A program made the position numbers and the translations under genes. From IMG/VR virus record IMGVR_UViG_3300045988_117710: a stretch of DNA of 64,000 bases. One strand, given 5' to 3'. Below are positions 1-64,000 of this stretch, piece after piece (position 1 is the stretch's first letter; every line of letters starts with the position of its first letter). The notes under the pieces are model-generated. The model worked only from the letters and a program-made list of their open reading frames with translations, was not told the DNA's origin and did no database searches. This DNA comes from a virus.

Positions 1-1068
1 GGTTACAAAGATTTAGAGATTACAATTACTGCAGTAGATGATAATGGTACTCCTACTTCATTTACTCCAGAAACTTTCTATTCTGATAGTGTAATGTCTG
101 GAATCTATTCTACTGATGTACTTTCTACTAATTGGTTTAACTCAATAATTATTAGTAGTCCTGGTGCTGGTTATGAGGTTGGTGATACTTTCACTTTAGA
201 AAGTTTTCCTACAACTTCACCAGTGTTTACAGTAACTAGTGTTGATGGTAATGGTGCAATTCAAACTGTTAATCCAACAACATTCTCAACTAGTTCAAAT
301 ATGGGTGGTTCTTATTATGCTAGTGATATAGCTGGTAGAACTCCTGCAGTTATTTATGTTTCACCAAGTTCTGGTAATGCTGCTTTTGGTTTAAGATTCC
401 AAGTTGATTCTACTCCTAAGACACAAAATACTGAATTTGATTCATATATAACTGATTTAATCAAAGCTTTAGATGGAAGTTGGAATTCTGATATCGAAGC
501 ATTTAACTTTGTTCTTAATAAGAGAATTGATGGTAAGGTTGACCAAGTTGACTTTGATCAACATTTAGGTGATTTTGCAAATCCTCATAATGTTACTAAA
601 GAACAAATTGGTTTAGATGCTGTTGATAATACATCAGATATGGATAAGCCAATTTCTAAAGCAACTTTAGAAAGATTTCAATCTATTGATGCTCAATTAC
701 AATATTTACCTCGTTCTGTAGCAATATCTAAAGAAGGTTATGATAATTTAGTAACTAATATGTTATACAATTCTGATACTTTCTACTTTGTTACAAGAGG
801 TAATCCTCCATATAGTGTTTCATTTGCTATTTATAACGGTGGTTATGGATATAAGGTTGATGATACATTTACTATTATTGGTTCTTATAATCCTAACTTT
901 GAAGGTAAAGTTACAAAGGTAGATGCTAATGGTACTGTAGAAGAGTTTGTTATAACTAATCCATTATCTCAAGTAGACTTTGATATTTCTGGTATGTTCT
1001 CTACAACTTCTAGTGGTACAGGTTATGACTTAGTAATGTTAATAGGTTGTGAATTAATAAGTGGTTAG
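1..1068 (+). CDS. virion structural protein, 5'-truncated at the window edge
   Basis: The frame is open from nt 1 and in frame with ATG 94, so the gene starts upstream of the window. G/S/T/N-rich with repeated GxGY(K/E)VGDxFT modules. Confidence 0.5.
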   Translation, partial: GYKDLEITITAVDDNGTPTSFTPETFYSDSVMSGIYSTDVLSTNWFNSIIISSPGAGYEVGDTFTLESFPTTSPVFTVTSVDGNGAIQTVNPTTFSTSSNMGGSYYASDIAGRTPAVIYVSPSSGNAAFGLRFQVDSTPKTQNTEFDSYITDLIKALDGSWNSDIEAFNFVLNKRIDGKVDQVDFDQHLGDFANPHNVTKEQIGLDAVDNTSDMDKPISKATLERFQSIDAQLQYLPRSVAISKEGYDNLVTNMLYNSDTFYFVTRGNPPYSVSFAIYNGGYGYKVDDTFTIIGSYNPNFEGKVTKVDANGTVEEFVITNPLSQVDFDISGMFSTTSSGTGYDLVMLIGCELISG

Positions 1069-1077
1069 GAGGTATAA

Positions 1078-3000
1078 ATGAAAGCTTTTCAAACTATTGT
1101 TCCTGAAAATACAATTTCTCAATGGGTTAACGCATTTAACAATAATGCGTTAGCTTCATCTGACCATACTTTCTATCTTGGTGAGATTTTATTTAGTTCT
1201 GTTCTTTATACAGGGAATGAGACTATTGGTAAAAGAAAGATAGATTTTGGTAAGGATATTTCAGTAGATTTTACTAATGTATATCCAGATGATGTTGTTA
1301 TTGATAATTGGTATGTGTATTTCAGAAACACTAATAAGATAGTATTTATTAATGATTTACATTTAGACTTAACAGATCCAACTAAGTATGATAGTTATAC
1401 TACCGATGATTTATACTTTGTATTTCTAAATTCTGATTTAGGATACCGTGTAAGTCATAGTCCTGTTCCTAGAGGAGAGGAAGCAAGACTATTTAGATTT
1501 GTTTGTAATGGTACTACTTTTTCACAAGTAATTGCAACATTTCCTCGTTTTGGTTATTTTGGTTCTAATGGTACTTACGAAGAAGTTCTAGGTTTTGATT
1601 TAAAACCAGTTCCTGCTTTATCTGTAGGTCTTAATGATGGTATTCTTGAGTATGATGGTGTTTCTTTTACTAATCATGTTAGACCAGATAGATTAATTCG
1701 TGAAGCTGAGTATCAAGAAGCATTTAGTGTTGTTAAAGGTGGTAAAGGTTATCGTACTGATGATGTTGTTTATATTGATAGCAATTATGTAGAAGTTACT
1801 GGTGTTAATCTAGATCCTGATGCTTGTAATGCGTGGGTTAGTGGTGAGTCTTATTCTTCTGGTGATGAAGCTTATATCGAAGATTTAGGTTTATATCGTT
1901 CTTTAATTGAAGATAATACAATTAAACCTGGTACAGATGCTAGTGCTTGGACTTTTATTGATTATGTAGGTGTTGTTACTTCTATTATTCGTTCTGAAAG
2001 TTCATCAGTTTCTACTTATGGTACAGGTCTTGAGATTGAATCAATCCAATCATATAAACCATGTAATATAATCTATAATACTAGAGAGAATGGTTTAGAC
2101 TTCGATAGTTCTTCTATTAATATTGATTCTAGTTCATGTTTAGATTACACAAATAATACTTATATTGAAATTCCTTATGGTAAGTTCTCTATTCAAAGAG
2201 TTATGTATGATTATCTTCAAGATACTTTAGTATTTCAATATGGTAATGCTTATTATGATTCTTTAGATGAAGCTGTAGATGCTATCTATTCAGTTGATTA
2301 TCCATTCCCATATGGAACTTATATCTTCCCTGTTCTTGGATTTATGTGTGTTAAGTCTGGATGTACTAATGTTATGGATGAAGAACAATGTAGATTCATT
2401 CAAATTCGTACTAGAACAAGTGATATTCGTGATACTGAATTACTTGCTACAGATGATTATGCAAGAGGTTTAATCGTTGATGCAATGAGATTAATTAAGG
2501 ATTTACAACAACAGATTAATGTACTTAGAGCTGATTTAGATTCTGCTAAGAAAAGATTAAGTGCACATACTTCTGATTATGCAAATCCTCATAGAACAAC
2601 TCCATGGAATTTAGTTAATGGATTCAATAAGGATAGTTGGTTAGATCCTAATACAGGAAATCCATGGAAAGTTGAAGATTTACCTTTACGTGAAGGTTCA
2701 CCTACTAAGGTTTATATTGATAAGGAAGTTGCAAAGATTAATACTACTATAACTAACTTAAAAGATATTTATGTTAAGAAGTCTGGTGATACAATGACTG
2801 GTACTTTAACTATTAATAAGGATTTGGCTTTAGTTGCTAATGGTACTTGTAATTTAGGTAGAGCTGGTATTGTAAGTGCTAACTCAGTTGGTGCAGTTAA
2901 GATTATGCCACAATTTATTGTATGTAATGGTTACTCATTCTTCGTTGGTGCTTTACCTGTAGGTGCTGATGCTAATAAAGCGTATGGTATTATGAAATAA
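1078..3000 (+). CDS. tail fibre-like structural protein
   Basis: AGGAGG RBS 7 nt upstream. 640 aa with a C-terminal coiled-coil segment (LQQQINVLRADLDSAKKRL), typical of fibre proteins. Confidence 0.5.
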   Translation: MKAFQTIVPENTISQWVNAFNNNALASSDHTFYLGEILFSSVLYTGNETIGKRKIDFGKDISVDFTNVYPDDVVIDNWYVYFRNTNKIVFINDLHLDLTDPTKYDSYTTDDLYFVFLNSDLGYRVSHSPVPRGEEARLFRFVCNGTTFSQVIATFPRFGYFGSNGTYEEVLGFDLKPVPALSVGLNDGILEYDGVSFTNHVRPDRLIREAEYQEAFSVVKGGKGYRTDDVVYIDSNYVEVTGVNLDPDACNAWVSGESYSSGDEAYIEDLGLYRSLIEDNTIKPGTDASAWTFIDYVGVVTSIIRSESSSVSTYGTGLEIESIQSYKPCNIIYNTRENGLDFDSSSINIDSSSCLDYTNNTYIEIPYGKFSIQRVMYDYLQDTLVFQYGNAYYDSLDEAVDAIYSVDYPFPYGTYIFPVLGFMCVKSGCTNVMDEEQCRFIQIRTRTSDIRDTELLATDDYARGLIVDAMRLIKDLQQQINVLRADLDSAKKRLSAHTSDYANPHRTTPWNLVNGFNKDSWLDPNTGNPWKVEDLPLREGSPTKVYIDKEVAKINTTITNLKDIYVKKSGDTMTGTLTINKDLALVANGTCNLGRAGIVSANSVGAVKIMPQFIVCNGYSFFVGALPVGADANKAYGIMK

Positions 3001-3015
3001 TAGGGAGGTGTGATT

Positions 3016-4035
3016 ATGGCATTATTACCAAATTACTCACCATTTTTTAAGTATAGAGGTTCCCATGATATTTACTCTTTAGGTTATAATACTCACTATT
3101 ATGATTGGACAAAGGGTGAAGGTACTACGGATTATATAGCTCACTTCATATATAATCCGCAGTCCACTAATGGTTCTACTGGTAAGATTATTAAGGGTGA
3201 CTTTTGTTTACATGGTGTTGCTAGTTGGAATACTAAATATGTTGCAGGTTATTCTGCTGAAGGTTCTTGGGGTATTCAAGTTAAGTTATGGTGTCATGAT
3301 AGAAGACTTGGTACAGATCCAACTAAATCAAATCAGTGGGTTGATAGAACTTCTTCATTAAGAATCACTCCTAATAATACTTGTATCAAGATGAATACTT
3401 ATTGGAATACCGAAACATTCCAAAGTGGTAGACCAATATATGGTATTTCTATTCACAAGAATGGAGAACATGTTACTTATGATACTAGTCAGTTAGTTGG
3501 TATGTCTGCTACAGCAATTATTGATAAACTTAAGAGTGAAGGATATCATGGTAATAGAGGTTTTGACCATGATCCATTCTATTTACCTGAACTTGTTGCT
3601 TATCGTTACCAATCTAATAATGGTAGTTGGAGTCCTTCTTCTAGTCACATTACTCCTTTTTATAGAGGTATCGTTAATATTAGTTATAATTCCTATACTC
3701 GTTCTAATACTAAGAAATCAACTGTTGATGGTGGTGGAGGAAATGAGTTAGAGTATAAATTTATCTTTGATAAGAACAATGGAGTTGGGTTAGATTATTT
3801 CAGACTTCAGTTCATTGTTGAAGGTATGAGTTGGTTCTTTCCAGAGAAACCAATATTTGCTGATTATAATAAGATAGACAATCCAATGTTATCAGTTCCT
3901 GATTTTTGTAATAGAAGTGATATTGTTAATTGGCCAGATAGATTCGATGCTATGTCTTATTACTATGATGGTTCTTGGAAGAAGTCTATTCCATTATTTA
4001 AGTTTTATGATGGTAGCAATTGGGTATGTTTTTAA
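3016..4035 (+). CDS. hypothetical virion protein
   Basis: GGGAGG RBS then ATG at 3016. The ORF-track start at 3010 is a GTG inside the spacer. Confidence 0.5.
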   Translation: MALLPNYSPFFKYRGSHDIYSLGYNTHYYDWTKGEGTTDYIAHFIYNPQSTNGSTGKIIKGDFCLHGVASWNTKYVAGYSAEGSWGIQVKLWCHDRRLGTDPTKSNQWVDRTSSLRITPNNTCIKMNTYWNTETFQSGRPIYGISIHKNGEHVTYDTSQLVGMSATAIIDKLKSEGYHGNRGFDHDPFYLPELVAYRYQSNNGSWSPSSSHITPFYRGIVNISYNSYTRSNTKKSTVDGGGGNELEYKFIFDKNNGVGLDYFRLQFIVEGMSWFFPEKPIFADYNKIDNPMLSVPDFCNRSDIVNWPDRFDAMSYYYDGSWKKSIPLFKFYDGSNWVCF

Positions 4036-4068
4036 TATATTATATAAGAGGCGATAAGGAGAGGTTAT

Positions 4069-7000
4069 ATGGCAATTTATAAGTCAAATATTTTACAAGC
4101 CACTGGTGCTGAAAGAATAACTGTTGCTGATGTAGATAGTGTTTATCTTGAACCTGGTTTACATTTCTTACCTGAAGTCTATACTGTAGTTATAGATGGT
4201 TTGAATAAAGATGTAGCTGTTGAGGGTTCTTCAAAGTTCACTTATGATGCTTGGGCAGTTATTTGTACTAATTCAAACAAAGCCGAACGTGGTGGTTATA
4301 CATCTTCAAGAATTCAGATTTGGATTCCAGTAGGTAATCGTGATAATAGCTCTCCTTACTATTTATCTGATACTAAGAACTATTTCTTTATAAGAATGAG
4401 AAATGGTGATTTACCTGGTGATGGTTGGGGTAGTTTTAGATTATTTGCTAGTGGTGAATCAGTTTCCTATGTAGGTACTGAAGAAGGTTTCTATTTAGTA
4501 GATAATAAAGACTTTAGATATCCTGTTATCCAATCTGATAATAGTAAGGCAGATAAAGTTTCTACTATTGTGGAAACAACTTTTGGTGGTACTAAGTACA
4601 AAGCTGGTGAGATTATACCTACAAGTTCTAAGTTTATTAATGCTCAGATTTTAGGTGTAGATGCTTCTGGTACTCCTACTAGAGTTGCTTTAACTAATAA
4701 GAATGTAACTGCAACTGAAGGTTCTGGTTGTACTATTACTATTGATATGCCAGATTTTAGTTTTATATCTGGTGCTAATTATTCAAAGAATGACATTATT
4801 CCTACAAGTGATGTTAATATAAATGCTAAGGTTTTAGCTGTTGATGAGTTTGGTACTCCTACAGAGTTAGTTCTTACAGAGTCACCAACTACTGCTACTA
4901 ATGGTTCTGGTTGTACAGTAACTATTAATAATTCAATTGTTGAAGTAGATAGATTTGGAAATCTTCGTGAGTCTAAACTTAAAGCATCTTTGATTGATTC
5001 TTACACATTTACTTATCAAGATTCTTATGTGTATGAACTTAATTTCGATGAATCTTATGATGAGTCTGAATTAGCTGCGGCTGGTTCTGATTATGGTTTT
5101 GGTTATACACCATTCTCATTTGAGAATTTTAATTATTCCTTAATTGATAAGTATACTGGTAAGGCAATTGAGAATGCTGAAGTTTCATTTAATACTTCTA
5201 AAGGTCCTTACATTCCTGCAGTTAATCCTGGTTCATTAATTTGGTATGGATTTGTTGATGTTAATGGTAAGGTTACTACAGAAGATGGTACAGGTTATAA
5301 GAATGGAGATAAGTTTACATTTGTTGTAGATGGTAATACTTATAATGGTACTGTTACTGATGCTTCTGCTCATCCTATTAAGATTTCTCATAATATTCCA
5401 TCAGGTCCTAGTGGAGCTCTTTGGAGTTTATCTGAAGGTGCTTATAGTACAACTAATACGAGTGGTACTGGTAAAGGTTTAAGAGTAATTATAACTCATT
5501 CAATTCCTGCACCTAATTATACAATTGATCCTAATCATGAGAATCCTGATATTCCAGATAAATGTTTAGTTTGGTCTGGGGTTAAGGCAATTACTAACGA
5601 GTCTATGACTAAGGTTGGTGTAATATTTATACCATTTACTATTTCATTTGACCAAACAATTAATGGTCAAATAACTCATATAGAAGAACATGGAACTGTT
5701 ACTGTTGTAGGTCTTTATGGTACTAAACCATATTGGATAGCTTCTAACTTTAATACAGTTTCATATAATACAACTTCTGCTGAGGGATGGGAAGTTGGTG
5801 ATGCATTTACAATTAATGTTTTAGGTGTTAAGTATCGTGGTCAAATTCTAGATACAACTACAGATCCTTATAACATTATTACTGATATTCCTCAAAGTTC
5901 TGACAAGAATATGACAGGACAATATATTGCAGTTTCTGATCCTGAAGATGCTGATAAGAAGAACCTAGTAGTTAATATTAACTCTGTTAACTCTCATACT
6001 TATAAGTTAGGTAATTCTTATGTTGATCCTCATGGTGGTTACGATCCTGCATTCTATTCTAACTCTCAAGTTGATATTCTATGTAATCAATTGAAGTTAC
6101 CAAATGGTACTGATTGGAATATTGTTGCTTATTCTGGAATTCATGATAATAGAGAGTTCAAAGAATTAGCAAGAACAACTACTATTAGTAATGATGCTAC
6201 TAAACGTTCTGATTATAAGATTCCAACTGAAGCTGCAATTGGTGATTGGGTAGAATCAAAGCTTGATAGTGATGTTGTTAAGAGTTTAGTTGCTGATTGG
6301 ACAGCAAGTGGTGAACAAATTCATTTAGTATTAAGTTCTGGTAAGGATGCTTCAGTTGTTACTGTTCCTTATGCAAGTTCAACTCAAGATGGTTTAATCA
6401 AGAAAGAGATGTATGACCAAATCAATCTTGACCATACTACTTTAGAGTCATTAAAAGGTTTAGATTCAATTGCTGCTAACTTAGGTAAGAAGAGTGAAAT
6501 TACACAAGCGAAGATGAATCAAGCTTGGGCTGCAGCTGGTAAGGGAAATCCTGTTGAAGGTAATAAGATTATCAATACATCTGAAGGTGATAACCAAGGT
6601 CACAACTGGATGTACTTAAATATGGGTGGAGTTGTTCAATGGTATGACATTGGTTCTGGTAATGTTGCAATTGCTACTAACTCAATGCAAGGTGTTGTAA
6701 TGGGAACTCCTCCAGATACTGAATATGATTACTTATCTGAAGTTGTTAAGCAAACTGGTTCAGCAGTTAACTTTATTAATGAAACTTTAACTACTTCATT
6801 AGCTGGTGCAACTGATTTTGAAGTTGTAGTTGACAATACAGATTCTGAAGGTAATATTACTGCTTATACTCTTAAGTATAAAAATGCAACTCCTCCTAGA
6901 GGTGTTCAAGAATTTATGCTTAGTGGTGTTTCATTTAAGAAGAATCATACAACTCCATTGTATTATACAAATGTTATAGTTTATGATTCGTCTGCTGCAA

Positions 7001-8259
7001 GTGGTTATGTTAATAAGGAATCATTTAAGATTAATGGTATTACTGGTGATTATAATGGTTATGTTATTAACTCATTTGTAAATCCACTTGAATGTATTTC
7101 TAATATTCCTGTTAAGACACCAACTAATATATCTGGTACTTATACAACTACTTCTACAAATGGTACTGGTGCTGGATTAAAGGTTGTTGTAGTATCTACT
7201 CCTTACTATGAAAGTGTAGATTTAAGATTAAATATTACTTCTTGGACTTTACCAAGTAATACAGTACAAATTGCTGATGCTGAAGGTCGTATGACTGTTC
7301 AAGGTGTTGCTACCTTAGCAGACCAAGTTACTTTCTTAAGAGAGAATAAAGCTGATAAAAAAGAGATTACAGTTACAAGTTCAGATTCTTCTATAGTTAT
7401 TACTAAGCCAGAAGGATTTGAAGATGATCCTAAATTTGATTTGAAGTTCAATTTATCTGGTTCAACTCAATGGGTTACATTGACAGGATTAATTGATGGT
7501 TTAACTTCTTCTTGGGATTTAACTAATTACTTCTCTGGTTTATCTACTAATAATACTGAATTCTATTACGGTGATGGTATTTTAATACCTGGTATTGACT
7601 ATACATTTGTAAGTTCAGTTCTAATTAATCAAGGTGGTGCTGGATATAAAGTTGGTGAAGTTGTAATGCTTGATAATGATTCATTACGTTCTGCCAAGGT
7701 TTTAGCTGTAGGTGCTGCTGGTCAAATTACTGATGCTGAAGTTACTACTGCATTACCTACTCCTACTGATGGTACTGGTGCTCAGTTATCTGCTCAATTC
7801 ATATTTACAAGTTTAAAAGAACCTTATATGAATTCTGCTAACAATAGAACATTTATGGCGAAAGCTGTTAAGTTATCATTGATTTCTGAATTATCTGGTG
7901 TGTCTGCTGTAGTAGACCCTACGAATACTATTAACTGTGGTGTTCAAGATAATACAGCAACAATTGGTTTAAATGTTCAAGCTGTGCTTAGAGCAAATAG
8001 TTCTCAACCATGTTATATTAACTTAGCTACTCCAACTCCTTCACCAAATATTGTTACTCAAGGTTCTATTGTTGGATTGTTACAACAGTTAACTAATAAT
8101 GTGGATTATATAATGAAGAATGCTGTATGGAAGTATAATACAAATGCAAATAAGATTGAAATTGCAATCCAAGATGCACCTGTTACTCCTAAAGCAAATA
8201 CTGATATCTTGAAGATTAGACCATCTGATTTAGGTCAAGATGCTAATCCATTAGGATAG
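4069..8259 (+). CDS. large virion structural protein (1396 aa) with internal domain repeats
   Basis: AAGGAGAGG RBS. Tandem ~60-aa repeats (IIPTS..GTPT..L(T/V)..TATxGSGCT(I/V)TI). Recurring GTGxGL(K/R)VV and GxGYKVG(E/D) modules. Confidence 0.55.
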   Translation: MAIYKSNILQATGAERITVADVDSVYLEPGLHFLPEVYTVVIDGLNKDVAVEGSSKFTYDAWAVICTNSNKAERGGYTSSRIQIWIPVGNRDNSSPYYLSDTKNYFFIRMRNGDLPGDGWGSFRLFASGESVSYVGTEEGFYLVDNKDFRYPVIQSDNSKADKVSTIVETTFGGTKYKAGEIIPTSSKFINAQILGVDASGTPTRVALTNKNVTATEGSGCTITIDMPDFSFISGANYSKNDIIPTSDVNINAKVLAVDEFGTPTELVLTESPTTATNGSGCTVTINNSIVEVDRFGNLRESKLKASLIDSYTFTYQDSYVYELNFDESYDESELAAAGSDYGFGYTPFSFENFNYSLIDKYTGKAIENAEVSFNTSKGPYIPAVNPGSLIWYGFVDVNGKVTTEDGTGYKNGDKFTFVVDGNTYNGTVTDASAHPIKISHNIPSGPSGALWSLSEGAYSTTNTSGTGKGLRVIITHSIPAPNYTIDPNHENPDIPDKCLVWSGVKAITNESMTKVGVIFIPFTISFDQTINGQITHIEEHGTVTVVGLYGTKPYWIASNFNTVSYNTTSAEGWEVGDAFTINVLGVKYRGQILDTTTDPYNIITDIPQSSDKNMTGQYIAVSDPEDADKKNLVVNINSVNSHTYKLGNSYVDPHGGYDPAFYSNSQVDILCNQLKLPNGTDWNIVAYSGIHDNREFKELARTTTISNDATKRSDYKIPTEAAIGDWVESKLDSDVVKSLVADWTASGEQIHLVLSSGKDASVVTVPYASSTQDGLIKKEMYDQINLDHTTLESLKGLDSIAANLGKKSEITQAKMNQAWAAAGKGNPVEGNKIINTSEGDNQGHNWMYLNMGGVVQWYDIGSGNVAIATNSMQGVVMGTPPDTEYDYLSEVVKQTGSAVNFINETLTTSLAGATDFEVVVDNTDSEGNITAYTLKYKNATPPRGVQEFMLSGVSFKKNHTTPLYYTNVIVYDSSAASGYVNKESFKINGITGDYNGYVINSFVNPLECISNIPVKTPTNISGTYTTTSTNGTGAGLKVVVVSTPYYESVDLRLNITSWTLPSNTVQIADAEGRMTVQGVATLADQVTFLRENKADKKEITVTSSDSSIVITKPEGFEDDPKFDLKFNLSGSTQWVTLTGLIDGLTSSWDLTNYFSGLSTNNTEFYYGDGILIPGIDYTFVSSVLINQGGAGYKVGEVVMLDNDSLRSAKVLAVGAAGQITDAEVTTALPTPTDGTGAQLSAQFIFTSLKEPYMNSANNRTFMAKAVKLSLISELSGVSAVVDPTNTINCGVQDNTATIGLNVQAVLRANSSQPCYINLATPTPSPNIVTQGSIVGLLQQLTNNVDYIMKNAVWKYNTNANKIEIAIQDAPVTPKANTDILKIRPSDLGQDANPLG

Positions 8260-8265
8260 GTTATT

Positions 8266-8296
8266 AAGAACAAGTGAAAGCTTGTTCTTTTCTTTT
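8266..8296 (+). terminator. intrinsic terminator
   Basis: 9-bp stem AAGAACAAG/CTTGTTCTT followed by a T-tract. Confidence 0.7.
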
Positions 8297-8305
8297 TCGT
8301 ATAAT
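8291..8305 (+). promoter_or_regulatory. promoter P1, TTTTTCGTATAAT type
   Basis: TCTTTTTCGTATAAT sits on the terminator U-tract. -10 at 8300-8305. Confidence 0.5.
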
Positions 8306-8350
8306 ATTACTAGAGTTATTAATTATCGATGACCACTTCAAAAGGTTTTG

Positions 8351-8365
8351 GTTGTTTCGTATAAT
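8351..8365 (+). promoter_or_regulatory. promoter P2 (tandem to P1) for the dam gene
   Basis: GTTGTTTCGTATAAT. -10 at 8360-8365, 18 nt before the ATG at 8383. Confidence 0.5.
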
Positions 8366-8382
8366 TTAGTGAGGTGTATATT

Positions 8383-9552
8383 ATGTCAGTGACAAAAGCA
8401 AAGTGTATTGGTTATTTAGGTACGAAGACAGGGATTGCGGATCCTATTTTTGCAACATTGGTTCAGAGAGAACAAGATTTAGAGAGTAAGAACTTCTATG
8501 ATTTGTTTGGTGGTGGAGGAAGTATGTCGTCTTTCTTTGCTGAAGCTGGTTGGAATGTTCTTTACAATGAGTTCAATAACAATATTAAGTCTTTATTTGA
8601 GTATGTTGTGTTAGATAAGTTACCTGATTCTTTTTGGACAAAGCCAGAGTGGGTTTCTAGAGAGAAGTTTAAGGATGTTGTAACTAATCAAAGCAAATAT
8701 GATCCTTGGTTTGTAGGTTATTGTCAAGCTTGTTGGTCTTTCTCTGGTACTCAAGATTCTTATATGTATGGTGATTTATATGAAGAGTATAAGAAATTAG
8801 TTCACGATTGTTATGTGTATTGGGAGAATGGTGAACCACAACAGGAAGCTGTAGATGCCTATAATAGACTTAAAGAAGTTATAGCTGGTCTTACTTTCTT
8901 TGGAGAGTCTTTACCATTTGAATCTGATTTACCTTTATTTAGAATGACTAGTTTAACTGAGATTAAGAATTGGGCAAATCAATCTCTTAAGGTTATGGTT
9001 GATATTTGGAATAGACATAATCCAGATAATAAATTTAAGACAGCACAAGAGTTGAATGCTTATCTTAAGAAGAATGCTAAGGGTTCACCAGAAGCACAAG
9101 ATTTCAATGTCCTATATACTTTTGTTCAATCTTTTGGTAGATTGGAGTGGAATTCGAAGTTAGTTTCTTTAGAACCTTTGAGAGGTATGACTAAGAATAC
9201 AACAGGTCAAATTACGTTCAAATGGGGCTCATATGATGAGGTTGATATTCCTGATGGTTCTTTGGTTTATTGTGACCCACCATATGCTAAAACGGCTTCT
9301 TATGCGTCTAATAGTGAGGGTGGATTTGACCATGGTAAGTTCTGGCAATGGGTTCGTGAGAAGTCTAAAACTTGTTCAGTTTATGTTTCTGAAGAGACTG
9401 CTCCAGATGATTTCTATTCTGTATTAGATATTCCTTTAGCAAGAGGTTTAGGTTCTGGTAAAGGTGATGGTACTAAGAAGATTGCCATTGAGAAGTTATT
9501 TGTTCATGAGTCAAAACTCACTGAAAAGGATAGACAAGATTTAGGTTTATAG
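8383..9552 (+). CDS. dam: Dam-family N6-adenine DNA methyltransferase
   Basis: Motif I FGGGGS near the N-terminus and motif IV LVYCDPPYA. These are collinear with E. coli Dam (VEPFVGAGS ... VVYCDPPYAP). RBS GTGAGGTG. Confidence 0.8.
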   Translation: MSVTKAKCIGYLGTKTGIADPIFATLVQREQDLESKNFYDLFGGGGSMSSFFAEAGWNVLYNEFNNNIKSLFEYVVLDKLPDSFWTKPEWVSREKFKDVVTNQSKYDPWFVGYCQACWSFSGTQDSYMYGDLYEEYKKLVHDCYVYWENGEPQQEAVDAYNRLKEVIAGLTFFGESLPFESDLPLFRMTSLTEIKNWANQSLKVMVDIWNRHNPDNKFKTAQELNAYLKKNAKGSPEAQDFNVLYTFVQSFGRLEWNSKLVSLEPLRGMTKNTTGQITFKWGSYDEVDIPDGSLVYCDPPYAKTASYASNSEGGFDHGKFWQWVREKSKTCSVYVSEETAPDDFYSVLDIPLARGLGSGKGDGTKKIAIEKLFVHESKLTEKDRQDLGL

Positions 9553-9597
9553 TTATATATTACAATAGTATGTTATAATGATATTGGAGGAGATATT

Positions 9598-10347
9598 ATG
9601 AACAAATTGTTTGAAAGTGTTGATAGTTTATTCTCAAGTAATTCTAGTGTTATTTTAGAAGCAGAGTTTATTCCTGCTACTTGGGATGATGCAATTGGTA
9701 CAAGTTATTTAACTGTAATTAATCCAGATATTAATCCTAATGATTTAGAGAAGGTATTAGGTCCTAGTCTTGGTCCTTCTAGTGATGGTAAGAGTGATTA
9801 TAATTGGATTGTTAAGTACAATGATGAAGTGTTTGCTGTATATGATTACAAGGGTGATCGTTGGCATATTGGTGGTGAAACTGATAGTAATGTCAATGGG
9901 TTTATTGAAGCCCTTACTAATGGTTTAAGTTCTTTATCTGAAGATGAAGAATCAAAGAGTGAACGTGGACATAGAGAGTTTTATGATTATATAGTTAATA
10001 CTATTAAGAATGGAGATTCTAAAAATGAGAAGAGACCTTGTACAGTATGTGATTTCTCAAATATAGAAATTGCTCCTTTTAATGAGAGTGATCCTTATTA
10101 TTTCAATATTATTTTCAAGAATATTCCTGATTCTTCAAACAACAAATATGTTGAGTCTTATTTAGTAACTAACTTTATAGAAACTGATGGTTATTACAAA
10201 CCTATCAATTCTATTACTTTGAGTGATGGTTCTTATATTCTTGATGTCGATACAAGAGTAGCTGATGAAACATTTAATACTGTTAAACCTTTTACAGCTA
10301 TTCTAGATGAGATTTATGATATTGTTTATAATAACAATATAGCTTAG
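9598..10347 (+). CDS. hypothetical protein (acidic)
   Basis: GGAGGA RBS, 249 aa. Confidence 0.6.
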   Translation: MNKLFESVDSLFSSNSSVILEAEFIPATWDDAIGTSYLTVINPDINPNDLEKVLGPSLGPSSDGKSDYNWIVKYNDEVFAVYDYKGDRWHIGGETDSNVNGFIEALTNGLSSLSEDEESKSERGHREFYDYIVNTIKNGDSKNEKRPCTVCDFSNIEIAPFNESDPYYFNIIFKNIPDSSNNKYVESYLVTNFIETDGYYKPINSITLSDGSYILDVDTRVADETFNTVKPFTAILDEIYDIVYNNNIA

Positions 10348-10364
10348 TAGAATGATAAGGAGGA

Positions 10365-11348
10365 ATGATGAAGTCAGATCAAGAGTTTTTCATTGAGAGA
10401 ATGTATAAATTCTTCAAATCAACTCTAGCTGAAAGTATGACTAAGGATGATCTTGATATCATTATTCATCTTATGTCATATGTTTTAGGTGATATTGATT
10501 TTGAAGCAACTAGAATGAAGTCCTATGTAGCGATTGATTTAACTCCTACTGATAGGATTCAACAATTATCTACGAATGTTGCTTTCCCATGGTCTAATGC
10601 TCTTACACCAGAGCAACAAAGACAATATGTTAAGTTATATCACTTGATTAGAAGAAGACGTGGGACTGTATGGGCAATCGAAAATCTTTGTAAGGTTTTT
10701 GGTCAAGATACAGCTTCTTATTATCAAGCAAGTGATTTACGTTCTGTTAAGCTTTTAGAGTATCCTTACAATTATACTGGAGATGCTCCATGTGATACTT
10801 TAAAGGATGAGAATGGTAAACCAATTCTAGATGAGAATGGTTGTACTATTCCAGATAAATCAAAACCATTAAAGTGGTGTTATTATCAATCAGGAGCACC
10901 TAAGTTTCCTGGTGATATGGTTTTAAGAATTCCACATATGACAACTATTCTTTATAATGAGATAGTTAATACAAAACTTGCTGGTACAAGATTATATTTC
11001 TTATTTTATTTTATGCAAGGTATTTTCCATTGTGCACCTAGTACAACTGGATTAAGTAATAGAAAGTTCTTCTTCGATCCTGCTTATGGTAAGGATTATT
11101 GGAAGATATCAGATTTACAAGCACCGGCTTGGGATAAGACTCCTACATCAATTATTATGTATATGGAGGATTATCAAGTAGGACATTATGTAGATAACTA
11201 TGAGGTTACTGCAAGTCAAATGTTCAAGGTTAAGACAGTTAAGCCATTTGATAAGGGATGGATTTTCCATGAGGTTAATACTCCAAATTATCGTGGTTAT
11301 ATTATTAGTTCTGAACAAATCGTTGATGACGAAGTTTTATATAATTAG
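10365..11348 (+). CDS. hypothetical protein
   Basis: AAGGAGGA RBS, 327 aa. Confidence 0.6.
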   Translation: MMKSDQEFFIERMYKFFKSTLAESMTKDDLDIIIHLMSYVLGDIDFEATRMKSYVAIDLTPTDRIQQLSTNVAFPWSNALTPEQQRQYVKLYHLIRRRRGTVWAIENLCKVFGQDTASYYQASDLRSVKLLEYPYNYTGDAPCDTLKDENGKPILDENGCTIPDKSKPLKWCYYQSGAPKFPGDMVLRIPHMTTILYNEIVNTKLAGTRLYFLFYFMQGIFHCAPSTTGLSNRKFFFDPAYGKDYWKISDLQAPAWDKTPTSIIMYMEDYQVGHYVDNYEVTASQMFKVKTVKPFDKGWIFHEVNTPNYRGYIISSEQIVDDEVLYN

Positions 11349-11367
11349 TTTAAGAGGAGAGTAGGTT

Positions 11368-12018
11368 ATGAGTACTTATATCACACCAGAGTTTCCTAAT
11401 GTAATTAAGACACAAGTTATTACATTGAAATCTAGACAAAGAAGAATGGTAGATTTCTATAATTTACCTGGTAGTTTCTATATGGCTTTTGGTAAGCAAA
11501 CTCCATGGAAGTCTGATACTGATCCTAATGTTAGTGATACTAATCCACCAGTACCAGATCCTAATCAACAATATATAAGTGAGTTGATTGGTCTTTGGAG
11601 AATTCAATGGAAGATGTATGCTAAGCCATTAATTAATCCAACTACTGAAGAGAAGAATAATCATATCAAGCCAATTTATAGTGGTGAGCAAATAATTGGT
11701 TATACAGATGGTGTTGAGGAATACAAGGGTGTTTACTATGCTTGTACATTGAATCAAGAGAAGGCACTTAATGAAGGTTATACTTGTGTAATGCTTTATG
11801 CTTATCTTGATAGAGATGATGTGTTCCCTGCAAATGTTACTTTCAGACAAACTGGTTTATATGTTCAATCTACAAAGACAGATTTATATATTCCTGCTAG
11901 TTCTTGGAATAACTATTCTGAAGATGATAAAGGTTATTTAGAGCTTATTTGTAATTGGAGACCTTATACTAGAAGTTCTGAAACAAGCGAAGAGTTCTTT
12001 TCGTTATTCTCATTTTGA
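11368..12018 (+). CDS. hypothetical protein
   Basis: AAGAGGAGAG RBS, 216 aa. Confidence 0.6.
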   Translation: MSTYITPEFPNVIKTQVITLKSRQRRMVDFYNLPGSFYMAFGKQTPWKSDTDPNVSDTNPPVPDPNQQYISELIGLWRIQWKMYAKPLINPTTEEKNNHIKPIYSGEQIIGYTDGVEEYKGVYYACTLNQEKALNEGYTCVMLYAYLDRDDVFPANVTFRQTGLYVQSTKTDLYIPASSWNNYSEDDKGYLELICNWRPYTRSSETSEEFFSLFSF

Positions 12019-12078
12019 TTATACTGGAAAGTATACTCTTTTTACTTTCTAAATTATATATTAATTTAGGAGGTTGTT

Positions 12079-12963
12079 ATGGGAGTGAAAGGAAGAAAGA
12101 TTTTACCAAAGTTAACATTAGAATTACTTAAAGAAGAGAGACCAGATATTGAAATACTAGGAGAATATATTAATAACTATACTAAACTTAAAGTCAGATG
12201 TAGTTGTGGAAACATTTATGAAGCAGCACCATCAACATTAAGGAAAGGCCATAAATGTATGAAGTGCTCTGGTAATAATAAGATAACATTAGATATTGTT
12301 CAAAAAGAACGACCAGATTTATTTATTGTTGAAGTTGTTAATGCCTATAATATTTATTATTTGTGTCCGACTTGTGGTACTAAATGTAAAACTTCATATT
12401 CTTGGTTAACTAATAAAGATGTTTCAAAGAGAACTAAAGGTTGTATTAAATGTCATACTTCAAGACTAGCAAAGTCTAAATTTTCTACTAAAGAGGAGCT
12501 TCAGAAGAAGTGTCCTGATATTGAGATATTAGGAGAGTATGTCGATTCCTATACACCAATTGAGTATAGATGTAGGTGTGGAGAAATTCATAAATCAAAG
12601 CCACAACATTTAACTCAAGGTAAGAGATGTGGACATTGTAAGAGGTATACAGGAGAAGAGGTTATTAAGGATTTTCTTAATAGTAATAGTATTTCTTACA
12701 TTAAACAGTATAGGTTTAAAGATTGTAGAGATAAATTACCTCTACCATTCGATTTCTACTTACCTGACTATAATATGTGTATAGAGTATGATGGACTTCA
12801 GCATTTTGAACAGAGGAAAGGTTGGACAGACTTAAGTGAAGTTCAGTTACATGATTCTATTAAGACAAATTATTGTAAGAGTAACAATATTACTTTATTG
12901 AGGATTTCTTATAGGCAATTAAGTGAAATACAAGATATATTAACAGAAACGTTCAAAAGTTGA
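12079..12963 (+). CDS. homing-endonuclease-like protein: three tandem zinc-ribbon repeats plus a C-terminal PD-(D/E)xK (Vsr/DUF559-like) nuclease domain
   Basis: Three ~65-aa repeats with CxCG...CxxC. C-terminus PLPFDFYLPDYNMCIEYDGLQHF matches the Vsr-like nuclease core. AGGAGG RBS. Confidence 0.5.
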   Translation: MGVKGRKILPKLTLELLKEERPDIEILGEYINNYTKLKVRCSCGNIYEAAPSTLRKGHKCMKCSGNNKITLDIVQKERPDLFIVEVVNAYNIYYLCPTCGTKCKTSYSWLTNKDVSKRTKGCIKCHTSRLAKSKFSTKEELQKKCPDIEILGEYVDSYTPIEYRCRCGEIHKSKPQHLTQGKRCGHCKRYTGEEVIKDFLNSNSISYIKQYRFKDCRDKLPLPFDFYLPDYNMCIEYDGLQHFEQRKGWTDLSEVQLHDSIKTNYCKSNNITLLRISYRQLSEIQDILTETFKS

Positions 12964-12984
12964 TTGAAATAATCAACTTTTTTA
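12958..12984 (+). terminator. intrinsic terminator
   Basis: 8-bp stem AGTTGATT/AATCAACT plus TTTTTT. Confidence 0.65.
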
Positions 12985-13104
12985 TATATTAGATTGAATA
13001 CCGAAGAGACAAGAAATACTTGTTATTCCAAATGGTTGAATTCAAAGTTAAAGAGTTGATTTGATATTCAGTAGATTTATTAATTATAGTATAGGAGAAA
13101 AGAT

Positions 13105-14499
13105 ATGTTAAAAACTAATCTTAACGAAAGTACTTTAATTAAAAAATATTCTCCAATTTTAGAATCAGTTGAAACTGGTTTAAAGAACTTAGGAAGAGAT
13201 GTTGCTGAATTCGATTCTTATAAGAAATATACTTTATCAAGAATCATGGAAAATGCTCAAAACTTAATTGAAACTTATTCAAAAAATAAGGCAATTATGG
13301 AAGCTGGTACTTTCCAAGTAAACAATGTTCCTGCTAAAAACCAATACTTAAAATTAACTGCTGCTGTTTATCCACAATTAGTAGCTGAAAATGTTGCTTC
13401 TGTTCAAGCAATGGAATATAAAGATGCAACTTGCTACTATTTAGGATATACTTATGGAGACAACAGAGGAGAAATCAAAGCTGGTGATTCTATAAGTACA
13501 GTATTCCAAGTTGGCCCAGATTCTGACAAATATGCTGCTTCTACAAGATATGCTTCTGAAGCTATCTCTCAAGAAGAATTAGTTGTTGAAGCTGGTGAAG
13601 CAAAACTTGCTTGGGGACCAGTTATTCCTGGATCAGTTGCTATCGATATTGATGGTACTGGTGCTACAATCGTAACTGATGACGGTTTAGGTGCATTATC
13701 TGACGGTGGTGCTATTGATTATGCTACTGGTACAATTACTGGTGCTACAATCGTTGAAGGTGCTAAAGCTGATTACAAACAAAATCTAGAATATGCCCCT
13801 GCTCAATTACCATCTGTTAGCTTAGATATTAAACCTTTATTCTTACATGCTAAACCTAAAGCATTAAGAACTGCTTATAGCTTAATTGGTGCATTCGATT
13901 TACAACAAACTCAAGGTTTAGATGCACAAAAATTATTAAGCAACTTAGCTACTGACGAATTAAGATGTGAAATCGATGGAGAAATCTTAAATGATATAGC
14001 TTCATTACCTGCTTCTGCTGCAGCTGGTGTAGTTACATGGAATATGGAAGTTCCATTTGGTATCAATAAGAAAGAACATTATGAAAGCTTATACTTCAAA
14101 ATTATTGAAGCTGGTTCAATCATCAAACAAGTTACTCGTAAATACGAAGGTAACAGAGTTATCGCTGGATTCAACGCTAACTATGTATTAAAAACTTTAG
14201 ATGAATTCAAAGCTGCTTCAACAAGAAATAGTGTAGGTCCTGTTGTTTCTGGTACTTTAGCTGGTGACTATACAGTTATCTATAACCCATATATTGGTGA
14301 AGATGATTTCACAGTATTATATCAAGGTCAAACATTTGACACAGCTTATATCTATGGTGTTTATATGCCTATCGTTTCTAGCCAATTCATTATGGATGAT
14401 ACTTTACTAGGACGTCAAGGATATGCTACAGAATACGCTAAATCATTTGTTAACCGTAAATATGTAGTTAAAGGTAAAATTACTCACAACGTTGCTTAA
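13105..14499 (+). CDS. putative major capsid (or major tail) protein
   Basis: 464 aa. Codon usage differs from neighbours (AAA/GAA/CAA/GCT-rich), consistent with high expression. Followed by a perfect 10-bp terminator. Confidence 0.4.
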   Translation: MLKTNLNESTLIKKYSPILESVETGLKNLGRDVAEFDSYKKYTLSRIMENAQNLIETYSKNKAIMEAGTFQVNNVPAKNQYLKLTAAVYPQLVAENVASVQAMEYKDATCYYLGYTYGDNRGEIKAGDSISTVFQVGPDSDKYAASTRYASEAISQEELVVEAGEAKLAWGPVIPGSVAIDIDGTGATIVTDDGLGALSDGGAIDYATGTITGATIVEGAKADYKQNLEYAPAQLPSVSLDIKPLFLHAKPKALRTAYSLIGAFDLQQTQGLDAQKLLSNLATDELRCEIDGEILNDIASLPASAAAGVVTWNMEVPFGINKKEHYESLYFKIIEAGSIIKQVTRKYEGNRVIAGFNANYVLKTLDEFKAASTRNSVGPVVSGTLAGDYTVIYNPYIGEDDFTVLYQGQTFDTAYIYGVYMPIVSSQFIMDDTLLGRQGYATEYAKSFVNRKYVVKGKITHNVA

Positions 14500-14580
14500 T
14501 TGTTGAGTAAAATATAAGTATCAATAACAAAATTTAATATTTTGGAGAAATATTTTATTAATTATTGCATAAGTAGTATC

Positions 14581-14612
14581 AAGAACACTCTATGAGTGTT
14601 CTTTTTATTTTG
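14581..14612 (+). terminator. intrinsic terminator after the putative capsid gene
   Basis: 10-bp perfect stem AAGAACACTC/GAGTGTTCTT plus TTTTTATTTT. Confidence 0.8.
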
Positions 14613-14673
14613 TTATAGTGTTAAGTAGTTATATATTTATATAGTTTAGATAGATTCTAAAGAGGAGGTGTTT

Positions 14674-17600
14674 ATGGCTTCTTATTATAGTAGTGATTCT
14701 TCTGTTAATTTAAAGAATTTTGGAAAGAAGGCCTATTTACAAGCCGATGTATCTTATTCACGTTCTGGTACTACTGGTTATAATGTAACAGTAGCAGTTT
14801 ATCTTAAAACACGTTCTACAAGTACTTCTTGTCCATTCTATTCTTATAGTTGTTATCAATATTGCTCTATTAATGGAGTAGAAAAACGTAATACAAGTAG
14901 TAGTAATCCAAGTTCAAGTTGGAGAGCTCGTGATGGAGTTCATTTGTGGTCTAGTACTCAATTTGTAGATCCGGGTGGACCTGCATATAGTTGTCCTTTT
15001 AGTGTTACTTATCGTGTTCCTTCTGGTACATATACTTTTAGTAGTCAACAAACTTTTTCTATTAGTAATTCAATAACTCTACCAGCTACTTGGGTTGCAC
15101 CAACTCAAACTTTCTTAACTTCAGCTACAAATACTACAACTAATAATACAAGTTCTAGTAGTAGAAGTTTTACTGATAATACCCACGCTTCTGGTAATAC
15201 TAGTTATGTAGGTGATTCTTTTAGTTATACTTGGGATAAGAATGACCAAGCAAATGTAGGTTCAAATGCTAATCCAGGTTCTTATGCTTATTTAGCTAGA
15301 AGTTCTTCTAATACGTCTGGTTCTGTTAATAATCACCCATCTACTGGTACAGATATTCATACTGCATGGGGATGGACTCATGGTGGAGATGATTTATATG
15401 TAGGTGGTTATACTTATACTGCAGTTCCTGCTGATGGTGGTAATTACTTATTAGCTTGTATGTATAAATATTATGCAGATTCTAATGGTAATGCATGTCA
15501 TTTTCATCAAGCAAATGGTCATTATATTCAAGCTATACCAACAATTTCTGCTACATATACTGTTAGGTCTAGAAAGCTTTATAGAAGTTCACCATCAACT
15601 GTAGTAGTTCAGTTATCTGCTATTTCTATTACAACTAATGGTTATAGGATTCATAGACGTAATAGTGATATGGGTATAGTTGAGTTTCATACTTGTACTG
15701 CTAATGGTTTCGCTTCAGCTACTAGAGGTTCTGCCGATAATGGTCAAACTTCAAATTATTCAATGTCAGGTAGAACATATCAACTTGTTTGGAAGAATGC
15801 TGCAGCAAGTAATGTTAGTGCTGGTACTTATACATCTGGAGTTTATTCTAGATATCAAAGTCCTAACTTAACAGCGGCATATACAACTGGACATGATTTA
15901 TATACTGTTTCTAATGCTTTAACTGTTGTTGATGGTTCTTTCTCAAAGATTGCTGCAAAGAACTTTAAGATAACTAATCCATCAAGTCAATATCCAACTT
16001 CTGCTTCAACTATGAATTTCTTATTAGGTTGGGAGTATAATGGTACACATAACAATGTTCGTGGTGATTATAGAATTGAACGTTCAACTGATGGTTCTAC
16101 TTGGGGTGTTGGTGGTATATCTGGTGGTACTGTTTATAAGGATTGGAGAGGATGGACAGTAGATACTGATTTATCTTCTACTGGATGGAGAATTGACCAA
16201 TCTGGCACTACTTATGTTTATGCTGATGTTCCTTTATCAACAACTGGATATTACTATAGGATTTCTTTAATCCCATCTAGTACAGATTCAGCAGGATATC
16301 AAATCTTCGGTGATCCTATTTATTTAGTTTCTGATAAGATTTATCGTGTTATTATTCCTGCAGTACCTAAGGTTAATTATTTAACAAGTATTTTACCTCC
16401 TATTGTTGGTATTGCTAATGATTTCTATTATAAATATCAGAATACATCTAATTGGGGTAACTTCTCACCTAATACTGATTTTGGACATATTAGAAGACAA
16501 TACTATGATGGTTCACATTATGAAGATTTAACAGATACTTCTAATATTACTGCTAGTGGTTATGTAGAAGGTGTATATTCAAAAACTGTTCCGAGTACTT
16601 CTACTGGTTCACTTTCTTTAAGAGTTAAGTCGTCTGTTAAGACAACTAATTGGAGTGATACAGAGTTTACTTCAGCACAATCTAATTATAAGTCTTTAGC
16701 ATTGATTGCTCAGAAGAAGTATTCTATTACAGCTTCTGATGTTGCAATTTCAACTCCATTAGCAACTACTTTATTAAGAAATATTCCATTTACTTTATCT
16801 TTACCTCGTAAAACTATTAATGGTAACTATTTAATTAATTCTGGTAGTATTTATGTAGATGGTACTAAGTCATCTGACTTTAATGATTTATCATATACAC
16901 TTGGTGATGTAGCTGGTTGGGGAACAACTTTTGTAGGTGGTAATACTACTTTAGGTTCTGATGGTGTTTGTACTTCTATATCTGGTGATAGGTCTATTTC
17001 ATTTGCTAATAAGAGTTGGTCTACAGATACTTTAACTAGAGGTGTTCATACTATTAAGGTAGATGTTGAAATTCTTACTTACTTTGATTCTGATGGTGTT
17101 AGAACTATTAATGGTACAAATTACAATTTACCTACTAACCATGTTCTATTTGGTTCTACTGGTGTGTTATCTTCTAATACATTAACTGTTGAGATTGGAG
17201 ATATTCCAGCTGCACCAACTATTAATATTCCAAATCCTCAATTCTTTAATGCAGGTCAAGAAAGAAAGTTAACTTGGACTTTCTCACCTAATGATTGGGG
17301 TGTTAATGATACAACTTATAATAATAGACATTATGATTATGAGTTATATAATCCAGCAGGTACTAAGATTCAATCAGGTACTATTGCTAAAGGAACTACT
17401 TCTCATACATATACATTTACTCCAAGTAATGCTGATTTAGGTTCTTATAAGTTTAGATTACGTCAAGTTAATGTTCTTGGTGTTTCTAATTGGGTTGAGT
17501 CTGAAATAGAAATTCAAAAGGCAATTGAGCCAACTACTTCTACTTTCTCAACTTCTGAAGTAATTGCCTTAGCTGATTGGGATTATTCATTATCAATTAA

Positions 17601-18804
17601 ACCTGGTAATAATGGTTCTTATAAACCAGTAACTACTGCTCCTATTGCTAGATATAAGATTGATGTTGTTCAGTTACCTAAGAACTTATATAATCCATCA
17701 TTTGCAGTATTTGATTCTAATTATATTACTGATGTAGGAAGTGGTTGGTATCATTTAGCTGCTGATAGAACAAGTGCAACTGGTGTAGATTATGCTGATT
17801 TCTGGACAAATTGGAATCAATATTTGAAAGCCAATACAGATTATACTTATGTACTTGAAGTTAGAAATGCTAGTGTTAATAGAAGTTTAATATTTGAATT
17901 AGGAGATACTGCTGCTCCTTCAGCTCAATTCTCTACAAACTTTGAGTTGATTGGTGATTCTGCTGATGAACTTAATGGAACACATTTCTTCTATGTTAAG
18001 ACTAAAGCTGATATGAAATCAACTTTATATAATAAGCATTGTGGTAGAGACTTTGTAACTTTACCTGCAGGATGTAATTATAGTTTAGATTTCAGAATCT
18101 CTATTATTGAAGGACATATTCCTGAAGATGAGTTCACTTATTCTGCTTATAAGAATCCTTATATAACAAATCTTACAGCTTGGACGAATGTAGGTAATGG
18201 TGCAAACATTTCTAGAAACTTAACTCATAACTTAAGTAATTATATTGATGGTTCTTATAGTCTTTATATTCCTTATGAGAGATACTATACAACATTCACT
18301 TCTAAAGAATCTCTTATTACTCAGATTATTCCACCTGAGATTCAAATTACTGATGCTAGTACTATTGAATGGGTTGGTACTGATAAGGCAGAGTTTAACT
18401 TTAAGATGTTTGTAGATATCTTTGGATGGTGTGGAACATGGAATGCTAATGAAAATCCACATACTGGTGGATGTTGGGCTGAGTATTCATTAGATTATGG
18501 TAAGACTTGGACAAGAGCTTATGATAATAAAGCGGATAGAGTTATTGAGATTCCACTTACTTGGTTAGATGAGATTTGGCTTCGTGGTTATGGTGCTAAT
18601 CCTGTTGATACTGATGATAAGTTTACTGTTGGTACAGATTCTAATGGTGATCCTATTAAGGTTGAGATTGTTAAGCATGATATGTATTCTTGTTATAAAG
18701 CATGGTTAGCTGAGAATGGTGGTGCTGAGGATTGGACAAGAAAGATTCATTTATCTCATAACAATACGAAAGAGAAGAAAATTCGCAAGATAACTAAGGA
18801 ATAA
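14674..18804 (+). CDS. large S/T/Y/G-rich virion protein, putative tail fibre or receptor-binding protein
   Basis: AGGAGG RBS with ATG at 14674; the track start at 14668 is a GTG. Length 1376 aa. Confidence 0.5.
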   Translation: MASYYSSDSSVNLKNFGKKAYLQADVSYSRSGTTGYNVTVAVYLKTRSTSTSCPFYSYSCYQYCSINGVEKRNTSSSNPSSSWRARDGVHLWSSTQFVDPGGPAYSCPFSVTYRVPSGTYTFSSQQTFSISNSITLPATWVAPTQTFLTSATNTTTNNTSSSSRSFTDNTHASGNTSYVGDSFSYTWDKNDQANVGSNANPGSYAYLARSSSNTSGSVNNHPSTGTDIHTAWGWTHGGDDLYVGGYTYTAVPADGGNYLLACMYKYYADSNGNACHFHQANGHYIQAIPTISATYTVRSRKLYRSSPSTVVVQLSAISITTNGYRIHRRNSDMGIVEFHTCTANGFASATRGSADNGQTSNYSMSGRTYQLVWKNAAASNVSAGTYTSGVYSRYQSPNLTAAYTTGHDLYTVSNALTVVDGSFSKIAAKNFKITNPSSQYPTSASTMNFLLGWEYNGTHNNVRGDYRIERSTDGSTWGVGGISGGTVYKDWRGWTVDTDLSSTGWRIDQSGTTYVYADVPLSTTGYYYRISLIPSSTDSAGYQIFGDPIYLVSDKIYRVIIPAVPKVNYLTSILPPIVGIANDFYYKYQNTSNWGNFSPNTDFGHIRRQYYDGSHYEDLTDTSNITASGYVEGVYSKTVPSTSTGSLSLRVKSSVKTTNWSDTEFTSAQSNYKSLALIAQKKYSITASDVAISTPLATTLLRNIPFTLSLPRKTINGNYLINSGSIYVDGTKSSDFNDLSYTLGDVAGWGTTFVGGNTTLGSDGVCTSISGDRSISFANKSWSTDTLTRGVHTIKVDVEILTYFDSDGVRTINGTNYNLPTNHVLFGSTGVLSSNTLTVEIGDIPAAPTINIPNPQFFNAGQERKLTWTFSPNDWGVNDTTYNNRHYDYELYNPAGTKIQSGTIAKGTTSHTYTFTPSNADLGSYKFRLRQVNVLGVSNWVESEIEIQKAIEPTTSTFSTSEVIALADWDYSLSIKPGNNGSYKPVTTAPIARYKIDVVQLPKNLYNPSFAVFDSNYITDVGSGWYHLAADRTSATGVDYADFWTNWNQYLKANTDYTYVLEVRNASVNRSLIFELGDTAAPSAQFSTNFELIGDSADELNGTHFFYVKTKADMKSTLYNKHCGRDFVTLPAGCNYSLDFRISIIEGHIPEDEFTYSAYKNPYITNLTAWTNVGNGANISRNLTHNLSNYIDGSYSLYIPYERYYTTFTSKESLITQIIPPEIQITDASTIEWVGTDKAEFNFKMFVDIFGWCGTWNANENPHTGGCWAEYSLDYGKTWTRAYDNKADRVIEIPLTWLDEIWLRGYGANPVDTDDKFTVGTDSNGDPIKVEIVKHDMYSCYKAWLAENGGAEDWTRKIHLSHNNTKEKKIRKITKE

Positions 18805-18818
18805 TTATATATTTGATT

Positions 18819-18860
18819 AGAGTACTTTGGGTGTCACCTCCTCAGGGTACTCTTTTATTT
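18819..18860 (+). terminator. intrinsic terminator (long loop)
   Basis: AGAGTAC/GTACTCT stem followed by TTTTATTTT. Confidence 0.45.
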
Positions 18861-18893
18861 TGACTATTTTTATCTTAATGGTTGATTTTTCTT

Positions 18894-18910
18894 TTTCTTT
18901 GTCGTATAAT
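18894..18910 (+). promoter_or_regulatory. promoter, TTTCTTTGTCGTATAAT
   Basis: -10 at 18905-18910. Confidence 0.5.
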
Positions 18911-18930
18911 ACTATCGAGAGGTGATATAT

Positions 18931-19293
18931 GTGAGTAGTTTCGATACAGATAAGATGTATACAGAGTTGAATAGACTTTTAGATACCTATTCATTTTCTG
19001 AATTGATGTGGTTGTTTAGAAATATTACTTATGACCAAATTAAATACTTTTCTGAAGATAGTAAGGGAGTTATTTATGATGGTTCTTATTCTAGGGAAGT
19101 AATAGAACAGGCAACTGATTTTCAACGTAAGATTTCGACTTATGCAGATCTTATGAATCAATCTATTTCAAATCATAGAGAGTTTGATAGGGATTATTTA
19201 AAGCAATATGAGTATGCTGGACCTTATCTTAATATTATCGAGAGTTTGAAAGAGAGAATCAATTTTTTGGAAGGTGTTGAGGAAGATGACTAG
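18931..19293 (+). CDS. hypothetical protein
   Basis: GTG start after a GAGAGGTGA RBS, downstream of the promoter at 18905-18910. First gene of a three-gene operon. Confidence 0.45.
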   Translation: MSSFDTDKMYTELNRLLDTYSFSELMWLFRNITYDQIKYFSEDSKGVIYDGSYSREVIEQATDFQRKISTYADLMNQSISNHREFDRDYLKQYEYAGPYLNIIESLKERINFLEGVEEDD

Positions 19294-20488
19294 TGTGGCA
19301 AAGAGTTATCAGTTTACTTTAACTGATAAGTATGTTTCAAGTTGGGGTTATTTAGAAGGTATTCGTGAGTTATTACAGAATGCCTATGATTATGGTAATT
19401 ATGATATTTCTTTTGGTTCTGATTCTATTGTTATTAAGAATTATAATGATAAGATTCAAATTAAAACTTTGTTGATGGGTTATGGGACAAAGACCAATGA
19501 TAAGAATTCTATTGGTGGATTTGGTGAAGGTTTTGTTTTAGCTCTATTGGTTCTATTAAGACAAGGATTTCAAGTTCATATAGAGAATGCTGATGAAGTA
19601 TGGATTCCTTATTTCCAAGAGAGTGAAGAGTTTAATAATGAGAGATTATTCCATATCAATGTTTTAGAGAGTGAAAGTCCAACTGATGATTTGTCTATTA
19701 TTGTAAGTGGTTTTAGTCCTGAACAATTGAATTCTATTCAAGATGAGTTCTTAGGTTTACAAGGAGATTATTCTTCTATTAAGACTTTATATGGTGAAAT
19801 TCTTACTGATCCTAATCAGAAAGGTAAGATGTATGTTGAAGGTTTACCTATTACTACTGATAGAGATTTTGAGTATGGATATAACTTTAAAGCAGAGTAT
19901 GTTATCCTAGATAGAGATAGGAAAGATATTAATCATAAGGAACTTAAGAAGATTACTTCTATGGCAATTGTTCATATGGAGGAAGATAATTTTGATTTTG
20001 TAGATAGTATTGTTGATTCTGGTAAGGAAGATATTTATGCTTTTAATCATAAGGAGATAGAGCTTCCTAAAACTTTTGTTGATAAGTATTCAGACCATTT
20101 AAAGAAGAAGTTTAGTGTTGCTGATACATCAGTTGTTGTTAATAAAACTGATGAGAAGGTTATTAAGGAACTTGAGGATATGGGTGAAGAAGTTGTTACT
20201 GTTGATAGGAAGATTTATGCAGATATTATTAATGAGACTTCTGAATATTCTTATGATAAATATCAACAAGCATCTAAAACTGTTAGTAGTAGAAGTAAGG
20301 TAGATGATGCTTGGATTTATTTTAGAAATAGTACTTATAGTGATTTGTTAGATTGGTTAAAGAAATATGAGTCATTGCTTTCTGAAGAAGCAATTGAAGA
20401 GTATAAGAGTATTATGGAATATAATGAACCTTATTTATTTGAGTTAATTCGTGATGAGGTTTTAGGTGATTCTGATGGGGCGAAATAG
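19286..20488 (+). CDS. GHKL-family (Bergerat-fold) ATPase
   Basis: N-box ELLQNAYDYG and G2-box GGFGEGF. ATG at 19286 after GGAAGGTG; the track start at 19274 is a GTG. Confidence 0.5.
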   Translation: MTSVAKSYQFTLTDKYVSSWGYLEGIRELLQNAYDYGNYDISFGSDSIVIKNYNDKIQIKTLLMGYGTKTNDKNSIGGFGEGFVLALLVLLRQGFQVHIENADEVWIPYFQESEEFNNERLFHINVLESESPTDDLSIIVSGFSPEQLNSIQDEFLGLQGDYSSIKTLYGEILTDPNQKGKMYVEGLPITTDRDFEYGYNFKAEYVILDRDRKDINHKELKKITSMAIVHMEEDNFDFVDSIVDSGKEDIYAFNHKEIELPKTFVDKYSDHLKKKFSVADTSVVVNKTDEKVIKELEDMGEEVVTVDRKIYADIINETSEYSYDKYQQASKTVSSRSKVDDAWIYFRNSTYSDLLDWLKKYESLLSEEAIEEYKSIMEYNEPYLFELIRDEVLGDSDGAK

Positions 20489-21155
20489 GTTCCCAATTGG
20501 GCTTAAATTTCATCATTTAACGGTTATTGAGTATTTGGGTTCACAGGGTGATAAGAATCGTCACACTCGATATAAATGCCTTTGTGATTGTGGTAAAGAG
20601 GTTATCATTCTTTCTCAACATATTGGTAAGCAGAAGAGTTGTGGGTGTGTTCCTCGAAACAATCATAGATACAAATCGTATAATGTTTCAAAGGAGGATA
20701 GTATGAAATTAGTTCGTGAAGCTGCTTTTGAAACAAATTCAAGTAGTACTCATAGTATTACTATGTGTTCTGGATCTGTTTTCGATGATTGGAAGGATGG
20801 TAAGTTAGTTTTTCTTGAAGATGAGGACAAGTTCTTTGTTAAGGGTAGTCGTGAGTTAAGAGATTGGTATGCTAGGTGTGTTTTACGTTATAAGTGTACT
20901 TATGATTGGGATACTAAATTGTATTCAGATGGATCTGCAACTTATACTGAAGATGAGCTTTTCTGCCAAGAGAGATTAGATTCTGTTTCTGAAGAAGATA
21001 TTTCAGAGTATAGAGAAGATGATTGGTATGCATGTCCACTTTCTTACAGTGAGTGGGTTGACTATCGTGGTGAAGGTTATGAGTTATATGAAGAACGTAA
21101 TACCTTTGATGGTGCAGATGTTGTAGCATTTGGTTACTATGGAAATGATTATTAA
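20466..21155 (+). CDS. zinc-ribbon protein fused to, or co-encoding, a member of the FETNSSS-N-terminus family
   Basis: N-terminal half has CxCxCG...CGC. An internal AAAGGAGGA RBS followed by an ATG at 20704 begins MKLVREAAFETNSSSTHS, matching paralogues at 58520-60046. Confidence 0.5.
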   Translation: MILMGRNRFPIGLKFHHLTVIEYLGSQGDKNRHTRYKCLCDCGKEVIILSQHIGKQKSCGCVPRNNHRYKSYNVSKEDSMKLVREAAFETNSSSTHSITMCSGSVFDDWKDGKLVFLEDEDKFFVKGSRELRDWYARCVLRYKCTYDWDTKLYSDGSATYTEDELFCQERLDSVSEEDISEYREDDWYACPLSYSEWVDYRGEGYELYEERNTFDGADVVAFGYYGNDY

Positions 21156-21167
21156 TTTGTTTAATTA

Positions 21168-21200
21168 AAGTCAACAATATTGTTGACTTTTTCTTTTGTT
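21168..21200 (+). terminator. intrinsic terminator overlapping a downstream -35
   Basis: 9-bp stem AAGTCAACA/TGTTGACTT plus a T-tract. Confidence 0.7.
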
Positions 21201-21211
21201 TATCGTATAAT
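21183..21211 (+). promoter_or_regulatory. consensus sigma-A-type promoter TTGACT-N17-TATAAT for the PARP-like gene
   Basis: -35 at 21183-21188 lies in the 3' arm of the terminator hairpin. -10 at 21206-21211, preceded by CG. Confidence 0.65.
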
Positions 21212-21236
21212 AGAGACAATGAAAGAGGTAATGTTT

Positions 21237-22496
21237 ATGAAATTTGCAAAGTTAATTATGATTACTGAAGACAATCACAATAAAGAGTATATAATGACTC
21301 AGATTGATTCTTCAACATTTAAAGCTGAATGGGGTAGGGTTGGTTCTAGTTATCAATCAACTACTTATTCTATGTATGAGTGGGATAGTAAGTACAAATC
21401 TAAAGTTAAGAAAGGTTATAAGGATATATCAAATCTAGTTGAGAAGGTTACTGTAGATGGTGATGTTAAGACTTTACCTTATGACTATATTACTAATAAG
21501 TCTGTCAAGGATATTCTTAATAGATTGTATCAATATACTGATTCTTACTTAAAGGAAAACTACTTAGTTAATACTGTAGATGTTTCCAAAGCACAAATTG
21601 ATGAAGCTTATAAGATTATTGATGAGCTTGAAAGATTAGCTTATTCAAGACATTTAGATGTTCGTGAAGTTAATAGAAATTTAATTAAGTTATTTGAAAC
21701 AATTCCAAGACGTATGTCTAGAGTTAAAGATTATTTATGTGATGATTCTATTACTAAAGATAAGGTTGATGAAAAGATTCGTGCTGAGTTAGATATGCTT
21801 AAGACTATGTCAGATGCTGTTGAGTTAAGACTTAAGAAACAAGCTGCAAGTAAGAAGACTACTAAGGTTGAGAAGTTATCTGAATCTGAACAAAAGGATA
21901 AATTACTTGCTGATCTTGGATTAGTTGTAGAGGATGTAACTGATGAGGATATTAAGTTTATTAAGAAACAATTAGGTGAAAGTTCACACTTATTTAAGAA
22001 AGCTTGGAAGATTACTAATCCTGCTACTGAAAAGAGATTTAATGATTTAGTTGCTACTGATGATTTCAAAGGTAAGGAAGTTAAATATTATTGGCATGGT
22101 TCTAGAAATCAAAACTGGTATAATATTATTCAAACAGGATTAACTGCTAATCCTAAGGGTGTTAAGATTACTGGTAAGATGTTTGGTTATGGTATCTATT
22201 TTGCACCTAAAGCAAAGAAGAGTGTTAACTATACTTCTCTTGAAGGTTCTTATTGGGCAAGTGGTAATGATAAGAGTGGGTTCATGGCTTTATTCGAAGT
22301 TGCTATGGGTAATGTGTTAGATGTTTATGATCATCATTACTGGTGTTCAAGAACTAACAAAGAAGAGATGTGGAAACATAACAAGTGTCATACTTTATAT
22401 GCTCACGAAGGTAGAGGTTTCTTATACAATGATGAAGTTATTGCATATGATGATGCACAAGTTAATATTAAATATATAGTGGAGTTGAGTAGATAA
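21237..22496 (+). CDS. PARP-like ADP-ribosyltransferase (WGR domain plus PARP catalytic domain)
   Basis: WGRVGS motif near the N-terminus. C-terminus YWHGSRNQNW..TGKMFGYGIYFAPKAKKSVNY...LYNDEVIAYDDAQVNIKYIVEL is near-collinear with the PARP1 catalytic signature including the H-Y-E residues. Real ATG at 21237 (AAAGAGG RBS); the track ORF runs upstream through the promoter. Confidence 0.75.
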   Translation: MKFAKLIMITEDNHNKEYIMTQIDSSTFKAEWGRVGSSYQSTTYSMYEWDSKYKSKVKKGYKDISNLVEKVTVDGDVKTLPYDYITNKSVKDILNRLYQYTDSYLKENYLVNTVDVSKAQIDEAYKIIDELERLAYSRHLDVREVNRNLIKLFETIPRRMSRVKDYLCDDSITKDKVDEKIRAELDMLKTMSDAVELRLKKQAASKKTTKVEKLSESEQKDKLLADLGLVVEDVTDEDIKFIKKQLGESSHLFKKAWKITNPATEKRFNDLVATDDFKGKEVKYYWHGSRNQNWYNIIQTGLTANPKGVKITGKMFGYGIYFAPKAKKSVNYTSLEGSYWASGNDKSGFMALFEVAMGNVLDVYDHHYWCSRTNKEEMWKHNKCHTLYAHEGRGFLYNDEVIAYDDAQVNIKYIVELSR

Positions 22497-22598
22497 TGAA
22501 GAGAGATAAAGCTCTTTAAGTTTGATTAATTTATATATTATTTTAGGTGGTTTTAATTCTTTTTCCCACCTGACTTTCTTTTTCTTATTTTTTCCATT

Positions 22599-22624
22599 GG
22601 GTGGGGTTATCCCACTCTTTTTCG
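22599..22624 (+). terminator. intrinsic terminator
   Basis: GTGGG/CCCAC stem plus TCTTTTT. An additional AGGTGG/CCACCT hairpin lies at 22545-22571. Confidence 0.5.
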
Positions 22625-22630
22625 TATAAT
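22614..22630 (+). promoter_or_regulatory. promoter, CTCTTTTTCGTATAAT
   Basis: -10 at 22625-22630. Confidence 0.5.
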
Positions 22631-22647
22631 ATAGTAGGAGTGATTTT

Positions 22648-22929
22648 ATGATTTGTTCTAATTGTAAGAAGGACACAGCTCTGATGAATAAGGATTTATG
22701 TTTCGATTGTTTTCTTGCAAGTCAGGGAGAGTTTTCTAATAAGTTGTTTTGTCCTAGTTGTTTGAAAGAGACTACTTGTGTATTTGAGTATTCTGTTCAA
22801 GGGTTTCAGCATCGTAAGATTCATGAAGTATCTGGTGTGGTATATAAGGATTTTGATATCTTTGAAGATTACTATACTTGTCTTGAGTGTGACAAGCAGT
22901 TCACAGTTGTTAGGGAAGAAGAGAGATAG
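22648..22929 (+). CDS. zinc-ribbon protein
   Basis: Four CxxC pairs. RBS GTAGGAGTGA. Confidence 0.55.
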   Translation: MICSNCKKDTALMNKDLCFDCFLASQGEFSNKLFCPSCLKETTCVFEYSVQGFQHRKIHEVSGVVYKDFDIFEDYYTCLECDKQFTVVREEER

Positions 22930-23609
22930 TGAAATATTGTATTTTGTTTACTTTAGATCATGATTATTTAATCATTGGTTTTGATGGAACAGATTATGTT
23001 GCTTCTATAATTAGGACAGGGTGGAATCCCCATACTCTGTCTGCTATTAACTTTAACTTTTGTAATCCTGTGGATAAGAAGTTAATACCTAGGATTTTTA
23101 AAGACCATTATTGGACAAAGAAGAAGTTTTCAATTACTTTTCCAATTTCTTTTGAAGCGGATAGGAATGTCTACTTAGATAGACGTGGGATTCCTAGGTT
23201 TGATTTATTTGATGGTACTCATAAAGATTTTATAAGGAAGTTAGAACTTACTGGTTTTGATTTCACTTGTTTCAATCGAGAGATTTCCAATAGTGAGTTT
23301 GATGTGAATTTAGATTATTTGTTTTATGGCAAGAGTGTTCAGAGGAAGAGTAATTTGCTTTTGAATCTTTATAGAGAACGAAAGGTGAATTATTGTGTTG
23401 TTACTGATTTCTCTTTGGTTGATACAATTCCTGTTGGGTTTCATTTGGTTGTTTATATTGATTCTATGACTAAAGAGTTTCTAGAGTGGTTTAAGTTGGT
23501 CAAGGAGTCTGGTTCTTTTATTTCAATCATTTATACTTCTGATGATTATTCTATTTTAGATAAGAATCGTGCTATATTAGATAACTACCTAATACTACTG
23601 AAGTGTTAG
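22929..23609 (+). CDS. hypothetical protein
   Basis: GTG start overlapping the upstream stop. 226 aa. Terminator follows. Confidence 0.45.
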   Translation: MKYCILFTLDHDYLIIGFDGTDYVASIIRTGWNPHTLSAINFNFCNPVDKKLIPRIFKDHYWTKKKFSITFPISFEADRNVYLDRRGIPRFDLFDGTHKDFIRKLELTGFDFTCFNREISNSEFDVNLDYLFYGKSVQRKSNLLLNLYRERKVNYCVVTDFSLVDTIPVGFHLVVYIDSMTKEFLEWFKLVKESGSFISIIYTSDDYSILDKNRAILDNYLILLKC

Positions 23610-23621
23610 GTAGTTTTATTT
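23587..23621 (+). terminator. intrinsic terminator
   Basis: ACCTAA/TTAGGT stem plus TTTTATTTT. Confidence 0.5.
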
Positions 23622-23769
23622 TAATAACTAATACTAAACAATCAATAACATTAATTTTAATAAGGATATTATTAAACAAGAGAAAGACAAAGAGATTATG
23701 AATTCTGAATACAATCTTAAATAGATTATATATTTAATTAGATTATATTAGTGTTATAGGAGTTAGTTT

Positions 23770-24630
23770 ATGGCAAATTATTCAAGAAAAATGTTAGAAC
23801 AAGTTCCTGATCAGTTCGAGTTGAGTACAATCCTAACACCAACTATTAGTAACTTGATTCAAAATTATGCACCACCTAAAACTAGAACTATTAATGGTAA
23901 GTCCTTAGAAAATGATATTTGGTTGACAGCTGCAGACGTTGGAGCGAGAAGCAATGTATGGTTACCAACACCTGAAGAGATAGATACTTATAGATGTGTT
24001 TCACCAGATGGTGTACCTGGAAACTTTGTAGCATTTGGACCAGCAGGAAGCAAGACTTTAGTTGACAGTGGTAGAAACTATGATACTTGGTTACCTGCGA
24101 AGTATCTTCCAGCGAACAATGAAGAAGTACTTCAAGTTAATTCAACTGGTATTGTAAATTCAGTACCTCAAAGTACTTTGAGACAATATGTGTTCGAGTA
24201 TAGTGCAACTAAGAATTATGAGTTGGGTGAGAGCTTCTTTTATGGTAGCGGTACAGAGCTTGGTCTTTATACAACTACAGTTCCTCACTCTGCTGAAACA
24301 TTTAATGCGAGTCATAATAAGTTAATATCTAAAGTTGGTCTTAGTACTAATTTTATGGATTTCACTCTTACGACTCCTGTTAGTAGCAGTGCTTATATTT
24401 TAACTGGTACTCTACAACAACAATTACAAGGTTTATTAAATAATATTAAGAATTTACAAGATAGAGTTGAGTGGTTAGAGAATAATGCAGTCACTACAGA
24501 CAATTTCTCTAGTCCTGGTAAAACTGGATTGGCTTCTGGTAAGGTTAAGTTGAACGTAGGTACAAATCAAATTCAACCACAAACTGGATATTATATTGTA
24601 AGAATAGATCCAAATGAAATCCTATCTTAA
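23770..24630 (+). CDS. fibre-like structural protein
   Basis: AGGAG RBS. C-terminal coiled coil LQQQLQGLLNNIKNLQDRVEWLENN. Confidence 0.5.
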   Translation: MANYSRKMLEQVPDQFELSTILTPTISNLIQNYAPPKTRTINGKSLENDIWLTAADVGARSNVWLPTPEEIDTYRCVSPDGVPGNFVAFGPAGSKTLVDSGRNYDTWLPAKYLPANNEEVLQVNSTGIVNSVPQSTLRQYVFEYSATKNYELGESFFYGSGTELGLYTTTVPHSAETFNASHNKLISKVGLSTNFMDFTLTTPVSSSAYILTGTLQQQLQGLLNNIKNLQDRVEWLENNAVTTDNFSSPGKTGLASGKVKLNVGTNQIQPQTGYYIVRIDPNEILS

Positions 24631-24650
24631 TAGTTAGTGGGAGGTAATTT

Positions 24651-27266
24651 ATGGCTGAGATTGCTTTTAGTGCTACTTATGGTGATGGTTCTCCATCTTA
24701 TAAGGTTTCATACTCTGCCAATGTTTCTATGGCTTCTAATCCTGATGAGGATTATCCTACTGTAGTGTGGGCTGCAGGTAAATTGAAGTTAAAGTGTACC
24801 AAGAAGGATGGTGTGTTGAATGCTGACCCTTATATGATGGTTACTTCTTTTGGTAGAAGTATGTCTATTTCGAATCAAGCAGATGGGTTGGTTAATCCTA
24901 TTGGAAAGACAAAGTGTTGGAAGACATCACATTCTGCTGAAACTACTGTTTCTAAAAAGAACTTTGTTTGTAATGCAAAACCTTTTTATATGAAACAAGG
25001 TTCTTTATTATTTCCTTCTTGTTGGGCTGATACGAAGTTCTGGCGTGAGAAGTTAGGAGTTCAAGTTGGTGGTGCAAGTAAGGCCACTACTAGAACTTCT
25101 GATAGTTTTGAGATTCCTCATTTATGTATGTTTTATAGATATGGTGGAAGTACTTATAGTAGTACTTTCCCTAATACTGATAGAACTTTATATATTTCTA
25201 GTCCTTGGATGTATAAGCTTCAAGGTTCTGGTACTTATGCCGGTTGTCCTGGTACAACCTATGGTACTAGAAAGTTCACATTCAAGATTCCTGTTACAAC
25301 GAATTGTGCTGGGTATTTAATAGTTCATTTCTATGGTATGGATGGTGGATATCAGAGTACAGGTCATTCTGTAAAGATTCAGAAACATATTTCTGCATTG
25401 ACTTCTGGGTTAGTTGAAGTTAGTGGTTCTGCTTATTTTAAGCAAGGTCCTTATAATGTTTATACAGAGTTTTCACCAGATACTAGTACTCGTTTATTCT
25501 CATCTACTCCTGGTACAGTAACTGCATCCAATCCGGGATTTAGTTCATCTAAAGGTAAGGTGTTCTTCTATTATCCCGGTTCACCTTATTCACCTGCAAA
25601 CTCTGCACCTTCATTTAGTGTTACTAACACTACTTCTCAACAAGTTAGTACAGGACAAACAAAGAATGTTTCATTGAGAATTACTCTTAATGATAATGGT
25701 GTTTCTCGTTATTGGCTTAATAAGATGGTTTACAATGTAGACTTATATTGGAATGATGGAACTAAGATTGGTTCTTATACTGTTAATGATTCTGATATGA
25801 ATAATATGAATTCTCACAATACTAATTTTAGTACAACTGTTCAGATTCGTTCAAGTATGAGACAGAAGGATGAATATGTTTATTGGGTTGTATCTGGTTA
25901 TTCAGTAGATACAGCTGGTAAGACAAGATGGGGTACAACAAGAACTTCTGGTAAGGTTAACTTGTTCTGGGCTTACAATGAACCTGCGAAGGTATCATTC
26001 AATAGTGCAAGAATTTCTTCTAGTTCTGGTCCAAACTTTTCTAATAATAAAGCTCAATTATATTATGGTGGAACAACTCTTAACTTTGTTTTACAAGCTA
26101 CAATTAATGCTTGGGGAGATAGACCTGGTACAAGAACTTATGAGTTCTCACTTAATAGAAATGGTTCAGTAGTTAAGTGGTATGGTAGAAATACAACTTC
26201 TGATACTGGTACTAAGTCACATACTTATTCTTATACTGTTCCAGATAACTGGGTTGGTTCATCTGCTAATTTCACTGTTTACAAGCGTTTAGGAGATACT
26301 GAGTATTTAGCTTCTGGTGATCCAAAGAATCCAGCATTGGGTACAAACCGTGCTTCTGGTGGTACTATTAGTTTCTATGAAGTTATTGGTGGTGTATCTG
26401 GTATGATAGATATCAAACCATCTATCTTAATGGTTTCAATTCCATGTTCAGTATCTGGTACAGGATATTATGATAAGCAATCTAGTCAGAAGGTTCGATA
26501 TTATGTTGAAGTTTTTGATATAGATGCTGATAAGGTTGTTAATCAATATGTTCTTGGTAATACATCAGGTGATATTACTAAAGAGATTGCGATAGATTTA
26601 AGTTCATCAGATTTTACGGTTTCTGAACCACATCTATATGAACTTAGACTTAAGGCGGATGTTACAGAGTTACTTGGAAATGTTCATACATATACTTTCT
26701 ATACAACAACTCGTCAATCATTCATGCCACCTCAATATACTTTAACTCAGACAACAGATGAGTTATTACCACCTGTTTCTGATACAAGTTTATTGATTAG
26801 ACAGAAGGCAACGAATACTTATACTTATAAAGTTGATTATGATTTAGCTCTATCTACAAGTATTCTTTATATAGAATATTATTTAGCTTCTAGTCCTAAT
26901 GTTAAGCGTACGAAGACTGTAAATATTCTTCCTGCAGGTTATGCTGGTGGTACTTTCTATGGTCAGTATACTTTCCCTAATCCAAAGGATTTAGATCCTA
27001 GTGATCCTTTGTATGATCCTGAAGGTTTTGCATTAGGTACTAAGGTAACAGCTTGGGTGTCTAGTACATGGAACTTACCTGGTTCTACAAGTGTTTACAG
27101 TAATAGTTCTGGTAAGGTTCAATATAATGTTACTCCTACTAGATACATTTACTTCTTAACTAGAGGTATTGAGAATGAGCAATGGTTAAATACTGTTCAT
27201 AGTGTTACTCCTACTAGAGCAGATAAGAAATCTAAGAAGATATTTGTGGAGACAGATATTAGTTAG
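24651..27266 (+). CDS. large S/T/G-rich virion structural protein
   Basis: GGGAGG RBS, 871 aa. Confidence 0.5.
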   Translation: MAEIAFSATYGDGSPSYKVSYSANVSMASNPDEDYPTVVWAAGKLKLKCTKKDGVLNADPYMMVTSFGRSMSISNQADGLVNPIGKTKCWKTSHSAETTVSKKNFVCNAKPFYMKQGSLLFPSCWADTKFWREKLGVQVGGASKATTRTSDSFEIPHLCMFYRYGGSTYSSTFPNTDRTLYISSPWMYKLQGSGTYAGCPGTTYGTRKFTFKIPVTTNCAGYLIVHFYGMDGGYQSTGHSVKIQKHISALTSGLVEVSGSAYFKQGPYNVYTEFSPDTSTRLFSSTPGTVTASNPGFSSSKGKVFFYYPGSPYSPANSAPSFSVTNTTSQQVSTGQTKNVSLRITLNDNGVSRYWLNKMVYNVDLYWNDGTKIGSYTVNDSDMNNMNSHNTNFSTTVQIRSSMRQKDEYVYWVVSGYSVDTAGKTRWGTTRTSGKVNLFWAYNEPAKVSFNSARISSSSGPNFSNNKAQLYYGGTTLNFVLQATINAWGDRPGTRTYEFSLNRNGSVVKWYGRNTTSDTGTKSHTYSYTVPDNWVGSSANFTVYKRLGDTEYLASGDPKNPALGTNRASGGTISFYEVIGGVSGMIDIKPSILMVSIPCSVSGTGYYDKQSSQKVRYYVEVFDIDADKVVNQYVLGNTSGDITKEIAIDLSSSDFTVSEPHLYELRLKADVTELLGNVHTYTFYTTTRQSFMPPQYTLTQTTDELLPPVSDTSLLIRQKATNTYTYKVDYDLALSTSILYIEYYLASSPNVKRTKTVNILPAGYAGGTFYGQYTFPNPKDLDPSDPLYDPEGFALGTKVTAWVSSTWNLPGSTSVYSNSSGKVQYNVTPTRYIYFLTRGIENEQWLNTVHSVTPTRADKKSKKIFVETDIS

Positions 27267-27279
27267 AAAGGAGTACAAA

Positions 27280-27504
27280 ATGTTTGGTTTTGACTTTGAG
27301 GTGATTATCAAAACTTTTTTAACTATTCTTATTGCTTTAGGTATATGTGGGGTATGTTTTATTATATGTGCTTGTAATCTTTCTGCTCAAGAGTCTCGTC
27401 GTGAGGAGAGAAGAGAGATTGAGATGGCAATTAAGAAAGCTGAAGAGGAAGAATTGAGAGAAGAAATCAGAGCTGAGATTTTGAAAGAAATGGAAGACAA
27501 GTAG
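27280..27504 (+). CDS. small membrane protein (one TM helix plus a highly charged C-terminal tail)
   Basis: AAAGGAG RBS then ATG. FLTILIALGICGVCFIICA TM segment followed by an EERREIEMAIKKAEEEELREE tail. The track ORF starts 78 nt upstream, inside the previous gene. Confidence 0.5.
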   Translation: MFGFDFEVIIKTFLTILIALGICGVCFIICACNLSAQESRREERREIEMAIKKAEEEELREEIRAEILKEMEDK

Positions 27505-27587
27505 TTCATTTATCATATATTATTTTAGTGTATGAGTTCTTGGAGGTCTGCTATGATGACATCTCTATTAATTCAATTTATTATTTA

Positions 27588-27623
27588 GGCAAGGATTTTA
27601 GGGAAATCTTTGCCTTTTCTTTT
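27588..27623 (+). terminator. intrinsic terminator
   Basis: 10-bp stem GGCAAGGATT/AATCTTTGCC (one G-U pair) plus TTTTCTTTT. Confidence 0.7.
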
Positions 27624-27658
27624 GGTTTATGGTAGTTCTACAGTTTTAGGAGTGCTTT

Positions 27659-28606
27659 ATGGAACAAGAGATATTAAAAGAGTTAGGTGGTAAGTTGAAA
27701 TATCTTATTCGTAAGAAGAAATCATTTCAAGATATTTGTGAAGCTACTGGTCTTAAAGATTATGAGCTTTATGGTGTTGTTCAATTGCTTAAGCAACAAG
27801 GTGAACTTATTGATGTTGTTAATGGTGAGCTAGTTATTCTTAAAACTCCACCTAAGACTTCAGACATTTATACAGTCCCTACTATTTCTGAACATCTTAA
27901 GTTGTTGTTAATTAGTGATACTCATCTATGTAATAAATCTGATAGACTTGATATTCTTCGTTATCTATATGATAAGGCAGAGAAACAAGGTGTTAAGCAT
28001 GTTCTTCATTCTGGAGATTTTACTGATGGTTTATCTAATCGTCCTGAACAGATTTATGAACTTAAAGAACCATCTTATGAAGGTCAAGTTCAATATTGTG
28101 TAGATAAATATCCTAGGTTTAGTGGTAAGACTTATGTTATTCAAGGTAATCATGATGATTGGTGGTTTAAGAGATGTGGTTCAGAGATTGTTAAGGCAAT
28201 TGCTCAACAGAGAGATGATATTGTTTATCTAGGAGCTGATGTTGCTGATCTTCATATTGGTAAGCTTAAGTGTAGATTATTTCATGGTTCTGGCGGCTCT
28301 TCTTATGCAGTGTCTTATAAGATTCAGAAGTATTTAGATTCTATTCCTTTAGAAGAACGTCCTGATATTCTTCAAACAGGACATATTCATCGTGCTTTCT
28401 ATATGCATAATGTATCTACTCATTGTTTTCAAACAGCTTCTTTAGAAGATCCAACTCCATATAGTCGTTCTATGGGATTCCCTAATGATTTATCTTGTTG
28501 GTGGGTTGATGTTGATTTTGATAACAAGGGTAATCCTGTTATGATTCAACCTCAATTAGAAACTTTCCCTACTAAGAGATTAGTTAAATCTCGTTATAAG
28601 GGATAA
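27659..28606 (+). CDS. calcineurin-like metallophosphoesterase (SbcD/Mre11-like?) with an N-terminal wHTH-like region
   Basis: Motifs LISDTHL, HSGDFTDG and QGNHD. Confidence 0.55.
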   Translation: MEQEILKELGGKLKYLIRKKKSFQDICEATGLKDYELYGVVQLLKQQGELIDVVNGELVILKTPPKTSDIYTVPTISEHLKLLLISDTHLCNKSDRLDILRYLYDKAEKQGVKHVLHSGDFTDGLSNRPEQIYELKEPSYEGQVQYCVDKYPRFSGKTYVIQGNHDDWWFKRCGSEIVKAIAQQRDDIVYLGADVADLHIGKLKCRLFHGSGGSSYAVSYKIQKYLDSIPLEERPDILQTGHIHRAFYMHNVSTHCFQTASLEDPTPYSRSMGFPNDLSCWWVDVDFDNKGNPVMIQPQLETFPTKRLVKSRYKG

Positions 28607-28612
28607 TTATTG

Positions 28613-28641
28613 TTGACTTCTTAATTCTTTTATCGTATAAT
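28613..28641 (+). promoter_or_regulatory. consensus promoter TTGACT-N17-TATAAT
   Basis: -35 at 28613-28618, -10 at 28636-28641. Confidence 0.6.
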
Positions 28642-28666
28642 GTATTTAAGATAGGAGAGGGTAAGA

Positions 28667-29050
28667 ATGGAGAGAGATAAGTCAAATATTCCTTATGATG
28701 CAGATTTGAAGATAACACAATGTACTAGATTATTACATAGTGGGTTGAAGAAGTATAATCCATTATTGTATTCAGAGGTTATGAAGTATGTTAAAAGTAT
28801 GAAGTCAGAGAAGGGAATGCAAGAACACACTTTTAAGCTTTCTGAAGTTGATTCTCATATTCTTGGTGATTTATCTATTCAGCATTTAGGTAGTGTGATT
28901 TATTCTATTAGTTGTAAGGATGTTTTGTATGAGTATACTATAGTAGAACCTGTTGTTTATAAGGGAAGGTTCATTCCTGGTACTAAGTCAGCTCTTACAA
29001 ATAAGATTAAGTTTAAGATTGATTATTTACAAATGTGCGGTAAGCTTTAG
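28667..29050 (+). CDS. hypothetical protein
   Basis: TAGGAGAGGG RBS, promoter at 28613-28641. Confidence 0.55.
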   Translation: MERDKSNIPYDADLKITQCTRLLHSGLKKYNPLLYSEVMKYVKSMKSEKGMQEHTFKLSEVDSHILGDLSIQHLGSVIYSISCKDVLYEYTIVEPVVYKGRFIPGTKSALTNKIKFKIDYLQMCGKL

Positions 29051-29051
29051 G

Positions 29052-29078
29052 GAGATGTCAAACATCTCTTTTTCTTTT
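29052..29078 (+). terminator. intrinsic terminator
   Basis: GAGATGT/ACATCTC stem plus a T-tract. Confidence 0.65.
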
Positions 29079-29086
29079 CGTATAAT
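29069..29086 (+). promoter_or_regulatory. promoter, TTTTTCTTTTCGTATAAT
   Basis: -10 at 29081-29086, on the terminator U-tract. Confidence 0.5.
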
Positions 29087-29101
29087 ATAGAGGTGATATT
29101 C

Positions 29102-29269
29102 ATGATAGATAAGAGTAAGGTTCTTGATTATATTCAAGAGAGGTTAGATTTTCTAGAGAAGAATGTTGTTACTGATGGTGTTCATTCAGTTCCTATTAAT
29201 GGTCAGGTGATTGCTTTATTGGTTGGCATTAAGGATTATATCAATTCTTTAGAAGATTTATCAAAGTAG
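29102..29269 (+). CDS. small hypothetical protein (55 aa), not in the supplied ORF track
   Basis: Own TTTTCGTATAAT promoter at 29081-29086, AGAGGTGA RBS, clean ATG..TAG. Confidence 0.45.
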   Translation: MIDKSKVLDYIQERLDFLEKNVVTDGVHSVPINGQVIALLVGIKDYINSLEDLSK

Positions 29270-29302
29270 AATTATTTAGTAGTATTTTTGTAGGAGGTAT
29301 TT

Positions 29303-30979
29303 ATGGAATTTAATTTTGATTTATTAGATTTGTCTGTTCCTGCTTTTACTCTTAAGAAAGAGCAAGTAGATGCAATTAGGTTTTGTTTAGAAAGACCTAA
29401 TGCAGTCATGTCTTTACAGACTGGTTTAGGTAAGACTTGTTCTTCTATTGTTGTTGCAAGAGAGTTGATGAAGCAGTTTAGTAACTTACCATTGCTTAGT
29501 ATATTTATAGTTCCTAATGAAGCTCTTAAAGCTTTCAAGAAGGAGTTTAAGATGATGGGTATTTCTCATTCTACTTGGGAGAGTTCGAAGAAGACCCCAA
29601 GTAAGGGTGCAAGAGTTTTACTTATTACTCATACAGCATTAGTTAAGTATTTTGATGAGGTTCAAACTACTGTTAGAAGATTTAATTGTTTGGCTGTTGT
29701 TGACGAGATTCATAAGTTTAGTAATACAGCAAAGATGACTCAGTCTTTAGCAAAGTTACGCCCTTATTTCAAAAGGTTTTATGGTCTTACTGCTACGACA
29801 GTTAGAAATGATCCTATGTCTTTACATACAATTTGTAATTTGGTTAGACCTGGTTCTTTAGGTACTGAGGTTCAGTTTAAGACAAGATTCTGTACTACAA
29901 AGAAGAAGATGTTTAAGTATACAACCAAGACAGGTTATAAAGGTCAGAAGGAAGTTGTTGAGGTTACAGGATTTAATCCTGATACTCTAGATCAACTTAA
30001 TGCAATTACTGATGATATCATTATCACTCGTAAGCTTGAGTATAATTTAATGCTTCATAGTATTGATATTCCTTTAGAGAATGAAGTTTGGATGAATTAT
30101 AAGAGAGCTGGTGTTGGGGTTCGTCCTGTTAAGACTAAGACTGTTGAGAAGAAGGTTAAGGATTTGACTACTGGTTTGGATAAGATTACTTATGTTGAGG
30201 TTGAGGATAAGGATTCTTTAGCTTCTTGGGCTGTGAAGTTAATTGATTTACAGAAGTGTTTGGATAATTCTTCAGAGTTTTTTCCACAACTCCCATTTAC
30301 TAATAAGGAGCAGTATTTTCTTAATTGGGTGAAGAGGTTGTTTGATGAAGGACATATTCCTATTGTGTATTGTTTCTATTTAGATACGATTGAACGAATC
30401 AAGAGTTTATTATGGAGATATAAGGATCAGCTTCAACTTGAGGATGTATTTGTTATCTCTGGTCAAGTTGAGAAGAAGGAGAGAGCAAAGATTGAGGATA
30501 AGATTGCACCTAGAACGGTTACTATTATTAATCGTGCTGGTACTGTTTCTATTAATCTTCAGAAGGCAGATACTCTTATATTTTATAATATTCCATGGGC
30601 AATTGATGAGTATTTACAAGCAGTTGGTCGTATAACAAGAACTGATACGAAGTTTGATAGTCAACATATTTACTTTCTAGAGTATGAGGGTACTATTGAT
30701 AATTATCGTGTTATTAAGATTAAGAATCATCTTAATGCTGTTGAGCAGATTCAAGGAGATCAGTTAACAAGTTCTGATGGTATTAATTTATCTGCTAATG
30801 GTATGAGGGATGTTAAGAAGTTACTTCTTTGGTGCTTTAAGCAAGATAATCCTGTTACTAAGGATGAGTTACTTGCTAAGATTAGTTCCAAGAAATCAAA
30901 GAAGAGTAAGAAGGTAGAAATTTCTGATGAGAAGAAAGAGATTTTAAATGATATACTAGGAACTGGCAAGGATTCCTAG
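29303..30979 (+). CDS. SF2 DExH-box helicase
   Basis: Motif I GLGKT, motif II VVDEIH, motif III LTATT, motif VI QAVGRITR. AGGAGG RBS. Confidence 0.7.
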   Translation: MEFNFDLLDLSVPAFTLKKEQVDAIRFCLERPNAVMSLQTGLGKTCSSIVVARELMKQFSNLPLLSIFIVPNEALKAFKKEFKMMGISHSTWESSKKTPSKGARVLLITHTALVKYFDEVQTTVRRFNCLAVVDEIHKFSNTAKMTQSLAKLRPYFKRFYGLTATTVRNDPMSLHTICNLVRPGSLGTEVQFKTRFCTTKKKMFKYTTKTGYKGQKEVVEVTGFNPDTLDQLNAITDDIIITRKLEYNLMLHSIDIPLENEVWMNYKRAGVGVRPVKTKTVEKKVKDLTTGLDKITYVEVEDKDSLASWAVKLIDLQKCLDNSSEFFPQLPFTNKEQYFLNWVKRLFDEGHIPIVYCFYLDTIERIKSLLWRYKDQLQLEDVFVISGQVEKKERAKIEDKIAPRTVTIINRAGTVSINLQKADTLIFYNIPWAIDEYLQAVGRITRTDTKFDSQHIYFLEYEGTIDNYRVIKIKNHLNAVEQIQGDQLTSSDGINLSANGMRDVKKLLLWCFKQDNPVTKDELLAKISSKKSKKSKKVEISDEKKEILNDILGTGKDS

Positions 30980-30991
30980 TATTCGTATAAT
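30978..30991 (+). promoter_or_regulatory. promoter, AGTATTCGTATAAT
   Basis: -10 at 30986-30991. Confidence 0.45.
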
Positions 30992-31018
30992 TTAATAGTA
31001 GTATATGAGGAGATTAAT

Positions 31019-31351
31019 ATGATTAGGAGACATGATTTAGATAAGTTAACTAATCTTCTTGAAGGAATTCAGAAGGAAGGAATTAAGATTAATCGTGATG
31101 ATGAGCTCTCTAAAGTATTAACTGATATCAAAGGTTTAAGAACAGCAATTTATTTACAGACTTGTTCTGGTTTAGGGTATTTAGTTGATGGTACTTTTTA
31201 TAAGAGTGAAGAAGATATGATTAATATATTAGAAGGTTTTGATGGTGATATCGATGACTTGGCCACGAAGTTTGGTAGTGTTCAAACCTTTATTAGTACT
31301 GATTACTTATTAGAGTGGTTAGGAAGAATTATAGATGAGAACTTTAAATAG
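31019..31351 (+). CDS. hypothetical protein
   Basis: GAGGAG RBS, promoter at 30986-30991. Confidence 0.55.
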   Translation: MIRRHDLDKLTNLLEGIQKEGIKINRDDELSKVLTDIKGLRTAIYLQTCSGLGYLVDGTFYKSEEDMINILEGFDGDIDDLATKFGSVQTFISTDYLLEWLGRIIDENFK

Positions 31352-32222
31352 TGTTCTTGAAGAGTATCGTGGTAAGAAGGTTTTCTTAATAGATAACCTA
31401 TGGTATATGCATAAATGTTACAGTGTAATGTCTGATTTTCAGAATGCTGATGGTTATAAGACTGGTCATTTATATGGAATGGCGAATTTGATTACTAATA
31501 TTACAACTAATTTTGAAGATGCTTTGATTCTTATTTGTGAGGATTGTGGTTCTTCTGATAGGAAGCAGTTGGATGAGAGTTATAAAGCAAACAGACATCA
31601 AATGTTTAGTTTTCATTCTCTATTTAGTTTCGAACGTAATTTATTTCAAGATGTTCCTAATGTGTTCTTTTGTTATTCTGAAGGGTTTGAAGCTGATGAT
31701 GTATTGTTTTCAGTAAGTAGGATTAAGGATTATGATAATGAGTTTATTATTTTCTCTGGAGATAATGATTTATTACAAGCTTTAGATGATTCTACTAAGA
31801 TTGTTAGGAAGATTGTTGGAGATAGATTTACAATAGAAATTAATCAGGGTGATGATTATTATAACAAGACTTATGAGTCACTTTTACCATCACAGATTCC
31901 TGTGTTTAGAGCAATTGTTGGTGATAAGTCTGATAACTTACAACCTATTATTTATAGGTTTCCTAGAAAGGTTGCTAAGTTGTTTGCAAAGAATTATGAT
32001 TCTCAATCCGATGATGGTGTTTCTGAACTTTCAGAGAAGGAAAGAAATTTATACAATCAAGTTCCTTTGTGTGATAGGTTTCATAACAATTTAGATATTA
32101 TGAGATTGAAGCCAGTTGATTGTTCTATTCGTGATAAAGATTATAAGTATACATCTAGAGATGTTGCAGGATATTTACAGTTATTTAAGTTTAGAGATTA
32201 TTTAATAAAGAGAGGGTGGTAA
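31335..32222 (+). CDS. 5'-3' exonuclease / flap endonuclease (T4 RNase H / FEN family)
   Basis: FEN-like motifs GHLYGMANLI, ADDVLFSV and FSGDNDLLQALDD. Confidence 0.65.
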   Translation: MRTLNSVLEEYRGKKVFLIDNLWYMHKCYSVMSDFQNADGYKTGHLYGMANLITNITTNFEDALILICEDCGSSDRKQLDESYKANRHQMFSFHSLFSFERNLFQDVPNVFFCYSEGFEADDVLFSVSRIKDYDNEFIIFSGDNDLLQALDDSTKIVRKIVGDRFTIEINQGDDYYNKTYESLLPSQIPVFRAIVGDKSDNLQPIIYRFPRKVAKLFAKNYDSQSDDGVSELSEKERNLYNQVPLCDRFHNNLDIMRLKPVDCSIRDKDYKYTSRDVAGYLQLFKFRDYLIKRGW

Positions 32223-32225
32223 GTA

Positions 32226-32417
32226 ATGGAATATACAGTTATTCTAAAAGATAAGACTTTGAGATATAACAATAAGAAAGATATAGCTACTTTCTTTGGT
32301 GTTTCTGAACAAACAGTGGAGTCTTGGTTGTTAGGTAAATGTAAACCTAAAAAGAAGTTTAATATTGTTCAAGTATATGTTGATGGTTTACTTATTTTAG
32401 ATTTCACTGGGAGGTAA
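32226..32417 (+). CDS. small HTH DNA-binding protein
   Basis: IATFFGVSEQTVESW helix-turn-helix. GAGGGTGG RBS. Confidence 0.5.
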   Translation: MEYTVILKDKTLRYNNKKDIATFFGVSEQTVESWLLGKCKPKKKFNIVQVYVDGLLILDFTGR

Positions 32418-32422
32418 GATTG

Positions 32423-32692
32423 ATGAGAGATGATGTTTTTAGAGTTTCTACAAGTACAGATCCAAGGAAGTTGGCTCAAGCTGTTATGAATAAGGTTCAG
32501 TTTAGTGTTAATACTCCTGTACTAAGTTGTTTGGGTGCAGGTGCAATTAACCAAGCTGTTAAAGCACTTTCTATTCTTATAGGTATGGGTTCTACAATTG
32601 GTTTAGATATTTATTTCAAATCTCACTTTGAGGTTAGAGAATTAGATGGCGAAGAGAAGACTTTTATAAACTTCAAAGTTTATAAGATATAA
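32423..32692 (+). CDS. SpoVS-like (stage V sporulation protein S family) protein
   Basis: RVSTSTDP..LGAGAINQAVKALSILIG..LDGEEKTFINFKV is collinear with B. subtilis SpoVS (KVSAKSSP..IGAGALNQAVKAVAIARG..IDGEERTAIKLIV). GGGAGG RBS. Confidence 0.7.
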   Translation: MRDDVFRVSTSTDPRKLAQAVMNKVQFSVNTPVLSCLGAGAINQAVKALSILIGMGSTIGLDIYFKSHFEVRELDGEEKTFINFKVYKI

Positions 32693-32858
32693 GTCTTCTT
32701 TTTATATATTAATTTAGAAGTAAAGAAGTATTTTATTGTAGTATGTTTGTATTATGGAGTAGAAGAATTTATAGTTACTTTTGATAGGTGATTTTATAAT
32801 GGTTGATTTTCAAGGTCCTTCTATTTCATTTTGTTTAAAGTGATTAGGAGGACTTTTT

Positions 32859-34829
32859 ATGTTTTTCACAATTAATGACATTATCACTGGGAAGAAATAT
32901 AATGTAAATGTTATGTGGATTACATCTATGAAGAATGGTGATGATTCACAGTCTGCTCCTAACTTTGAGTTATTGTTGTATCAAGGTGACGGAGGACGTC
33001 CTTTGGTAGAATCATATGCTTCAGCTGCTGAGAGAAAGGAACGTAGAGATACTATTGTTGAAGCAGGTTCATTTTTCGAACTTAATAGTATTCAATACAA
33101 TCTTGTTTGGGTTCAGTCTGTTGCAAAGGTAAATGCTGGTGATCCATTATATGATGGTAACTTAGCACAGAAACCTGCTGTTTCTATTACATTTGCTAAT
33201 GGTAGAACTATTTATGGTCAGTTTGATACTGAACAAGCAAGAGATGAGTTCTATGACTTATTAATGGAGTCAATGCTTAGTGGTGGTTTAGTTCAAAGAG
33301 ATACTTTTGATGATTTTCCTAAGAAGGGGAATCCTGGATGTGTTTATCTAGCGAAGGATACAGGTATTACTTACTATTGGGATAAGGTTCTTAAGCAGTA
33401 TGTAACAACTGGTTCTGGTGGTCGTAAAGGTGTCTATGAGGCAATTAATGATTTACCTACTACTCTTGGTCAAGTGGTTACAATTAATAAGTCAGATTTA
33501 AGAGAATTGGTTAAGCCAACAGTTGATTTCATGGAGACTTCTGATGTAATTGATGATGAAGGTACTCGTGGTGTTATTATTGCTAATAATGATACTACTG
33601 TAGATATATGTATTATACCAGACAAAACTATTGATTCATTTAAGCAAGTCGCTACTGAAGCTGATTTACCAGAAACTGGGAAGACTAACATATTATTATA
33701 TGTTCAAGATATAGATGAGTTTAGAATTTGGGATGATAATGTACCTGGTTGGGTAGATCCATTCCATCCTATTAGATTTGAGAGTGATATTACTCCAGAG
33801 ACTGCTAGAACTAATACTCTTTATATTGATGAGACAGAAGCAAGATATACATCTGACAATGTTGAGTGGAAGTATATTACTTCTGAAGCAAGACCTTATC
33901 AGAAGGGTACTACTTACTATAAGGGAATGTTAGTCTATAGAGACAATATTTTAACTAAGGCAACAGTTACATTTAAGTCTAATGCAACAGTTAGTAAGAA
34001 TACTGCAGAAGCATTTACTTATGACTTAGATAAAGGAAATCTAGAAGTAATAATTGATGCTTACACTAGAACTAATGTAATGTATGATTTGTCTGACCAA
34101 CTTGATGAAGATACTCAAGAGTTTAATTTACCTGCAGGAGTAACTCCAGAACGTTCTGTTCTAGTATTCTATGCTGGTCAGTTATTAATAGAGGGTGTCA
34201 ACTACATTATCGATTACACTAATCAGAAGTTAAGATTATTGTTCGAAGAGGATCCAGATTCATTAGAAGATAGACATCTGACAATGATTATTGGTAACAT
34301 TGAAGCACCGGCTGGTGTTAGAACTGTTACTGGTATTATTCCTGGATTGGTTGATAATACAGATCCATTTAATCCTGTCATTGGTCATGATGATACTAAG
34401 ATTGATAAGAGTATTGCTAATCGTCTTGTATCTAATACTGATGTTACAGAGGTAGATGGTGCTGTGGATATGACTTTCACTTATGCAGATACTGATGATG
34501 GTTCTATTTCTGCTAAGAAGGTTATATTCAAAACACCAAATGATAATATTAAGTTTAAGGTTAATAATGTAACACCTCAAATCAGAGAGATTGAAATTTC
34601 TGCATTTGGTGCTGCAGAGGTAACTGAACGAGCTATTACATTTGATGGTACTTCTAGGGAGTTTGATTTACCTATTAATGTTGATACTACTAGACCTTTA
34701 GTAGTTATGATTAATGGGTTAGCATTAACTTCTGGTGAAGATTACGACTATGTTATAGTCGGAAATAAGATTAAGTTTACATATGTGTTTGAGGTGGATT
34801 CAAATGCTGTAATAGTAAACTTTAAATAG
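32859..34829 (+). CDS. virion structural protein
   Basis: AGGAGG RBS, 656 aa. Confidence 0.5.
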   Translation: MFFTINDIITGKKYNVNVMWITSMKNGDDSQSAPNFELLLYQGDGGRPLVESYASAAERKERRDTIVEAGSFFELNSIQYNLVWVQSVAKVNAGDPLYDGNLAQKPAVSITFANGRTIYGQFDTEQARDEFYDLLMESMLSGGLVQRDTFDDFPKKGNPGCVYLAKDTGITYYWDKVLKQYVTTGSGGRKGVYEAINDLPTTLGQVVTINKSDLRELVKPTVDFMETSDVIDDEGTRGVIIANNDTTVDICIIPDKTIDSFKQVATEADLPETGKTNILLYVQDIDEFRIWDDNVPGWVDPFHPIRFESDITPETARTNTLYIDETEARYTSDNVEWKYITSEARPYQKGTTYYKGMLVYRDNILTKATVTFKSNATVSKNTAEAFTYDLDKGNLEVIIDAYTRTNVMYDLSDQLDEDTQEFNLPAGVTPERSVLVFYAGQLLIEGVNYIIDYTNQKLRLLFEEDPDSLEDRHLTMIIGNIEAPAGVRTVTGIIPGLVDNTDPFNPVIGHDDTKIDKSIANRLVSNTDVTEVDGAVDMTFTYADTDDGSISAKKVIFKTPNDNIKFKVNNVTPQIREIEISAFGAAEVTERAITFDGTSREFDLPINVDTTRPLVVMINGLALTSGEDYDYVIVGNKIKFTYVFEVDSNAVIVNFK

Positions 34830-34847
34830 TTTAGAGGAGAAATTTAT

Positions 34848-36239
34848 ATGGCAACAACAAAAATCTCAGTCCAACAACTTTCAGAAAAGTTATTTAAGTT
34901 AGTTGGTAGAAATTATCTATTTACAGATAAGACAAATGTCACATTTGATGCAACTGAAAACACAATTACTAGATCTATGTTATTAAATGCTGACAATGTA
35001 GTTCCTACTTGGGAAGAAGTAGAAAGAGCTGCTATTGTATTTATAGTTGATTCTACAAAGAATACAATTAAAGCAACTGCAAAGATAACTGCTAAAGATT
35101 CTACAGCAGACAATGTTAAAGTTTTAGTTGATAATACTTCTACTGAAGTAAACGCTAAATTAAAAGAATTAGAAGAAAATATTAAGACTAACAAAACTAA
35201 TATTGAAACTAATGCTGCTAACATAACTACTAATGCAAATGATATTGATGCTTTAGAAGGTAGAATGGATACTGCTGAAGCTGACATTGATGCTTTAGAA
35301 GGTAGAATGGATACTGCTGAAGCTGATATACTTGCTAATGCTGGTAACATTACTCAAAATGCTGCTGACATTGATGCTCTAGAAGCAAGAATGGCTACTG
35401 CAGAAGGTAATATTACAACAAATACAAATAATATAGCAACTAATGCTTCTAATATTGCAACTAATGTATTAAATATTACTACTAATACAAATGATATTAA
35501 AGCATTGAAAGAAAAGACAGCTACTGAAGAAGCTGAATTAGATGCTTTAACTGAAAGAGTAACTAAGAATGAAACTGATATAGCTGAAAGAGTTACTAAA
35601 ACTGAAGCTGCTACTTTTGTTAAAGATATAGCTTATGATGCTACTACTTGCAAGTTTACTTTCACTATGTATGATGACTCTACTGAAGAAGTAGACTTAC
35701 CATTAGAAAGTACTGTTAAGGGTGGTCGTTATGATGCTGATACTAATACTTTAATACTTATTTTAAATGATGAAGCTGGTACAGAAATTGAAATTCCTGT
35801 TGAAGACTTAGTTGATATCTATACTGGTTCTGAAAATGACCAAATTAAAGTTGAAGTTTCTGCAGATTATATTGTTAGTGCTGCTCTTAAGACTGGTTCA
35901 ATTGATGAAACATTCTTTACTACAGCATTACAAGAAAGATTAAATGCCTTAGAAGCAAAAGATGTAGATTTACAAGAACAAATAGATGCAATTGATCCAT
36001 CTGTTGCTGCTAAGATTACTGGTATTGAATTAACACCAGATGGTCAAAAGACTACTTTCGATGTAGGATTCGAATTAGCTGAGACTGATATAGTTGATTT
36101 ATACTATAATGGGCTTAGAGAATTAGAAGGTAAAGGTTATACAGTAGATAGAACAGCAGGTTCTAATGGTTCAGTTACAACTTTATTTGATGTTCCTGCT
36201 GAAGTTGGAGATACTTTATACATCGAAGTTACTAGATAA
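34848..36239 (+). CDS. fibre protein with tandem coiled-coil heptad-like repeats
   Basis: Repeated (N/D)I(D/T)..A(N/L)E.RM.TAE. motifs, including an exact 42-nt DNA tandem duplication. A-ending codon usage. Confidence 0.55.
   Translation: MATTKISVQQLSEKLFKLVGRNYLFTDKTNVTFDATENTITRSMLLNADNVVPTWEEVERAAIVFIVDSTKNTIKATAKITAKDSTADNVKVLVDNTSTEVNAKLKELEENIKTNKTNIETNAANITTNANDIDALEGRMDTAEADIDALEGRMDTAEADILANAGNITQNAADIDALEARMATAEGNITTNTNNIATNASNIATNVLNITTNTNDIKALKEKTATEEAELDALTERVTKNETDIAERVTKTEAATFVKDIAYDATTCKFTFTMYDDSTEEVDLPLESTVKGGRYDADTNTLILILNDEAGTEIEIPVEDLVDIYTGSENDQIKVEVSADYIVSAALKTGSIDETFFTTALQERLNALEAKDVDLQEQIDAIDPSVAAKITGIELTPDGQKTTFDVGFELAETDIVDLYYNGLRELEGKGYTVDRTAGSNGSVTTLFDVPAEVGDTLYIEVTR
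35244..35327 (+). repeat. perfect-to-near-perfect 42-nt tandem duplication inside the fibre gene
   Basis: ATTGATGCTTTAGAAGGTAGAATGGATACTGCTGAAGCTGA(C/T) x2, encoding IDALEGRMDTAEAD x2. Confidence 0.85.
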
Positions 36240-36266
36240 TTCAATAGGAGAAAAGGAGTTTAATTT

Positions 36267-38741
36267 ATGCAAAAATTAAATAGACAACAACTTCCTGTAG
36301 ATGTATTAAATGAATTATATGGTAAGGCAAACCAAGTTTACGTAGATGAGAAGTTCAATGAATTCTCATCTGCGGTAAACTCAACATCATCTGACTCAGG
36401 TGACTATGCTATAATGCCTTTTAATAATGAAGCTCCTGTTGTATATACAATGCAAAACCGTAACATAGATAATGTTGAAATAGACGGTTCAGTAGGTTAT
36501 AAAGATAATCTACCTGGTGGTTATGTATTTACAGGTGCTGCTGATTCTTACAGAAATAAAACATTTAACCGTATCAAGGTATTCGTTAAAGTACCTGGAT
36601 GGGTTAGAATAGGTATTGTAAGAGGTACAGGTTATGGAATGGGTAAAGACCAAGGTGATGGTGTTGCAAGAGGTATATTCAAAGCCAATGCTAGATATGA
36701 TGCAACAGATGTGTATCCTTCATCATTGGTTAAGGGTGTTGAGGATTCAACAGCTGATGACCAAGCTCATGCAACATTAAAGAAATGGTTAGTAGTTCAA
36801 TATGCTGCTACTGTAGGTGTTCATGAGTACGATTTTGAAGATGAAATTATAACTTCACCATTTGAATACATTTATGAAGAGAGTAGATCAGGAGTTGCTG
36901 GGTTTGTTTATAATAAATCTGGAGCTGCTGTTACAACAGGTAATACAACAATTCCTAATGGGGTTGCTAACACAGGTTTAACATATCCAACAGCTGCAAT
37001 TTCAGCTACAAACCTTTGTGATGGTCAATATCCAATTTCTGATAATATGTTAGATACTTCTGCAAGATTAGCTTACTTTAATGAAAAATCAGCCAGAGGT
37101 GGTGGATATCATAGAAGTTGGACAGGTATTAAATATAACCAAACAGACAAAACAATAGATATATCTCAACATAGAGGTGACTTAAATATAGGTTTATATA
37201 GAAGAGGTGTTAGTGGTACTAAATATTTACAACCTGTTATTGAAAATGCCTTAACTAGAAATATATCAATAAGTGAAACTAATACTGGTCATATAAATGG
37301 ATATGGTCCTAAATATGAAGACCAACAATTATTAGCACAAACTGGAGCTAGAATATATGCTATTGAAGTAATCATAGCAGAACCTGGTGACTTATCATTC
37401 TTTGTATTTAGTTCTAATGATCCAGCTACTTGTAGAATATTAAAACACTTTACATTGAGAACAAGAGGTATAGGTAAGCAACTTATCCATTTACCTGAAG
37501 ATGTTATTTTACAAGAAGGAAACTGGTGTGGTGTAGAAGGTATTACACAAGCTGTTACTTTTAATAGACCTATAGCAAGTGAAGTATTCTCAAGTGGTAC
37601 TACATTAGCACAAGGTTATGCAGATACAGCAAAATTTGTTTATCGTGATCCATCTTCAGTAAAGAATTGGACATGTAAAGGTGATGATCCAACAGCAATT
37701 CAAGATTTAATACCATTTAGTTCAGCTACAGGTACTAGAAGTTCTGGATTCCAATTTTGGAAAGGTGTTCAATATATACCGGGAGCAAATGCAGGTGAAG
37801 GTTATGTTGATTTCACAAATGCATCTATAGTAGAAGACAATACAAACTACTTAAATATATGTCTAGTTGTAAGAGATGAACCAATATCTAAATTAGAAGA
37901 TTTATGGTGTTCTATTACAGGTGACTCAATATCTACTTATACAGGTGTTGTTTCAAAAGCAGATGATTACGGTATGACTTATCTTAATGCAGCTGGTAAT
38001 AACTCATGCTTTTATCCAAAGAATGCTAGTGGATTTACAAACTGTATTGATGCAACTTGGTGGGGAGCTTTAATTAAACAAACAAGAATGAGATTATTAA
38101 GAAACGATGCATGGTCAGGTTCAAGAGTATCTGGAACTGATTCAGATACATCATCAACAGCTTGTGCTTCTGATATAAGATCTGTATTGTTACGTAACAT
38201 TTCATTCCCAACATATGAACCAGTAAAAGAATCAGGTAAATATACACACCCATTTGGTACACCTGATATTGTATTTACTTGTATAGGTACAAATGACTTA
38301 GCAGGTGGGGTAACACCAGGATCTTATTCAAATGAACAACCTGCTGATATTTCAACAATATTAAGTGCATTTGAAAGAATGGTTGGTAAGCACAAAGCAA
38401 ACTATCCACAATCAATATTAGTATACTTTGTTCTACCAAGAGGTTCTAGTGTTTATCCATATACAAATGCAACAACTGGATTCTCAATAGCTCAAATGGC
38501 TGCTTCATTTGAATATATTGCAAAAGCAATGGGAGTATACTTTGTACCACTTTCATATTTCAATGCTTTAAATGCTAATGAAGCCAGTGCAACATTTGTA
38601 TGGACTCCAAATAGTGCTACACTTCATAAAAATAGTACAACATTTGATGGAGCAGTAACAACTGATAAATTACACCCATCAGCTACAGGACACCAAATCA
38701 TAGCAAACGCTTTACAAAGATTCTGTGAACAAATAGTTTAA
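36267..38741 (+). CDS. tail-associated protein with a C-terminal SGNH/GDSL esterase domain
   Basis: Block I ITGDSISTY, block III GTNDL and block V DKLHPSATGH in the C-terminal ~300 aa. Confidence 0.55.
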   Translation: MQKLNRQQLPVDVLNELYGKANQVYVDEKFNEFSSAVNSTSSDSGDYAIMPFNNEAPVVYTMQNRNIDNVEIDGSVGYKDNLPGGYVFTGAADSYRNKTFNRIKVFVKVPGWVRIGIVRGTGYGMGKDQGDGVARGIFKANARYDATDVYPSSLVKGVEDSTADDQAHATLKKWLVVQYAATVGVHEYDFEDEIITSPFEYIYEESRSGVAGFVYNKSGAAVTTGNTTIPNGVANTGLTYPTAAISATNLCDGQYPISDNMLDTSARLAYFNEKSARGGGYHRSWTGIKYNQTDKTIDISQHRGDLNIGLYRRGVSGTKYLQPVIENALTRNISISETNTGHINGYGPKYEDQQLLAQTGARIYAIEVIIAEPGDLSFFVFSSNDPATCRILKHFTLRTRGIGKQLIHLPEDVILQEGNWCGVEGITQAVTFNRPIASEVFSSGTTLAQGYADTAKFVYRDPSSVKNWTCKGDDPTAIQDLIPFSSATGTRSSGFQFWKGVQYIPGANAGEGYVDFTNASIVEDNTNYLNICLVVRDEPISKLEDLWCSITGDSISTYTGVVSKADDYGMTYLNAAGNNSCFYPKNASGFTNCIDATWWGALIKQTRMRLLRNDAWSGSRVSGTDSDTSSTACASDIRSVLLRNISFPTYEPVKESGKYTHPFGTPDIVFTCIGTNDLAGGVTPGSYSNEQPADISTILSAFERMVGKHKANYPQSILVYFVLPRGSSVYPYTNATTGFSIAQMAASFEYIAKAMGVYFVPLSYFNALNANEASATFVWTPNSATLHKNSTTFDGAVTTDKLHPSATGHQIIANALQRFCEQIV

Positions 38742-38754
38742 TGAGGAGGATAAT

Positions 38755-40194
38755 ATGGTCACTATAGAAAGAGAAACATATTACACATTAGACGAAATTA
38801 ACTCATTGATTAGTAACGGTCAAGTTGCCGCTGCTAATCAATGGGAAGTTTACGAACTTTCTTATAATAGTGGTTTTAGTGTTGGTTGGAACCTGTGTAG
38901 AATGTTTGTCAATAAACATACTGGAGCAGTAACGGGTATTCTTGGAATGGAAGGAATGTCTGGAAGTTCTAATAATACTATATTGACTAATAGTAACCTA
39001 GGTATTCATGCAGATATGAAAATAAAATGGCCTGGATTACAAGTCTATACTACAACTACATCAGCAGCTTCTGCGGCTACTAAGAAAGCAGCTAGTCTGT
39101 TTAATATTAGAGTAGAAACAGATGGGACATTTATAGGTCAAGGTCATGGTTTTACTAGATCTGAGCTCGAGACACATATAGAGAATTTCTTCTATATAGG
39201 TTCTAAATATGGTAAGATTACAACTGAGGATGCTAAACCAATTTATCTTCCAGAAGGTACATTTTATAATAAAAATGCAGTTGACCTATTAACTGGTAAA
39301 GCTTGGTTTAAATATACGGTACCTTTAAACTCAGAAGCATACACAGATGACTCGAGTTTAACCTTTTATAAAAATCTATGGTCAGCTGAGTGTATAGTTC
39401 AATATGATTTAAAACCAGTTACAGCAAACACATATCCGAGTATAAGTGTTCCTAATAGATTCATGCCTTACTTAAATTTAACTTTATATCCAAAGATTAG
39501 ATACCTATCACCTGCTTCATCTAACACTCAAGCAAAAGAAAGATGCTATATAAGATTAGGTGGGAATGAGTTTTATCTAGGTGGTGTTCCTTCAGGTACA
39601 ACCAGAATTACAGGTTCTAACTTCTATATAGGAGTTGAAGAGGGAGCTATAGGATTAGATACAGAAACTGGAAAAGGTTTATGGAATAGAGATGCATCTG
39701 TTCAAGTACCTTCAGCTGAAAATACTGTTTTTGGTAATTTAAGAGATAACAACATTAGTCGTGTAGATATCACAGGAATGATTGTTAGTGGATATGTTAA
39801 AAGAGATGGATACCAATGTCATGTTATCAGATCGAGAACAGGAATGGTTAATTTTGCTGCAGCTATGAAAGTAAATAGTACAACATTAGCAGATCCATTA
39901 TTCAATAATTTCACAGCTGCTTGGAGACCAAGTTATAAATACAGGAGATCTACAATAACAGCATCTGGAGTACAAACAGTATATTTTGCTTCACCATCAT
40001 TTATGTCACTGGTAGTAGATACTACTCCTAGTCATAGATCGTATACAGCAAATATATGTTTAAGAACCAACCAAACTAGCGGTGGAGATGATGCGAAGAT
40101 AAAAGCACCGTCTTACGGTACTACTGGAAATATTTCACCAACTGTCGGTAATAATCTAATATGGCAAGGTTGGTATTTAGCAGATAATACATAG
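38755..40194 (+). CDS. virion structural protein
   Basis: GAGGAGG RBS, 479 aa. Confidence 0.5.
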   Translation: MVTIERETYYTLDEINSLISNGQVAAANQWEVYELSYNSGFSVGWNLCRMFVNKHTGAVTGILGMEGMSGSSNNTILTNSNLGIHADMKIKWPGLQVYTTTTSAASAATKKAASLFNIRVETDGTFIGQGHGFTRSELETHIENFFYIGSKYGKITTEDAKPIYLPEGTFYNKNAVDLLTGKAWFKYTVPLNSEAYTDDSSLTFYKNLWSAECIVQYDLKPVTANTYPSISVPNRFMPYLNLTLYPKIRYLSPASSNTQAKERCYIRLGGNEFYLGGVPSGTTRITGSNFYIGVEEGAIGLDTETGKGLWNRDASVQVPSAENTVFGNLRDNNISRVDITGMIVSGYVKRDGYQCHVIRSRTGMVNFAAAMKVNSTTLADPLFNNFTAAWRPSYKYRRSTITASGVQTVYFASPSFMSLVVDTTPSHRSYTANICLRTNQTSGGDDAKIKAPSYGTTGNISPTVGNNLIWQGWYLADNT

Positions 40195-40202
40195 GAGGTA
40201 TT

Positions 40203-40499
40203 ATGGAAACTATTTATTGGACAAAGATTGAAAGGATTTTCGATTCTGAAAAGGAGATATGGGTATCTACTGATAAATATGAAATTATTAAGGAAGAAGA
40301 ACAAGGGTATGTTCCAGATGGTGACGGATTCCAAGTTAATATGAATGGTATCAGTTATGAAACATATCTAAAAGCACCAGAAAATTACCTTATAGTGTCC
40401 GGGGTTTTAATGGAAATCACTGAAGAGGAAGACTTAGAAGATTTACCTATTCCTGAAGATACTAATACAACAACTGATTCAGTTATAGATAATATGTAG
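40203..40499 (+). CDS. small acidic protein
   Basis: TAGGAGG RBS. Confidence 0.5.
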   Translation: METIYWTKIERIFDSEKEIWVSTDKYEIIKEEEQGYVPDGDGFQVNMNGISYETYLKAPENYLIVSGVLMEITEEEDLEDLPIPEDTNTTTDSVIDNM

Positions 40500-40587
40500 T
40501 TAATATTCAATTACTTTATATATTATTTTAGATATAAGTGTATTATGGGTACACGGTAATTTTAACAGATAAAATGGAGTTGCGCAT

Positions 40588-41169
40588 ATGAATGGTACTA
40601 AAACACCTTGGAATGATGTTTCTTCAATTTGGAAGAAGATTGCCGCAGTAATCGCCGCTGTAGGAGTTCTAGCAACTCTTACTGTTACTATATTTAAGAC
40701 ACCTGCTGATATTACCTATATTGTTTATGCTGTTCTTGGTTTGATTCTTTTAATGATTTCTTGGTATGTGGATAAACAAGCTTTTTATTCGCATAGAGAG
40801 TTGGTTGATTATGAGAATCAAGCAAGGGAGAAGATAACTAATGCTCTTGGAGATATTAGAGATTCTATTCATCAAGTTGATGAAGCTTCCAAGGATAGAA
40901 TTACTTCTTTTAATGATCGTGTTGACAAGATAATTGGTATTGTAGAAGATACTAGAAAGGATACTTTAAGAATTCAATTGCTTATCTTGATGAGAGAGGA
41001 CAATGACAATATAGATACTATTTTAAGGTTAGCAGAAACTTACTTTGTTAAGTTACAAGGCGATTGGTATATGACAAGTGAGTTTAGCAAGTGGGCGAAA
41101 GCTCATGATGTTATGATTCCAAATAATATTTGGGATTCTATTAAGGATCATGAAGATCTTAAGTCTTAG
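40588..41169 (+). CDS. membrane protein with two N-terminal TM helices (possible holin or holin partner)
   Basis: Hydrophobic segments IAAVIAAVGVLATLTVTIF and IVYAVLGLILLMISWYV. Confidence 0.4.
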   Translation: MNGTKTPWNDVSSIWKKIAAVIAAVGVLATLTVTIFKTPADITYIVYAVLGLILLMISWYVDKQAFYSHRELVDYENQAREKITNALGDIRDSIHQVDEASKDRITSFNDRVDKIIGIVEDTRKDTLRIQLLILMREDNDNIDTILRLAETYFVKLQGDWYMTSEFSKWAKAHDVMIPNNIWDSIKDHEDLKS

Positions 41170-41181
41170 GAGGGAGAATTT

Positions 41182-41520
41182 ATGAATGAATTTATTACTT
41201 GGGAAATGTTAGGGGATTTTGTTAAGTTAACTGGTATTGTATTAGCTACTACACAATTTGTTAAGAATGCACCTTTGATTAAGAAGATTCCTACTCAATA
41301 TTTATCTTGGTTAGTTTCATTTGTTTTAATTACTTTATTTAATATTCATACTTCTAATTTTACACCTATGGATATAGTGTTGTATGCTTTATCAGCAATG
41401 TTTATTGGAACTTCTGCTTCTGGTATTTATGATGTTGGAGGAACAAGTTCTGATAAGATAGAGAAGATTGCTACTAAGGTAAAAGATTTAATGAATGGAT
41501 CTTCTGAAGATACTAAATAG
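41182..41520 (+). CDS. holin-like protein
   Basis: 112 aa with two or three TM segments and a charged C-terminus. AGGAGGGAG RBS. Strong terminator follows. Confidence 0.45.
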   Translation: MNEFITWEMLGDFVKLTGIVLATTQFVKNAPLIKKIPTQYLSWLVSFVLITLFNIHTSNFTPMDIVLYALSAMFIGTSASGIYDVGGTSSDKIEKIATKVKDLMNGSSEDTK

Positions 41521-41528
41521 TTTTAGTT

Positions 41529-41557
41529 AAGAATGGCTTTTGAGTCATTCTTTTTTC
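41529..41557 (+). terminator. intrinsic terminator after the holin gene
   Basis: AAGAATGG/TCATTCTT stem plus TTTTTT. Confidence 0.65.
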
Positions 41558-41565
41558 GTATTAAT
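41549..41565 (+). promoter_or_regulatory. promoter variant, TTTTTTCGTATTAAT
   Basis: On the terminator U-tract. Confidence 0.4.
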
Positions 41566-41598
41566 ATATGTAATACTTTCACATATATTTTATATAAG

Positions 41599-41627
41599 TT
41601 GACTTTTTAATGATTGTATGGTATTAT
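41599..41627 (+). promoter_or_regulatory. promoter TTGACT-N17-TATTAT
   Basis: -35 at 41599-41604, -10 at 41622-41627. Confidence 0.5.
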
Positions 41628-41688
41628 TGTGAACAATTATGTATATTGTGAGTATTCTAGTACATAATATTAATTGAGGTGATTTAGT

Positions 41689-42372
41689 ATGGTAGAGTTT
41701 ATTGATATCAATATTACTAATTTTGTATTTAGGAAGGTTATTCGAAGTTTATCAAAGTTGAAGAAAGCTGGTTACTGTGTTGATTTCCCTATTAAGGGCA
41801 ATACTACTATGAAGAATTTACTTTCTAGTGATTATACTTCTATGTATAAGAATGAGAATGGTTTATTCTTAAGGGTTTATGTAACTACTGCAGAGAATCC
41901 TTCTGAAGAAGATATAATGGAGATTTTAGATTTAGAAGAAGCTTCTAAAGCGAAGAATAGAGTATTACGTGCCAATAGCTTGAAGAATAAGTGTTCTTTA
42001 TGTGGTGTTGGTATTAAAGGAAATAGTCGCTTATATAATAAGGAAGTAGTTTGTGAGCTTTGTTTTGCTCGTAAACAGCTTGAAATTGCGGATTATATTA
42101 GTCAATGGGTTAGTTCTATGGGTGATGATATTAAATCGCTTGACAGTGTGCCAGAACTGGCTGACAGAGGGTTCTATATCACACGTGATGGTAAGATGTA
42201 TGGAACTAAGTATAGATCCAAGGGTAAGACTTTCTTGGAGTATCCAATCGAGAAGAAGGTAGTCATTCATGATAATGGATTGAGGATCTGTTGTCTATGT
42301 AGAGCTTTGGATGATAATAAGAAAAACCTTTACTATAATGTAGACAAATTGGTTAGTGAATTATTTGTTTAG
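41689..42372 (+). CDS. zinc-finger protein
   Basis: CSLCG..CELC and CCLC motifs. Two upstream promoters. Confidence 0.5.
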   Translation: MVEFIDINITNFVFRKVIRSLSKLKKAGYCVDFPIKGNTTMKNLLSSDYTSMYKNENGLFLRVYVTTAENPSEEDIMEILDLEEASKAKNRVLRANSLKNKCSLCGVGIKGNSRLYNKEVVCELCFARKQLEIADYISQWVSSMGDDIKSLDSVPELADRGFYITRDGKMYGTKYRSKGKTFLEYPIEKKVVIHDNGLRICCLCRALDDNKKNLYYNVDKLVSELFV

Positions 42373-42380
42373 GAAAAGAA

Positions 42381-42416
42381 AAGCAACTTTTTGATGTAAA
42401 AGAGTTGCTTTTTTAT
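42381..42416 (+). terminator. intrinsic terminator
   Basis: AAGCAACT/AGTTGCTT stem plus TTTTTTATTTT. Confidence 0.65.
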
Positions 42417-42433
42417 TTTGTTTATCGTATAAT
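42416..42433 (+). promoter_or_regulatory. promoter, TTTTGTTTATCGTATAAT
   Basis: -10 at 42428-42433. Confidence 0.5.
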
Positions 42434-42472
42434 GGTTATAGTGAAAGGGATACATGGTGTCATGTATTATAG

Positions 42473-42727
42473 GTGGAATTTATGGAATTGAGAGATTTAG
42501 CTTTAAAGATGGGAGCAGTTAATATTGTTGTTAGTCATATCAATAGTGATTATTACAAGGACCATATTACAGTTGTTGTAAGTAATGACTTAGTTATGGA
42601 TTATGTTGGTAAGACTTATTCATTTATACCTCTAACTGAAAATGGTATGAATAAACAATTGGGAGCTGCTTCAGTTAGAAAGATTTTAGAAGCAATTAAG
42701 AATGAGCTTAAAGACAAATCATTCTAG
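42473..42727 (+). CDS. hypothetical protein
   Basis: AGGTGG RBS. Confidence 0.5.
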   Translation: MEFMELRDLALKMGAVNIVVSHINSDYYKDHITVVVSNDLVMDYVGKTYSFIPLTENGMNKQLGAASVRKILEAIKNELKDKSF

Positions 42728-42739
42728 GAGGTGATTTTA

Positions 42740-43159
42740 GTGAATACTGTTAAGAGATTAACTCGAGATGAGTTTTTGGAGATGAAGAAGGATTTCATTT
42801 CTGGATTAACTTGTGTGAGTGGTTGTGTTGGTAATCCTGATGATAGGAAGAAGGCAAACTTCAATGGTGTTTATGTGTTTCTGAAAGATGATGAGGTGTT
42901 TTATATTGGTAGTTGTTATTCATTAACTAGAACTATTGGTAAGGACCGTTTTCGTGAACATGAAGTTGGACATCATACTAATTCTTGTGTGTTAACACAT
43001 TTGATGGAGACTTATGCTTTAACCATTAAGCAGGCAAGAGAGATGTTTAACTCTGTAGAGTTTATAGCATTTAAGTGTGATCCGTTAGAGTTTCTTTTAA
43101 TGGATAATGTGCCTGGATTAATCAATAGTGCAGGTTATAAGAAAAGGATGGGAGTGTAG
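42740..43159 (+). CDS. GIY-YIG nuclease domain protein
   Basis: GVYVFL..DEVFYIGS..R..H motif. AGGAGGTGA RBS then GTG at 42740; the track start at 42731 sits inside the RBS. Confidence 0.55.
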   Translation: MNTVKRLTRDEFLEMKKDFISGLTCVSGCVGNPDDRKKANFNGVYVFLKDDEVFYIGSCYSLTRTIGKDRFREHEVGHHTNSCVLTHLMETYALTIKQAREMFNSVEFIAFKCDPLEFLLMDNVPGLINSAGYKKRMGV

Positions 43160-43161
43160 TT

Positions 43162-43365
43162 ATGAAGATGAGAAAGTATAATGTCAGAGGGTTGTTGAGA
43201 AGAGGGAATAGAGCAAAGCAATTTTCTTATAAGATTGAAGCTAGTTCTATCAAAGTAGCAGAGAGTTCTGTGAAGGCAATTGTATCTAATTATTGTAAGA
43301 CAGTTTATCCTAATTTGGATGAAGTTAAGTGTATCATTAATAAGAAGACTGTGAGGTGTGATTAA
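43162..43365 (+). CDS. small basic protein
   Basis: GGGAG RBS. Confidence 0.45.
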   Translation: MKMRKYNVRGLLRRGNRAKQFSYKIEASSIKVAESSVKAIVSNYCKTVYPNLDEVKCIINKKTVRCD

Positions 43366-43703
43366 TGGATAGAGTGTTCATTTATGATGGTTCTGATGGT
43401 CATAAGGAGTTAGCTATCAAGGTTACTACTGAAGAGTGTTTTAATTGGGGTGGTTTAGCTGTTTGTGATTTGTGTAATGAGGATTCAGATGGTTTCTTAT
43501 ATTTATGTCCTGAGTTAGGAAGCAATGCTTTATGTAGTAAGTGTTTTGAGGAACATAAGGGTAGAGTTAAGTTCTATCAAGAGGATGCACCTTATACTCT
43601 TAATAGTTTATTGAGTTATGCTAATAACTATGGATTAGAATTCTCTGATACTGATATGAAGACTATTCTTACTTATGTTGCTTTATTGAAGGAGGTTGTC
43701 TAA
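43365..43703 (+). CDS. Cys-rich small protein
   Basis: CDLC..C..C..CSKC. Confidence 0.45.
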   Translation: MDRVFIYDGSDGHKELAIKVTTEECFNWGGLAVCDLCNEDSDGFLYLCPELGSNALCSKCFEEHKGRVKFYQEDAPYTLNSLLSYANNYGLEFSDTDMKTILTYVALLKEVV

Positions 43704-43966
43704 TGTTTAAGTGTTATGATTGTGGTTATGTATTTGAAGAGCCAAAGCATTATTCAGAGGATAGAACTCCTGGTGGAGCATTTGAGGGTGGTTCTTTTAT
43801 AGAACATTTCACAGGATGTCCACAATGTGCTGGCGCCTATGATGAAGCCGTTGAGTGTGATGGTTGTGGTGAGTGGGCTTTCTCGAAGTATTTAGAAGCC
43901 ACTTGTGATGGTAATTATTGTGAAGCATGTATGGAAGAAATGGAGGTGGATGAAGATGAAGTATAA
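43703..43966 (+). CDS. zinc-ribbon protein
   Basis: CYDCGY, CPQC, CDGCGEW. GAAGGAGG RBS. Confidence 0.5.
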   Translation: MFKCYDCGYVFEEPKHYSEDRTPGGAFEGGSFIEHFTGCPQCAGAYDEAVECDGCGEWAFSKYLEATCDGNYCEACMEEMEVDEDEV

Positions 43967-44258
43967 TGTTGGTGATGAATTTATTTTACATACTTCTTTA
44001 GGAGATAAGGTAACTAAAATCGTTAATATTAAGTATGAGTTTGCTGATTATATTAAGGGTGGTCCTAAGTATGTTTCAGAGCAAGAGCTTGAAGGTTATA
44101 TGCTTTCTGGAGTTCTTAAGGAGTCTACTGAAGATAAGAAATTCTCTGATAAGGAGTTATTAGAGGTTGTACAGTATTTAGCGAACTCTGATAGATTTGT
44201 AGGTTTAAGTGTTAGTGATATCTTAAGAGAGGTAGGTGGCTCTGATGAGTTGGATTAA
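43956..44258 (+). CDS. hypothetical protein
   Basis: GGAGGTGGA RBS then ATG at 43956. The track ORF is extended upstream into the previous gene. Confidence 0.5.
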   Translation: MKYNVGDEFILHTSLGDKVTKIVNIKYEFADYIKGGPKYVSEQELEGYMLSGVLKESTEDKKFSDKELLEVVQYLANSDRFVGLSVSDILREVGGSDELD

Positions 44259-44466
44259 GAAGTTGTTTTGTAGACATCAATGGAGAGCTGTTCAGAAGAG
44301 AACTTCCAATCATTGTGATGATTATATTTACTTTTCAGATTTAGGGTTTTGGGATGATATCAAATATAAATGTGAGAAGTGTGGCAAGGAAAAGATTAAG
44401 ACTGTGGCAAATAGCAAACATCCTCTGTTACATGAATGGGAGGATTTAAATGACAAAGATAGATAA
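44245..44466 (+). CDS. zinc-ribbon protein
   Basis: GAGGTAGGTGG RBS, ATG at 44245. Confidence 0.45.
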   Translation: MSWIKKLFCRHQWRAVQKRTSNHCDDYIYFSDLGFWDDIKYKCEKCGKEKIKTVANSKHPLLHEWEDLNDKDR

Positions 44467-45010
44467 AGAGCTTTATAAGATTTATGATGAAGCTTGGAGA
44501 GTTTTAGATGATTATAAGGAAGAGCTGTTGAAGTATAATGATACTTCTAGCTTGAAGAAGGCAATGTATAATATTGATTCAGTTGTTGTTAATAGGAGAT
44601 GTAATTCTAGGAGAGGTTGTTGTAAGCATTTAGATGGTAATACTGTTAAGGTTGAGCTTTCTGGTTATATGTTATCTTTACCAGAGAAGGAAGCAGTTAC
44701 TACAATGGTTCATGAGCTTCTACATTGTTTTAGAGATTCACGTGGTCATAGAGGTCAATGGTTATGGAGAGCCAATTTGCTTAAGAGTAGAACTGGGTTG
44801 AATATTACTAGGGTGAGAACCATTGAGAATGAGTATGAGTTGAGAAAAGATTATTATGAACAACGAGCTAGGAATCAAAGAGAATATAATATAGTTTGTA
44901 GATGTAAGAATTGTGGTTATGAGATTCGTAGAAGTAGGGAGACACAATTCACGAAGCATCCAGAGTTTTATAAGCATCCACAGTGTGGTGGAACTTTTGA
45001 AAGGGTTTAG
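44450..45010 (+). CDS. SprT-like zinc metalloprotease domain protein with a C-terminal zinc ribbon
   Basis: HELLHCF (HExxH) motif and C-terminal CRCKNCGY..C. Confidence 0.5.
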   Translation: MTKIDKELYKIYDEAWRVLDDYKEELLKYNDTSSLKKAMYNIDSVVVNRRCNSRRGCCKHLDGNTVKVELSGYMLSLPEKEAVTTMVHELLHCFRDSRGHRGQWLWRANLLKSRTGLNITRVRTIENEYELRKDYYEQRARNQREYNIVCRCKNCGYEIRRSRETQFTKHPEFYKHPQCGGTFERV

Positions 45011-45046
45011 GTTTTGAATTAACGTAGTAAAGATTGGAGGTGTGCT

Positions 45047-45448
45047 ATGAGAGTTAATGTCGGTGATGTGGTTTTGGCAAAGTATATGAATTTTGATGGT
45101 GAGATATCTTTTGGTTTATTCACGATTTGTTATCATGAGTGTTATGATAATCCTGTTTCTACTAATTTTACAGCTATTAAGGTTTGTACTAGATCTGGCT
45201 GTTATCAAATTAATTTACTTAAACGTTCTTTACCGTTTTTGGAACATGATTCGTTTTTAAACTGTAATATGCAATTTCGATTCAGAGAGGATCAGGTATT
45301 AAAGATTTGTGGTAGGTTAACACCTTACTATTGTAATAAGATGTTACAGCAAGTTATGAATTACAATTCTGCTATGAATAGACAATTGCAAGATTTAATT
45401 GGTGATGATATTTTTGAAGATTTGAAAGATAGAATTTCAAATAGTTGA
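45047..45448 (+). CDS. hypothetical protein
   Basis: GGAGGTG RBS. Confidence 0.5.
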   Translation: MRVNVGDVVLAKYMNFDGEISFGLFTICYHECYDNPVSTNFTAIKVCTRSGCYQINLLKRSLPFLEHDSFLNCNMQFRFREDQVLKICGRLTPYYCNKMLQQVMNYNSAMNRQLQDLIGDDIFEDLKDRISNS

Positions 45449-45458
45449 GGTGGTTTTT

Positions 45459-46634
45459 ATGAAAGAGTTTGTTATTAAGAATGAACTTATGATGTTCATT
45501 GAGGAGCATGAGGATTGGAAGGTTCTATTAGCTTCTGATCCTTATAATCTAATTATTAAGGAAGATGAGGATTTTCCTAATGTTTATTTATTCAAGTATA
45601 ATATGTTAGAGTCTGATATGTATCAGAAGATTTCCCAAGAAGCGAGAGGTTTAATAGTTGAGGTTTCTGAAGTAGCTGGTAGACGTGTGACTAAGATGTT
45701 AGCACATTCTTTTGATAAGTTCTTTAACTATACTGAACCTCAAGGTGTTATGGTTCTAGAGAATTTCAATTGGGATAATTATAGTTTCCAAGAGAAGAGA
45801 GATGGATCTCTTATGAGATTGTGGTTCTATAAAGATAAGTGGGTTGTATCTAGTTCTGGTACTATTGATGCTCATAAAGCCAATATTCAGATTCCTAGTG
45901 TAGGTTATAATTCATTTGGTGATATGTTTGATGCTATTATTAAGAAGTATGATGTTGATTTTGATTCTTTAGATAAGGGGATAACTTATTCATTTGAGAT
46001 GACTTCACCAGACAATAAGATAGTAGTTGATTATGACTCTGATGAGCTTACTCTTATTGGTATGAGAGTTAACAAGTTGAATATGGAGCTTGATCCTATA
46101 TCTTTTAATCCATTTAAGGATATTAAGGTTGCTGAGAGATTTGAGTTTACTTCTCTTGATGATGCTTTATCTATTATTAATAATAGAACGAATTTTGAGG
46201 GCTTGGTTTTGGTTGATTCTAGTTTCAATCGTGTTAAGATTAAGACTGAGGAGTATTTAGCTTTAGCAAAGATGTCTGACATGGCAAGTTCTGATAGAGG
46301 TATCTTAAGGATGATTCTAGCTGGTACTATAGATGATGTTGCAAATCGATTACCACATTTACAACCACGAATTGATATCGTTAAGGGTTTTGTGGAATCA
46401 GAAATTACTAATATTAAGCAGTTGATTAGTACTGTTGATTTTACTCAAGATAGAAAGACAATTGCTCTATCAGTTAAGGATAGTCCTTATGCTAGGTTTG
46501 TATTTCCATTGATTTCTAATCCTGATCAGGATGTTATTGGAGCTTATTTTGTGTCTGATAACTTGGAGAAGATTTACAAATCTTATAAGGAAAGGTTCAA
46601 TTTAAGTGAAGAAACTGAAGAAGAAGTCATATAA
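45459..46634 (+). CDS. RNA ligase, T4 Rnl1 (RnlA)-like
   Basis: Nucleotidyltransferase motif I KRDGSL (T4 Rnl1 has KEDGSL). GAGGTGG RBS. Confidence 0.6.
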   Translation: MKEFVIKNELMMFIEEHEDWKVLLASDPYNLIIKEDEDFPNVYLFKYNMLESDMYQKISQEARGLIVEVSEVAGRRVTKMLAHSFDKFFNYTEPQGVMVLENFNWDNYSFQEKRDGSLMRLWFYKDKWVVSSSGTIDAHKANIQIPSVGYNSFGDMFDAIIKKYDVDFDSLDKGITYSFEMTSPDNKIVVDYDSDELTLIGMRVNKLNMELDPISFNPFKDIKVAERFEFTSLDDALSIINNRTNFEGLVLVDSSFNRVKIKTEEYLALAKMSDMASSDRGILRMILAGTIDDVANRLPHLQPRIDIVKGFVESEITNIKQLISTVDFTQDRKTIALSVKDSPYARFVFPLISNPDQDVIGAYFVSDNLEKIYKSYKERFNLSEETEEEVI

Positions 46635-46651
46635 TAGTTGACTTCTTTTTT
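46623..46651 (+). terminator. intrinsic terminator overlapping a downstream -35
   Basis: GAAGTCA/TGACTTC stem plus TTTTTT. Confidence 0.6.
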
Positions 46652-46666
46652 GTTTTATCGTATAAT
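46638..46666 (+). promoter_or_regulatory. consensus promoter TTGACT-N17-TATAAT
   Basis: -35 lies in the terminator 3' arm. The 24 nt from the -10 onward are identical to 21206-21229. Confidence 0.65.
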
Positions 46667-46691
46667 AGAGACAATGAAAGAGGTGAATGTT

Positions 46692-47408
46692 ATGAAAGAC
46701 ATGCTTATGAATGAGTATAGTGTTTCAAAACTATTTGTTAAGAATAGTCCAACAAGTAGAATTAACAGCAGAGCGGATTTTGGTTATAAGGAAGAACATG
46801 TATGGGACATTGAGAAGTACCTATCTGATGAAGAGAAGTTAGAAATTATTGATTACCATACTGATGGGTTAGGTTCTTATATTCTAGATCTTATTAGAAA
46901 CTATCAAGTTGTAAGAGAGAATCCAGAGGTTCTTAAGAGAACAACTTATGGAGGGTTTAATAAGAATTCATTATTGAAGTGGTTGAATACAGCTGATCCT
47001 AGAAATGTATGTTCTAGAATTCTAACTCGTAGTTATCCTACTTATTGGATGTTCAAGAAGGAGTTTAGATTAACTGAGGATTGTCCTACAACTGACTATG
47101 GTTATAGGTTCTTATATACAGACCAACCTGTTGTTAGACAATGGTTTCATGATTTACTTAATAAGTTAAATAAGGAAGAGACTGAATGGTTTTTATTAAA
47201 TGATGAACATGAGGTTAAGATAAATAAGGTTAAGGATTTAGCTGATATTGTAGGGACTGACAATTTAAATAATCGTAAGTTATCTGACCTAGTTTGGAAT
47301 AATAAACGTGATGGTTTTACTGATGAAGAGTTGGATCGTTACATAGAAGTTTTAAGTGATATTGTTAATTATATGAATGAGAAGAAAGCTCAACTTGAGT
47401 TAATATAG
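46692..47408 (+). CDS. hypothetical protein
   Basis: Consensus promoter at 46638-46666 and a 5'-UTR identical to that of the PARP-like gene. ATG at 46692; the track ORF is extended through the promoter. Confidence 0.55.
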   Translation: MKDMLMNEYSVSKLFVKNSPTSRINSRADFGYKEEHVWDIEKYLSDEEKLEIIDYHTDGLGSYILDLIRNYQVVRENPEVLKRTTYGGFNKNSLLKWLNTADPRNVCSRILTRSYPTYWMFKKEFRLTEDCPTTDYGYRFLYTDQPVVRQWFHDLLNKLNKEETEWFLLNDEHEVKINKVKDLADIVGTDNLNNRKLSDLVWNNKRDGFTDEELDRYIEVLSDIVNYMNEKKAQLELI

Positions 47409-47420
47409 GAGGTAATGTAT

Positions 47421-47678
47421 ATGTCAAAAGTAAGTTTTATGTTAGGAAGTAATTTAGTATTTCAAATATCAAAGAGTAATTATATGTCTGCTAATCAGAT
47501 TGTGGATTTCTTAATGGAGCAAGGTTGTTTCACTCTTAAGAAAGACAATGTTATGAAGTCACTTGATAATATGTTATATTATGGTCGTGAGATTACAGCT
47601 GGTGAGTATGATTGTTTAACTGGTAAGGTTACATTAACAATCTCTGATGAGGTTTGGGAGGATCCATATGGATGTTAG
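47421..47678 (+). CDS. hypothetical protein
   Basis: AGGAGG RBS. Confidence 0.5.
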   Translation: MSKVSFMLGSNLVFQISKSNYMSANQIVDFLMEQGCFTLKKDNVMKSLDNMLYYGREITAGEYDCLTGKVTLTISDEVWEDPYGC

Positions 47679-47877
47679 AAGTTATACGAAGGATTTATTA
47701 AGGGAGCTTGGTGCTAAGGGATATATGATTGTCCCTTGCACACAAGAAGAGCAAGAGGAGATATTTACAACTTTGAGGTCTAATGGTAGATGTGCAAGAG
47801 CTGGTTATATCTATAATAAGGAACATGAGAAGATATTCTTTGTTCTAACAAAGAAGAGAAATAAGGTTGGTGCTTAG
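47668..47877 (+). CDS. hypothetical protein
   Basis: GGGAGGA RBS, ATG at 47668. Confidence 0.45.
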   Translation: MDVRSYTKDLLRELGAKGYMIVPCTQEEQEEIFTTLRSNGRCARAGYIYNKEHEKIFFVLTKKRNKVGA

Positions 47878-47878
47878 T

Positions 47879-48370
47879 ATGATTAAGATTAAGTATGGTG
47901 ATTTGTTAGATGCAACGGAAGATGTAATCTGTCATCAATGTAATGTTCAAGGTATCTTTGGTGGAGGTTTAGCTGCTCAGATTGGTAAGAGATGGCCACA
48001 ATGTGCTTTCTCTACTGAAGGGTTCGCTGAAGTATTTGGTTCTGGTGTTCTAGGTATGGTTCATTATTGGAAGACTCCTGATGGTAGAACTGTTTGTAAT
48101 TGTTTTACTCAGAGGGAGGATTTCACTACTGATTATTGTTTTCTAGAGAAAGCTTTTACAGAGATTCTTACAATTTGTAAGGAGAGTAATCTTTCAGTAG
48201 CAGTACCATTTCAGTATGGTTGTGGTATAGCTCATGGTGATTGGAATCAGGTATTAGATATCTTTACTAGGTTATCTACTGATATTGGTGTTGATATTAA
48301 TGTTTATTATTTGAAGGGAAGTGTTCAAGATGCCTCTAATAGTGAAGGACAAATATTTGGAGAAGAATAG
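47879..48370 (+). CDS. macro-domain (ADP-ribose binding / hydrolase) protein
   Basis: YGDLLDATEDVICHQCNVQGIFGGGLAAQI matches the macro-domain core (GDIT..DAIVNAAN..GGGV). Confidence 0.6.
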   Translation: MIKIKYGDLLDATEDVICHQCNVQGIFGGGLAAQIGKRWPQCAFSTEGFAEVFGSGVLGMVHYWKTPDGRTVCNCFTQREDFTTDYCFLEKAFTEILTICKESNLSVAVPFQYGCGIAHGDWNQVLDIFTRLSTDIGVDINVYYLKGSVQDASNSEGQIFGEE

Positions 48371-48575
48371 TTGGGTTATAGGTGATTTACTAACTGCTAG
48401 AGAAATGATTGATGTTATTGTTAGAGATTTAGAATCTAATGGTAGAACTCATGTAGATTATGTTCTAGAGAAGTTAGAAAGAGCAGAGAATATTTTAAAT
48501 AATATTAATGGGTTATGTTTAAGAAATTCTAATAAAGGAGTGAAGAAAGATGAAGACACAAGTTCAAGTAATTAG
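48330..48575 (+). CDS. hypothetical protein
   Basis: GAAGGGA RBS then ATG at 48330. Confidence 0.4.
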   Translation: MPLIVKDKYLEKNSWVIGDLLTAREMIDVIVRDLESNGRTHVDYVLEKLERAENILNNINGLCLRNSNKGVKKDEDTSSSN

Positions 48576-48978
48576 GACCTATGATAGAAGTGTTTTTGAA
48601 AAACAACTATCTGAAGCTTATGCAAGTAAGGATGTAGTTAATGTTAATACTCATACCGAGTCTTATTTCAATGGAAGGGATTTAGTTATCTATTATATAG
48701 CAATTGTGTTCTATAAGGAGAATGTTGGTGAGATTGCTTTAGTGAATAGGTCTAAGTCAGATATTCTAGTTAGTAATTTAGGATTAAATTCTAGAGCTTA
48801 TGGTGTGTTGGTTAGACATAATAGACATATGACTCTTGGTGATCTTGTTGATTTAATAAGATCTGGTAGTATTTATAAGATGAAGAATATTGGTGGTACT
48901 ACTGTAACTCAAATTAAGGAGAGATTAGTTGAGTTAGGTTTAGTTAAGGAGGAGAGTTCAAATGGCAAAGATAGATGA
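48550..48978 (+). CDS. protein with an RNA polymerase alpha-subunit C-terminal-domain-like (HhH) fold
   Basis: LGLNSRAYGVL..GDLVDLIRSGSIYKMKNIGGTTVTQIKERLVELGL is collinear with the E. coli alpha-CTD ([45 protein letters not shown]). Confidence 0.5.
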   Translation: MKTQVQVIRTYDRSVFEKQLSEAYASKDVVNVNTHTESYFNGRDLVIYYIAIVFYKENVGEIALVNRSKSDILVSNLGLNSRAYGVLVRHNRHMTLGDLVDLIRSGSIYKMKNIGGTTVTQIKERLVELGLVKEESSNGKDR

Positions 48979-49135
48979 GCTTAGAGAGATAGCGAAAGCA
49001 TATTGTAAGAAGATGGGTTATAAGTTTATATTCGCTAATGAATATAAGTTTGGTTTCGAGGATAAGCAAGGTGGTTTATGGACTTTAACTTATTTTGAAT
49101 TAGAATCTAAGTTGAAGGAAATGAATAATCAATAA
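48962..49135 (+). CDS. small hypothetical protein (57 aa), not in the ORF track
   Basis: AGGAGAG RBS, clean ATG..TAA. Overlaps the end of the previous gene. Confidence 0.4.
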   Translation: MAKIDELREIAKAYCKKMGYKFIFANEYKFGFEDKQGGLWTLTYFELESKLKEMNNQ

Positions 49136-49145
49136 TATTGGGTAG

Positions 49146-49158
49146 GTTATTCGTATAT
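49146..49158 (+). promoter_or_regulatory. promoter variant, TTATTCGTATATTA
   Basis: -10 TATATT at 49153-49158, immediately followed by a hairpin. Confidence 0.4.
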
Positions 49159-49159
49159 T

Positions 49160-49243
49160 ACAATGACAATTCTTTAGTTGTCATTTGTATGTCACGAGTA
49201 ACCCCATACTCAGTGAATAGCACTCTATACGAGTGCTTTTTTC
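49160..49243 (+). promoter_or_regulatory. structured 5' leader with a possible attenuator upstream of 49267
   Basis: Hairpin AATGACAA/TTGTCATT at 49162-49185, then the terminator hairpin at 49219-49243, both lying between the promoter and the RBS. Confidence 0.35.
49219..49243 (+). terminator. terminator or attenuator hairpin inside the leader of the phosphoesterase-ligase gene
   Basis: AGCACTC/GAGTGCT stem plus TTTTTT, 25 nt before the ATG at 49267. Confidence 0.6.
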
Positions 49244-49266
49244 GTATTTAAATTAAGGAGGTACCT

Positions 49267-50934
49267 ATGGTTAATGTTTTCTTTATTAGTGATTTACATC
49301 TTAATCATGGCAATATTATTGATTATTGTGATCGTCAGTTTAATAGTATTCAGGAGATGAATGATACTATTGTTAGGAATTGGAATAGTGTTGTAGGTCC
49401 AGATGATATAGTTTATTTTCTAGGTGATTTTGCTTTAGGTAGAGATGTAGATAAGGTTTATGAGGAGTATTCGAAGCTTCTGAATGGCACTATCTATTTC
49501 TTAAGAGGAAATCATGATAAGTCTAGATCTGTTGTATCTAGGTATTTTAATTTAATCGATACAGGTACGACTGTTTCTTATAATGATTCTCATTTCATTC
49601 TTTCCCATCATCCTTTATATGATTCAGAGATTCCTAAGGGATATGTTAATCTTCATGGTCATATTCACAATAACAAGTTGAGTAGGGTTTATGATTCTGG
49701 ATGTCATTTTAATGTTTCTGCTGATGTTACTGATTTCACACCATATTTCGTAAAGAATATTATAGATGATATTTCCTCTGGTTCTTTAGTTCCAAAGAGA
49801 ACTGGGGTTGATAGAGTTAGGAAGGATGATGGTAGTATGAGAAAGTTAGCTACAGTGCAAACTATTTTAAATGTTGAACCTATACCTGATGCTGATGCAA
49901 TTGAGGTTGTTACAGTTAAGGGTTGGAAGGTTGTTGTAAAGAAGGGTGAGTATCAAGTTGGTGATAAGGTAGTTTATTTCGAAATTGATTCACTTATTCC
50001 AAGAAGTTCAATAACAGAGTTTTTGATGGAAGATGAGTATATGTTGTCTGCTAGATTAAGAACTAGAAAATTAAGAGGTCAAGTATCTCAAGGTTTAGTT
50101 ATTTCTTTAGAAGATTCTCTTGTTATGGCTGAAGAGTTAAATGGTGCTGTTGAGTTATTTGATACTGATGATGGTACAGATGTTTCTGATTTACTTCATG
50201 TTGAGAAGTATGAACCACCTGTTACTTATGGTAACGAGGGTAGATGTGTTGCTTGGCCATTTACATTGACTAAAACTGATGAAGAGAGAATTCAAAATAT
50301 TCCTGAAGTTATTGATAAGTTGATCGAGAATGGAACTCATTTATGTATTTCAGTTAAGTTAGATGGTACTTCTATGACTGTAGTACATCAACCAGATGGT
50401 ATTCATGTAGCTGGTAGAAACAATGATTTTGATAAGACAGATGATTTTGCTTTCAATAATAAGTATTGGTCTACAGCTCGAAGATATGGTGTTACAGATG
50501 CTTTAGAAGAAGCCCATATAAATAATCCAGACAAATACTTTGCTGTTCAAGGTGAGTTAGTTGGTCCTGGTATTCAAGGTAATAAGATGAATTTATCAGA
50601 TTTGAATTATTATATCTTTAACTTATTTGTTTCTGAAGATGAATGCAGAACTTGGAAGAAGTTAGGTTATGAAGAATTAGTTCAGTTCTGTATTGATTAT
50701 GATCTTACTCATGTTCCTTATATTTATTCAGATTTCGAATTGAAGGCACATGGTTTAGTAGATGTTGATAGTATTCTTAAGTTTGCGGAAGGTACTTATA
50801 GAGATAATGCCGAGGGTTATTTCCCAAATGCTAAAGCCAATCAACAAAGAGAGGGGTTAGTGTTTAGAACTCTTGATCATCAATTCTCTTTTAAGGTTGT
50901 TAATAATATCTTCTTACTTAAGGGAGGAGAATAA
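49267..50934 (+). CDS. metallophosphoesterase fused to a nucleotidyltransferase-family (RNA/DNA) ligase domain
   Basis: N-terminal DLHLNHG, GDF and GNHD. C-terminal motif I KLDGTS. AAGGAGG RBS. Confidence 0.6.
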   Translation: MVNVFFISDLHLNHGNIIDYCDRQFNSIQEMNDTIVRNWNSVVGPDDIVYFLGDFALGRDVDKVYEEYSKLLNGTIYFLRGNHDKSRSVVSRYFNLIDTGTTVSYNDSHFILSHHPLYDSEIPKGYVNLHGHIHNNKLSRVYDSGCHFNVSADVTDFTPYFVKNIIDDISSGSLVPKRTGVDRVRKDDGSMRKLATVQTILNVEPIPDADAIEVVTVKGWKVVVKKGEYQVGDKVVYFEIDSLIPRSSITEFLMEDEYMLSARLRTRKLRGQVSQGLVISLEDSLVMAEELNGAVELFDTDDGTDVSDLLHVEKYEPPVTYGNEGRCVAWPFTLTKTDEERIQNIPEVIDKLIENGTHLCISVKLDGTSMTVVHQPDGIHVAGRNNDFDKTDDFAFNNKYWSTARRYGVTDALEEAHINNPDKYFAVQGELVGPGIQGNKMNLSDLNYYIFNLFVSEDECRTWKKLGYEELVQFCIDYDLTHVPYIYSDFELKAHGLVDVDSILKFAEGTYRDNAEGYFPNAKANQQREGLVFRTLDHQFSFKVVNNIFLLKGGE

Positions 50935-50935
50935 T

Positions 50936-51730
50936 ATGAAGTATTTATTTCACTTCGCTATGATGAAGGAGTGTCCTACTGAGTTTATTAAGTTACCAGA
51001 AGGTGTACATGATGATTTAAGTGGAGATGATATTGTAGGTTTATTTGATACCATTTATCCTAATATTAAGTTTTGGGTTTCTGGTGTTGGATGCAATAAT
51101 GTCCTTTATCCTGATTATGAAGTGGTTAATTATCTTAAGACTTGTGATTATGTTTATAGTTTTGGTTTATCTGGTTCTATTAATGATAATCTTAAAGTTG
51201 GAGATTTGGTTAATGTTCATAGTGTTAATAATCTAGATGTTAAGATGCCTGGGTATGGATTAGGTTGTACTGATGATTTTGATGCAGATTGTTTAGGTTG
51301 TTCAAAGTCTAATCTTACAGCTTTATCTGATTTTAATACTAGGGTTATCTGTTATACTTCTAATCGATTTGTTACGAAGGAGTATTTAGATTTCTTATTT
51401 GGTGATAATTCTGATGATAATTTAGATGATTTCTATGATGATGCTTTTAATGTAGCATTTGATGAGAATGTGATTACTTCTTTAGCTTTAGGTTTTATTG
51501 ATGAACCAAAGAAAGATTGTATAGTTTGTGAGATGGAACTATTCTATCTTAAGAAGTTTGTTGATATTATTAATAAGTCTTGTCCTGTATGTGCTTATAA
51601 GTTAGTTTCTGATATAGTATGTAAACCTGATAATTATGAAGAGTATGAAGGTTCTTTACAAACTCTATTATCTAGTTTACATTTTGCTGTAGGAGCTGCT
51701 GTTAAGGAGTTAGGTTCAGATGGAGAATAG
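50936..51730 (+). CDS. PNP/MTAN-family nucleosidase or phosphorylase-like protein
   Basis: VSGVGCNNV and FGLSGSIN..LKVGDLV resemble the SGIGKVNAA and GTAGGL..VGDVV motifs of MTA/SAH nucleosidases. GGGAGGAG RBS then ATG; the track ORF is extended upstream. Confidence 0.4.
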   Translation: MKYLFHFAMMKECPTEFIKLPEGVHDDLSGDDIVGLFDTIYPNIKFWVSGVGCNNVLYPDYEVVNYLKTCDYVYSFGLSGSINDNLKVGDLVNVHSVNNLDVKMPGYGLGCTDDFDADCLGCSKSNLTALSDFNTRVICYTSNRFVTKEYLDFLFGDNSDDNLDDFYDDAFNVAFDENVITSLALGFIDEPKKDCIVCEMELFYLKKFVDIINKSCPVCAYKLVSDIVCKPDNYEEYEGSLQTLLSSLHFAVGAAVKELGSDGE

Positions 51731-52220
51731 TATGAAGGTTCAGTTAGCAGATATTACTTTTGATTCATGTGTAGATGGTCCTGGGTTAAGAACTGTTGTG
51801 TGGTTGTCTGGGTGTTCTCATAGATGTCCAGAGTGTCATAATGAACGTTTACAGGATTTCCATTATGGTTATTCCATGGATGTTAATGAGTTAGTTGATA
51901 CTTTATCTAGTTCGAAGAGGATAACTTTCTCTGGTGGTGATCCATTGTTTCAAGTGAATGCTTTAGATGAGATTATTGGTTCTCTTGATCCAGAGACAGA
52001 CATTTGGATTTATACTGGTTTTACTTTAGATAAAGCCAAGGAGATTCTGATGGATAAGCCAAATCTTAGAGAGTCTGAATTTACTATTAAGTGTGGTAAG
52101 TTTGATAAGAGTCTTAAGGATCCTAGTTGTAAGTTTAGGGGTTCTAGTAATCAAAGGATTTATCATTATATTAATGGTATCTTTACTGATATCTCTGACA
52201 AGATTGATAATAGAAAATAA
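51720..52220 (+). CDS. nrdG: anaerobic ribonucleotide reductase activating protein (NrdG-type radical SAM activase)
   Basis: VDGPGLRTVVWLSGCSHRCPECHN, FSGGDPL and DPSCKFRGSSNQRIYHY are collinear with E. coli NrdG. Confidence 0.7.
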   Translation: MENSMKVQLADITFDSCVDGPGLRTVVWLSGCSHRCPECHNERLQDFHYGYSMDVNELVDTLSSSKRITFSGGDPLFQVNALDEIIGSLDPETDIWIYTGFTLDKAKEILMDKPNLRESEFTIKCGKFDKSLKDPSCKFRGSSNQRIYHYINGIFTDISDKIDNRK

Positions 52221-52221
52221 G

Positions 52222-52247
52222 GGAAAGTTTAGTTGACTTTCCTTTTT
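52222..52247 (+). terminator. intrinsic terminator after nrdG
   Basis: GGAAAGT/ACTTTCC stem plus TTTTT. The loop and 3' arm contain TTGACT. Confidence 0.6.
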
Positions 52248-52261
52248 ATTTATCGTATTAT
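52233..52261 (+). promoter_or_regulatory. promoter TTGACT-N17-TATTAT(AAT)
   Basis: -35 lies in the terminator loop/3' arm. Confidence 0.6.
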
Positions 52262-52279
52262 AATATAGAGGTGAATGGT

Positions 52280-52528
52280 ATGTATTCTCATAATTATAAA
52301 GGTTTACCTTATAAGCAAAGTGTTAAGCGATTTGAGAAGGATTATCGTATTAGATATTGTTTGTATGGTAAGTATTCCAAATGGAGAACTGCTTCTGGGA
52401 AGAAGATTCGAGTTAAGGATTTAGATTATCACCATTTAATTAATATTGTTAATTATTTTGGGAATACAAAGATTCGAAATGATTATCCATTTGTTTGGTA
52501 TAGATATGTGAAAGAGGTGGTATTGTGA
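52280..52528 (+). CDS. small hypothetical protein
   Basis: Consensus promoter at 52233-52261. AGAGGTGAA RBS then ATG at 52280. Confidence 0.5.
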   Translation: MYSHNYKGLPYKQSVKRFEKDYRIRYCLYGKYSKWRTASGKKIRVKDLDYHHLINIVNYFGNTKIRNDYPFVWYRYVKEVVL

Positions 52529-53565
52529 AGAAGTTCACAGCAACAGTTTTAATGGGTTATCCTGGTTCTGGTAAGACTAGAGCAAGTTCTTATAAGCATT
52601 TAAGAACTAATGATGCTTTATATCTATCTTCTGATGATTTAAGAGTAGAGATGTTTGGTTTCAGAGATCAGGAGCATAATAAGGAGTTATTCGAAGAGTT
52701 ATATAAGAGAGCAATCAATTATTCTGATAAGGGAGATGTTTTAATTGATTCTACAGCTCTTACTAGAAAAGATAGATTGAGGGTTATTGCAAAGCTTGGT
52801 AAGTACTTCAATATGAGATTAGTAGTAGTTGTCAGACCTATTTGGGAGATTGTGGAGGAGAATCAAATCAGAAAGGTTTCTAAACCTGAAGAGTATATTC
52901 CTGAACCAATCTTTAAACAGATTCTTGGTAGATTTCAATTACCTACTTATGATGAGGGTTGGGATGAGATTAGTTTTTGTTTCAATTCTTCTATTGAAGA
53001 ACATAATGATCCTAATCTATTATTAAAATGTTTTTATGATTTAGATAAGGTTGAAGATATTGCACATGATAATCCACATCATCCAGAGTCAATCAAGGAA
53101 CATGTTAATTATGTTTTAGGTAAGGTTAAGGAAGAGACATCAAGTTTTGTATTAGAGTCTATTGCTTATTATCATGATTTAGGTAAATTTTATGTTATTC
53201 AGTATAATGAAGAGAAAGGATATTCTCAATGTATTGGTCATGCAGCTGTTTCAGCTTATATCTATTTGACAGATTTCTTGATTAGGGCTGTTTTAGATTC
53301 TATTGAGAAAGATGACTTTACTAATCCTTTTAGTAATTTAGAGTTTCTTTTAATTTATTATGGAGTGTTCTATCATGATTATCCTTATTCATTTACTGAT
53401 TTTGAAGATATGGTTAGTTCTTTAAGTAAACCTAGTAAACCATTGATTCATTTATTTAAAAATCTTAATGATGGTTTAGTTGGTATTTCTATGAGAGAGT
53501 TTACAAGAATGTTAATAGATTTTAATTGTTATGATAGAATGAGGGAAGGTGATTCAGATGAATGA
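52525..53565 (+). CDS. bifunctional P-loop polynucleotide-kinase-like domain plus HD phosphohydrolase domain
   Basis: Walker A VLMGYPGSGKT. C-terminal H..HD motif (HHPESIKEH ... YYHDLGK). Confidence 0.55.
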   Translation: MKKFTATVLMGYPGSGKTRASSYKHLRTNDALYLSSDDLRVEMFGFRDQEHNKELFEELYKRAINYSDKGDVLIDSTALTRKDRLRVIAKLGKYFNMRLVVVVRPIWEIVEENQIRKVSKPEEYIPEPIFKQILGRFQLPTYDEGWDEISFCFNSSIEEHNDPNLLLKCFYDLDKVEDIAHDNPHHPESIKEHVNYVLGKVKEETSSFVLESIAYYHDLGKFYVIQYNEEKGYSQCIGHAAVSAYIYLTDFLIRAVLDSIEKDDFTNPFSNLEFLLIYYGVFYHDYPYSFTDFEDMVSSLSKPSKPLIHLFKNLNDGLVGISMREFTRMLIDFNCYDRMREGDSDE

Positions 53566-54358
53566 GAGTATTCTGAAGGCATTAGATATTCTTGAGTCTA
53601 GAGGATATAATGTAGTTTATTTAGGATATTATGGTGCTCATAATTATAATCTTAATGATGAGCAATCTGATTATGATTTTAAAGCCATTGTTATTCCTAC
53701 TCTTAAGCAGTTGATTAAGAGAGATGTTATTTCAACTACTATTGAGTGTGAGTTTGGTAATATTGATGTTAAGGATTTACTTACATTTACAACTAATATG
53801 AATAAGGGAAACTTTAGTTATATTGAGTCTTTACATTCTAATTACTTTTTAGACTTTGGAGAAGCTTTTCTAGGAATTTCTATTAGGGATTTGTTTAAGG
53901 ATGTTAAGGTTAATTGGATGTCTATGGTTGGTGCTATTTATGAGAAGAGAAAAGCTCTTACTCATGAGTATCCTAGTAAAACTGCAGAGTTTGAGAAGTT
54001 TGGTTGCGATCCTAAACAGTTCTTACAAGCAATTCGTTTGTTTGATATTCTTCGTAGAAGAAGTAAGGATGTTGAGAATTATAATAAGTCATTTGAGACT
54101 TATTCAGATGATGGAGTTCAGTTTGAGTTAGTTGAATTTGAATCTGAAGCAAGTAGTAGAAAGTATGAGTTTTCTCATCAGGATTTAATTGCTATGAAGA
54201 GAGGTTTATTAATGCCTCTAGATGAGACTATTAGAATATTTGATTATATTCAAGTTAAGGCAAGAGATTATATTTCTAAAGATTATAAGTTTGAACCTTT
54301 AGATTATACTGATGAGGTTATTGACTTATTAGTGACTTATTTTAAGAACAATTTATAG
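53558..54358 (+). CDS. Pol-beta-superfamily nucleotidyltransferase
   Basis: G[GA]x9SDYDF motif (YLGYYGAHNYNLNDEQSDYDF). GGGAAGG RBS then ATG at 53558. Confidence 0.45.
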   Translation: MNESILKALDILESRGYNVVYLGYYGAHNYNLNDEQSDYDFKAIVIPTLKQLIKRDVISTTIECEFGNIDVKDLLTFTTNMNKGNFSYIESLHSNYFLDFGEAFLGISIRDLFKDVKVNWMSMVGAIYEKRKALTHEYPSKTAEFEKFGCDPKQFLQAIRLFDILRRRSKDVENYNKSFETYSDDGVQFELVEFESEASSRKYEFSHQDLIAMKRGLLMPLDETIRIFDYIQVKARDYISKDYKFEPLDYTDEVIDLLVTYFKNNL

Positions 54359-54366
54359 GAGGATTT

Positions 54367-54969
54367 ATGTTAAAGATAGGATTTGTTGGTGCACCACAAA
54401 GTGGTAAGTCTAGTTTGATTGAGTATTTGAGAAATTTATTAAAGGATGAGTATCAAGTGGTTATTGCTGATGAGCCACCAACAATTCTTTTGAAGGTAGG
54501 GTTGGATCCTGCATCTGGAGTTATTTCTAGTTTGGATTTTCAGAAGGAGTGTTTATTAGAGTATCATAATGTTTATGAGAGAATTTCGAAGTATTCTAGT
54601 GTTTATTCTAACTCTGATAAACCTACAATTGTTTTAATGGATACTTTACCAGAGATTGGGAAGTGTTATCTTAATGATGAAGAGACTAAGGTGTGGGAAG
54701 AGCATTACAATCTTTTCTGGAGAAATAATGTTGTGTTTGAAACTTTCAAACCAGATATTATATTCAATCTTGAGTTATTACAAGGAGAGTTTTCTACTAA
54801 GGGTAATGCTGTTCGTAGAGACTTAGATGTTGAGTATATTCTTTCTATTGATGAGAAGATTTGCAATACTTATCCTTCTGCTATTAGATTAGCAAATGAT
54901 ATTGGTATCGAAGAAAGAGCCAATGAAGTAGCAGATATTATTGATTCTGCTTTAAGAAATCAAAATTAA
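54367..54969 (+). CDS. P-loop kinase, deoxynucleoside-kinase-like
   Basis: IGFVGAPQSGKSS..(20 aa)..ADEPP arrangement typical of the dNK family. Arg-rich lid VRRD. AGGAGGA RBS. Confidence 0.4.
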   Translation: MLKIGFVGAPQSGKSSLIEYLRNLLKDEYQVVIADEPPTILLKVGLDPASGVISSLDFQKECLLEYHNVYERISKYSSVYSNSDKPTIVLMDTLPEIGKCYLNDEETKVWEEHYNLFWRNNVVFETFKPDIIFNLELLQGEFSTKGNAVRRDLDVEYILSIDEKICNTYPSAIRLANDIGIEERANEVADIIDSALRNQN

Positions 54970-55004
54970 TTCGTATAGTTTAATTAGAAAGGTGGTATGA
55001 GTCC

Positions 55005-56984
55005 ATGTTAGATTATAATAGATTAGATATGGCAACCCTAAGATTGTTTAAGGGGTTATATGTTGATGAACCAAATACTGGTTCTAATATTTCAAGAGAT
55101 GAGGTAGTTAAGTTAGCTCTTAATGGGTTAATCTTTAATACTACTGTTCATTCTGATACAGCTGTTGATATAGCAATTAAACTTTATGGAAATAATCCAT
55201 ATAAGTTATCAAATACTTTTCATAAGGATTGGACTACTGTGGAGAATATTACTCCTGAAGAACATTATTTACAAACTTTTATTAGTTATATAACTACTTA
55301 TGGATATGATTCTTTAGGAATTCCTTATGATGAAAATCATTACATTATTCCTGATGAGATTATTCCTATTCCAGAGAATGTAGTTCCATTTAATTTTACT
55401 GTTATTAGTTCATTGAATTATGTAACATTATTAAATAGAGTTCATGCATTAGTTTCATCTGGTGTAGCTTTATCTCAACAACAAGTTGATGATGTATTGG
55501 TTATTATTAACTATTTACAGTTACCTATTGACTTCTCTATGGTTAAGAATAAAGAAGTTCGTTGTGTTCTTTGGTTAGGTATTACTGGTGATAAACCTTA
55601 TATCAATGTTGATGAATTCTTAAGAGTTTTAGTTTATACTACTCTACATCAAACATTATTAGTTCGTTCTTATAGAGATTATAAGGCAATTAGATTTGCA
55701 ATGAATTATTCTGATGAGACTAGAAGAAAAGTTGCTAAACTATTAGAAACTTATCAAAGACAATTTGGTATTGAGAATTTAGCAGGTTCTTTCTTACGTA
55801 ATAAGATGTTATTCCTAGCTTTCAAATGTGATGAGACTAAGGTTCTTATTAACAAGTTAAGAAGAGTTGCTGATAAGTATCATAGACCAATTAGTAATGC
55901 TAAATTAACTATGGATGATATCCTTCGTGCTGCGGAGAATAAGAATATATTCCAATTAGTTAAGTATTATAACTATTGTTTATCTATAATTAATCCTACT
56001 GAAGATAGAGTTTATGCTATTAGAAATGGTAAGAATTATTTAGCTAGTAATCCTAATTACAATAATTCTTCAGTTGCTAGAGATTTAGTTGTTCCACATT
56101 ATATGGATTTATCTAGAACTATTGTTACTAAGTTAGAAGAGTTACTTTCTAATTTGAAAGATAAGACATTTATTATACCTGAATATGTTGATTATAAAGT
56201 TCCATCATCTCTTAAGAGATTAGCATCTGGTGTTCCAGAAGGAACTATGATTAAGTTTAAGGAAGGAGATCCATTTGTTGTTGGTGTTTACTGGACAAAT
56301 CTTGAAGGTGACGATAATGAGAAGAACAGAGTGGATTTAGATCTTCATGCTAATTCAGTTAATAAGAGTATTGGATGGAATACTTCATTCAGAAATGACG
56401 AAGTTCTTTATTCTGGTGATATAGTAGATGCACCTATTAGTAAGGGTGGTGCTTCTGAAGCATTGATGTTTAGAAAAGTTACTGATCCTTATTTAGTTAC
56501 TTTAAATTCTTATAATCAAGCTGGTGTTATTTCTTATAAGTTTATCTTTGATGTTGAGGATGGGTTCAGAGCTTCTCATTCAACAGGATGGGATAGAAGA
56601 ACTCCAAATGGTTATATCTTTACACCAAATGCTAGAGTTCTTAATGCGAAGATTAAGAAAGATGGTTCTCAAAATACTTTAGGTTTAGTTATGAATGATA
56701 GATTCTATTTTATGAATTCATCATTATTCTCTGGTCATGTTACTGTTAAAAGTGATTTACTTAAGAGAGCTATTAAGTATTATGAAGAATCTCAAGCAAG
56801 AGAGTTAAGATTAAGAAGTTTACTAACATTAGTTGGTGCTAGAGTGTTTGATTCTTTTGAAGATTTAAAAGCTTGGGAAGATTTCCATGAAGTTGTTGTG
56901 GATACTAATACTGTAGTTGATTTATCTTTAGAAGCAATTACTGAAGATACATTTGTTCAGTTATTTACAATAGATGCTGAGTAG
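55005..56984 (+). CDS. hypothetical protein (659 aa)
   Basis: AAAGGTGG RBS. No recognisable motifs. Confidence 0.55.
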   Translation: MLDYNRLDMATLRLFKGLYVDEPNTGSNISRDEVVKLALNGLIFNTTVHSDTAVDIAIKLYGNNPYKLSNTFHKDWTTVENITPEEHYLQTFISYITTYGYDSLGIPYDENHYIIPDEIIPIPENVVPFNFTVISSLNYVTLLNRVHALVSSGVALSQQQVDDVLVIINYLQLPIDFSMVKNKEVRCVLWLGITGDKPYINVDEFLRVLVYTTLHQTLLVRSYRDYKAIRFAMNYSDETRRKVAKLLETYQRQFGIENLAGSFLRNKMLFLAFKCDETKVLINKLRRVADKYHRPISNAKLTMDDILRAAENKNIFQLVKYYNYCLSIINPTEDRVYAIRNGKNYLASNPNYNNSSVARDLVVPHYMDLSRTIVTKLEELLSNLKDKTFIIPEYVDYKVPSSLKRLASGVPEGTMIKFKEGDPFVVGVYWTNLEGDDNEKNRVDLDLHANSVNKSIGWNTSFRNDEVLYSGDIVDAPISKGGASEALMFRKVTDPYLVTLNSYNQAGVISYKFIFDVEDGFRASHSTGWDRRTPNGYIFTPNARVLNAKIKKDGSQNTLGLVMNDRFYFMNSSLFSGHVTVKSDLLKRAIKYYEESQARELRLRSLLTLVGARVFDSFEDLKAWEDFHEVVVDTNTVVDLSLEAITEDTFVQLFTIDAE

Positions 56985-57000
56985 TTTATAGGAGGTTCAG

Positions 57001-57363
57001 ATGTTTAGATTATTTTATAGAATTCAAGATTACTTTAGTAAGTATGAAAGACATATGAGAAGAGTTCGTAGATTCTACAATAATCCTGCCAAGGAAGAGA
57101 CTTGGAATCTGGACCTTCATATTGTTGAATTCTTAATTCCTCGTTTAGAGTTGTTTATTGAGGATTCAAGTAGGATAGTTGATTGGGATTCAGATGATGA
57201 ACATAGGAAAGTTAAAGATTATATTCCTATGATAGTATCTGATTTCCGATTCTATCTAGATAATTATGATTCTGATGATATTGGGGTTTGGAAGAAATCT
57301 CAAGAAAAGGTTAAAGAAGGGTTTAGTTTACTTTCCGAGATTTATTGTATGCTTGGATGGTAG
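57001..57363 (+). CDS. hypothetical protein
   Basis: TAGGAGG RBS. Confidence 0.55.
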   Translation: MFRLFYRIQDYFSKYERHMRRVRRFYNNPAKEETWNLDLHIVEFLIPRLELFIEDSSRIVDWDSDDEHRKVKDYIPMIVSDFRFYLDNYDSDDIGVWKKSQEKVKEGFSLLSEIYCMLGW

Positions 57364-57412
57364 TTTCTATTTATATATTAAATTAGTATATAGAGTTTAG
57401 AGGAGAAGGTAT

Positions 57413-57604
57413 ATGGCAGTTTTATATCAAGGATCCAATTTTGTGAAGTTTAATGAATTTAAGGATTCTGAAGGGAATATTCTTACTTTTGTTAAGAATA
57501 CAAAGAATGGTAAGTTATTTTCTACTAAGAATGGTTATGTAACTCTTACTGAATCACAAGCAAATAGTTTAGTGTTAAATAAGGGTAGTAAGAAAAGTAA
57601 ATAA
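57413..57604 (+). CDS. small basic protein
   Basis: AGAGGAGAAGG RBS. Confidence 0.5.
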   Translation: MAVLYQGSNFVKFNEFKDSEGNILTFVKNTKNGKLFSTKNGYVTLTESQANSLVLNKGSKKSK

Positions 57605-57629
57605 GCCAAATTGAAATGAGGTGTTTTGA

Positions 57630-58517
57630 ATGGTTTATGTAAATGGAAATGCAACTGTTTCTATTGATGACAATGGGAGAAGAGTTGTTGAGTGGCCAGA
57701 TGGTGAGGATTTAAGATTAGAGTATCCTTTAAGTATTGATTTAAATATTTCTAATAGATGTTCTAATGGCTGTACTTATTGTTATGCTGGTAATACTCCA
57801 ACTGGTAGGGTTGCAGATTTCTTGACAATGAATTACTTGGATGATATGTTAGCTGGTAGTGAGATTGCTATCAATATTCAATATCCTTTACCAGAGAATT
57901 TTGAGTTCTGGTTAGAGAAGATGAAGAAGCAAGGTGTAATTGTTAATGCTACTATTAATCAATTAGATTTTGAAAGAGATGAAGCTATTATTGATCAGGT
58001 AGCTGATTGGCAAGATAGAGGTTTATTACATGGTATAGGTATTTCATATCGAAGTAATAATTACATTTATGATAAGATAGGGAAACTTAAGAATGTTGTT
58101 ATTCATATGATTGTTGGTATTCATACTCTTGAAGAGATTAGAGCAATGTTATTGAATTATAATGTTTTAGTTCTAGGTTATAAGTTCAAAGAGCGTGGAA
58201 TTACTTATAGTCAAATGAATCAGTTTGTTTCTTCTAGTATTGAGATGTTAAAGCTTCGTGCTGACGAACTTCTTAAGAGTGTTGGTCGTGGGGTTTTATG
58301 CTTTGATACTAAGGCGGTTGAACAGCTTGAACTTAAGAATCATTTATCTGAAGAAGATTGGAATACTTATTATCAAGGTGATGAGGGAACAATTTCATTT
58401 TACATAGATGGTGTCAAAGGTACTTTTAATACTGATTCTCATACTAATGATGAACCAATTCCTATTGATGGAATGTGTATTAAAGATATGTTTAGAGTAA
58501 TAAGAGAGAAGGTGTAA
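57630..58517 (+). CDS. putative radical SAM enzyme
   Basis: CSNGCTYC (CxxxCxxC) cluster at aa 43-50. Confidence 0.4.
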   Translation: MVYVNGNATVSIDDNGRRVVEWPDGEDLRLEYPLSIDLNISNRCSNGCTYCYAGNTPTGRVADFLTMNYLDDMLAGSEIAINIQYPLPENFEFWLEKMKKQGVIVNATINQLDFERDEAIIDQVADWQDRGLLHGIGISYRSNNYIYDKIGKLKNVVIHMIVGIHTLEEIRAMLLNYNVLVLGYKFKERGITYSQMNQFVSSSIEMLKLRADELLKSVGRGVLCFDTKAVEQLELKNHLSEEDWNTYYQGDEGTISFYIDGVKGTFNTDSHTNDEPIPIDGMCIKDMFRVIREKV

Positions 58518-58519
58518 TA

Positions 58520-58996
58520 ATGAAGGTAGTTCGTGAAGGTGTATTTGAAACTAATTCAAGTAGTACTCATAGTTTAGTTTGTGCAAGAAGTATGAGTCCT
58601 GAAGAGTATGTTCCAAATAATTCAACTATTAAAGTTAAGTTTATTGATACTGATGATTTAACTTCTTTACGTACTTTAGCAGAGAAAGTTTCTTATTTAG
58701 TTTCTCATATTGTTAATGGTTATAAGTATAATGCAGCTACTTATGAGAATTTGATAGAAGATGTTAAGAATTCATGGTCTTTTAAGAAATTAAATTACTA
58801 TGTTGAAGAGCATTATAATAAAAGTATAGTATTTCCTGAATCCTATAAGGGAGATTTAGAGGAAATAGTTAATATCAATCATCAATTGATTGAGAGTGAT
58901 TTCGATTCTTTATGTAAAGATATTGTTAGTGAAGATAGAGATTACTTAGGTGAGATTTTATCACCAGATAAAAGTATTGATTTTGGAAGGGATTGA
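58520..58996 (+). CDS. FETNSSS-N-terminus family protein, paralogue 1
   Basis: Begins MKVVREGVFETNSSSTHSL. AGAGAGAAGGTG RBS. Confidence 0.6.
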   Translation: MKVVREGVFETNSSSTHSLVCARSMSPEEYVPNNSTIKVKFIDTDDLTSLRTLAEKVSYLVSHIVNGYKYNAATYENLIEDVKNSWSFKKLNYYVEEHYNKSIVFPESYKGDLEEIVNINHQLIESDFDSLCKDIVSEDRDYLGEILSPDKSIDFGRD

Positions 58997-59610
58997 TTTA
59001 TTTGAAAATTATTCGTGATGGTGTGTTTGAAACTAATTCAAGTAGTTCACATAGTTTAGTCATTAAGAAGAGAACTAAACCTAGGGTTAATGATATTCCT
59101 AGAGGTGTGGAATCATTTCTAGTTAATGAGTATGGTGTTTGTTGTTGCTCTGATGAGTCTGTTGATATTAATCGTCATTATACTCAAGTAGCGAAGTTAT
59201 CTTTTCTACTTAATATGTTAGCAACTGTTTGTAACTATTGTCAAGATTGGGATTTAATGTTTAAAGATTATTCTTATGATGACTATAGATCAGCAATCAA
59301 TAAATACGAGTATATGACTCAGTTCTGGGAAGAGATGATTAATTCACCATATTTTACAATTCTTCAAGATGTTGTATTTGAAGAAACAGGAACTCATATT
59401 GAGTTTGCTCGTCCTGATTCAGATGATATTCCATTCTATGATTGTGTTTATACTGATGATGGTGATGTGGATGAGTTATTAGGTTTTGATATCAAGAACT
59501 TTGATGCTGAATCTTATAAGAAGAGACTTAAAGAAATTCTATTTGATGAGGATATGGTAATTATTGATGCAAGTATTCCTTATGGAATAGAAGGTGATTG
59601 GGATGTCTAA
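58993..59610 (+). CDS. FETNSSS-N-terminus family protein, paralogue 2
   Basis: KIIRDGVFETNSSSSHSL. TTG or internal start overlapping the upstream stop, GGAAGGG RBS. Confidence 0.55.
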   Translation: MIYLKIIRDGVFETNSSSSHSLVIKKRTKPRVNDIPRGVESFLVNEYGVCCCSDESVDINRHYTQVAKLSFLLNMLATVCNYCQDWDLMFKDYSYDDYRSAINKYEYMTQFWEEMINSPYFTILQDVVFEETGTHIEFARPDSDDIPFYDCVYTDDGDVDELLGFDIKNFDAESYKKRLKEILFDEDMVIIDASIPYGIEGDWDV

Positions 59611-60046
59611 TAAGAAGATTCGTGAAGGTGTATTTGAAACTAATTCGAGTTCTAGTAATTCTTTATCAATTGAGTCTTGGAGAGATGATTTAGTGGTTCC
59701 AGAAAGATTATCTTATGTTGAGCTTGAGATGGGAAGAACTTTTGAACACAAGGGTTATGATGAAAGATTTACTGTTTTGTTAAGTCTTTGTGATTCTGCT
59801 GATGATGTGTTTAAGCTTTGTTACAAGTGTTATAAGTTTGGTGTTAAGGAGATAGTTTTACCTAATCCTGATAACTATACTTGTTATGGCAATTCTGATT
59901 ATATTCATGTTTCTGCAGGTGAGATAGATGATTCTGAATATGAACTTCGTGAATGTTTGAAAGATGATGAACTTCTTAAGGGTTGGTTGTTTAATCCAGA
60001 TTCTGAAGTATCTGGTCAAGATGATAATTATTTATGTGATTGGTAG
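59603..60046 (+). CDS. FETNSSS-N-terminus family protein, paralogue 3
   Basis: MSNKKIREGVFETNSSSSNSL. GAAGGTGA RBS then ATG at 59603. Confidence 0.55.
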   Translation: MSNKKIREGVFETNSSSSNSLSIESWRDDLVVPERLSYVELEMGRTFEHKGYDERFTVLLSLCDSADDVFKLCYKCYKFGVKEIVLPNPDNYTCYGNSDYIHVSAGEIDDSEYELRECLKDDELLKGWLFNPDSEVSGQDDNYLCDW

Positions 60047-60053
60047 TGATTAT

Positions 60054-60302
60054 ATGAAGGATTTTAAATTGAAGTGGTACAATTTTCTAGGATTCTTTCG
60101 TTCTGGTTTAGCAAAAGATGTTTTATTAGGATATAGGAAGAGTTCTGGTGAACCTGTTAAGTGTCCTCATTGTAAGTGCAAGAAGTTGGAGACTTATGAG
60201 ACTTTCAGACATGATCAGGGTTTTGTTGAAGAATATTGGGTTAGATGTAGTAAGTGTAAAGAACACGTTGGTACTTGGGCTTACGGATCTTGGATGTTAT
60301 AA
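60054..60302 (+). CDS. zinc-ribbon protein
   Basis: CPHCKC and CSKCKEH. The track ORF is extended upstream; ATG at 60054 follows the upstream stop. Confidence 0.45.
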   Translation: MKDFKLKWYNFLGFFRSGLAKDVLLGYRKSSGEPVKCPHCKCKKLETYETFRHDQGFVEEYWVRCSKCKEHVGTWAYGSWML

Positions 60303-60324
60303 GATGCTATAAAGCATCTTTTTA
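60302..60324 (+). terminator. intrinsic terminator
   Basis: AGATGCT/AGCATCT stem plus TTTTTATTT. Confidence 0.65.
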
Positions 60325-60335
60325 TTTCGTATAAT
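60319..60335 (+). promoter_or_regulatory. promoter, TTTTTATTTCGTATAAT
   Basis: -10 at 60330-60335. Confidence 0.5.
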
Positions 60336-60356
60336 GTTTTAGAAGGAGATGGTTAT

Positions 60357-60842
60357 ATGTATACGAATACTGAGATGTATCAACACGCGAAGTTAGAATT
60401 AGATAAGTTGTTAGAACTTGAGAGAAAGGATAATCTTAAACGTTCTGTAGAAGAGTTAGAGAACGAAGTTGCAATGTTTGATGGCAAGACTCCACAAGAG
60501 TTTATGAATGATGCTATTCTTAATGTTATTGCTTCTATCAATTCAGAAATTAATTCTTATAATTCTATGGATTATTTACTTAATACTGTTTATGATTTAG
60601 TTAAGTTTAGAAATCTTACACCACTTACTTTAGGAGATGAAGAGTGGGTTCATGTTTTAGATGATCCTGATAGAGGAAGTGTTTATCAGAATATTAGAAA
60701 CTTTGCAGTGTTTAAAGATGACAAGAATGGTGTATATCATTCTGATGGACAAGAGATGCTTAATATTGCTTGTGGTAAGTATCCAGAGTCTGGTGAAGTA
60801 ATGGAAGTTTATCAAGATAATGAAGGAGAGTCTAATGAGTAG
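60357..60842 (+). CDS. hypothetical acidic protein
   Basis: Promoter at 60330-60335, AGAAGGAGATGG RBS. Confidence 0.55.
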   Translation: MYTNTEMYQHAKLELDKLLELERKDNLKRSVEELENEVAMFDGKTPQEFMNDAILNVIASINSEINSYNSMDYLLNTVYDLVKFRNLTPLTLGDEEWVHVLDDPDRGSVYQNIRNFAVFKDDKNGVYHSDGQEMLNIACGKYPESGEVMEVYQDNEGESNE

Positions 60843-61131
60843 TTTTAATACAGATTGTAAAATCTTTAAGGAGTTCAAGGGTGAACTTCAAGTTGATGGG
60901 ATGAACATATATACTCCAGAAGTGGTTCAATTTCGTCTTTACACTGATCCAAATACTACAGATGGGTATTTGTTCTATGTGTTTCCAATAACTGCAGGAA
61001 TGGCTTTATTTGGGGATTATTTTGTGCTTAATCAGAAGGATTGTGTAGCTGTAATTACTAAGGGTGATATTGAAGATATGTTTAGAGGAACATTTACTCG
61101 TTCAATTACTGCTGACATTTATAATAATTAA
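60835..61131 (+). CDS. hypothetical protein
   Basis: AAGGAGAG RBS then ATG at 60835. Confidence 0.5.
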   Translation: MSSFNTDCKIFKEFKGELQVDGMNIYTPEVVQFRLYTDPNTTDGYLFYVFPITAGMALFGDYFVLNQKDCVAVITKGDIEDMFRGTFTRSITADIYNN

Positions 61132-61140
61132 TCGTATATT
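61131..61140 (+). promoter_or_regulatory. promoter variant, ATCGTATATTA
   Basis: Same variant as at 49150, again immediately followed by a strong hairpin. Confidence 0.35.
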
Positions 61141-61234
61141 AATAGTGAGGAGTGATCCTCACTATTTTACTAGTGGTGACACAGTTTATTGTATGTTTAG
61201 TAAGTTCACAGTGATGTGAAAGAGGAGTGATTTT

Positions 61235-61606
61235 ATGTTAGGTAATTTTATTGTAGATTTTTTAAATGATTCTTATACTTTTAGTAGACCACTTTCTAAT
61301 AAGGTTAGTGCTTATAAGAGAGACTATGAAGATAAGATAACTATTATTCAAGAAGCATATGGTGTTTCTGAAGATAATATTTCAGTTGAAGTTGTTAAGG
61401 AATATGGAGCTGCTTTTCTAAAGGTTAAGGGTTCTACTAAGAATGATGTTCTTAATGCAACTTTTGAGTTTAGCAATTCTTTTAGAATTGATCCTGATAC
61501 AATTAAGGAAATTAATTATAAGTCTAAAGATGGACTTCTTTATATAGATTTGGTTAAGAAAGAACCAGAGAAACCATCTATCAAAATTAGTAAGGTAGAA
61601 GAATAG
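61235..61606 (+). CDS. hypothetical protein (weak Hsp20/alpha-crystallin-like features)
   Basis: AAGAGGAG RBS. Beta-rich pattern ending LYIDLVKKEPEKPSIKI. Confidence 0.45.
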   Translation: MLGNFIVDFLNDSYTFSRPLSNKVSAYKRDYEDKITIIQEAYGVSEDNISVEVVKEYGAAFLKVKGSTKNDVLNATFEFSNSFRIDPDTIKEINYKSKDGLLYIDLVKKEPEKPSIKISKVEE

Positions 61607-61634
61607 AACTAGATGTCACCTCTAGTTCTTTTTA
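61605..61634 (+). terminator. intrinsic terminator
   Basis: 9-bp stem AGAACTAGA/TCTAGTTCT plus TTTTTATTT. Confidence 0.7.
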
Positions 61635-61645
61635 TTTCGTATAAT
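61629..61645 (+). promoter_or_regulatory. promoter, TTTTTATTTCGTATAAT
   Basis: -10 at 61640-61645. The leader TTTTAGAAGGA is shared with the 60335 promoter. Confidence 0.5.
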
Positions 61646-61667
61646 ATTTTAGAAGGAAGGAGTTTTT

Positions 61668-62036
61668 ATGCTTATTTCTAAAGAAAAGTTTGTGAGTATT
61701 ATGAATGAGCTTAAGGCAATGGATGATGCTTCTAATAGATTGTCTGATGCTTTAAGAGATTATGATAGTACTAGTGATTTTGGTGGTTTTAGTAATTTCA
61801 GAGCAATGGATGTTGCTATTGATTTATTAAATATTTTGGTTCAGGATTTTCCTGCAGAGTATGTTGGTTCTACCATTGAGTATTTCATTTATGATTTAGA
61901 ATGGGGAACAGCTTGGACAGAGGAGAGTATTACTGAAGCCGATGGTACTCCTATTAGACTTTCTACTGTTGAGGAGTTATATGATTATTTAGCAGAGAAT
62001 TATAGTGTAGGAGATGGAGATGAATCAGAGTCCTAA
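61668..62036 (+). CDS. hypothetical acidic protein
   Basis: Promoter at 61640-61645, AGAAGGAAGGAG RBS. Confidence 0.55.
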   Translation: MLISKEKFVSIMNELKAMDDASNRLSDALRDYDSTSDFGGFSNFRAMDVAIDLLNILVQDFPAEYVGSTIEYFIYDLEWGTAWTEESITEADGTPIRLSTVEELYDYLAENYSVGDGDESES

Positions 62037-62241
62037 GTATTTAGTTTATGTTACACAACAGGGTGTAACAGTTCTTGTTTCTTATGATGATATTCAAAGT
62101 CTGATGAAAGGTCAAGATATTCGTGTTGGTAATTCAGATGAGAGATATTATCTAACTATTATTACTTTTAAGAATGGTGTACAAGAACAACAAGCAGTGT
62201 CAGAATCTCAATGGAGATTTTGGGAAGAGGAGAATCGTTGA
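62020..62241 (+). CDS. small hypothetical protein
   Basis: GTAGGAGA RBS then ATG at 62020. Confidence 0.45.
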   Translation: MNQSPKYLVYVTQQGVTVLVSYDDIQSLMKGQDIRVGNSDERYYLTIITFKNGVQEQQAVSESQWRFWEEENR

Positions 62242-62459
62242 TGTTTGATGTTTCTAATGTTATAATAATGTTGTTATGTGTTTATTATCAAGAAGGTAAA
62301 AAGTTGGGTGAGATAGTAGATATTGGAGGAGCAAAGTTTAGGTTAGTTTTATCTGACCAACCTGTTGAGGAAGAACCTGGTGTTTCACTTTTCAGAATTG
62401 GTCCTGTGTCTACTATTGTTAAGTATTTCGAAGGATTGAATGATAATGGAGAAGTTTAA
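62241..62459 (+). CDS. small hypothetical protein
   Basis: GAAGAGGAGA RBS, ATGA stop/start overlap at 62241. Confidence 0.45.
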   Translation: MFDVSNVIIMLLCVYYQEGKKLGEIVDIGGAKFRLVLSDQPVEEEPGVSLFRIGPVSTIVKYFEGLNDNGEV

Positions 62460-63243
62460 GTTTTTTGTAGTTTCTGATGTTCATGGACATTACTCGGAAT
62501 TACGTAGAGCTCTTAAGAGAGCAGGATTTAAGGTTACTGAACCTAGTCATAAGTTGGTTGTGGTTGGTGATTCTTTCGATCGTGGTAGTGAGTCTTATGA
62601 ATTGTATAAGTGGCTTTCTAAACTTATTAAGAAGGGGAAAGCAATTGTGTTGCGAGGTAATCATACCTATTTCTTTGAGTCTGTTCTTAATAAGACAGAG
62701 CGAGGATTTAATTTCCAACACAATGGTTTAGATAAGACAATAGATAGTTTTATGCATCAGACTAGAGCATTTGAGATGTTTCTATTGTTTAATAATTTAG
62801 AGTATAATCAAGAGAGTTTTGATAAGTTTATTTCTTATGTTTCTGATTCTATTCAGAAGGAGTTTCCTACTATTAAGGAAGAAATTGAAGCTCTACCAGA
62901 TTATTTCGAGACTCAGAATTATATTTTTACTCATGGGATCATATTCAATAATCAGGATTTCAGAAATACTCCTACGAGTTATTGGAGGAAAGAGAATCAT
63001 TGGGCAAAGCCAGAAGATTATGCAACTGGTTATTGGAATATGACTGGGAAGACTATTGTTGTAGGTCATTTGGATACTGAAACTATTAAGAGAGCTTTGA
63101 AGAGAAGAGAGCATCTAGAGTTAGTTCAGGATAGGCCTTATCATACTTTGTATGTTAAACAGTTTGATACTTTCTTTTTGGATGGTTGTACTATTTTAAC
63201 AAAGAGAATAAATGTATTGATTGTTGAAGATTTTATGGTATAA
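62440..63243 (+). CDS. PPP-family Ser/Thr protein phosphatase (lambda-phosphatase / ApaH-like)
   Basis: FVVSDVHGH, VVVGDSFDRGSES (GDxxDRG) and LRGNHTYF (GNHE-like) motifs. Confidence 0.6.
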   Translation: MIMEKFKFFVVSDVHGHYSELRRALKRAGFKVTEPSHKLVVVGDSFDRGSESYELYKWLSKLIKKGKAIVLRGNHTYFFESVLNKTERGFNFQHNGLDKTIDSFMHQTRAFEMFLLFNNLEYNQESFDKFISYVSDSIQKEFPTIKEEIEALPDYFETQNYIFTHGIIFNNQDFRNTPTSYWRKENHWAKPEDYATGYWNMTGKTIVVGHLDTETIKRALKRREHLELVQDRPYHTLYVKQFDTFFLDGCTILTKRINVLIVEDFMV

Positions 63244-63250
63244 TGTAAAT

Positions 63251-63264
63251 ATACTTCGTATATA
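63251..63264 (+). promoter_or_regulatory. promoter, ATACTTCGTATAAT, driving an ORF-free transcript
   Basis: -10 at 63259-63264. Confidence 0.45.
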
Positions 63265-63270
63265 ATATTA

Positions 63271-63685
63271 GTAGCATATGTTAGTTCCTTTTTAGTCTTA
63301 CTGGTCAAGAACTTACTAACCGCTACAAACATTACCTCTTAATGTAGAAGCTACTGCAAAAGAATGTTCCTTGTAGCAAATGTTAGCTGGGTTTACCCGG
63401 CGTATCAGTCCTTCGGGACAAGAATTACTGAAGTCCTATTATTCAATGAGGGAAGTCTAATAGGTTGGAGCTATTGAGAGTTCTGTAATCTTTGGGTTAC
63501 ATTCCGCAAGACCTTATTCTACTAATTCTGTTTTTGATTCAGCAAATGAGTGTTCCTTTTATGGAAAATGAAATGGGTTCAATGTCATTACACTCCGCTG
63601 AAGTTTATTTTGAACTTCCTATTGGAAGATGCTTACAACTACATTACGAAGTATTGTTAAGGCACACTTAGGTGTGTCTTTTTCG
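63271..63685 (+). ncRNA. candidate structured non-coding RNA (~415 nt)
   Basis: Bounded by the promoter at 63259-63264 and the terminator at 63662-63685. No ORF of 60 aa or more. GC content is locally higher than the surroundings, with several hairpins such as GTCC-TTCG-GGAC. Confidence 0.35.
63662..63685 (+). terminator. terminator ending the candidate ncRNA
   Basis: GCACAC/GTGTGTC stem plus TTTTT. Confidence 0.5.
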
Positions 63686-63691
63686 TATAAT
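63676..63691 (+). promoter_or_regulatory. promoter, CTTTTTCGTATAAT
   Basis: -10 at 63686-63691. Confidence 0.45.
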
Positions 63692-63714
63692 AATTTAGAA
63701 AGGAATCTAAAGTG

Positions 63715-63743
63715 TTGACTTTTATTTTCCTTTATTATATAAT
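63715..63743 (+). promoter_or_regulatory. promoter TTGACT-N17-TATAAT
   Basis: -35 at 63715-63720, -10 at 63738-63743. Confidence 0.55.
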
Positions 63744-63770
63744 TAACTTATCATTAGAGAGGTGAATGTT

Positions 63771-64000
63771 ATGAGAAAGTTAATGAGCAATGAGGATTGT
63801 ACATACTTATATGATAGGGAGAGTAAGTTATTATATGTTTCTTTATCATTTGAGGATCTTACTAATTTAGATACTTGTGAGGATTATTTTGTGGTTGATG
63901 TTTATAACTATACTGATGGTCCTGATGCTATTTCTGAATTAGTACATTTTTGTAAGGGTTTGGATAGTGTTGAAGATAGATATGAGTCTATTAGAAGTGT
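63771..64000 (+). CDS. hypothetical protein, 3'-truncated at the window edge
   Basis: Consensus promoter at 63715-63743. AGAGAGGTGAA RBS then ATG at 63771. Open to the end of the window. Confidence 0.5.
   Translation, partial: MRKLMSNEDCTYLYDRESKLLYVSLSFEDLTNLDTCEDYFVVDVYNYTDGPDAISELVHFCKGLDSVEDRYESIRS

Follow-up and report, generated by a model that had tools for sequence, protein, structure and literature searches.

A PARP-Family ADP-Ribosyltransferase with WGR and Catalytic Domains and a Predicted Helical Domain in a Large Phage of the Human Gut, and the Macrodomain Neighbours of Its Relatives

Introduction

What an enzyme of the PARP1 type might be doing in a phage is the question raised by one open reading frame in a 64,000-nucleotide stretch of viral DNA (IMG/VR record IMGVR_UViG_3300045988_117710), referred to below as the window. 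An earlier note on this DNA, made from the sequence without database searches, had described the product as a PARP1-like ADP-ribosyltransferase with an N-terminal WGR domain and an intact H-Y-E triad, rare among phages, and had suggested a role in host take-over or in countering NAD-based defences.

Phage PARPs have been reported since 2014 and are known as PARTs (Perina 2014, PMC4245714; Iyer et al. 2021/2022, PMC7824862 and PMC9503650), so the novelty claimed for the present gene was overstated. On the bacterial side, 'Clade 1' PARPs, which combine a WGR with a catalytic domain and show no regulatory domain to Pfam, have been described in Cytophagales and Clostridiales (Garcia-Saura et al. 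2018, PMC5966428). The PARPs of Herpetosiphon aurantiacus and Clostridioides difficile CD160 are activated by DNA in vitro, make PAR and are sensitive to PARP inhibitors (PMC8120803, PMC5966428); these two are the only prokaryotic PARPs that have been assayed, both fall outside Clade 1, and neither comes from a phage (PMC5966428).

Results

Domain architecture and conserved residues

The reading frame lies exactly where the earlier note had placed it and contains all four of the peptide strings quoted there; it starts with ATG, 8 nt downstream of AAAGAGG, and encodes 419 aa (Table 1). Its annotation as a phage PARP with the order WGR, predicted helical domain, ART is well supported and unsurprising. 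The PARP1-like catalytic core proposed for the C-terminus was borne out by profile, structure and conservation: the Pfam model of the PARP catalytic domain (PF00644) matches residues 255-418 (E=1.3e-21; 77.5 bits, cutoff 26.7), phmmer aligns the protein with PARP1 at E ~1e-15, and the family profile reaches 3.7e-27 against PARP1 catalytic-domain chains. With full-length PARP2 the same profile gives E ~8e-27 in one collinear stretch that runs from the WGR domain to the ART domain, beginning at profile position 14. Superposition on PARP structures, which had been proposed as a check, gave a full-length match: by Foldseek, the AlphaFold (AF2) model (pLDDT 83.4) resembles the WGR-HD-ART chains of DNA-bound human PARP1 and PARP2 (E ~1e-20, TM at most 0.70). 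Among phage families, phrog_23333 (phage PARP/'PART') covers residues 12-417 (E=9.8e-49), and no NCBIfam model matches the protein. In NCBI nr, a protein of its 90%-identity cluster carries the label 'hypothetical protein'.

Table 1. Features of the PARP transcription unit and of the operon behind the second copy of its promoter (positions in the window)
Feature	Position	Strand	Remarks
Terminator-like hairpin and T-run for the upstream gene	21167..21190	+	10 pairs, loop of 4, then TTCTTTTGTT
Sigma-70/sigma-A-type promoter	21183..21211	+	TTGACT-17 nt-TATAAT; 11/12 matches, top of region
-10 element and 5' leader with RBS	21206..21229	+	AAAGAGG at 21222-21228
PARP-family ADP-ribosyltransferase gene	21237..22496	+	419 aa; end includes stop codon
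WGR domain	21237..21434	+	Residues ~1-66; invariant columns, model fold, alignment to PARP1/2 WGR
All-helical domain	21498..21992	+	Residues ~88-252; in the place of the PARP autoinhibitory helical/regulatory domain
ART (catalytic) domain	21993..22493	+	H287 22095-22097; Y321 22197-22199; E400 22434-22436
Intrinsic-terminator-like hairpin and T-run	22599..22617	+	End of monocistronic PARP unit
Near-identical second copy of PARP promoter and leader	46638..46691	+	TTGACT-17-TATAAT plus AGAGACAATGAAAGAGGT
238-aa gene that opens the twin-promoter operon	46692..47408	+	Restricted to this phage lineage
ALC1-like (SCO6735/DarG/TARG1-class) macrodomain gene, 163 aa	47879..48370	+	Twin-promoter operon; candidate eraser
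Terminator-like hairpin, first 3' of the twin promoter	49219..49237	+	Operon end

The other two Pfam models named for checking, WGR (PF05406; E=0.075; 13.6 bits, cutoff 22) and PARP_reg (PF02877; E=0.044), stay below threshold when the window protein is searched as a single sequence. The WGR domain is nevertheless accepted, as the note had claimed it, given that Pfam WGR is found in 50 of the 69 aligned family members (best 3.8e-8), that the profile alignment with PARP2 is collinear and that the structures match. The protein contains W32-G33-R34; G33 and R34 do not vary in the family, and neither do N15, K16, Y18, G36, K56, G60, Y61 and D63; the WGR region of the AF2 model is a four-strand sheet with a helix. 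Residues 88-252 of the model form helices, collinear with the PARP1 HD from residue 116, and three of the 69 relatives match PARP_reg.

The H-Y-E triad is intact. H287, Y321 and E400 are invariant in the 69 aligned homologues, as are G288, S289 and the nicotinamide/acceptor-site residues K328, S329 and Y332 (the second Tyr); the catalytic His and Glu, on whose conservation the note had staked its reading, are thus both kept throughout. Of the best 120 database matches, 119 contain HG[ST] and 116 contain N[DN]E. The extra residue that seems to stand at the catalytic Glu (YN-D-E) is an artefact of aligning a single sequence: in the alignment by family profile E400 falls on PARP1 E988 without a gap, and at this site relatives read LINNEYIVY or LRNDEVIVY with the length unchanged. 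The enzyme is accordingly predicted to be active, as proposed before, on the agreement of HMM, profile, structure and conservation.

Distribution and origin

The supposed rarity of such genes in phages applies to isolated phages only, where 15 of 50,697 deposited records contain a PARP, and does not extend to metagenomes, where at least 291 viral contigs of IMG/VR encode full-length relatives. The kind is thus already known and common in metagenomes, and the WGR-helical-ART enzyme is a common and strongly conserved accessory of large gut phages. The window PARP and its relatives at 67-86% identity, located on 180-197 kb gut-phage contigs, form a clade (below, the window clade) that shares only 37-44% identity with the rest. 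Members of its own 90%-identity cluster occur in many samples on contigs of 179-189 kb labelled Caudoviricetes. The window itself encodes a major head protein, tail-fibre-like proteins and a helicase, all on one strand; no tRNA genes were found in it, and megablast returned no near-identical deposited phage.

Among cellular organisms, the nearest relatives come from bacteria (Clostridia and Cytophagales/Saprospiraceae, 34-43% identity), and no bacterial genome contained a relative above 60% identity. Judged by sequence identity, the source of the gene is prokaryotic or phage and not eukaryotic, because 34-43% identity to bacterial and phage homologues stands against ~20% to human PARP1/2.

The transcription unit

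In the window the gene is a free-standing monocistronic cassette of promoter, gene and terminator. The sigma-A promoter, called perfect in the earlier note, is real and near-perfect; its -35 hexamer is at the same time the 3' arm of the terminator-like hairpin of the upstream gene. It belongs to a class marked by a T-rich tract and CGTATAAT, a string with 14 occurrences in the window, all on the plus strand, where 0.9 are expected. Promoters of this class also precede non-structural phage genes, e.g., the helicase gene, and the next one lies directly 3' of the hairpin that ends the PARP unit. The duplicate of the 5' leader reported at 46661 is genuine: the 24 nt at 21206-21229 recur identically at 46661-46684 (2 matches, 0 expected), inside a near-copy of ~54 nt.

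Three readings of the 229-aa upstream gene (20466-21155) were rejected. As a degenerate macrodomain it obtains an hhalign probability of 0.1; as a PARP-specific partner it is disqualified by its C-terminal module, which these phages carry as a family of multiple paralogous copies; and as a homing endonuclease by the copy in the related locus L007, which has no HNH-like zinc ribbon.

Macrodomains beside PARP genes in relatives

We defined a macro-PARP operon by a TARG1-type macrodomain gene that shares the strand of PARP and stops no more than ~15 nt from where PARP starts. In the main gut-phage clade such a gene ends ~10 nt before PARP; the arrangement was found in 29 of 47 PARP clusters formed at 90% identity, and a macrodomain lies within 10 kb of PARP in 36 of them. 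The PARP-adjacent macrodomains are similar to human TARG1 (E=5e-25), and the catalytic Lys is kept in all 54 of the 54 examined. Of 19 loci from Bacillota and gut genomes, 13 show the pairing again, and in Klebsiella phage FBKp34 the PARP (gp111) and a macrodomain of the window subtype (gp105) are in one operon. Other recurrent neighbours are DnaG, DnaB, PD-(D/E)XK, ERCC4 and NAD-dependent DNA ligase-BRCT genes.

The operon is not universal: after single-linkage dereplication at 55% identity it characterizes one large clade of nine, and 59 of 61 chromosomal Bacteroidota PARPs have no adjacent macrodomain. In the window, no TARG1-type macrodomain gene precedes PARP on the same strand within ~15 nt, the only macrodomain being 26 kb downstream; in the window clade (the window, L007 and L002), none lies within 6-10 kb of PARP. 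This clade has presumably lost the adjacency of macrodomain and PARP. Its PARP gene occupies three different genomic positions, beside structural or small early-type genes and not in a replication module.

The operon behind the second promoter

The macrodomain that the earlier note had located 25 kb downstream as a possible eraser is indeed encoded there, in the operon led by the second copy of the promoter; its role as the eraser of the window PARP is that of a candidate. In ALC1-like macrodomains the catalytic position is Lys (TARG1/DarG) or Gln (SCO6735) (PMC9411070). The window protein matches PHROG 335 (E=1.3e-26), the NCBIfam DarG macrodomain (E=8e-8) and SCO6735 (PDB 5e3b, E=7.8e-6), with a Gln aligned to SCO6735 Gln85 and with the GGG loop 'FGGGLAAQ'; Pfam Macro gives no match at E<=0.01. 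An HMM of the PARP-adjacent macrodomains picks out this single ORF in the window (E=1.2e-3; hhalign E=3.9e-5). The shared promoter is in itself weak evidence for coupling of PARP and macrodomain, because the promoter class is common to 14 genes. Alternatively, the macrodomain could process ADP-ribose-1''-phosphate or undo DNA ADP-ribosylation of the DarT type. A PARG signature, GGG-X(5-9)-QEE, was absent by regular-expression test from all six frames of both the window and 86 loci.

The first gene of this operon, encoding 238 aa, has no match in Pfam, PHROG, NCBIfam or PDB and five homologues only; its AF2 model (pLDDT 58.6) is unusable. In L002 one homologue follows PARP at a distance of 4 kb, and another, in locus L169, has neither PARP nor macrodomain within 10 kb; we lean against a role as PARP partner. 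The 256-aa gene 3' of PARP in L002 was rejected as a further homologue (E=12). The operon also encodes an RNAP alpha-CTD-like protein, and the macrodomain gene is surrounded by an RNA-ligase/RNA-repair cluster.

Discussion

Comparison with known ADP-ribosylation systems

The closest known relatives of the window protein are the bacterial Clade 1 PARPs and the phage PARTs (Cellulophaga phage phi4:1 gp031, Klebsiella phage FBKp34 gp111, Xanthomonas phage XacN1), which share 27-43% full-length identity with it, a length of ~400 aa, a WGR domain, a helical domain that is usually unseen by Pfam, an H-Y-E catalytic domain, and WGR motifs of the Y/W-G-R-V-G and NNNKYY types. From the main gut-phage clade the window clade differs in the missing adjacent TARG1-type macrodomain and in the varying genomic positions of its cassette. 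With human PARP2, PARP3 and the WGR-HD-ART part of PARP1 the phage protein has in common the domain order, the fold, the H-Y-E triad, equivalents of K903, S904 and Y907, the WGR motif and a conserved helical-domain segment (IPRxM vs IPHDF). Unlike the human enzymes, with which its identity is only ~20%, it has no zinc fingers, BRCT domain or N-terminal tail, it has N398 and D399 where PARP1 has Y986 and N987, and in the place of an HPF1 or PARG partner the candidate partner is a macrodomain of the TARG1/DarG class.

The H-Y-E triad is necessary but not sufficient for poly-ADP-ribose synthesis, and PARP3 is a mono-transferase. The product of the phage enzyme leans towards mono-ADP-ribose or short chains, or a nucleic-acid-linked mark, because the putative partner is of the TARG1/DarG class and a PARG signature is missing. 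The best functional precedent is provided by the Herpetosiphon and C. difficile PARPs, which are likewise prokaryotic and have a WGR domain and the H-Y-E triad; however, they contain a canonical Pfam PARP_reg and are paired with DUF2263 PARG erasers, which break down PAR chains, whereas macrodomains of the TARG1/DarG type found in the phage family remove terminal or nucleic-acid-linked ADP-ribose. The class of eraser is shared with DarT/DarG and TARG1, the adjacent macrodomains matching TARG1 and the window macrodomain SCO6735 and DarG, whereas the writer is a WGR-PARP and not an ART of the DarT family, and toxin-antitoxin behaviour has no support. T4 Alt, ModA and ModB are also phage-encoded NAD+-dependent ADP-ribosyltransferases; they belong, however, to the R-S-E clade and have no sensor or autoinhibitory domains, Alt is packaged in the head, and no sequence relationship of the phage PARP to them was detected.

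Proposed function and its rivals

The protein is most likely a nucleic-acid-end-activated, macrodomain-reversible ADP-ribosyltransferase with a role in the DNA metabolism of the phage or in conflict. Produced from a host-RNAP-type promoter, it would bind a break or end of DNA (or RNA) through the WGR domain; binding would relieve the autoinhibition by the helical domain and let NAD+ into the H287/Y321/E400 site. The acceptors of ADP-ribose, added singly or in short chains, would be the enzyme itself, Asp/Glu of nearby proteins and/or a terminal phosphate of the nucleic acid, and a macrodomain of the ALC1/TARG1 class would take the mark off. The enzyme would most likely act during infection, in the replication or recombination of phage or host DNA, or where nicks and ends are processed and protected. 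That breaks or ends of DNA activate it is suggested by the conserved WGR residues and by analogy with the Herpetosiphon and C. difficile enzymes (PMC8120803, PMC5966428). We think it probable that the product is a genuine minimal PARP1/2/3-type enzyme, of prokaryotic/phage lineage, which is predicted to be end-activated and to act on DNA transactions.

Both roles suggested in the earlier note lack support in the context of the relatives, which consists of replication and repair genes and an adjacent TARG1-type macrodomain. Host take-over in the style of T4 Alt/ModA/ModB, by early ADP-ribosylation of host proteins (RNA polymerase or translation factors, for example) that redirects the cell, with the WGR domain only as a tether or activator on DNA, would be in keeping with the strong host-type promoter of the gene, with the small early-type neighbours in the window clade (YodL, a faint ArdA-like gene, Endonuclease VII) and with the alpha-CTD-like protein of the second operon. 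We consider it unlikely, since the enzyme is an H-Y-E transferase like PARP1-3, equipped with a sensor domain and a predicted autoinhibitory one, and not of the R-S-E Alt/Mod type, and is neither fused to nor encoded with head-packaged MuF-type modules; moreover, the dedicated eraser that most relatives conserve beside their replication and repair genes counts against a one-way modifier for host shutoff, which needs none. A role in counter-defence is similarly improbable. Here PARP would mark or block nucleases or defence proteins at phage DNA ends (restriction, RecBCD/AddAB, CRISPR), and the macrodomain would not be the eraser for PARP but would separately oppose DarT or other defences by ADP-ribosylation. 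The window macrodomain is in fact closest to SCO6735 and DarG, erasers of the ADP-ribose that DarT, known as an anti-phage toxin, attaches to thymidine in DNA; the cassette is mobile in the clade and lies beside an indel hot spot, as is often the case for counter-defence accessory genes, and PARP in L002 is followed by a gene with faint similarity to ArdA. However, no homology to defence or anti-defence systems was found for PARP itself, its consumption of NAD+ would harm a phage that also uses NAD-dependent ligases, and the macro-PARP operon, tight and translationally close in dozens of lineages, speaks for a writer and an eraser that act on one and the same mark.

That the protein is dead or a merely NAD-binding scaffold, or that a bacterial gene was joined to the contig by mis-assembly, is hardly credible. 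The sub-threshold WGR and PARP_reg scores of the window sequence and the 'hypothetical protein' label of a member of its cluster could be read in this way, but all catalytic and NAD-site residues are invariant in the 69 homologues, the gene shares one strand with those of the major head protein, tail-fibre-like proteins and helicase, its cluster recurs across samples on the Caudoviricetes-labelled contigs described above, and bacterial genomes have no relative beyond 60% identity.

Within the preferred reading of an end-activated, macrodomain-reversible enzyme, a narrower proposal may be put forward, which we regard as a doubtful one: PARP and the ALC1/TARG1-class macrodomain would carry out reversible ADP-ribosylation of nucleic-acid ends, the former capping or flagging phosphorylated ends and nicks, and the latter uncapping them for co-encoded ligases. 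The ends or nicks of phage DNA (or RNA) would arise from injection, replication or host attack, and the cap would protect them against exonucleases of the host or set the time of their ligation. If true, eukaryotic break signalling by PARP1-3/TARG1 would have a viral equivalent here, which hundreds of gut-phage lineages would carry and from which the eukaryotic system may have evolved.

The TARG1-type eraser and the replication and repair neighbours of the main clade steer experiments towards the biology of DNA ends and away from host modification in the T4 style. Tractable models are Klebsiella phage FBKp34, with gp111 and gp105, and Cellulophaga phage phi4:1, where a DNA ligase gene and a DNA methylase gene are close to gp031.

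Domain Architecture and Active Site

The gene at 21237-22496 is an intact 419-aa ORF with an ATG start 8 nt downstream of AAAGAGG, and it contains all peptides quoted in the earlier note. On the single sequence, Pfam recognizes the catalytic domain PF00644 (E=1.3e-21, residues 255-418), whereas neither WGR (E=0.075) nor the PARP regulatory domain (E=0.044) reaches threshold. Human PARP1 was matched at ~1e-15 (phmmer against PDB sequences) in alignments running collinearly from the helical to the ART domain, those with WGR-containing constructs beginning at residue 35; PHROG 23333 ('polymerase') matches the full length (1e-48). A large protein database held 1,784 homologues at E<=0.001, of which 69 form the alignment A1. 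Scanned individually, these carry PARP in 69/69 cases, WGR in 50 (best 3.8e-8), and PARP_reg in three, and the family profile aligns with full-length PARP2 continuously from WGR to ART (E about 8e-27).

Confidence is high for the AlphaFold2 model computed from A1 (mean pLDDT 83.4, pTM 0.68). Superposition was provided by Foldseek, which matched the model over its full length to the WGR-HD-ART chains of DNA-bound PARP1 (7s6h, 4dqy; TM up to 0.70) and PARP2 (6x0l), with E about 1e-20 and ~20% identity. The PARP1/2/3-type three-domain architecture with an intact H-Y-E triad, and with it the earlier reading of a PARP1-like protein with a WGR domain, is thus confirmed by conservation in A1, the Pfam scan, the PARP2 profile alignment, the model, and Foldseek. 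The helical domain appears to be supported by predicted structure and collinearity rather than by its Pfam model, and it likewise lacks support from that model in the 'Clade 1' bacterial PARPs (García-Saura et al., PMC5966428).

Invariant residues in A1 are H287, G288, S289, Y321, K328, S329, Y332, and E400 in the ART domain, and N15, K16, Y18, G33, R34, G36, K56, G60, Y61, and D63 in WGR. Among the top 120 homologues, HG[ST] occurs in 119 and N[DN]E preceding the last strand in 116. A single-sequence alignment seemed to show a one-residue insertion at the catalytic Glu (YN-D-E versus YN-E), but relatives read LINNEYIVY or LRNDEVIVY with unchanged length. Since the family profile ('kmLrndEvivY') also aligns without gaps to this segment of PARP1, E400 is the equivalent of E988, and Y986 and N987 of PARP1 are replaced by N398 and D399.

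Distribution and Origin

Every substantial ORF of the window lies on the plus strand, the G+C content is 32%, and the encoded proteins include a major head protein, tail-fibre-like proteins, a helicase, and RNA ligases. No near-identical phage was found among deposited phages. Members of the 90%-identity PARP cluster come from 179-189 kb contigs in numerous human-gut samples; the NCBI nr entry for one reads 'MAG TPA: hypothetical protein [Caudoviricetes sp.]', and JGI labels another 'poly [ADP-ribose] polymerase'. The host may belong to the Bacillota, judging from the strong Shine-Dalgarno sites and the TTGACx/TATAAT promoters.

The WGR-plus-catalytic architecture had been called rare in phages. 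This holds for deposited phage records, where tblastn found relatives in 15 of 50,697, most of them already annotated as PARP (carriers include Cellulophaga phi4:1 and phi17:2, Klebsiella FBKp34, Xanthomonas XacN1, and two uncultured huge phages), but not for IMG/VR, where at least 291 viral contigs have a confirmed relative; in the 80 loci fetched, the match spans almost the full length. The best structural match in BFVD is the UniProt entry 'NAD(+) ADP-ribosyltransferase [Bacteriophage sp.]' (37% identity, TM 0.84). Species-representative genomes contributed 150 relatives, from Clostridia, Lachnospiraceae, Ruminococcus, and Oscillospiraceae (37-43% identity) and from Saprospiraceae, Cytophagales, and Spirosomataceae (34-40%), none of them >60% identical. 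To the question of a bacterial or eukaryotic source, these relatives together answer that the lineage is prokaryotic and phage, and not a recent eukaryotic capture. The locus L090 (JBBACR010000001.1, 'Candidatus Pacearchaeota archaeon') and the viral contig L015 (IMGVR_UViG_3300035208_004923) are both 425,361 bp long with the same PARP match; the supposed archaeon L090 is probably a mis-binned huge phage.

Four viral PARPs, including that of phi4:1, were catalogued by Perina et al. 2014 (PMC4245714), jumbo phages with PARPs were described by Iyer et al. (PMC7824862), and 'PART (PARP)' is among the commonest viral ART families (Iyer et al., PMC9503650). A literature search for experimental work on phage PARPs found none. 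The finding is real and its annotation correct, and the gene is one more example of a known, uncharacterised kind, not a rarity. Added here are a conserved macrodomain-PARP operon within gut-phage replication/repair modules and its rearranged version, with twin promoters, in the window's clade.

The Macrodomain-PARP Operon

All ORFs of the 80 IMG/VR loci, two further PARP loci (L002 and L005), and the window were clustered. The commonest neighbor (70/83 loci) is a ~145-aa protein on the same strand, typically ending ~10 nt upstream of the PARP start. The protein is a macrodomain of the TARG1/OARD1 type (E=5e-25 between one copy, from locus L012, and human TARG1; Pfam Macro 1e-4; NCBIfam DarG macrodomain 2e-11). 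Among 54 adjoining copies, all keep the equivalent of TARG1 Lys84 and 35 keep that of Asp125. Some such copies are N-terminally extended, those of L025 and L030 to about 333 aa and those of L061, L063, L064, and L066 to 221-240 aa; the extension in L009 is a CxC...CxxC zinc-ribbon.

An adjoining macrodomain is present in 29 of the 47 PARP clusters (90% identity) and one within 10 kb in 36; at 55% single linkage, adjacency falls in one large clade of nine. Among genome-derived loci, the pairing occurs in 13 of 19 from Bacillota and gut, and is missing from 59 of the remaining 61, mostly Bacteroidota. Other recurrent neighbors are DnaG primase, DnaB helicase, PD-(D/E)XK and ERCC4 nucleases, NAD-dependent DNA ligase with BRCT (22 loci, median 443 nt upstream), an intein-containing C5 methylase, and a putative NrdD-like protein. 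The C5 cytosine methylase (cluster 2) lies near PARP in L022 and 45 other loci, and the copy scanned, from L022, is intein-split (Hint/Intein_splicing). In phi4:1, PARP has a DNA ligase and a DNA methylase gene no farther than about 2 kb away. In FBKp34, PARP sits in an annotated promoter-to-terminator unit whose 'putative phosphatase' belongs to the macrodomain subtype seen in the window (E=3e-9, small search). No PARG signature was found in the window or any fetched locus.

Twin Promoters and the Window Macrodomain

In the window, PARP forms a stand-alone promoter-gene-terminator cassette (see table). Its promoter, described earlier as perfect, is TTGACT-17-TATAAT with 11/12 matches. It belongs to a phage-wide class with a T-rich tract, often directly behind a terminator hairpin, followed by CGTATAAT, a short leader, and a strong RBS. 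The 14 copies, versus 0.9 expected, all lie on the plus strand and precede genes such as helicase. Three have the consensus TTGACT -35 (21183, 28613, 46638), and only the PARP promoter and its twin also share an identical 24-nt -10/leader segment, which bears out the duplicated 5' UTR reported near 46661. In each twin, the -35 hexamer forms the 3' arm of an overlapping hairpin. The 5' arms are unlike (AAAGTCAACAA versus GAAGTCA with a 9-nt loop), and the hairpins look like terminator-promoter composites with pairing kept via different sequences.

Features of the window and related loci (window positions unless stated)
Feature	Position	Strand	Remark
PARP model: four-strand sheet and helix	residues 3-58		AlphaFold2
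PARP model: all-helical domain	residues 88-252		AlphaFold2
PARP model: ART domain	residues 253-418		AlphaFold2
Hairpin and T-run	21167-21190	+	3' arm doubles as PARP -35
PARP promoter	21183-21211	+	
Leader with RBS	between promoter and gene	+	short
PARP gene	21237-22496	+	
Terminator-like hairpin	22599-22617	+	downstream of PARP
CGTATAAT class copies	8298, 8358, 18903, 20677, 21204, 22623, 28634, 29079, 30984, 42426, 46659, 60328, 61638, 63684	+	
Twin-promoter hairpin	46620-46648		
Twin promoter and leader	46638-46691		
Macrodomain	47879-48370	+	163 aa
Short predicted ORF	48321-48575		overlaps its neighbors
RNAP alpha-CTD-like protein	48550-48978		142 aa
Operon terminator	49219		
RNA-repair-like cluster	45450-46634, 47879-48370, 48550-48978, 49267-50934		
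'ETNSSSTHS' paralogues	20466-21155, 58520-58996, 58993-59610		
Same family, contig L007	4951-5520, 7863-8342, 8406-8771, 11743-12225		
PHROG 6077 protein	19274-20488		404 aa
SprT-like metalloprotease-type protein	44450-45010		PF10263, 4.7e-5, slightly sub-threshold
C5 methylase, locus L022	15913-17862		
Extended macrodomain, locus L009	9207-9968		

The twin promoter heads a densely packed operon encoding a 238-aa protein without assigned function, two small ORFs, the macrodomain, a short ORF, and the alpha-CTD-like protein. The macro-domain candidate noted downstream of PARP is a real macrodomain, matching SCO6735 (7.8e-6, with a Gln opposite its catalytic Gln85), Poa1p-type phosphatases, the DarG macrodomain (8e-8), and PHROG 335 (1e-26); it is also the sole window ORF matched by an HMM of PARP-adjacent macrodomains (E=1.2e-3; hhalign E=3.9e-5). 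Genes for an Rnl1-type RNA ligase (PF09511, 4e-18) and a 555-aa metallophosphoesterase-RNA-ligase fusion (PHROG 968 and 547) border the operon, giving the surroundings an RNA-repair-like appearance.

Possible Mechanism

To the observed architecture, conservation, phage origin, transcription-unit anatomy, and comparative linkage, the best-supported account would add a minimal PARP2/3-like enzyme leaving a macrodomain-reversible mark. WGR would detect an end or break in nucleic acid, the helical domain would control whether NAD+ can enter, the H-Y-E site would transfer ADP-ribose, and an ALC1/TARG1-class macrodomain would reverse the mark; we infer here the end-dependence, activity, target, and chain length. 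We lean towards a role in DNA transactions in which proteins or nucleic-acid ends receive single or short-chain ADP-ribose, because the eraser class is TARG1/DarG/SCO6735, not PARG, and ligase, nuclease, and primase are neighbors. A reversible ADP-ribosylation system acting on nucleic-acid ends in phages would be of high interest if true, though we consider it rather improbable.

The distant macrodomain is a candidate partner of PARP in the window phage. SCO6735 can strip ADP-ribose from thymidine in DNA as well as from Glu/Asp in proteins (PMC9411070), and given these activities and the flanking RNA-ligase genes, a role in RNA repair (on ADP-ribose-1''-phosphate) or against DarT is a live alternative. 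Rival readings of PARP itself are a host-protein modifier in the style of T4 Alt/Mod and a counter-defence role, in which the macrodomain independently opposes DarT-type defence; that the protein is inactive or an artefact is very unlikely.

Mobility of the PARP Cassette

Three different PARP positions exist within the window's clade: downstream of the structural block in the window, amid homologues of the window's 55-62 kb genes in contig L007, and behind a YodL-like gene in contig L002, where homologues of two twin-promoter-operon genes follow 3-4 kb downstream. The near-identical phage L001 (ENA ERZ24773290 NODE_84; 99.5% identity over the PARP ORF) has three added genes (327, 127, and 77 aa; 4260-5963 versus window 22496-22648), missing from the window and without a family match, inserted exactly at the PARP stop codon, which overlaps the next ATG. 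The site directly 3' of PARP is an indel hot spot, and the cassette is evidently mobile within a variable region.

The 404-aa protein encoded before PARP has an N-terminal sacsin-like HATPase match (NCBIfam 3.5e-5). The multi-copy paralogue family shares the motifs 'ETNSSSTHS' and 'VVAFGYxGNDY', and its PARP-adjoining copy has an additional N-terminal CxC...CGC zinc-ribbon, HNH-endonuclease-associated-module-like (PHROG 374, 1e-15), which the zinc-ribbon extension of the L009 macrodomain resembles.

Follow-up and report, generated by a model that had tools for sequence, protein, structure and literature searches.

The mechanism of SpoVS has been obscure for about 30 years, and the evidence on it comes from mutant phenotypes. 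In Bacillus, spoVS mutants are affected in the timing of septation, in engulfment, and in sigma-D- and sigma-K-dependent expression, and it is by mutant phenotypes only that the B. subtilis protein has been characterized (PMC2732212, PMC8510167). Within the Firmicutes, SpoVS is limited to spore formers, and the family is also present in the nonsporulating phyla Thermotogae, Deinococcus-Thermus, and Chloroflexi (PMC2732212). SpoVS has been assigned to the Alba fold and predicted to bind nucleic acids (PMC2732212, PMC11621453), with a SpoVS-Alba link of >90% in HHpred (PMC11621453). The SpoVS-related protein of Thermus thermophilus (2EH1/2EK0), the one solved structure of the family, is a cellular protein from a nonsporulating organism, and the SpoVS fold is thus not tied to sporulation. 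Phages, for their part, carry functional sporulation regulators (Schwartz et al. 2023, PMC10294663). Like the gene described here, the phage sigF/sigG-like sigma factors and the Spo0A, SpoVT, and SpoVG homologs are related to genes named for sporulation, but they are enriched in phages of spore formers, and the sigma factors have been shown to alter sporulation; spoVS lies outside that set (PMC10294663). Reports on viromes of peat soil and of marine oxygen-minimum zones list it as a viral "AMG" (PMC6172770, PMC8940887). Phage SpoVS homologs are already known from GenBank, PHROGs, and viromes; what is new here is a divergent subfamily of them.

We analyzed a SpoVS-like gene in a 64-kb stretch of viral DNA (the window). 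The gene lies on the plus strand at 32423..32692, where an open reading frame (ORF) running from ATG to TAA encodes 89 amino acids (aa). Its Shine-Dalgarno sequence, GGAGG (32410..32414, plus strand), stands 8 nt 5' of the ATG and within the 3' end of a preceding 63-aa ORF, which suggests that the two genes are translationally coupled. The protein scored 54.1 bits with the Pfam family SpoVS (PF04232), whose gathering cutoff is 24 (E value = 1.3e-14), with residues 4 to 86 aligned to positions 1 to 82 of the 83-position profile. It also matched phrog_35646 ("sporulation protein") in PHROGs (E value = 1.1e-8), while a search of NCBIfam matched nothing. When all PDB sequences were searched with phmmer, the Thermus protein (2eh1/2ek0) was the sole match (E value = 2.3e-7). 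By BLASTP, the window protein was 41% identical to C. perfringens SpoVS and 34% identical to B. subtilis SpoVS, the latter in a version consistent with the family consensus. Its size and single-domain architecture are those of the family (~85 to 90 aa, with a GAGA-x-NQA-x-KA core), and the core residues G38, A39, G40, A41, I42, N43, Q44, A45, K47, and A48 are common to it and 43 cellular homologs. The 89-aa protein genuinely belongs to the SpoVS family, though it is very divergent, and its likeness to the family is far above chance. The first-pass annotation had placed a SpoVS homolog at 32423-32692, and this stands: the ORF is exact, the HMM check that it had put forward (PF04232) gave a full-length match above the cutoff, both peptides that it had quoted (LGAGAINQAVKALSILIG and LDGEEKTFINFKV) are found in the translated ORF, and the fold matches 2eh1.

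An AlphaFold2 model of the protein, built with 54 homologs in the alignment, had a mean pLDDT of 95.8 and a beta-alpha-beta-alpha-beta-beta topology, as in 2EH1. The best Foldseek match of the model was 2eh1_A (TM = 0.87, rmsd of 1.5 Å over 86 columns), and this Thermus protein, 30% identical to the window protein, is the closest solved structure both by sequence and by fold. Foldseek also matched the B. subtilis SpoVS chain in the integrative model 9a7h, and the next matches were Alba, Sso10b, Sso10b2, Mth10b, and Rpp20/25 (TM = 0.6 to 0.74, probability = 1.0). On this model, the 89-aa protein belongs to the Alba superfamily at the level of fold (Alba/IF3-C-like fold). Alba/Sso10b and Rpp20/Rpp25 share its fold class and are likewise small and basic, but they are only 12 to 20% identical to it, and sequence alone did not detect Alba.

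The first-pass annotation had also taken the gene to be phage encoded, which is borne out by its surroundings. The window encodes a gp23-type major capsid protein (13105-14499) together with sheath, baseplate, and tail-fiber domains; all of its called genes are on the plus strand, and its GC content is 30 to 35%. An identical SpoVS-like protein is found on metagenomic contigs of 179 to 189 kb, and the window is part of an uncultured T4-like tailed phage (myovirus) of ~180 kb. The sample labels ZEEV15 and HMPC12 suggest human-microbiome cohorts. When the 6 kb surrounding the gene were compared by megablast with 50,697 phage records, nothing matched, a close sequenced relative being absent from that set. 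No tRNA genes were found in the window, and an Rfam search across its whole length gave no match. The nearest capsid proteins, 29 to 36% identical, come from phages that infect Listeria, Bacillus, and Streptococcus, and a GGAG/GAGG core is present at positions −21 to −5 in 42 of 64 window genes, compared with 8.5% at random positions. Capsid relatives in phages of Bacillota and the strong use of Shine-Dalgarno sequences make a Bacillota host most likely, and the phage probably infects a member of that phylum. The hosts of the capsid relatives include sporulating (Bacillus) and nonsporulating (Listeria, Streptococcus) Bacillota alike. Scans of the GTDB species genomes with the capsid protein and an 824-aa tail protein found no relative, and a protein search with the tail protein found metagenomic phage relatives only.

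Next, we compared the window protein with SpoVS proteins of cellular organisms. B. subtilis SpoVS and its Bacillota orthologs (PF04232, COG2359) are likewise single-domain proteins, of 86 to 90 aa, and they have in common with the window protein the GAGA(I/L)NQAVKA core, the G..E.T motif of the C-terminal strand, and the predicted fold. They differ from it in their closeness to each other: SpoVS proteins of Bacillus, Clostridium, and Thermotoga are mutually 70 to 80% identical, whereas the window protein is 31 to 38% identical to Bacillota SpoVS when all are aligned jointly and 34 to 41% identical by BLASTP. In a joint alignment, the window protein was 30 to 38% identical to every named cellular SpoVS, while cellular SpoVS proteins were 57 to 99% identical among themselves across phyla (B. 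subtilis SpoVS is 78% identical to that of C. perfringens, 80% to that of a Thermotoga MAG, and 57% to that of Thermus). At 30 to 38%, the window protein falls outside the cellular range that would mark a B. subtilis-type spoVS ortholog, and it is equally far from the SpoVS proteins of spore formers and of non-spore formers. Such uniform distance, set against the range among cellular SpoVS proteins, indicates that the gene is no recent copy from a host and that its sequence gives no taxonomic pointer.

Profile searches returned a compact phage clade (P0001-P0018; 130 to 174 bits, 45 to 99% identity), below which there was a wide gap in score: bacterial SpoVS proteins reached at most 80 bits, compared with at least 130 bits within the clade. 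When 1.84 billion cluster representatives were searched exhaustively with phmmer, a single 50%-identity cluster passed an E value of 1e-30 and six passed 1e-10, and a scan of IMG/VR with the clade alignment returned 7 distant homologs only (30 to 42% identity) and no close relatives. The phage clade and cellular SpoVS share 20 core positions, including GAGAINQA.KA, G54, G60, F69, G76, E78, and T80, while 13 further positions are conserved within each group yet differ between the two. The clade is uniformly basic (pI 8.9 to 9.7). Judging from these comparisons, the window protein belongs to an old, divergent subfamily of a phage lineage and is not a recent capture from a host.

To place this clade among the SpoVS homologs of other phages, we used Clostridium SpoVS as a query and found homologs in 15 of the 50,697 phage records. 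In this small sample, 7 records were from isolated phages of Stenotrophomonas (TS-12), Streptomyces (five phages of the BRock group, including BRock gp51), and Bacteroides (BS162P1), hosts that form no endospores; 6 were from phages of Bacillus and Lysinibacillus, among them Lysinibacillus LysYB1/2 and Bacillus vB_BauM_KLEB27-3 and BCD7; and 2, both human fecal phage contigs, had no host. The 15 records thus showed no preference for phages of spore formers. All phage homologs tested exceeded the Pfam threshold (BS162P1, at 52 bits, scored like the window protein), and some of the Bacillus and Lysinibacillus phage homologs were 68% identical to Clostridium SpoVS. The annotated phage homologs (phrog_35646, BCD7, TS-12, BRock, and others) are, like the window protein, single-domain PF04232 proteins, often encoded beside DNA-metabolism genes. 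The window clade nevertheless forms a separate subfamily, 29 to 34% identical to those annotated homologs that the window protein retrieved, and unlike them it is confined to uncultured phages of ~146 to 189 kb and fixed 5' of a tail-fiber operon.

With homologs in phages of nonendospore hosts and in nonsporulating phyla, a phage SpoVS homolog is no proof of an endospore-forming host. The first-pass annotation had read the gene as implying such a host, and the Stenotrophomonas, Streptomyces, and Bacteroides phage homologs, with those of nonsporulating phyla, do not allow that step. It had further suggested that the phage manipulates sporulation. Other sporulation-related Pfam families were found neither in the 64-kb window nor in ~8 kb downstream, and a human-gut survey that found 31 sporulation genes to be enriched in phages of spore formers (PMC10294663) does not list spoVS as one of them, nor does the gene occur in the accessible part of the supplements of that survey. 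Together with the 30 to 38% identity, these results weaken the suggestion, and nothing in them is specific to the control of sporulation; we return to it below.

We then looked into the genes around the SpoVS homolog. It closes a putative unit (31019-32692) that opens with a 110-aa ORF (31019..31351, plus strand), which had no Pfam or PHROG match. This is followed on the same strand by a gene for a FEN-type 5'-3' exonuclease (31335..32222; PF02739, 5_3_exonuc_N, E value = 9.6e-21) and by the 63-aa ORF (32226..32417), which ends 5 nt 5' of the SpoVS-like gene. The 63-aa product is probably a helix-turn-helix protein; it contains the motif DIATFFGVSEQTVESWLLGK and weakly matched the N-terminal helix-turn-helix of a small terminase subunit in PHROGs (E value = 2.5e-4). 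As a conserved partner of the SpoVS homolog this ORF was rejected: it is dissimilar to the 64-aa ORF of L009 and is missing in L007, L008, L024, and L025. Farther 5' of the unit are genes for a SNF2 helicase and an SbcD-like metallophosphoesterase (27659-28606). The latter was also considered for a link to YunD, since a complex of YunD with SpoVS from B. subtilis is modeled in PDB entry 9a7h; the phage enzyme, 4 kb 5' of the SpoVS-like gene, looks SbcD/Mre11-like, a literature search on the YunD-SpoVS link returned nothing usable, and the link was kept as a lead only.

On the 3' side, the SpoVS-like gene is followed by a 656-aa gene ("MFFTI...", 32859..34829, plus strand) that opens a tail-fiber module, as judged from the tail-like genes downstream and from its conserved adjacency. 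Behind it are genes for two tail-like proteins, one of 463 aa and one of 824 aa, the latter with a GDSL/SGNH domain and a tail-fiber PHROG match. In every clade relative examined, the SpoVS homolog lies directly 5' of a 651- to 656-aa "MFFTI..." gene, while the 5' side varies: L023 has the helicase-FEN arrangement of the window, and L008, L024, and L025 carry a divergent PolA module there. A FEN gene directly 5' of the SpoVS homolog is found in the distant relative L007 as well. Elsewhere, the more distant homologs adjoin genes for an HNH endonuclease and a UDG (L009), a Sak4 annealase and a primase (L017), Que (7-deazaguanine) proteins (L011 and L012), a RuvC resolvase and an SSB (Streptomyces phage BRock), and an HNH endonuclease (Bacteroides phage BS162P1). 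The L010 homolog is placed between tail-tube and baseplate genes, and the Bacillus and Lysinibacillus phage homologs are surrounded by small hypothetical genes.

Two sequence motifs recur in the window and frame the gene. The motif TTTCGTATAAT, with at most 1 mismatch, occurs 17 times against an expected 2.45, on the plus strand in 16 of the 17 cases and mostly between genes; it often lies 3' of terminators made of a hairpin and a T run, and it resembles a sigma-A −10 element. A sigma-A-like candidate promoter, CTGGCA-17 nt-TATAAT, containing TCGTATAAT, is present at 30963..30991 (plus strand), as read from the sequence and the enrichment of the motif. The SpoVS-like gene has no promoter motif of its own, and 30963..30991, the nearest candidate on its 5' side, would be the putative promoter of the unit 31019-32692. 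B. subtilis spoVS differs in being transcribed from a sigma-H promoter, whereas the window gene is phage encoded and has phage-type promoter motifs upstream. The second motif, TTATATATTAWWTTAG, gave 13 matches with at most 2 mismatches, compared with 2.6 expected. Eleven of these are on the plus strand, 10 of them just 5' of genes, and a less exact copy is found in front of the capsid gene. A perfect, late-promoter-like copy, TTATATATTAATTTAG, is present on the plus strand at 32702..32717, 10 nt past the stop codon of the SpoVS-like gene, and its position and core after the SpoVS homolog are conserved in L023, L024, L025, L008, and L007. From their sequences and placement, we infer that the TTATATATTA motifs form a late-promoter-like class and the TCGTATAAT motifs a sigma-A class that looks early or middle. 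The signals 5' of the homolog vary, with a TATAAT-type element in L008 and a TATATATTA core in L007 and L010. No intrinsic terminator was found 3' of the SpoVS-like gene.

The leader between the SpoVS stop codon and the 656-aa gene contains conserved blocks besides the promoter motif. Within it, folding and RNAalifold predicted a hairpin (32812..32856, plus strand) over the ribosome binding site of the 656-aa gene (GGAGG, 32847-32851), with a minimum free energy of −19.9 kcal/mol and a z score of −6.2 relative to shuffled sequences. Across 6 relatives, RNAalifold gave 16 consensus pairs, of which 5 had compensatory changes. A link between this hairpin and the SpoVS-like protein is hypothetical.

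The reading that we favor, though we would put it slightly short of an even chance, is that the 89-aa product, small and basic, is an accessory protein that would bind nucleic acid in the service of the phage's own DNA or RNA transactions and would not be a sporulation-specific effector. The Alba fold, the glycine-rich loop, the basic character of the protein, and the recurrence of DNA-metabolism neighbors in unrelated phages make a nucleic-acid-binding role the best supported. The protein has long been resident in its lineage, which consists of uncultured, T4-like myoviruses of ~180 kb from human-associated metagenomes. If it behaves like other proteins of the Alba fold, it would bind nucleic acid and would probably do so as a dimer, and its binding surface may be formed by the invariant glycine-rich GAGAINQAVKA loop and the N terminus of a helix. 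Encoded at the end of what looks like a sigma-A-type, early or middle unit, behind the genes for the FEN 5'-3' exonuclease and the small, probably helix-turn-helix protein, and immediately 5' of the late-type promoter motif of the tail-fiber operon, it might act as an architectural or regulatory accessory factor in replication or recombination or when expression turns to the late genes. Against this, nucleic-acid binding has been demonstrated for Alba, but DNA or RNA binding has been experimentally shown for no SpoVS-family protein (PMC2732212, PMC8510167). The argument from neighbors is weak for small phage genes, and the homologs amid small hypothetical genes in Bacillus and Lysinibacillus phages and the one among tail genes in L010 do not follow it. 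Moreover, the host may be a spore former, and the best named cellular matches are Clostridium SpoVS proteins, at ~40% identity. It is here that manipulation of the host has to be weighed, i.e., that the phage protein mimics or antagonizes host SpoVS, by forming heterodimers or competing for partners, and so alters sporulation or cell division in a spore-forming member of the Bacillota; polar septation or spore maturation would be delayed or blocked, or the expression of sigma-D or autolysins altered. The protein is a true family member with the conserved core motif, the host is probably one of the Bacillota, and some of the Bacillus and Lysinibacillus phage homologs are as close to Clostridium SpoVS as 68% identity; the phenotypes of Bacillus spoVS mutants in septation, engulfment, and sigma-D/sigma-K expression (PMC2732212, PMC8510167), the restriction of SpoVS to spore formers within the Firmicutes (PMC2732212), and the precedent of functional sporulation regulators in phages (PMC10294663) point the same way. 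Even so, we consider manipulation of sporulation or division unlikely, if well short of negligible, given that the protein is at most 38% identical to any cellular SpoVS in the joint alignment and equally distant from those of nonsporulating phyla, that homologs are carried by phages of Stenotrophomonas, Streptomyces, and Bacteroides, that the gut-phage survey (PMC10294663) did not count spoVS among its enriched genes, that neither the window nor ~8 kb downstream holds a further sporulation gene, and that the nearest capsid relatives include phages of nonsporulating Listeria and Streptococcus.

The invariant 3' neighbor raises a different prospect, namely that the protein is a dedicated regulator of the adjacent tail-fiber operon that binds the leader DNA or RNA and controls transcription or translation. 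Lambda Q, situated just 5' of its target late promoter, offers a parallel. The adjacency of the SpoVS homolog and the 651/656-aa gene is kept down to 57% identity despite a rearranged 5' side, the intergenic blocks are conserved apart from the promoter motif, and the hairpin opposing the Shine-Dalgarno sequence is strong, with its low z score and 5 compensatory pairs; Alba-fold proteins, furthermore, bind RNA besides DNA (PMC11621453). The adjacency may, however, merely reflect where rearrangements break, and the distant homologs (L009-L012, L017, BRock, and BS162P1) lie away from such tail genes. Hairpins that sequester a ribosome binding site are common in phage late mRNAs, as in T4, and need no dedicated protein. 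On balance, we regard a dedicated operon regulator as improbable, and the particular form in which the protein would be a nucleic-acid-binding switch that recognizes the leader 32693-32858 and licenses the 656-aa gene to be transcribed or translated as quite improbable. The basic pI of 8.9 to 9.7 might instead point to a late, histone-like protein that condenses DNA and is packaged with it or attached to the virion, and the homologs of L007 and L010 do lie directly 3' of a TATATATTA core, beside or inside structural modules. But the net charge of the window protein is only +2, its gene lacks a TATATATTA-class promoter of its own and points the same way as the replication genes, and a role in condensing DNA seems to us very improbable. 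The accessory nucleic-acid-binding role thus remains the one that we prefer.

These comparisons bear on how SpoVS matches in viral genomes are read. Virome papers often cite SpoVS as a "sporulation AMG," and the window gene and its relatives show that this label is unsafe: SpoVS-fold genes of phages usually adjoin DNA-metabolism genes and occur in phages of nonsporulating hosts too, and a Pfam SpoVS match is unsuitable for inferring a spore-forming host or the hijacking of sporulation. The 89-aa protein is also a tractable entry to the function of the SpoVS family. It is small and easily expressed, and nucleic-acid binding, if true for it, would shed light on what the bacterial family does. 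Were the protein a switch acting on the leader, a molecular mechanism would for the first time be assigned to a SpoVS-family member, which would suggest that bacterial SpoVS is an RNA- or DNA-binding regulator of developmental gene expression.

Across the metagenome collection, the same 89-aa protein was present, identical, in 42 blocks, with 3 to 8 synonymous codon differences between copies. The copies compared for dN/dS were chosen by their identical protein, so that synonymous changes alone are visible and the comparison is no independent test of selection. Beyond the genes discussed above, the window also encodes a PARP-like gene, RNA ligases and a polynucleotide kinase, and a homolog of the anti-Thoeris protein Tad3.

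The Shine-Dalgarno sequence of the 656-aa gene that opens the tail-fibre module (32847-32851, with the ATG at 32859) was sequestered by a strong hairpin spanning positions 32812-32856 of the window, with its 5' arm at 32812-32827 and its 3' arm at 32841-32856. The hairpin had a folding energy of -19.9 kcal/mol (z, -6.2) and was kept in six relatives, with five compensatory pairs. These results suggest that the operon of the 656-aa gene is under translational control.

We also found two classes of promoter-like motif over-represented in the window, both almost always on the + strand and mostly intergenic. The TTTCGTATAAT motif had 17 matches against 2.45 expected in the window, including sites at 8295, 8355, 22620, 28631, 29076, 30981, 42423, 60325, 61635, and 63681. 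It looks like a sigma-A -10 element and often lies behind terminators. The TTATATATTAWWTTAG motif had 13 matches against 2.6 expected over the same window, with + strand examples at 12054, 22531, 23726, 27513, 32702, 40516, and 57371; this AT-rich element resembles T4 late promoters. Both classes probably mark temporal classes of transcription.

A 479-aa ORF without a family match (38755-40194) was found in most strains (loci L002-L005) and was missing from L001. This ORF has the look of a variable cassette closing the tail-fibre module, and it may be linked to host range. Elsewhere in the window, positions 21180-22496 encode a protein with a PARP catalytic domain (ADP-ribosyltransferase-like; matches to phrog_23333 and PF00644), and the 161-aa ORF at 60357-60842 is an anti-defence gene with the Pfam Tad3 domain (type I Thoeris inhibitor), assigned via the matching gene in locus L026. 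A cluster of RNA-repair-type genes (45450-54358 and 62440-63243) includes two or three RNA ligases and a phosphoesterase-ligase fusion, together with genes for a polynucleotide kinase (AAA_33/KTI12), a nucleotidyltransferase, and a NinI-like phosphatase, a content that suggests a countermeasure against tRNA/anticodon nucleases. The gene-free stretch of 248 nt at 63244-63491 appeared richer in G+C than its flanks and held several short stem-forming segments; it gave no Rfam match and no tRNA, and it might be a noncoding RNA or an origin-like region.

YunD is a metallophosphoesterase or 5'-nucleotidase-type protein. An integrative model (PDB 9a7h) pairs it with B. subtilis SpoVS. The window carries a metallophosphoesterase gene (27659-28606) 4 kb upstream of its SpoVS-like gene, and Lysinibacillus phage LysYB1 has a "phosphoesterase" about 4 kb upstream of SpoVS. 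That both phages show this proximity, alongside the YunD pairing, may be coincidence.

Outside the window, the search of cluster representatives returned proteins (P0121-P0128) in which a SpoVS-like stretch is repeated in tandem 2 to 8 times; P0122, for instance, has 4 such stretches in 426 aa, and P0125 has 8 in 3329 aa. We know of no description of a multidomain SpoVS architecture for this family. Finally, Stenotrophomonas phage TS-12 (L018; MW302330.1, 10909-11184) encodes a SpoVS homologue that is 64% identical to Clostridium SpoVS, scores 129 bits to Pfam, and is far more "cellular" than the SpoVS-like protein of the window, an odd pairing with its recorded Gram-negative host, Stenotrophomonas.

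Follow-up and report, generated by a model that had tools for sequence, protein, structure and literature searches.

Does a run of eight genes in an uncultured large phage encode a single system for repairing cut RNA? The question is raised by a window of 64,000 nt, the whole stretch of DNA that we analyzed (IMG/VR record IMGVR_UViG_3300045988_117710), within which an earlier note had read 9.5 kb as an RNA-repair and nucleotide-metabolism island and suggested a counter-defence module. All eight ORFs are present on the + strand at the coordinates first given for them (Table 1), and profile annotation of each ORF, together with structure comparison, upheld seven of the eight gene calls. We consider it fairly probable, from sequence, that four of the genes form the core of an RNA end-healing and sealing system: an Rnl1-type RNA ligase, a metallophosphoesterase fused to an Rnl5-type ligase (MPE-Rnl5), a polynucleotide kinase fused to an HD domain (Pnk-HD), and an RlaP-like nucleotidyltransferase (NTase). 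The most likely purpose of this core is tRNA repair, undoing tRNA cutting by the host, and we infer a counter-defence role for it. Membership of all eight genes in one RNA-repair system is not supported: between relatives, the MTAN-like, P-loop, and macro genes vary.

Table 1. Positions in the window of the island's genes, domains, and nearby features
Feature	Coordinates	Strand	Basis or remark
Rnl1-family ATP-dependent RNA ligase	45450..46634	+	394 aa; PF09511, phrog_562, T4 Rnl1 alignment
Macro domain, DarG/SCO6735 type	47867..48370	+	PDB 5e3b, 5m3i; DarG models; phrog_335
Terminator-like hairpin then T run, gap before MPE-Rnl5	49219..49237	+	Consensus scan only
Metallophosphoesterase (MPE) domain, N-terminal part of fusion	49267..49806	+	PF00149, phrog_547, PDB 1xm7
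Rnl5 (DraRnl/NgrRnl-type) nick-sealing RNA ligase portion	49834..50934	+	PF21189, PF09414, TIGR02306, PDB 5cot
Very divergent MTAN/PNP-fold nucleosidase	50936..51730	+	264 aa; AlphaFold model and Foldseek
NrdG-like radical-SAM activase of anaerobic ribonucleotide reductase	51720..52220	+	PF13353, phrog_626, TIGR02491
Terminator-like hairpin just after NrdG	52219..52245	+	Consensus scan only
Polynucleotide 5'-OH kinase domain of Pnk-HD	52525..52989	+	P-loop GYPGSGKT 11-18, family profile
HD phosphohydrolase domain of Pnk-HD	53047..53565	+	Invariant residues
RlaP-like Pol-beta nucleotidyltransferase	53549..54358	+	PF10127 sub-threshold, phrog_388, homologue matches
P-loop NTPase or kinase-like protein, variable neighbour	54367..54969	+	Walker A/B; weak AAA_28
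Lambda-phosphatase/CthPnkp-phosphatase-type MPE	62440..63243	+	PF00149 (4.6e-13); outside first-noted range

Results

Profile, structure-database, and family-alignment comparisons placed each core enzyme in its own family, with its catalytic residues kept. The Rnl1 ORF, which could also start at the ATG at 45459, scored 66.5 bits against PF09511 RNA_lig_T4_1 (GA cutoff, 28.3) and matched phrog_562 (E = 2.6e-49). Its alignment with T4 Rnl1 (PDB 2c5u; E = 4.9e-11) bears out the T4-like ligase first proposed: KRDGSL, which contains the nucleophile lysine K116, pairs with KEDGSL of the T4 enzyme, motif IV EGLVLV (residues 250 to 255) with EGYVAV, and motif V RVKIK (residues 261 to 265) with HFKIK. 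Identity to the counterparts in the related phages L050 and L056 is 56 to 58%.

The MPE-Rnl5 fusion is a single ORF of 555 aa (49267 to 50934), with Metallophos at residues 4 to 140, a PHA02142 OB fold at 194 to 280, and RNA_ligase PF09414 at 359 to 545, as expected of the calcineurin-type phosphoesterase-ligase fusion originally described. The MPE domain matches PF00149 (E = 5.4e-9), phrog_547 (E = 2.2e-45), and aq_1665 (PDB 1xm7; E = 4e-10) and carries the motifs D9xH11, GD54, GNH83, H115, and GH131xH133, making it a candidate for 2',3'-cyclic or 3'-phosphate end healing. The nearest named family is PdeM, a ligase-associated enzyme of the DNA-damage response, and this counts against an RNA-repair reading, although the match is very weak (2.4e-4; 20.5 bits, with the cutoff at 150). 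The ligase portion combines the N-terminal OB fold that marks Rnl5 enzymes with an adenylyltransferase domain, scoring 99.9 bits against PF21189, 77.3 bits against PF09414, and 171.5 against TIGR02306 RNA_lig_DRB0094 (cutoff, 151). Its motifs (K364 in KLDGTS, followed by QGELVG, REGLVF, and FSFKV) align with those of NgrRnl (PDB 5cot; E = 1.1e-50). Rnl5 ligases are without an established physiological substrate (PMC5397189), a further point against the RNA-repair reading. In 8 of 49 IMG/VR loci (L006, L020, L035 to L037, L040, L043, and L048), the small MPE has a homologue encoded by a gene of its own close to Rnl5, so we take the fusion to record a functional link.

Pnk-HD is likewise a single ORF (52525 to 53565; 346 aa), and the P-loop PNK-HD fusion of the earlier reading was confirmed. 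Its family profile matches the CthPnkp kinase (3e-18) and T4 Pnk (1e-9), and the closest structures are the kinases of the bacterial RNA-repair enzymes CthPnkp and Pnkp1. Residues K17, D37, R40, and R116 of the kinase are invariant, D37 and R40 being the catalytic pair in SSDDLR, as are H186, H193, H217-D218, H239, H284, and D337 of the HD domain, a candidate 2',3'-phosphoesterase. A Runella HD-Pnk is reported to heal DNA and RNA ends alike (cited in PMC6097658), which counts against the RNA-repair reading. The NTase, whose start overlaps the end of Pnk-HD, is 70 to 77% identical to its counterparts in L050 and L056 and keeps G29, S40-D41-x-D43, and D76 invariant. It matches phrog_388 (E = 6.5e-12) and, as a point against the proposed role, falls below threshold with RlaP PF10127 (18.7 bits; GA, 23); its homologues number 969 representatives, and 25 of 42 homologues matched RlaP, with no rival family competing, in keeping with the Pol-beta call. 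RlaP extends RNA 3'-OH ends by one or two NMP, acts preferentially on damaged RNA, and allows repaired tRNA to be aminoacylated again (PMC12776372); for the phage NTase, we predict the addition of one or two nucleotides at such ends.

Downstream of the island, the MPE at 62440 matches PDB 4j6o (7.2e-8), a chain deposited as "Metallophosphoesterase" that we take to be the phosphatase domain of Clostridium thermocellum Pnkp. It also matches phrog_246 (1.2e-23) and the multidomain "RNA ligase" phrog_8238 (2.2e-14), and is possibly a third end-healing enzyme. Of the duplicated toolkit claimed earlier, only the ligase and 3'-phosphoesterase functions are duplicated; kinase and NTase are encoded once each.

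The core genes stay together in related metagenomic phages of 180 to 197 kb: the order Rnl1, MPE-Rnl5, NrdG, Pnk-HD, NTase is kept in L050 and L056 (about 43 to 77% identity), L061, and L062. Parts of the core are also linked in unrelated phages. In L057, a stand-alone Rnl5 directly follows Pnk-HD; in L051, Pnk-HD is followed by one ORF, the NTase, the small MPE, and the homologue of the MPE at 62440, with 14 tRNA genes beginning 5 nt later; and in L058, a tRNA-Asp lies ~600 nt past Pnk-HD. Among cultured Bacillus phages, Pnk-HD of Sophrita (gp165) is overlapped by Rnl1 (gp164), and KLEB27-3 carries RNA ligase, Pnk-HD, MPE, NTase, and MPE inside 8 kb. Because the core is syntenic in the relatives and its parts are linked in unrelated phages, we do not attribute the clustering to chance, and an RNA end-healing and sealing module is supported. 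Both fusions had been called unusual. This is apt for MPE-Rnl5, found only in 24 clade-specific clusters, but not for Pnk-HD: 47 protein clusters contain this fusion, and cultured Bacillus phages carry it too (annotated "polynucleotide kinase"). Since phage RNA-repair gene sets are also already in the literature, what looks new in the island is the MPE-Rnl5 fusion alone, which looks restricted to the present phage clade.

The four remaining genes read, at the sequence level, as variable neighbours that are co-located with the core, with nothing tying them to RNA repair. The macro ORF, correctly recognized from the start, lies just upstream of MPE-Rnl5 in L056, is absent from L050, and gave no tblastn match in L061. 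It had no Pfam match; it matched phrog_335 (E = 3.3e-27), the DarG models of NCBIfam (8.7e-8) and PADLOC (1.4e-12), and the structures of SCO6735 (5e3b; 7.5e-6), 5m3i (1.3e-5), and YmdB. Being closest to the DNA ADP-ribosylation hydrolases DarG and SCO6735, it is a probable ADP-ribosyl hydrolase that most likely acts independently, reversing nucleic-acid ADP-ribosylation. The nucleosidase, with no significant sequence match and homologues in only 7 clusters among 5.8 billion proteins, was nonetheless rightly called PNP/MTAN-like: the best Foldseek matches of its AlphaFold (AF2) model (pLDDT, 80.5) are all MTA/SAH nucleosidases (MTAN; from E = 2.5e-10), with target-normalized TM-scores of 0.64 to 0.70 for the two best chains. 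The family invariants AMxxE, GxxGS, ME, and SD are MTAN-like and keep the equivalents of MTAN Glu12, Met173-Glu174, and Ser196-Asp197. Its gene is directly 5' of NrdG on all three contigs examined (the window, L061, and L062) and is missing from L050 and L056. The NrdG call stands (PF13353, 8e-29; phrog_626, 3.7e-30; TIGR02491, E = 1.2e-32, with 113 bits under a cutoff of 126), and the gene's position is kept in L050, L056, L061, and L062; it is a gene of dNTP metabolism sitting among repair genes. The nucleosidase is probably outside RNA repair, possibly a 5'-deoxyadenosine/MTA-type enzyme paired with NrdG that would clear 5'-deoxyadenosine, a by-product of this activase; most likely the two are a separate dNTP-supply pair. 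The last gene had been called a dNK-like P-loop kinase. Only the P-loop part could be confirmed (Walker A GAPQSGKS at residues 8 to 15; IVLMD at 88 to 92). Beyond it there was a weak match to AAA_28 (E = 0.0063) and none in PDB, PHROG, or GenBank phages, and tblastn found no counterpart in L050, L056, or L061. The close relative L062 has a 200-aa gene at the corresponding position, equal in length to this ORF; the two were compared by length and place.

The hairpins in Table 1, with a promoter-like TTGACT-17-TATTAT at 52233 to 52261, suggest that the island may comprise three transcription units (45450 to 49135, 49267 to 52220, and 52271 onward), which counts against a joint module. Promoter-like sites were not enriched over shuffles in the consensus scan, and the three-unit reading is weak as a result. 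All genes of the window lie on one strand, so the shared orientation of the island genes tells little.

Discussion

With their motifs intact and their genes linked across phages, Rnl1, MPE-Rnl5, Pnk-HD, and the NTase would supply the kinase, phosphoesterase, sealing, and 3'-rebuilding set that had been proposed: 5'-kinase, 3'-end phosphoesterase, 3'-nucleotide addition, and two types of sealing. Phage sets of Rnl ligases, PNK, calcineurin/HD phosphatases, RlaP, and Macro have been read as countermeasures to tRNA cleavage (PMC7824862, section 3.4.9), and the linkage of the core across divergent phages, sometimes beside tRNA arrays, matches that model. The region does carry counter-defence genes, for a Tad3 Thoeris inhibitor is encoded 5.4 kb downstream. 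By family biochemistry, an anticodon nuclease or other abortive-infection RNase of the host would cut tRNA or another structured RNA, leaving 2',3'-cyclic-phosphate and 5'-OH ends. The HD domain, the MPE domain, or both would open the 3'-terminal phosphate and then take it off, leaving a 3'-OH, the Pnk domain would phosphorylate the 5'-OH, and the NTase would restore one or two lost nucleotides. Rnl1 would seal breaks in single-stranded loops and Rnl5 duplex-held nicks whose 3' ends its fused MPE would prepare in cis; the MPE at 62440 may contribute to end healing. The window contains no tRNA genes, which counts against this explanation.

It is unlikely, in our judgment, that the module instead repairs DNA or RNA-DNA junctions, with Pnk-HD healing 5'-OH/3'-phosphate DNA breaks from host nucleases or replication, Rnl5 sealing nicks with a ribonucleotide 3' side (e.g., primer or ribonucleotide-containing junctions), the MPE working on DNA ends, whether by nuclease or by phosphatase activity, and the DarG-like macro protein stripping ADP-ribose from DNA. 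The case for it draws on DraRnl, the founding Rnl5 member, whose loss in Deinococcus radiodurans causes sensitivity to ionizing radiation and delays genome reassembly, and on a D. radiodurans operon of ligase, PAR glycohydrolase, and 5'-OH kinase described alongside (PMC5397189); on the weak likeness of the small MPE to PdeM; on the cleavage of thymidine-linked ADP-ribose on DNA by SCO6735 and DarG, the closest relatives of the macro protein (PMC9411070); and on an ATP-dependent DNA ligase two genes past Pnk-HD in Sophrita. Yet the kinase is closest to RNA-repair and tRNA kinases (CthPnkp, Pnkp1, PSTK, and Kti12), and tRNA arrays adjoin the Pnk-HD modules of L051 and L058. The tRNA-repair ligases of T4 belong to the Rnl1 family, which also argues against DNA repair, as does the finding that RlaP, among the cellular macromolecules tested, acted on RNA (PMC12776372).

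A shade less probable is the absence of any joint function, the toolkit being an artefact of reading unrelated nucleic-acid enzymes gathered in the early/middle region of a large phage: Rnl1 would help to attach tail fibres, as gp63 of T4 does, NrdG would serve dNTP synthesis, and kinase and NTase would serve nucleotide metabolism. The name of the Rnl1-family PHROG includes "tail fiber protein attachment catalyst," terminator-like sites divide the region, orientation is uninformative, and the interleaved NrdG, nucleosidase, macro, and P-loop genes differ among relatives. What speaks against such mere assembly is that the MPE+Rnl5 and Pnk+HD fusions unite successive steps of one pathway and that the partners recur adjacent in the otherwise dissimilar phages L051, L057, Sophrita, and KLEB27-3. 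We give least credence to a broader counter-defence by the whole island, aimed not just at RNases but also at immunity based on nucleotide signals and ADP-ribosylation. The MTAN-like enzyme would then break down immune signals that contain adenine, the macro protein would reverse DarT- or RNA-ART-type modification, and the P-loop protein would act in NAD/nucleoside salvage. In its favor, the Tad3 inhibitor lies nearby, macrodomain hydrolases can undo ADP-ribosylation at RNA phosphate ends (PMC11833690), the macro protein of the island resembles DarG, and the extreme divergence and clade restriction of the nucleosidase fit fast arms-race evolution. However, the P-loop protein fits no assignable family, and the constant place of the nucleosidase directly 5' of a radical-SAM activase suggests housekeeping removal of 5'-deoxyadenosine.

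A linked set of four probable repair enzymes

The earlier note had read 45459-54969 as an RNA-repair and nucleotide-metabolism island. We found that four products, an Rnl1 ligase, a metallophosphoesterase fused to an Rnl5 ligase (MPE-Rnl5), a polynucleotide kinase fused to an HD phosphohydrolase (Pnk-HD), and an RlaP-like nucleotidyltransferase (NTase), probably form an RNA-repair module, as the genes for them are linked across phages, and that NrdG, the MTAN-like nucleosidase, and the macro domain protein probably lie outside it. For the HD domain, RlaP, and MTAN, single-sequence scores fell below threshold, and we made these assignments from profiles of the families or from structure prediction.

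Positions of the genes discussed, with the evidence for each assignment (GA, Pfam gathering threshold)
Feature	Position	Strand	Evidence
T4 Rnl1-family ligase	45450-46634	+	PF09511, 66.5 bits (GA 28.3)
Macro domain	47867-48370	+	Macrodomain structures, DarG models; no Pfam match
MPE-Rnl5 fusion	49267-50934	+	MPE, PHA02142 OB fold, RNA_ligase domain
MTAN-like nucleosidase	50936-51730	+	AlphaFold model (pLDDT 80.5); Foldseek
NrdG-like activase	51720-52220	+	PF13353, 101 bits
Pnk-HD, kinase fused to HD domain	52525-53565	+	Family profile
Pol-beta NTase, RlaP-like	53549-54358	+	PF10127, 18.7 bits (GA 23)
P-loop protein	54367-54969	+	AAA_28 (E = 0.0063), generic P-loop matches
Lambda-phosphatase/NinI-type metallophosphoesterase	62440-63243	+	PDB 4j6o (7e-8), deposited as "Metallophosphoesterase"

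The first ligase has the adenylyltransferase domain of the Rnl1 family, in which the KxDG lysine of motif I and the further motifs III/IIIa, IV, and V are all present. Its motifs I, III, IV, and V (KRDGSL, FEMTSP, EGLVLV, and RVKIK) align with those of T4 Rnl1, at residues that we take to be K99, E159, E227, and K240/K242 of the T4 enzyme, and this alignment and the PF09511 score bear out its earlier identification as a T4 Rnl1-like RNA ligase. Identity to T4 Rnl1 is ~25%, and the protein falls short of the equivalog level (TIGR02308, cutoff 242), scoring 77.8 bits over model positions 32-284 only. A PHROG profile match extends to position 359 of 377, and the protein therefore has a C-terminal domain, a candidate equivalent of the tRNA-specificity domain of T4 Rnl1.

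The MPE domain of the fusion protein carries all five calcineurin-type motifs (SDLHLNH, GDFAL, GNHD, SHHP, and HGHIH, within residues 8-134), in agreement with the superfamily pattern DxH, GD, GNH(D/E), H, and GHxH, and scores 37.2 bits with PF00149 (GA 21.5). The OB and ligase portion matches PF21189 (99.9 bits) and PF09414 (77.3 bits), passes the curated cutoff of TIGR02306 (DRB0094; 171.5 versus 151), and, over residues 191-552 of the fusion, aligns with the Naegleria gruberi RNA ligase (PDB 5cot, 1e-50). On the strength of the TIGR02306 score and the Naegleria alignment, we assign it to the Rnl5 family of nick-sealing ligases, typified by DraRnl and NgrRnl, and it is predicted to seal, with Mn, 3'-OH/5'-PO4 nicks in duplexes whose 3'-OH strand is RNA. 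It resembles DraRnl and NgrRnl in having an N-terminal OB domain and an adenylyltransferase domain, with all motifs aligning and no C-terminal appendage, but differs from them in the added 180-aa N-terminal MPE, which is found in this phage clade only. Among the best 120 of 3,476 Rnl5 homologues, the fusion is confined to 24 clade-specific clusters and the other homologues listed (343-413 aa) lack the MPE, so that the earlier call of a calcineurin-type phosphoesterase joined to a second ligase was correct both in its domains and, within these 120, in describing the fusion as unusual. In 8 of 49 IMG/VR loci, a homologue of this small MPE has a gene of its own close to Rnl5. Candidates for the same fusion at loci L006, L035-37, and L040 were rejected, as tblastn positions and, for L035 and L040, the ORF listing place the two domains in separate genes.

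Outside the limits first drawn for the island, we found a third phosphoesterase gene, at 62440. Its best PDB match, 4j6o, is presumably the phosphatase domain of Clostridium thermocellum Pnkp (CthPnkp). A homologue adjoins the Pnk-HD/NTase/MPE cluster of L051, a locus from an unrelated phage, and the protein is probably a further component of the system.

A profile of 39 Pnk-HD homologues matches the kinase domain of CthPnkp (3e-18), as well as Pnkp1 and T4 Pnk, and K17, D37, R40, and R116 of the kinase are invariant. Like T4 Pnkp, Pnk-HD thus combines an N-terminal P-loop 5'-kinase, with the catalytic Asp and Arg, and a C-terminal 3'-phosphatase domain (predicted in the window protein), but where T4 Pnkp has a HAD (DxDxT) domain, that of Pnk-HD is all-alpha, matches HD proteins, and keeps the H...HD...H...H...D ligands of the HD phosphohydrolase superfamily (PF01966) as the invariant residues H186/H193, H217-D218, H239, H284, and D337. 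The Runella slithyformis HD-Pnk likewise carries an HD phosphoesterase and a 5'-OH polynucleotide kinase on one polypeptide, but its order (N-terminal HD, C-terminal Pnk) is reversed in all 47 Pnk-HD homologues. We concluded that Pnk-HD is a predicted analogue of T4 Pnkp with an HD domain in place of the HAD phosphatase. The profile match and the invariant residues confirm the two domains named in the earlier note, but its view of the fusion as unusual did not survive, since Pnk-HD is present in 47 clusters, cultured Bacillus phages included, and is widespread rather than rare. We found no biochemical characterization of Pnk-HD.

The NTase gene overlaps that for Pnk-HD and has two RNA ligase genes within 8 kb. 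Only the N-terminal 66 residues of the NTase match PF10127 (RlaP), below the gathering threshold, but its homologues (969 representatives) point to the same family: 25 of 42 sampled match PF10127, only 2 match generic NTase families, and no competing family appeared. The Pol-beta core (hG[GS], DxD, and a third Asp) is present as the invariant residues G29, S40-D41-x-D43, and D76. This core, the family relatedness, and the association with RNA ligases are those of RlaP, and the earlier call of a Pol-beta-type nucleotidyltransferase can be refined to RlaP-like. PDB searches, whether with the sequence alone or with a profile of the family, returned no significant match; the reported PfRlaP crystal structure (PMC12776372) was either too distant or not in the PDB set searched. 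T4 NrdC.11 is an RlaP, and the Pseudomonas enzyme is reported to restore one or two lost nucleotides (PMC12776372).

Linkage in related and unrelated phages

The case for joint function of Rnl1, Rnl5, MPE, Pnk-HD, and NTase is made mainly by the repeated association of their genes in unrelated genomes and by the two physical fusions. The order Rnl1, MPE-Rnl5, NrdG, Pnk-HD, NTase is kept, at ~43-77% identity, in four related metagenomic phage loci (L050, L056, L061, and L062); L050 and L056 lack the nucleosidase and P-loop genes, L050 also lacks the macro gene, and the ORF at 46638-47408 has no match in any relative. As for unrelated phages, a stand-alone Rnl5 gene directly follows Pnk-HD in L057, a 128-kb phage, and in L051 Pnk-HD is followed by one ORF, the NTase, a small MPE, and a lambda-phosphatase-type MPE and then, 5 nt on, by 14 tRNA genes. 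A tRNA-Asp gene lies ~600 nt after Pnk-HD in L058. In Bacillus phage Sophrita, the Rnl1 gene (gp164) overlaps that for Pnk-HD (gp165) and a second RNA ligase gene lies 4 kb on, and in Bacillus phage KLEB27-3, genes for an RNA ligase, Pnk-HD, an MPE, an NTase, and another MPE fall inside 8 kb.

The tRNA-array context points to tRNA as a substrate. In the window itself, ARAGORN found no tRNA genes and Rfam, at gathering thresholds, no RNA families, and thus a tRNA, a Y-RNA, or another partner of this sort was not seen there. Regions 6077-8230 and 13638-17808 of L051 were noted for reverse-transcriptase-like and RNase H-like ORFs upstream of the Pnk-HD/NTase/MPE genes, so described from reading the sequence only, and for the tRNA array immediately after those genes.

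Neighboring genes

Sequence searches with the nucleosidase gave subthreshold PNP/MTAN hits (PF01048, 15.8 against a GA of 25.1), and no relatives were found in GenBank phages. Its AlphaFold model, however, matched MTA/SAH nucleosidases in Foldseek with E values from 2.5e-10 (TMt 0.64-0.70 for the two best chains), and the seven family members keep AMxxE, GxxGS, ME, and SD at MTAN-like positions. The model therefore has the MTAN/PNP_UDP_1 fold with the catalytic Glu, Met-Glu, and Ser-Asp, as the invariant residues E13, M201-E202, and S226-D227 (family numbering; correspondence with E. coli MTAN by eye). The gene lies directly upstream of that for NrdG on all three contigs examined (the window, L061, and L062). 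MTANs remove 5'-deoxyadenosine, which radical-SAM enzymes form and which inhibits them. Assays of radical-SAM enzymes routinely include MTAN (see, e.g., PMC10813225). A nucleosidase-NrdG pair is the simplest reading, with 5'-deoxyadenosine as the candidate substrate. The NrdG-like protein contains the radical-SAM motif CxxxCxxC, as CSHRCPEC, and scores 113 bits with TIGR02491 (cutoff 126); its probable role is in dNTP metabolism. NrdD (PF13597) was not found among the window ORFs scanned.

The macro domain protein has SCO6735 and DarG as its nearest relatives. It scores 31.8 against a DarG equivalog cutoff of 250, lacks the C-terminal DarT-binding domain (167 aa versus 338), and has no DarT gene nearby, and is therefore a stand-alone macro domain. 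SCO6735 and DarG remove thymidine-linked ADP-ribose from DNA (PMC9411070), and the window protein may counter DarT-like or RNA-ADP-ribosylating toxins (PMC11833690). A role as an Appr-1''-p phosphatase in the Tpt1/KptA pathway was not adopted, as the ORFs scanned included no Tpt1 and the protein best matched the DarG/SCO6735 type. Thus, the nucleosidase, NrdG, and macro domain calls of the earlier note all stand, the first through predicted structure and kept motifs, the second as NrdG-like through PF13353, and the third through macrodomain structures and DarG models. Its deoxynucleoside kinase-like P-loop kinase stands in part: the P-loop is there, but no nucleoside-kinase profile matched significantly, and the protein had no PDB, PHROG, or phage match and no GenBank phage relative.

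Two further plus-strand ORFs lie among these genes. That at 46638-47408 (256 aa), between the Rnl1 and macro genes, has no family assignment; its residues 163-250 are weakly like Csn2 of CRISPR type II-A (PADLOC, 5e-7; TIGR01866, 0.0029), which could be chance or mimicry. That at 48550-48978 (142 aa) resembles, at a subthreshold score, the C-terminal domain of the RNA polymerase alpha subunit (PF03118, 1.4e-4, 22 bits against a GA of 23.8).

Comparison with known systems and a proposed mechanism

By analogy, the logic would be that of T4 Pnkp, Rnl1, Rnl2, and NrdC.11 and of bacterial Pnkp, with the domains split differently. Both T4 and the window phage have an Rnl1-family ligase with shared motifs, a second ligase, of a nick-sealing family, and an RlaP-type NTase, but the second ligase is Rnl2 in T4 and, in the window, an Rnl5 with an N-terminal OB fold and the extra MPE domain. 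The bacterial Pnkp/Hen1 and Pnkp1-Rnl-Hen1 systems (C. thermocellum, Capnocytophaga gingivalis) contain the closest structural and sequence relative of the window kinase, and they use a calcineurin-type MPE for 3'-end healing, the predicted role of the window MPE, and likewise carry MPE and ligase on one polypeptide. However, bacterial Pnkp is a single kinase-MPE-ligase chain, which the window splits into Pnk-HD and MPE-Rnl5, and its ligase belongs to another clade. No Hen1 methyltransferase was matched among the island and larger window ORFs scanned, which yielded only a D12 DNA methyltransferase at 8374. As in the window, the HD-Pnk gene of Runella has a gene for an ATP-dependent ligase as a linked neighbor (PMC6097658), but the Runella cluster also includes Tpt1 and a methyltransferase-HIT protein, both absent from the window ORFs scanned. 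Large Bacillus phages (the Sophrita/Tsamsa group and vB_BauM_KLEB27-3) and jumbo phages share Rnl1, Pnk-HD, the NTase, a small and a larger MPE, and two RNA ligases per genome (PMC7824862) with the window, but their repair genes are more loosely packed, MPE and ligase are separate genes, the MTAN-like gene is missing, and their proteins are only 25-38% identical to those of the window.

In the published reading, phage gene sets of this sort undo the cutting of tRNA that second-line host immunity brings about (PMC7824862, section 3.4.9). From the biochemistry of the families, a host RNase would leave 2',3'-cyclic-phosphate and 5'-OH ends; the HD and/or MPE domains would produce a 3'-OH and Pnk a 5'-phosphate; the RlaP-like NTase would restore one or two lost nucleotides; and Rnl1 would seal loop breaks and Rnl5 duplex nicks. 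Two bolder proposals, which we consider unlikely, are that the clade-restricted MPE-OB-Rnl5, with Pnk-HD and RlaP, provides a healing-and-sealing route of its own for nicks in duplex RNA (for instance, tRNA stems or rRNA), and that the highly divergent MTAN-fold protein is a new phage nucleosidase for an immune or signaling nucleotide rather than for MTA or 5'-deoxyadenosine. The first would give the Rnl5 family its first defined biological substrate.

Since phage gene sets for RNA repair in which RlaP and PNK occur with calcineurin/HD phosphatases, Macro domains, and more than one ligase have been cataloged (Iyer et al. 2021, PMC7824862) and Pnk-HD is widespread, the system is of a known kind, and what is new is one clade-specific domain architecture, MPE-Rnl5. 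The island adds a compact, well-conserved example to that catalog, confirming the published picture without changing it conceptually, and offers two testable enzymes, Pnk-HD and MPE-Rnl5. Physiologically, Rnl5 ligases may also take part in DNA repair (PMC5397189); MPE-Rnl5 couples a predicted 3'-end phosphoesterase to such a ligase, and assays of it and of Pnk-HD could reveal what Rnl5 ligases repair in vivo.

Phage lineage and genomic setting

The window has a G+C content of ~32%, with all substantial ORFs on the plus strand, and its genes for a tail-sheath protein and a major capsid protein of the gp23 type place it in a large myovirus. Megablast of the island against GenBank phages gave no match, and thus there is no close cultured relative; metagenomes were the only source of homologues of its proteins, and the contigs concerned measure 180-197 kb. 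The source is therefore an uncultured lineage of low-GC myoviruses of 180-197 kb, and a CHAP/CW_7 lysin encoded in L056 is a hint that the host is Gram-positive. The island may fall into three transcription units, judging from terminator-like hairpins at 49219 and 52219, but promoter-like sites were not enriched over shuffled sequence, and the operon structure thus stays tentative.

Several other plus-strand ORFs were noted. Just upstream of the island, 44450-45010 encodes a SprT-like metalloprotease domain (PF10263, 4.7e-5, below GA) and is kept in L061. The ORF at 42731-43159 is GIY-YIG-like by eye, with no profile match. After the island, a 659-aa ORF (55005-56984) has ~50% identity to counterparts in L050 and L056; searches with it and with the small ORFs gave nothing usable. 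The next conserved ORF, 57630-58517, matches phrog_16999, "Fe-S oxidoreductase" (8e-29). Among the structural-region genes, 21180-22496 (438 aa) encodes a PARP catalytic domain (PF00644, 1.1e-21; phrog_23333, 8.8e-49), which makes its product a possible phage ADP-ribosyltransferase that might, as T4 Alt is, be packaged. Finally, 60357-60842 (161 aa), 5.4 kb downstream of the island, belongs to a known antidefense family, PF25185, "Type I Thoeris inhibitor Tad3" (2.2e-20, 73 bits against a GA of 27), members of which are also encoded in L062 and in L057, an unrelated phage, where the gene precedes Pnk-HD by ~1.2 kb.
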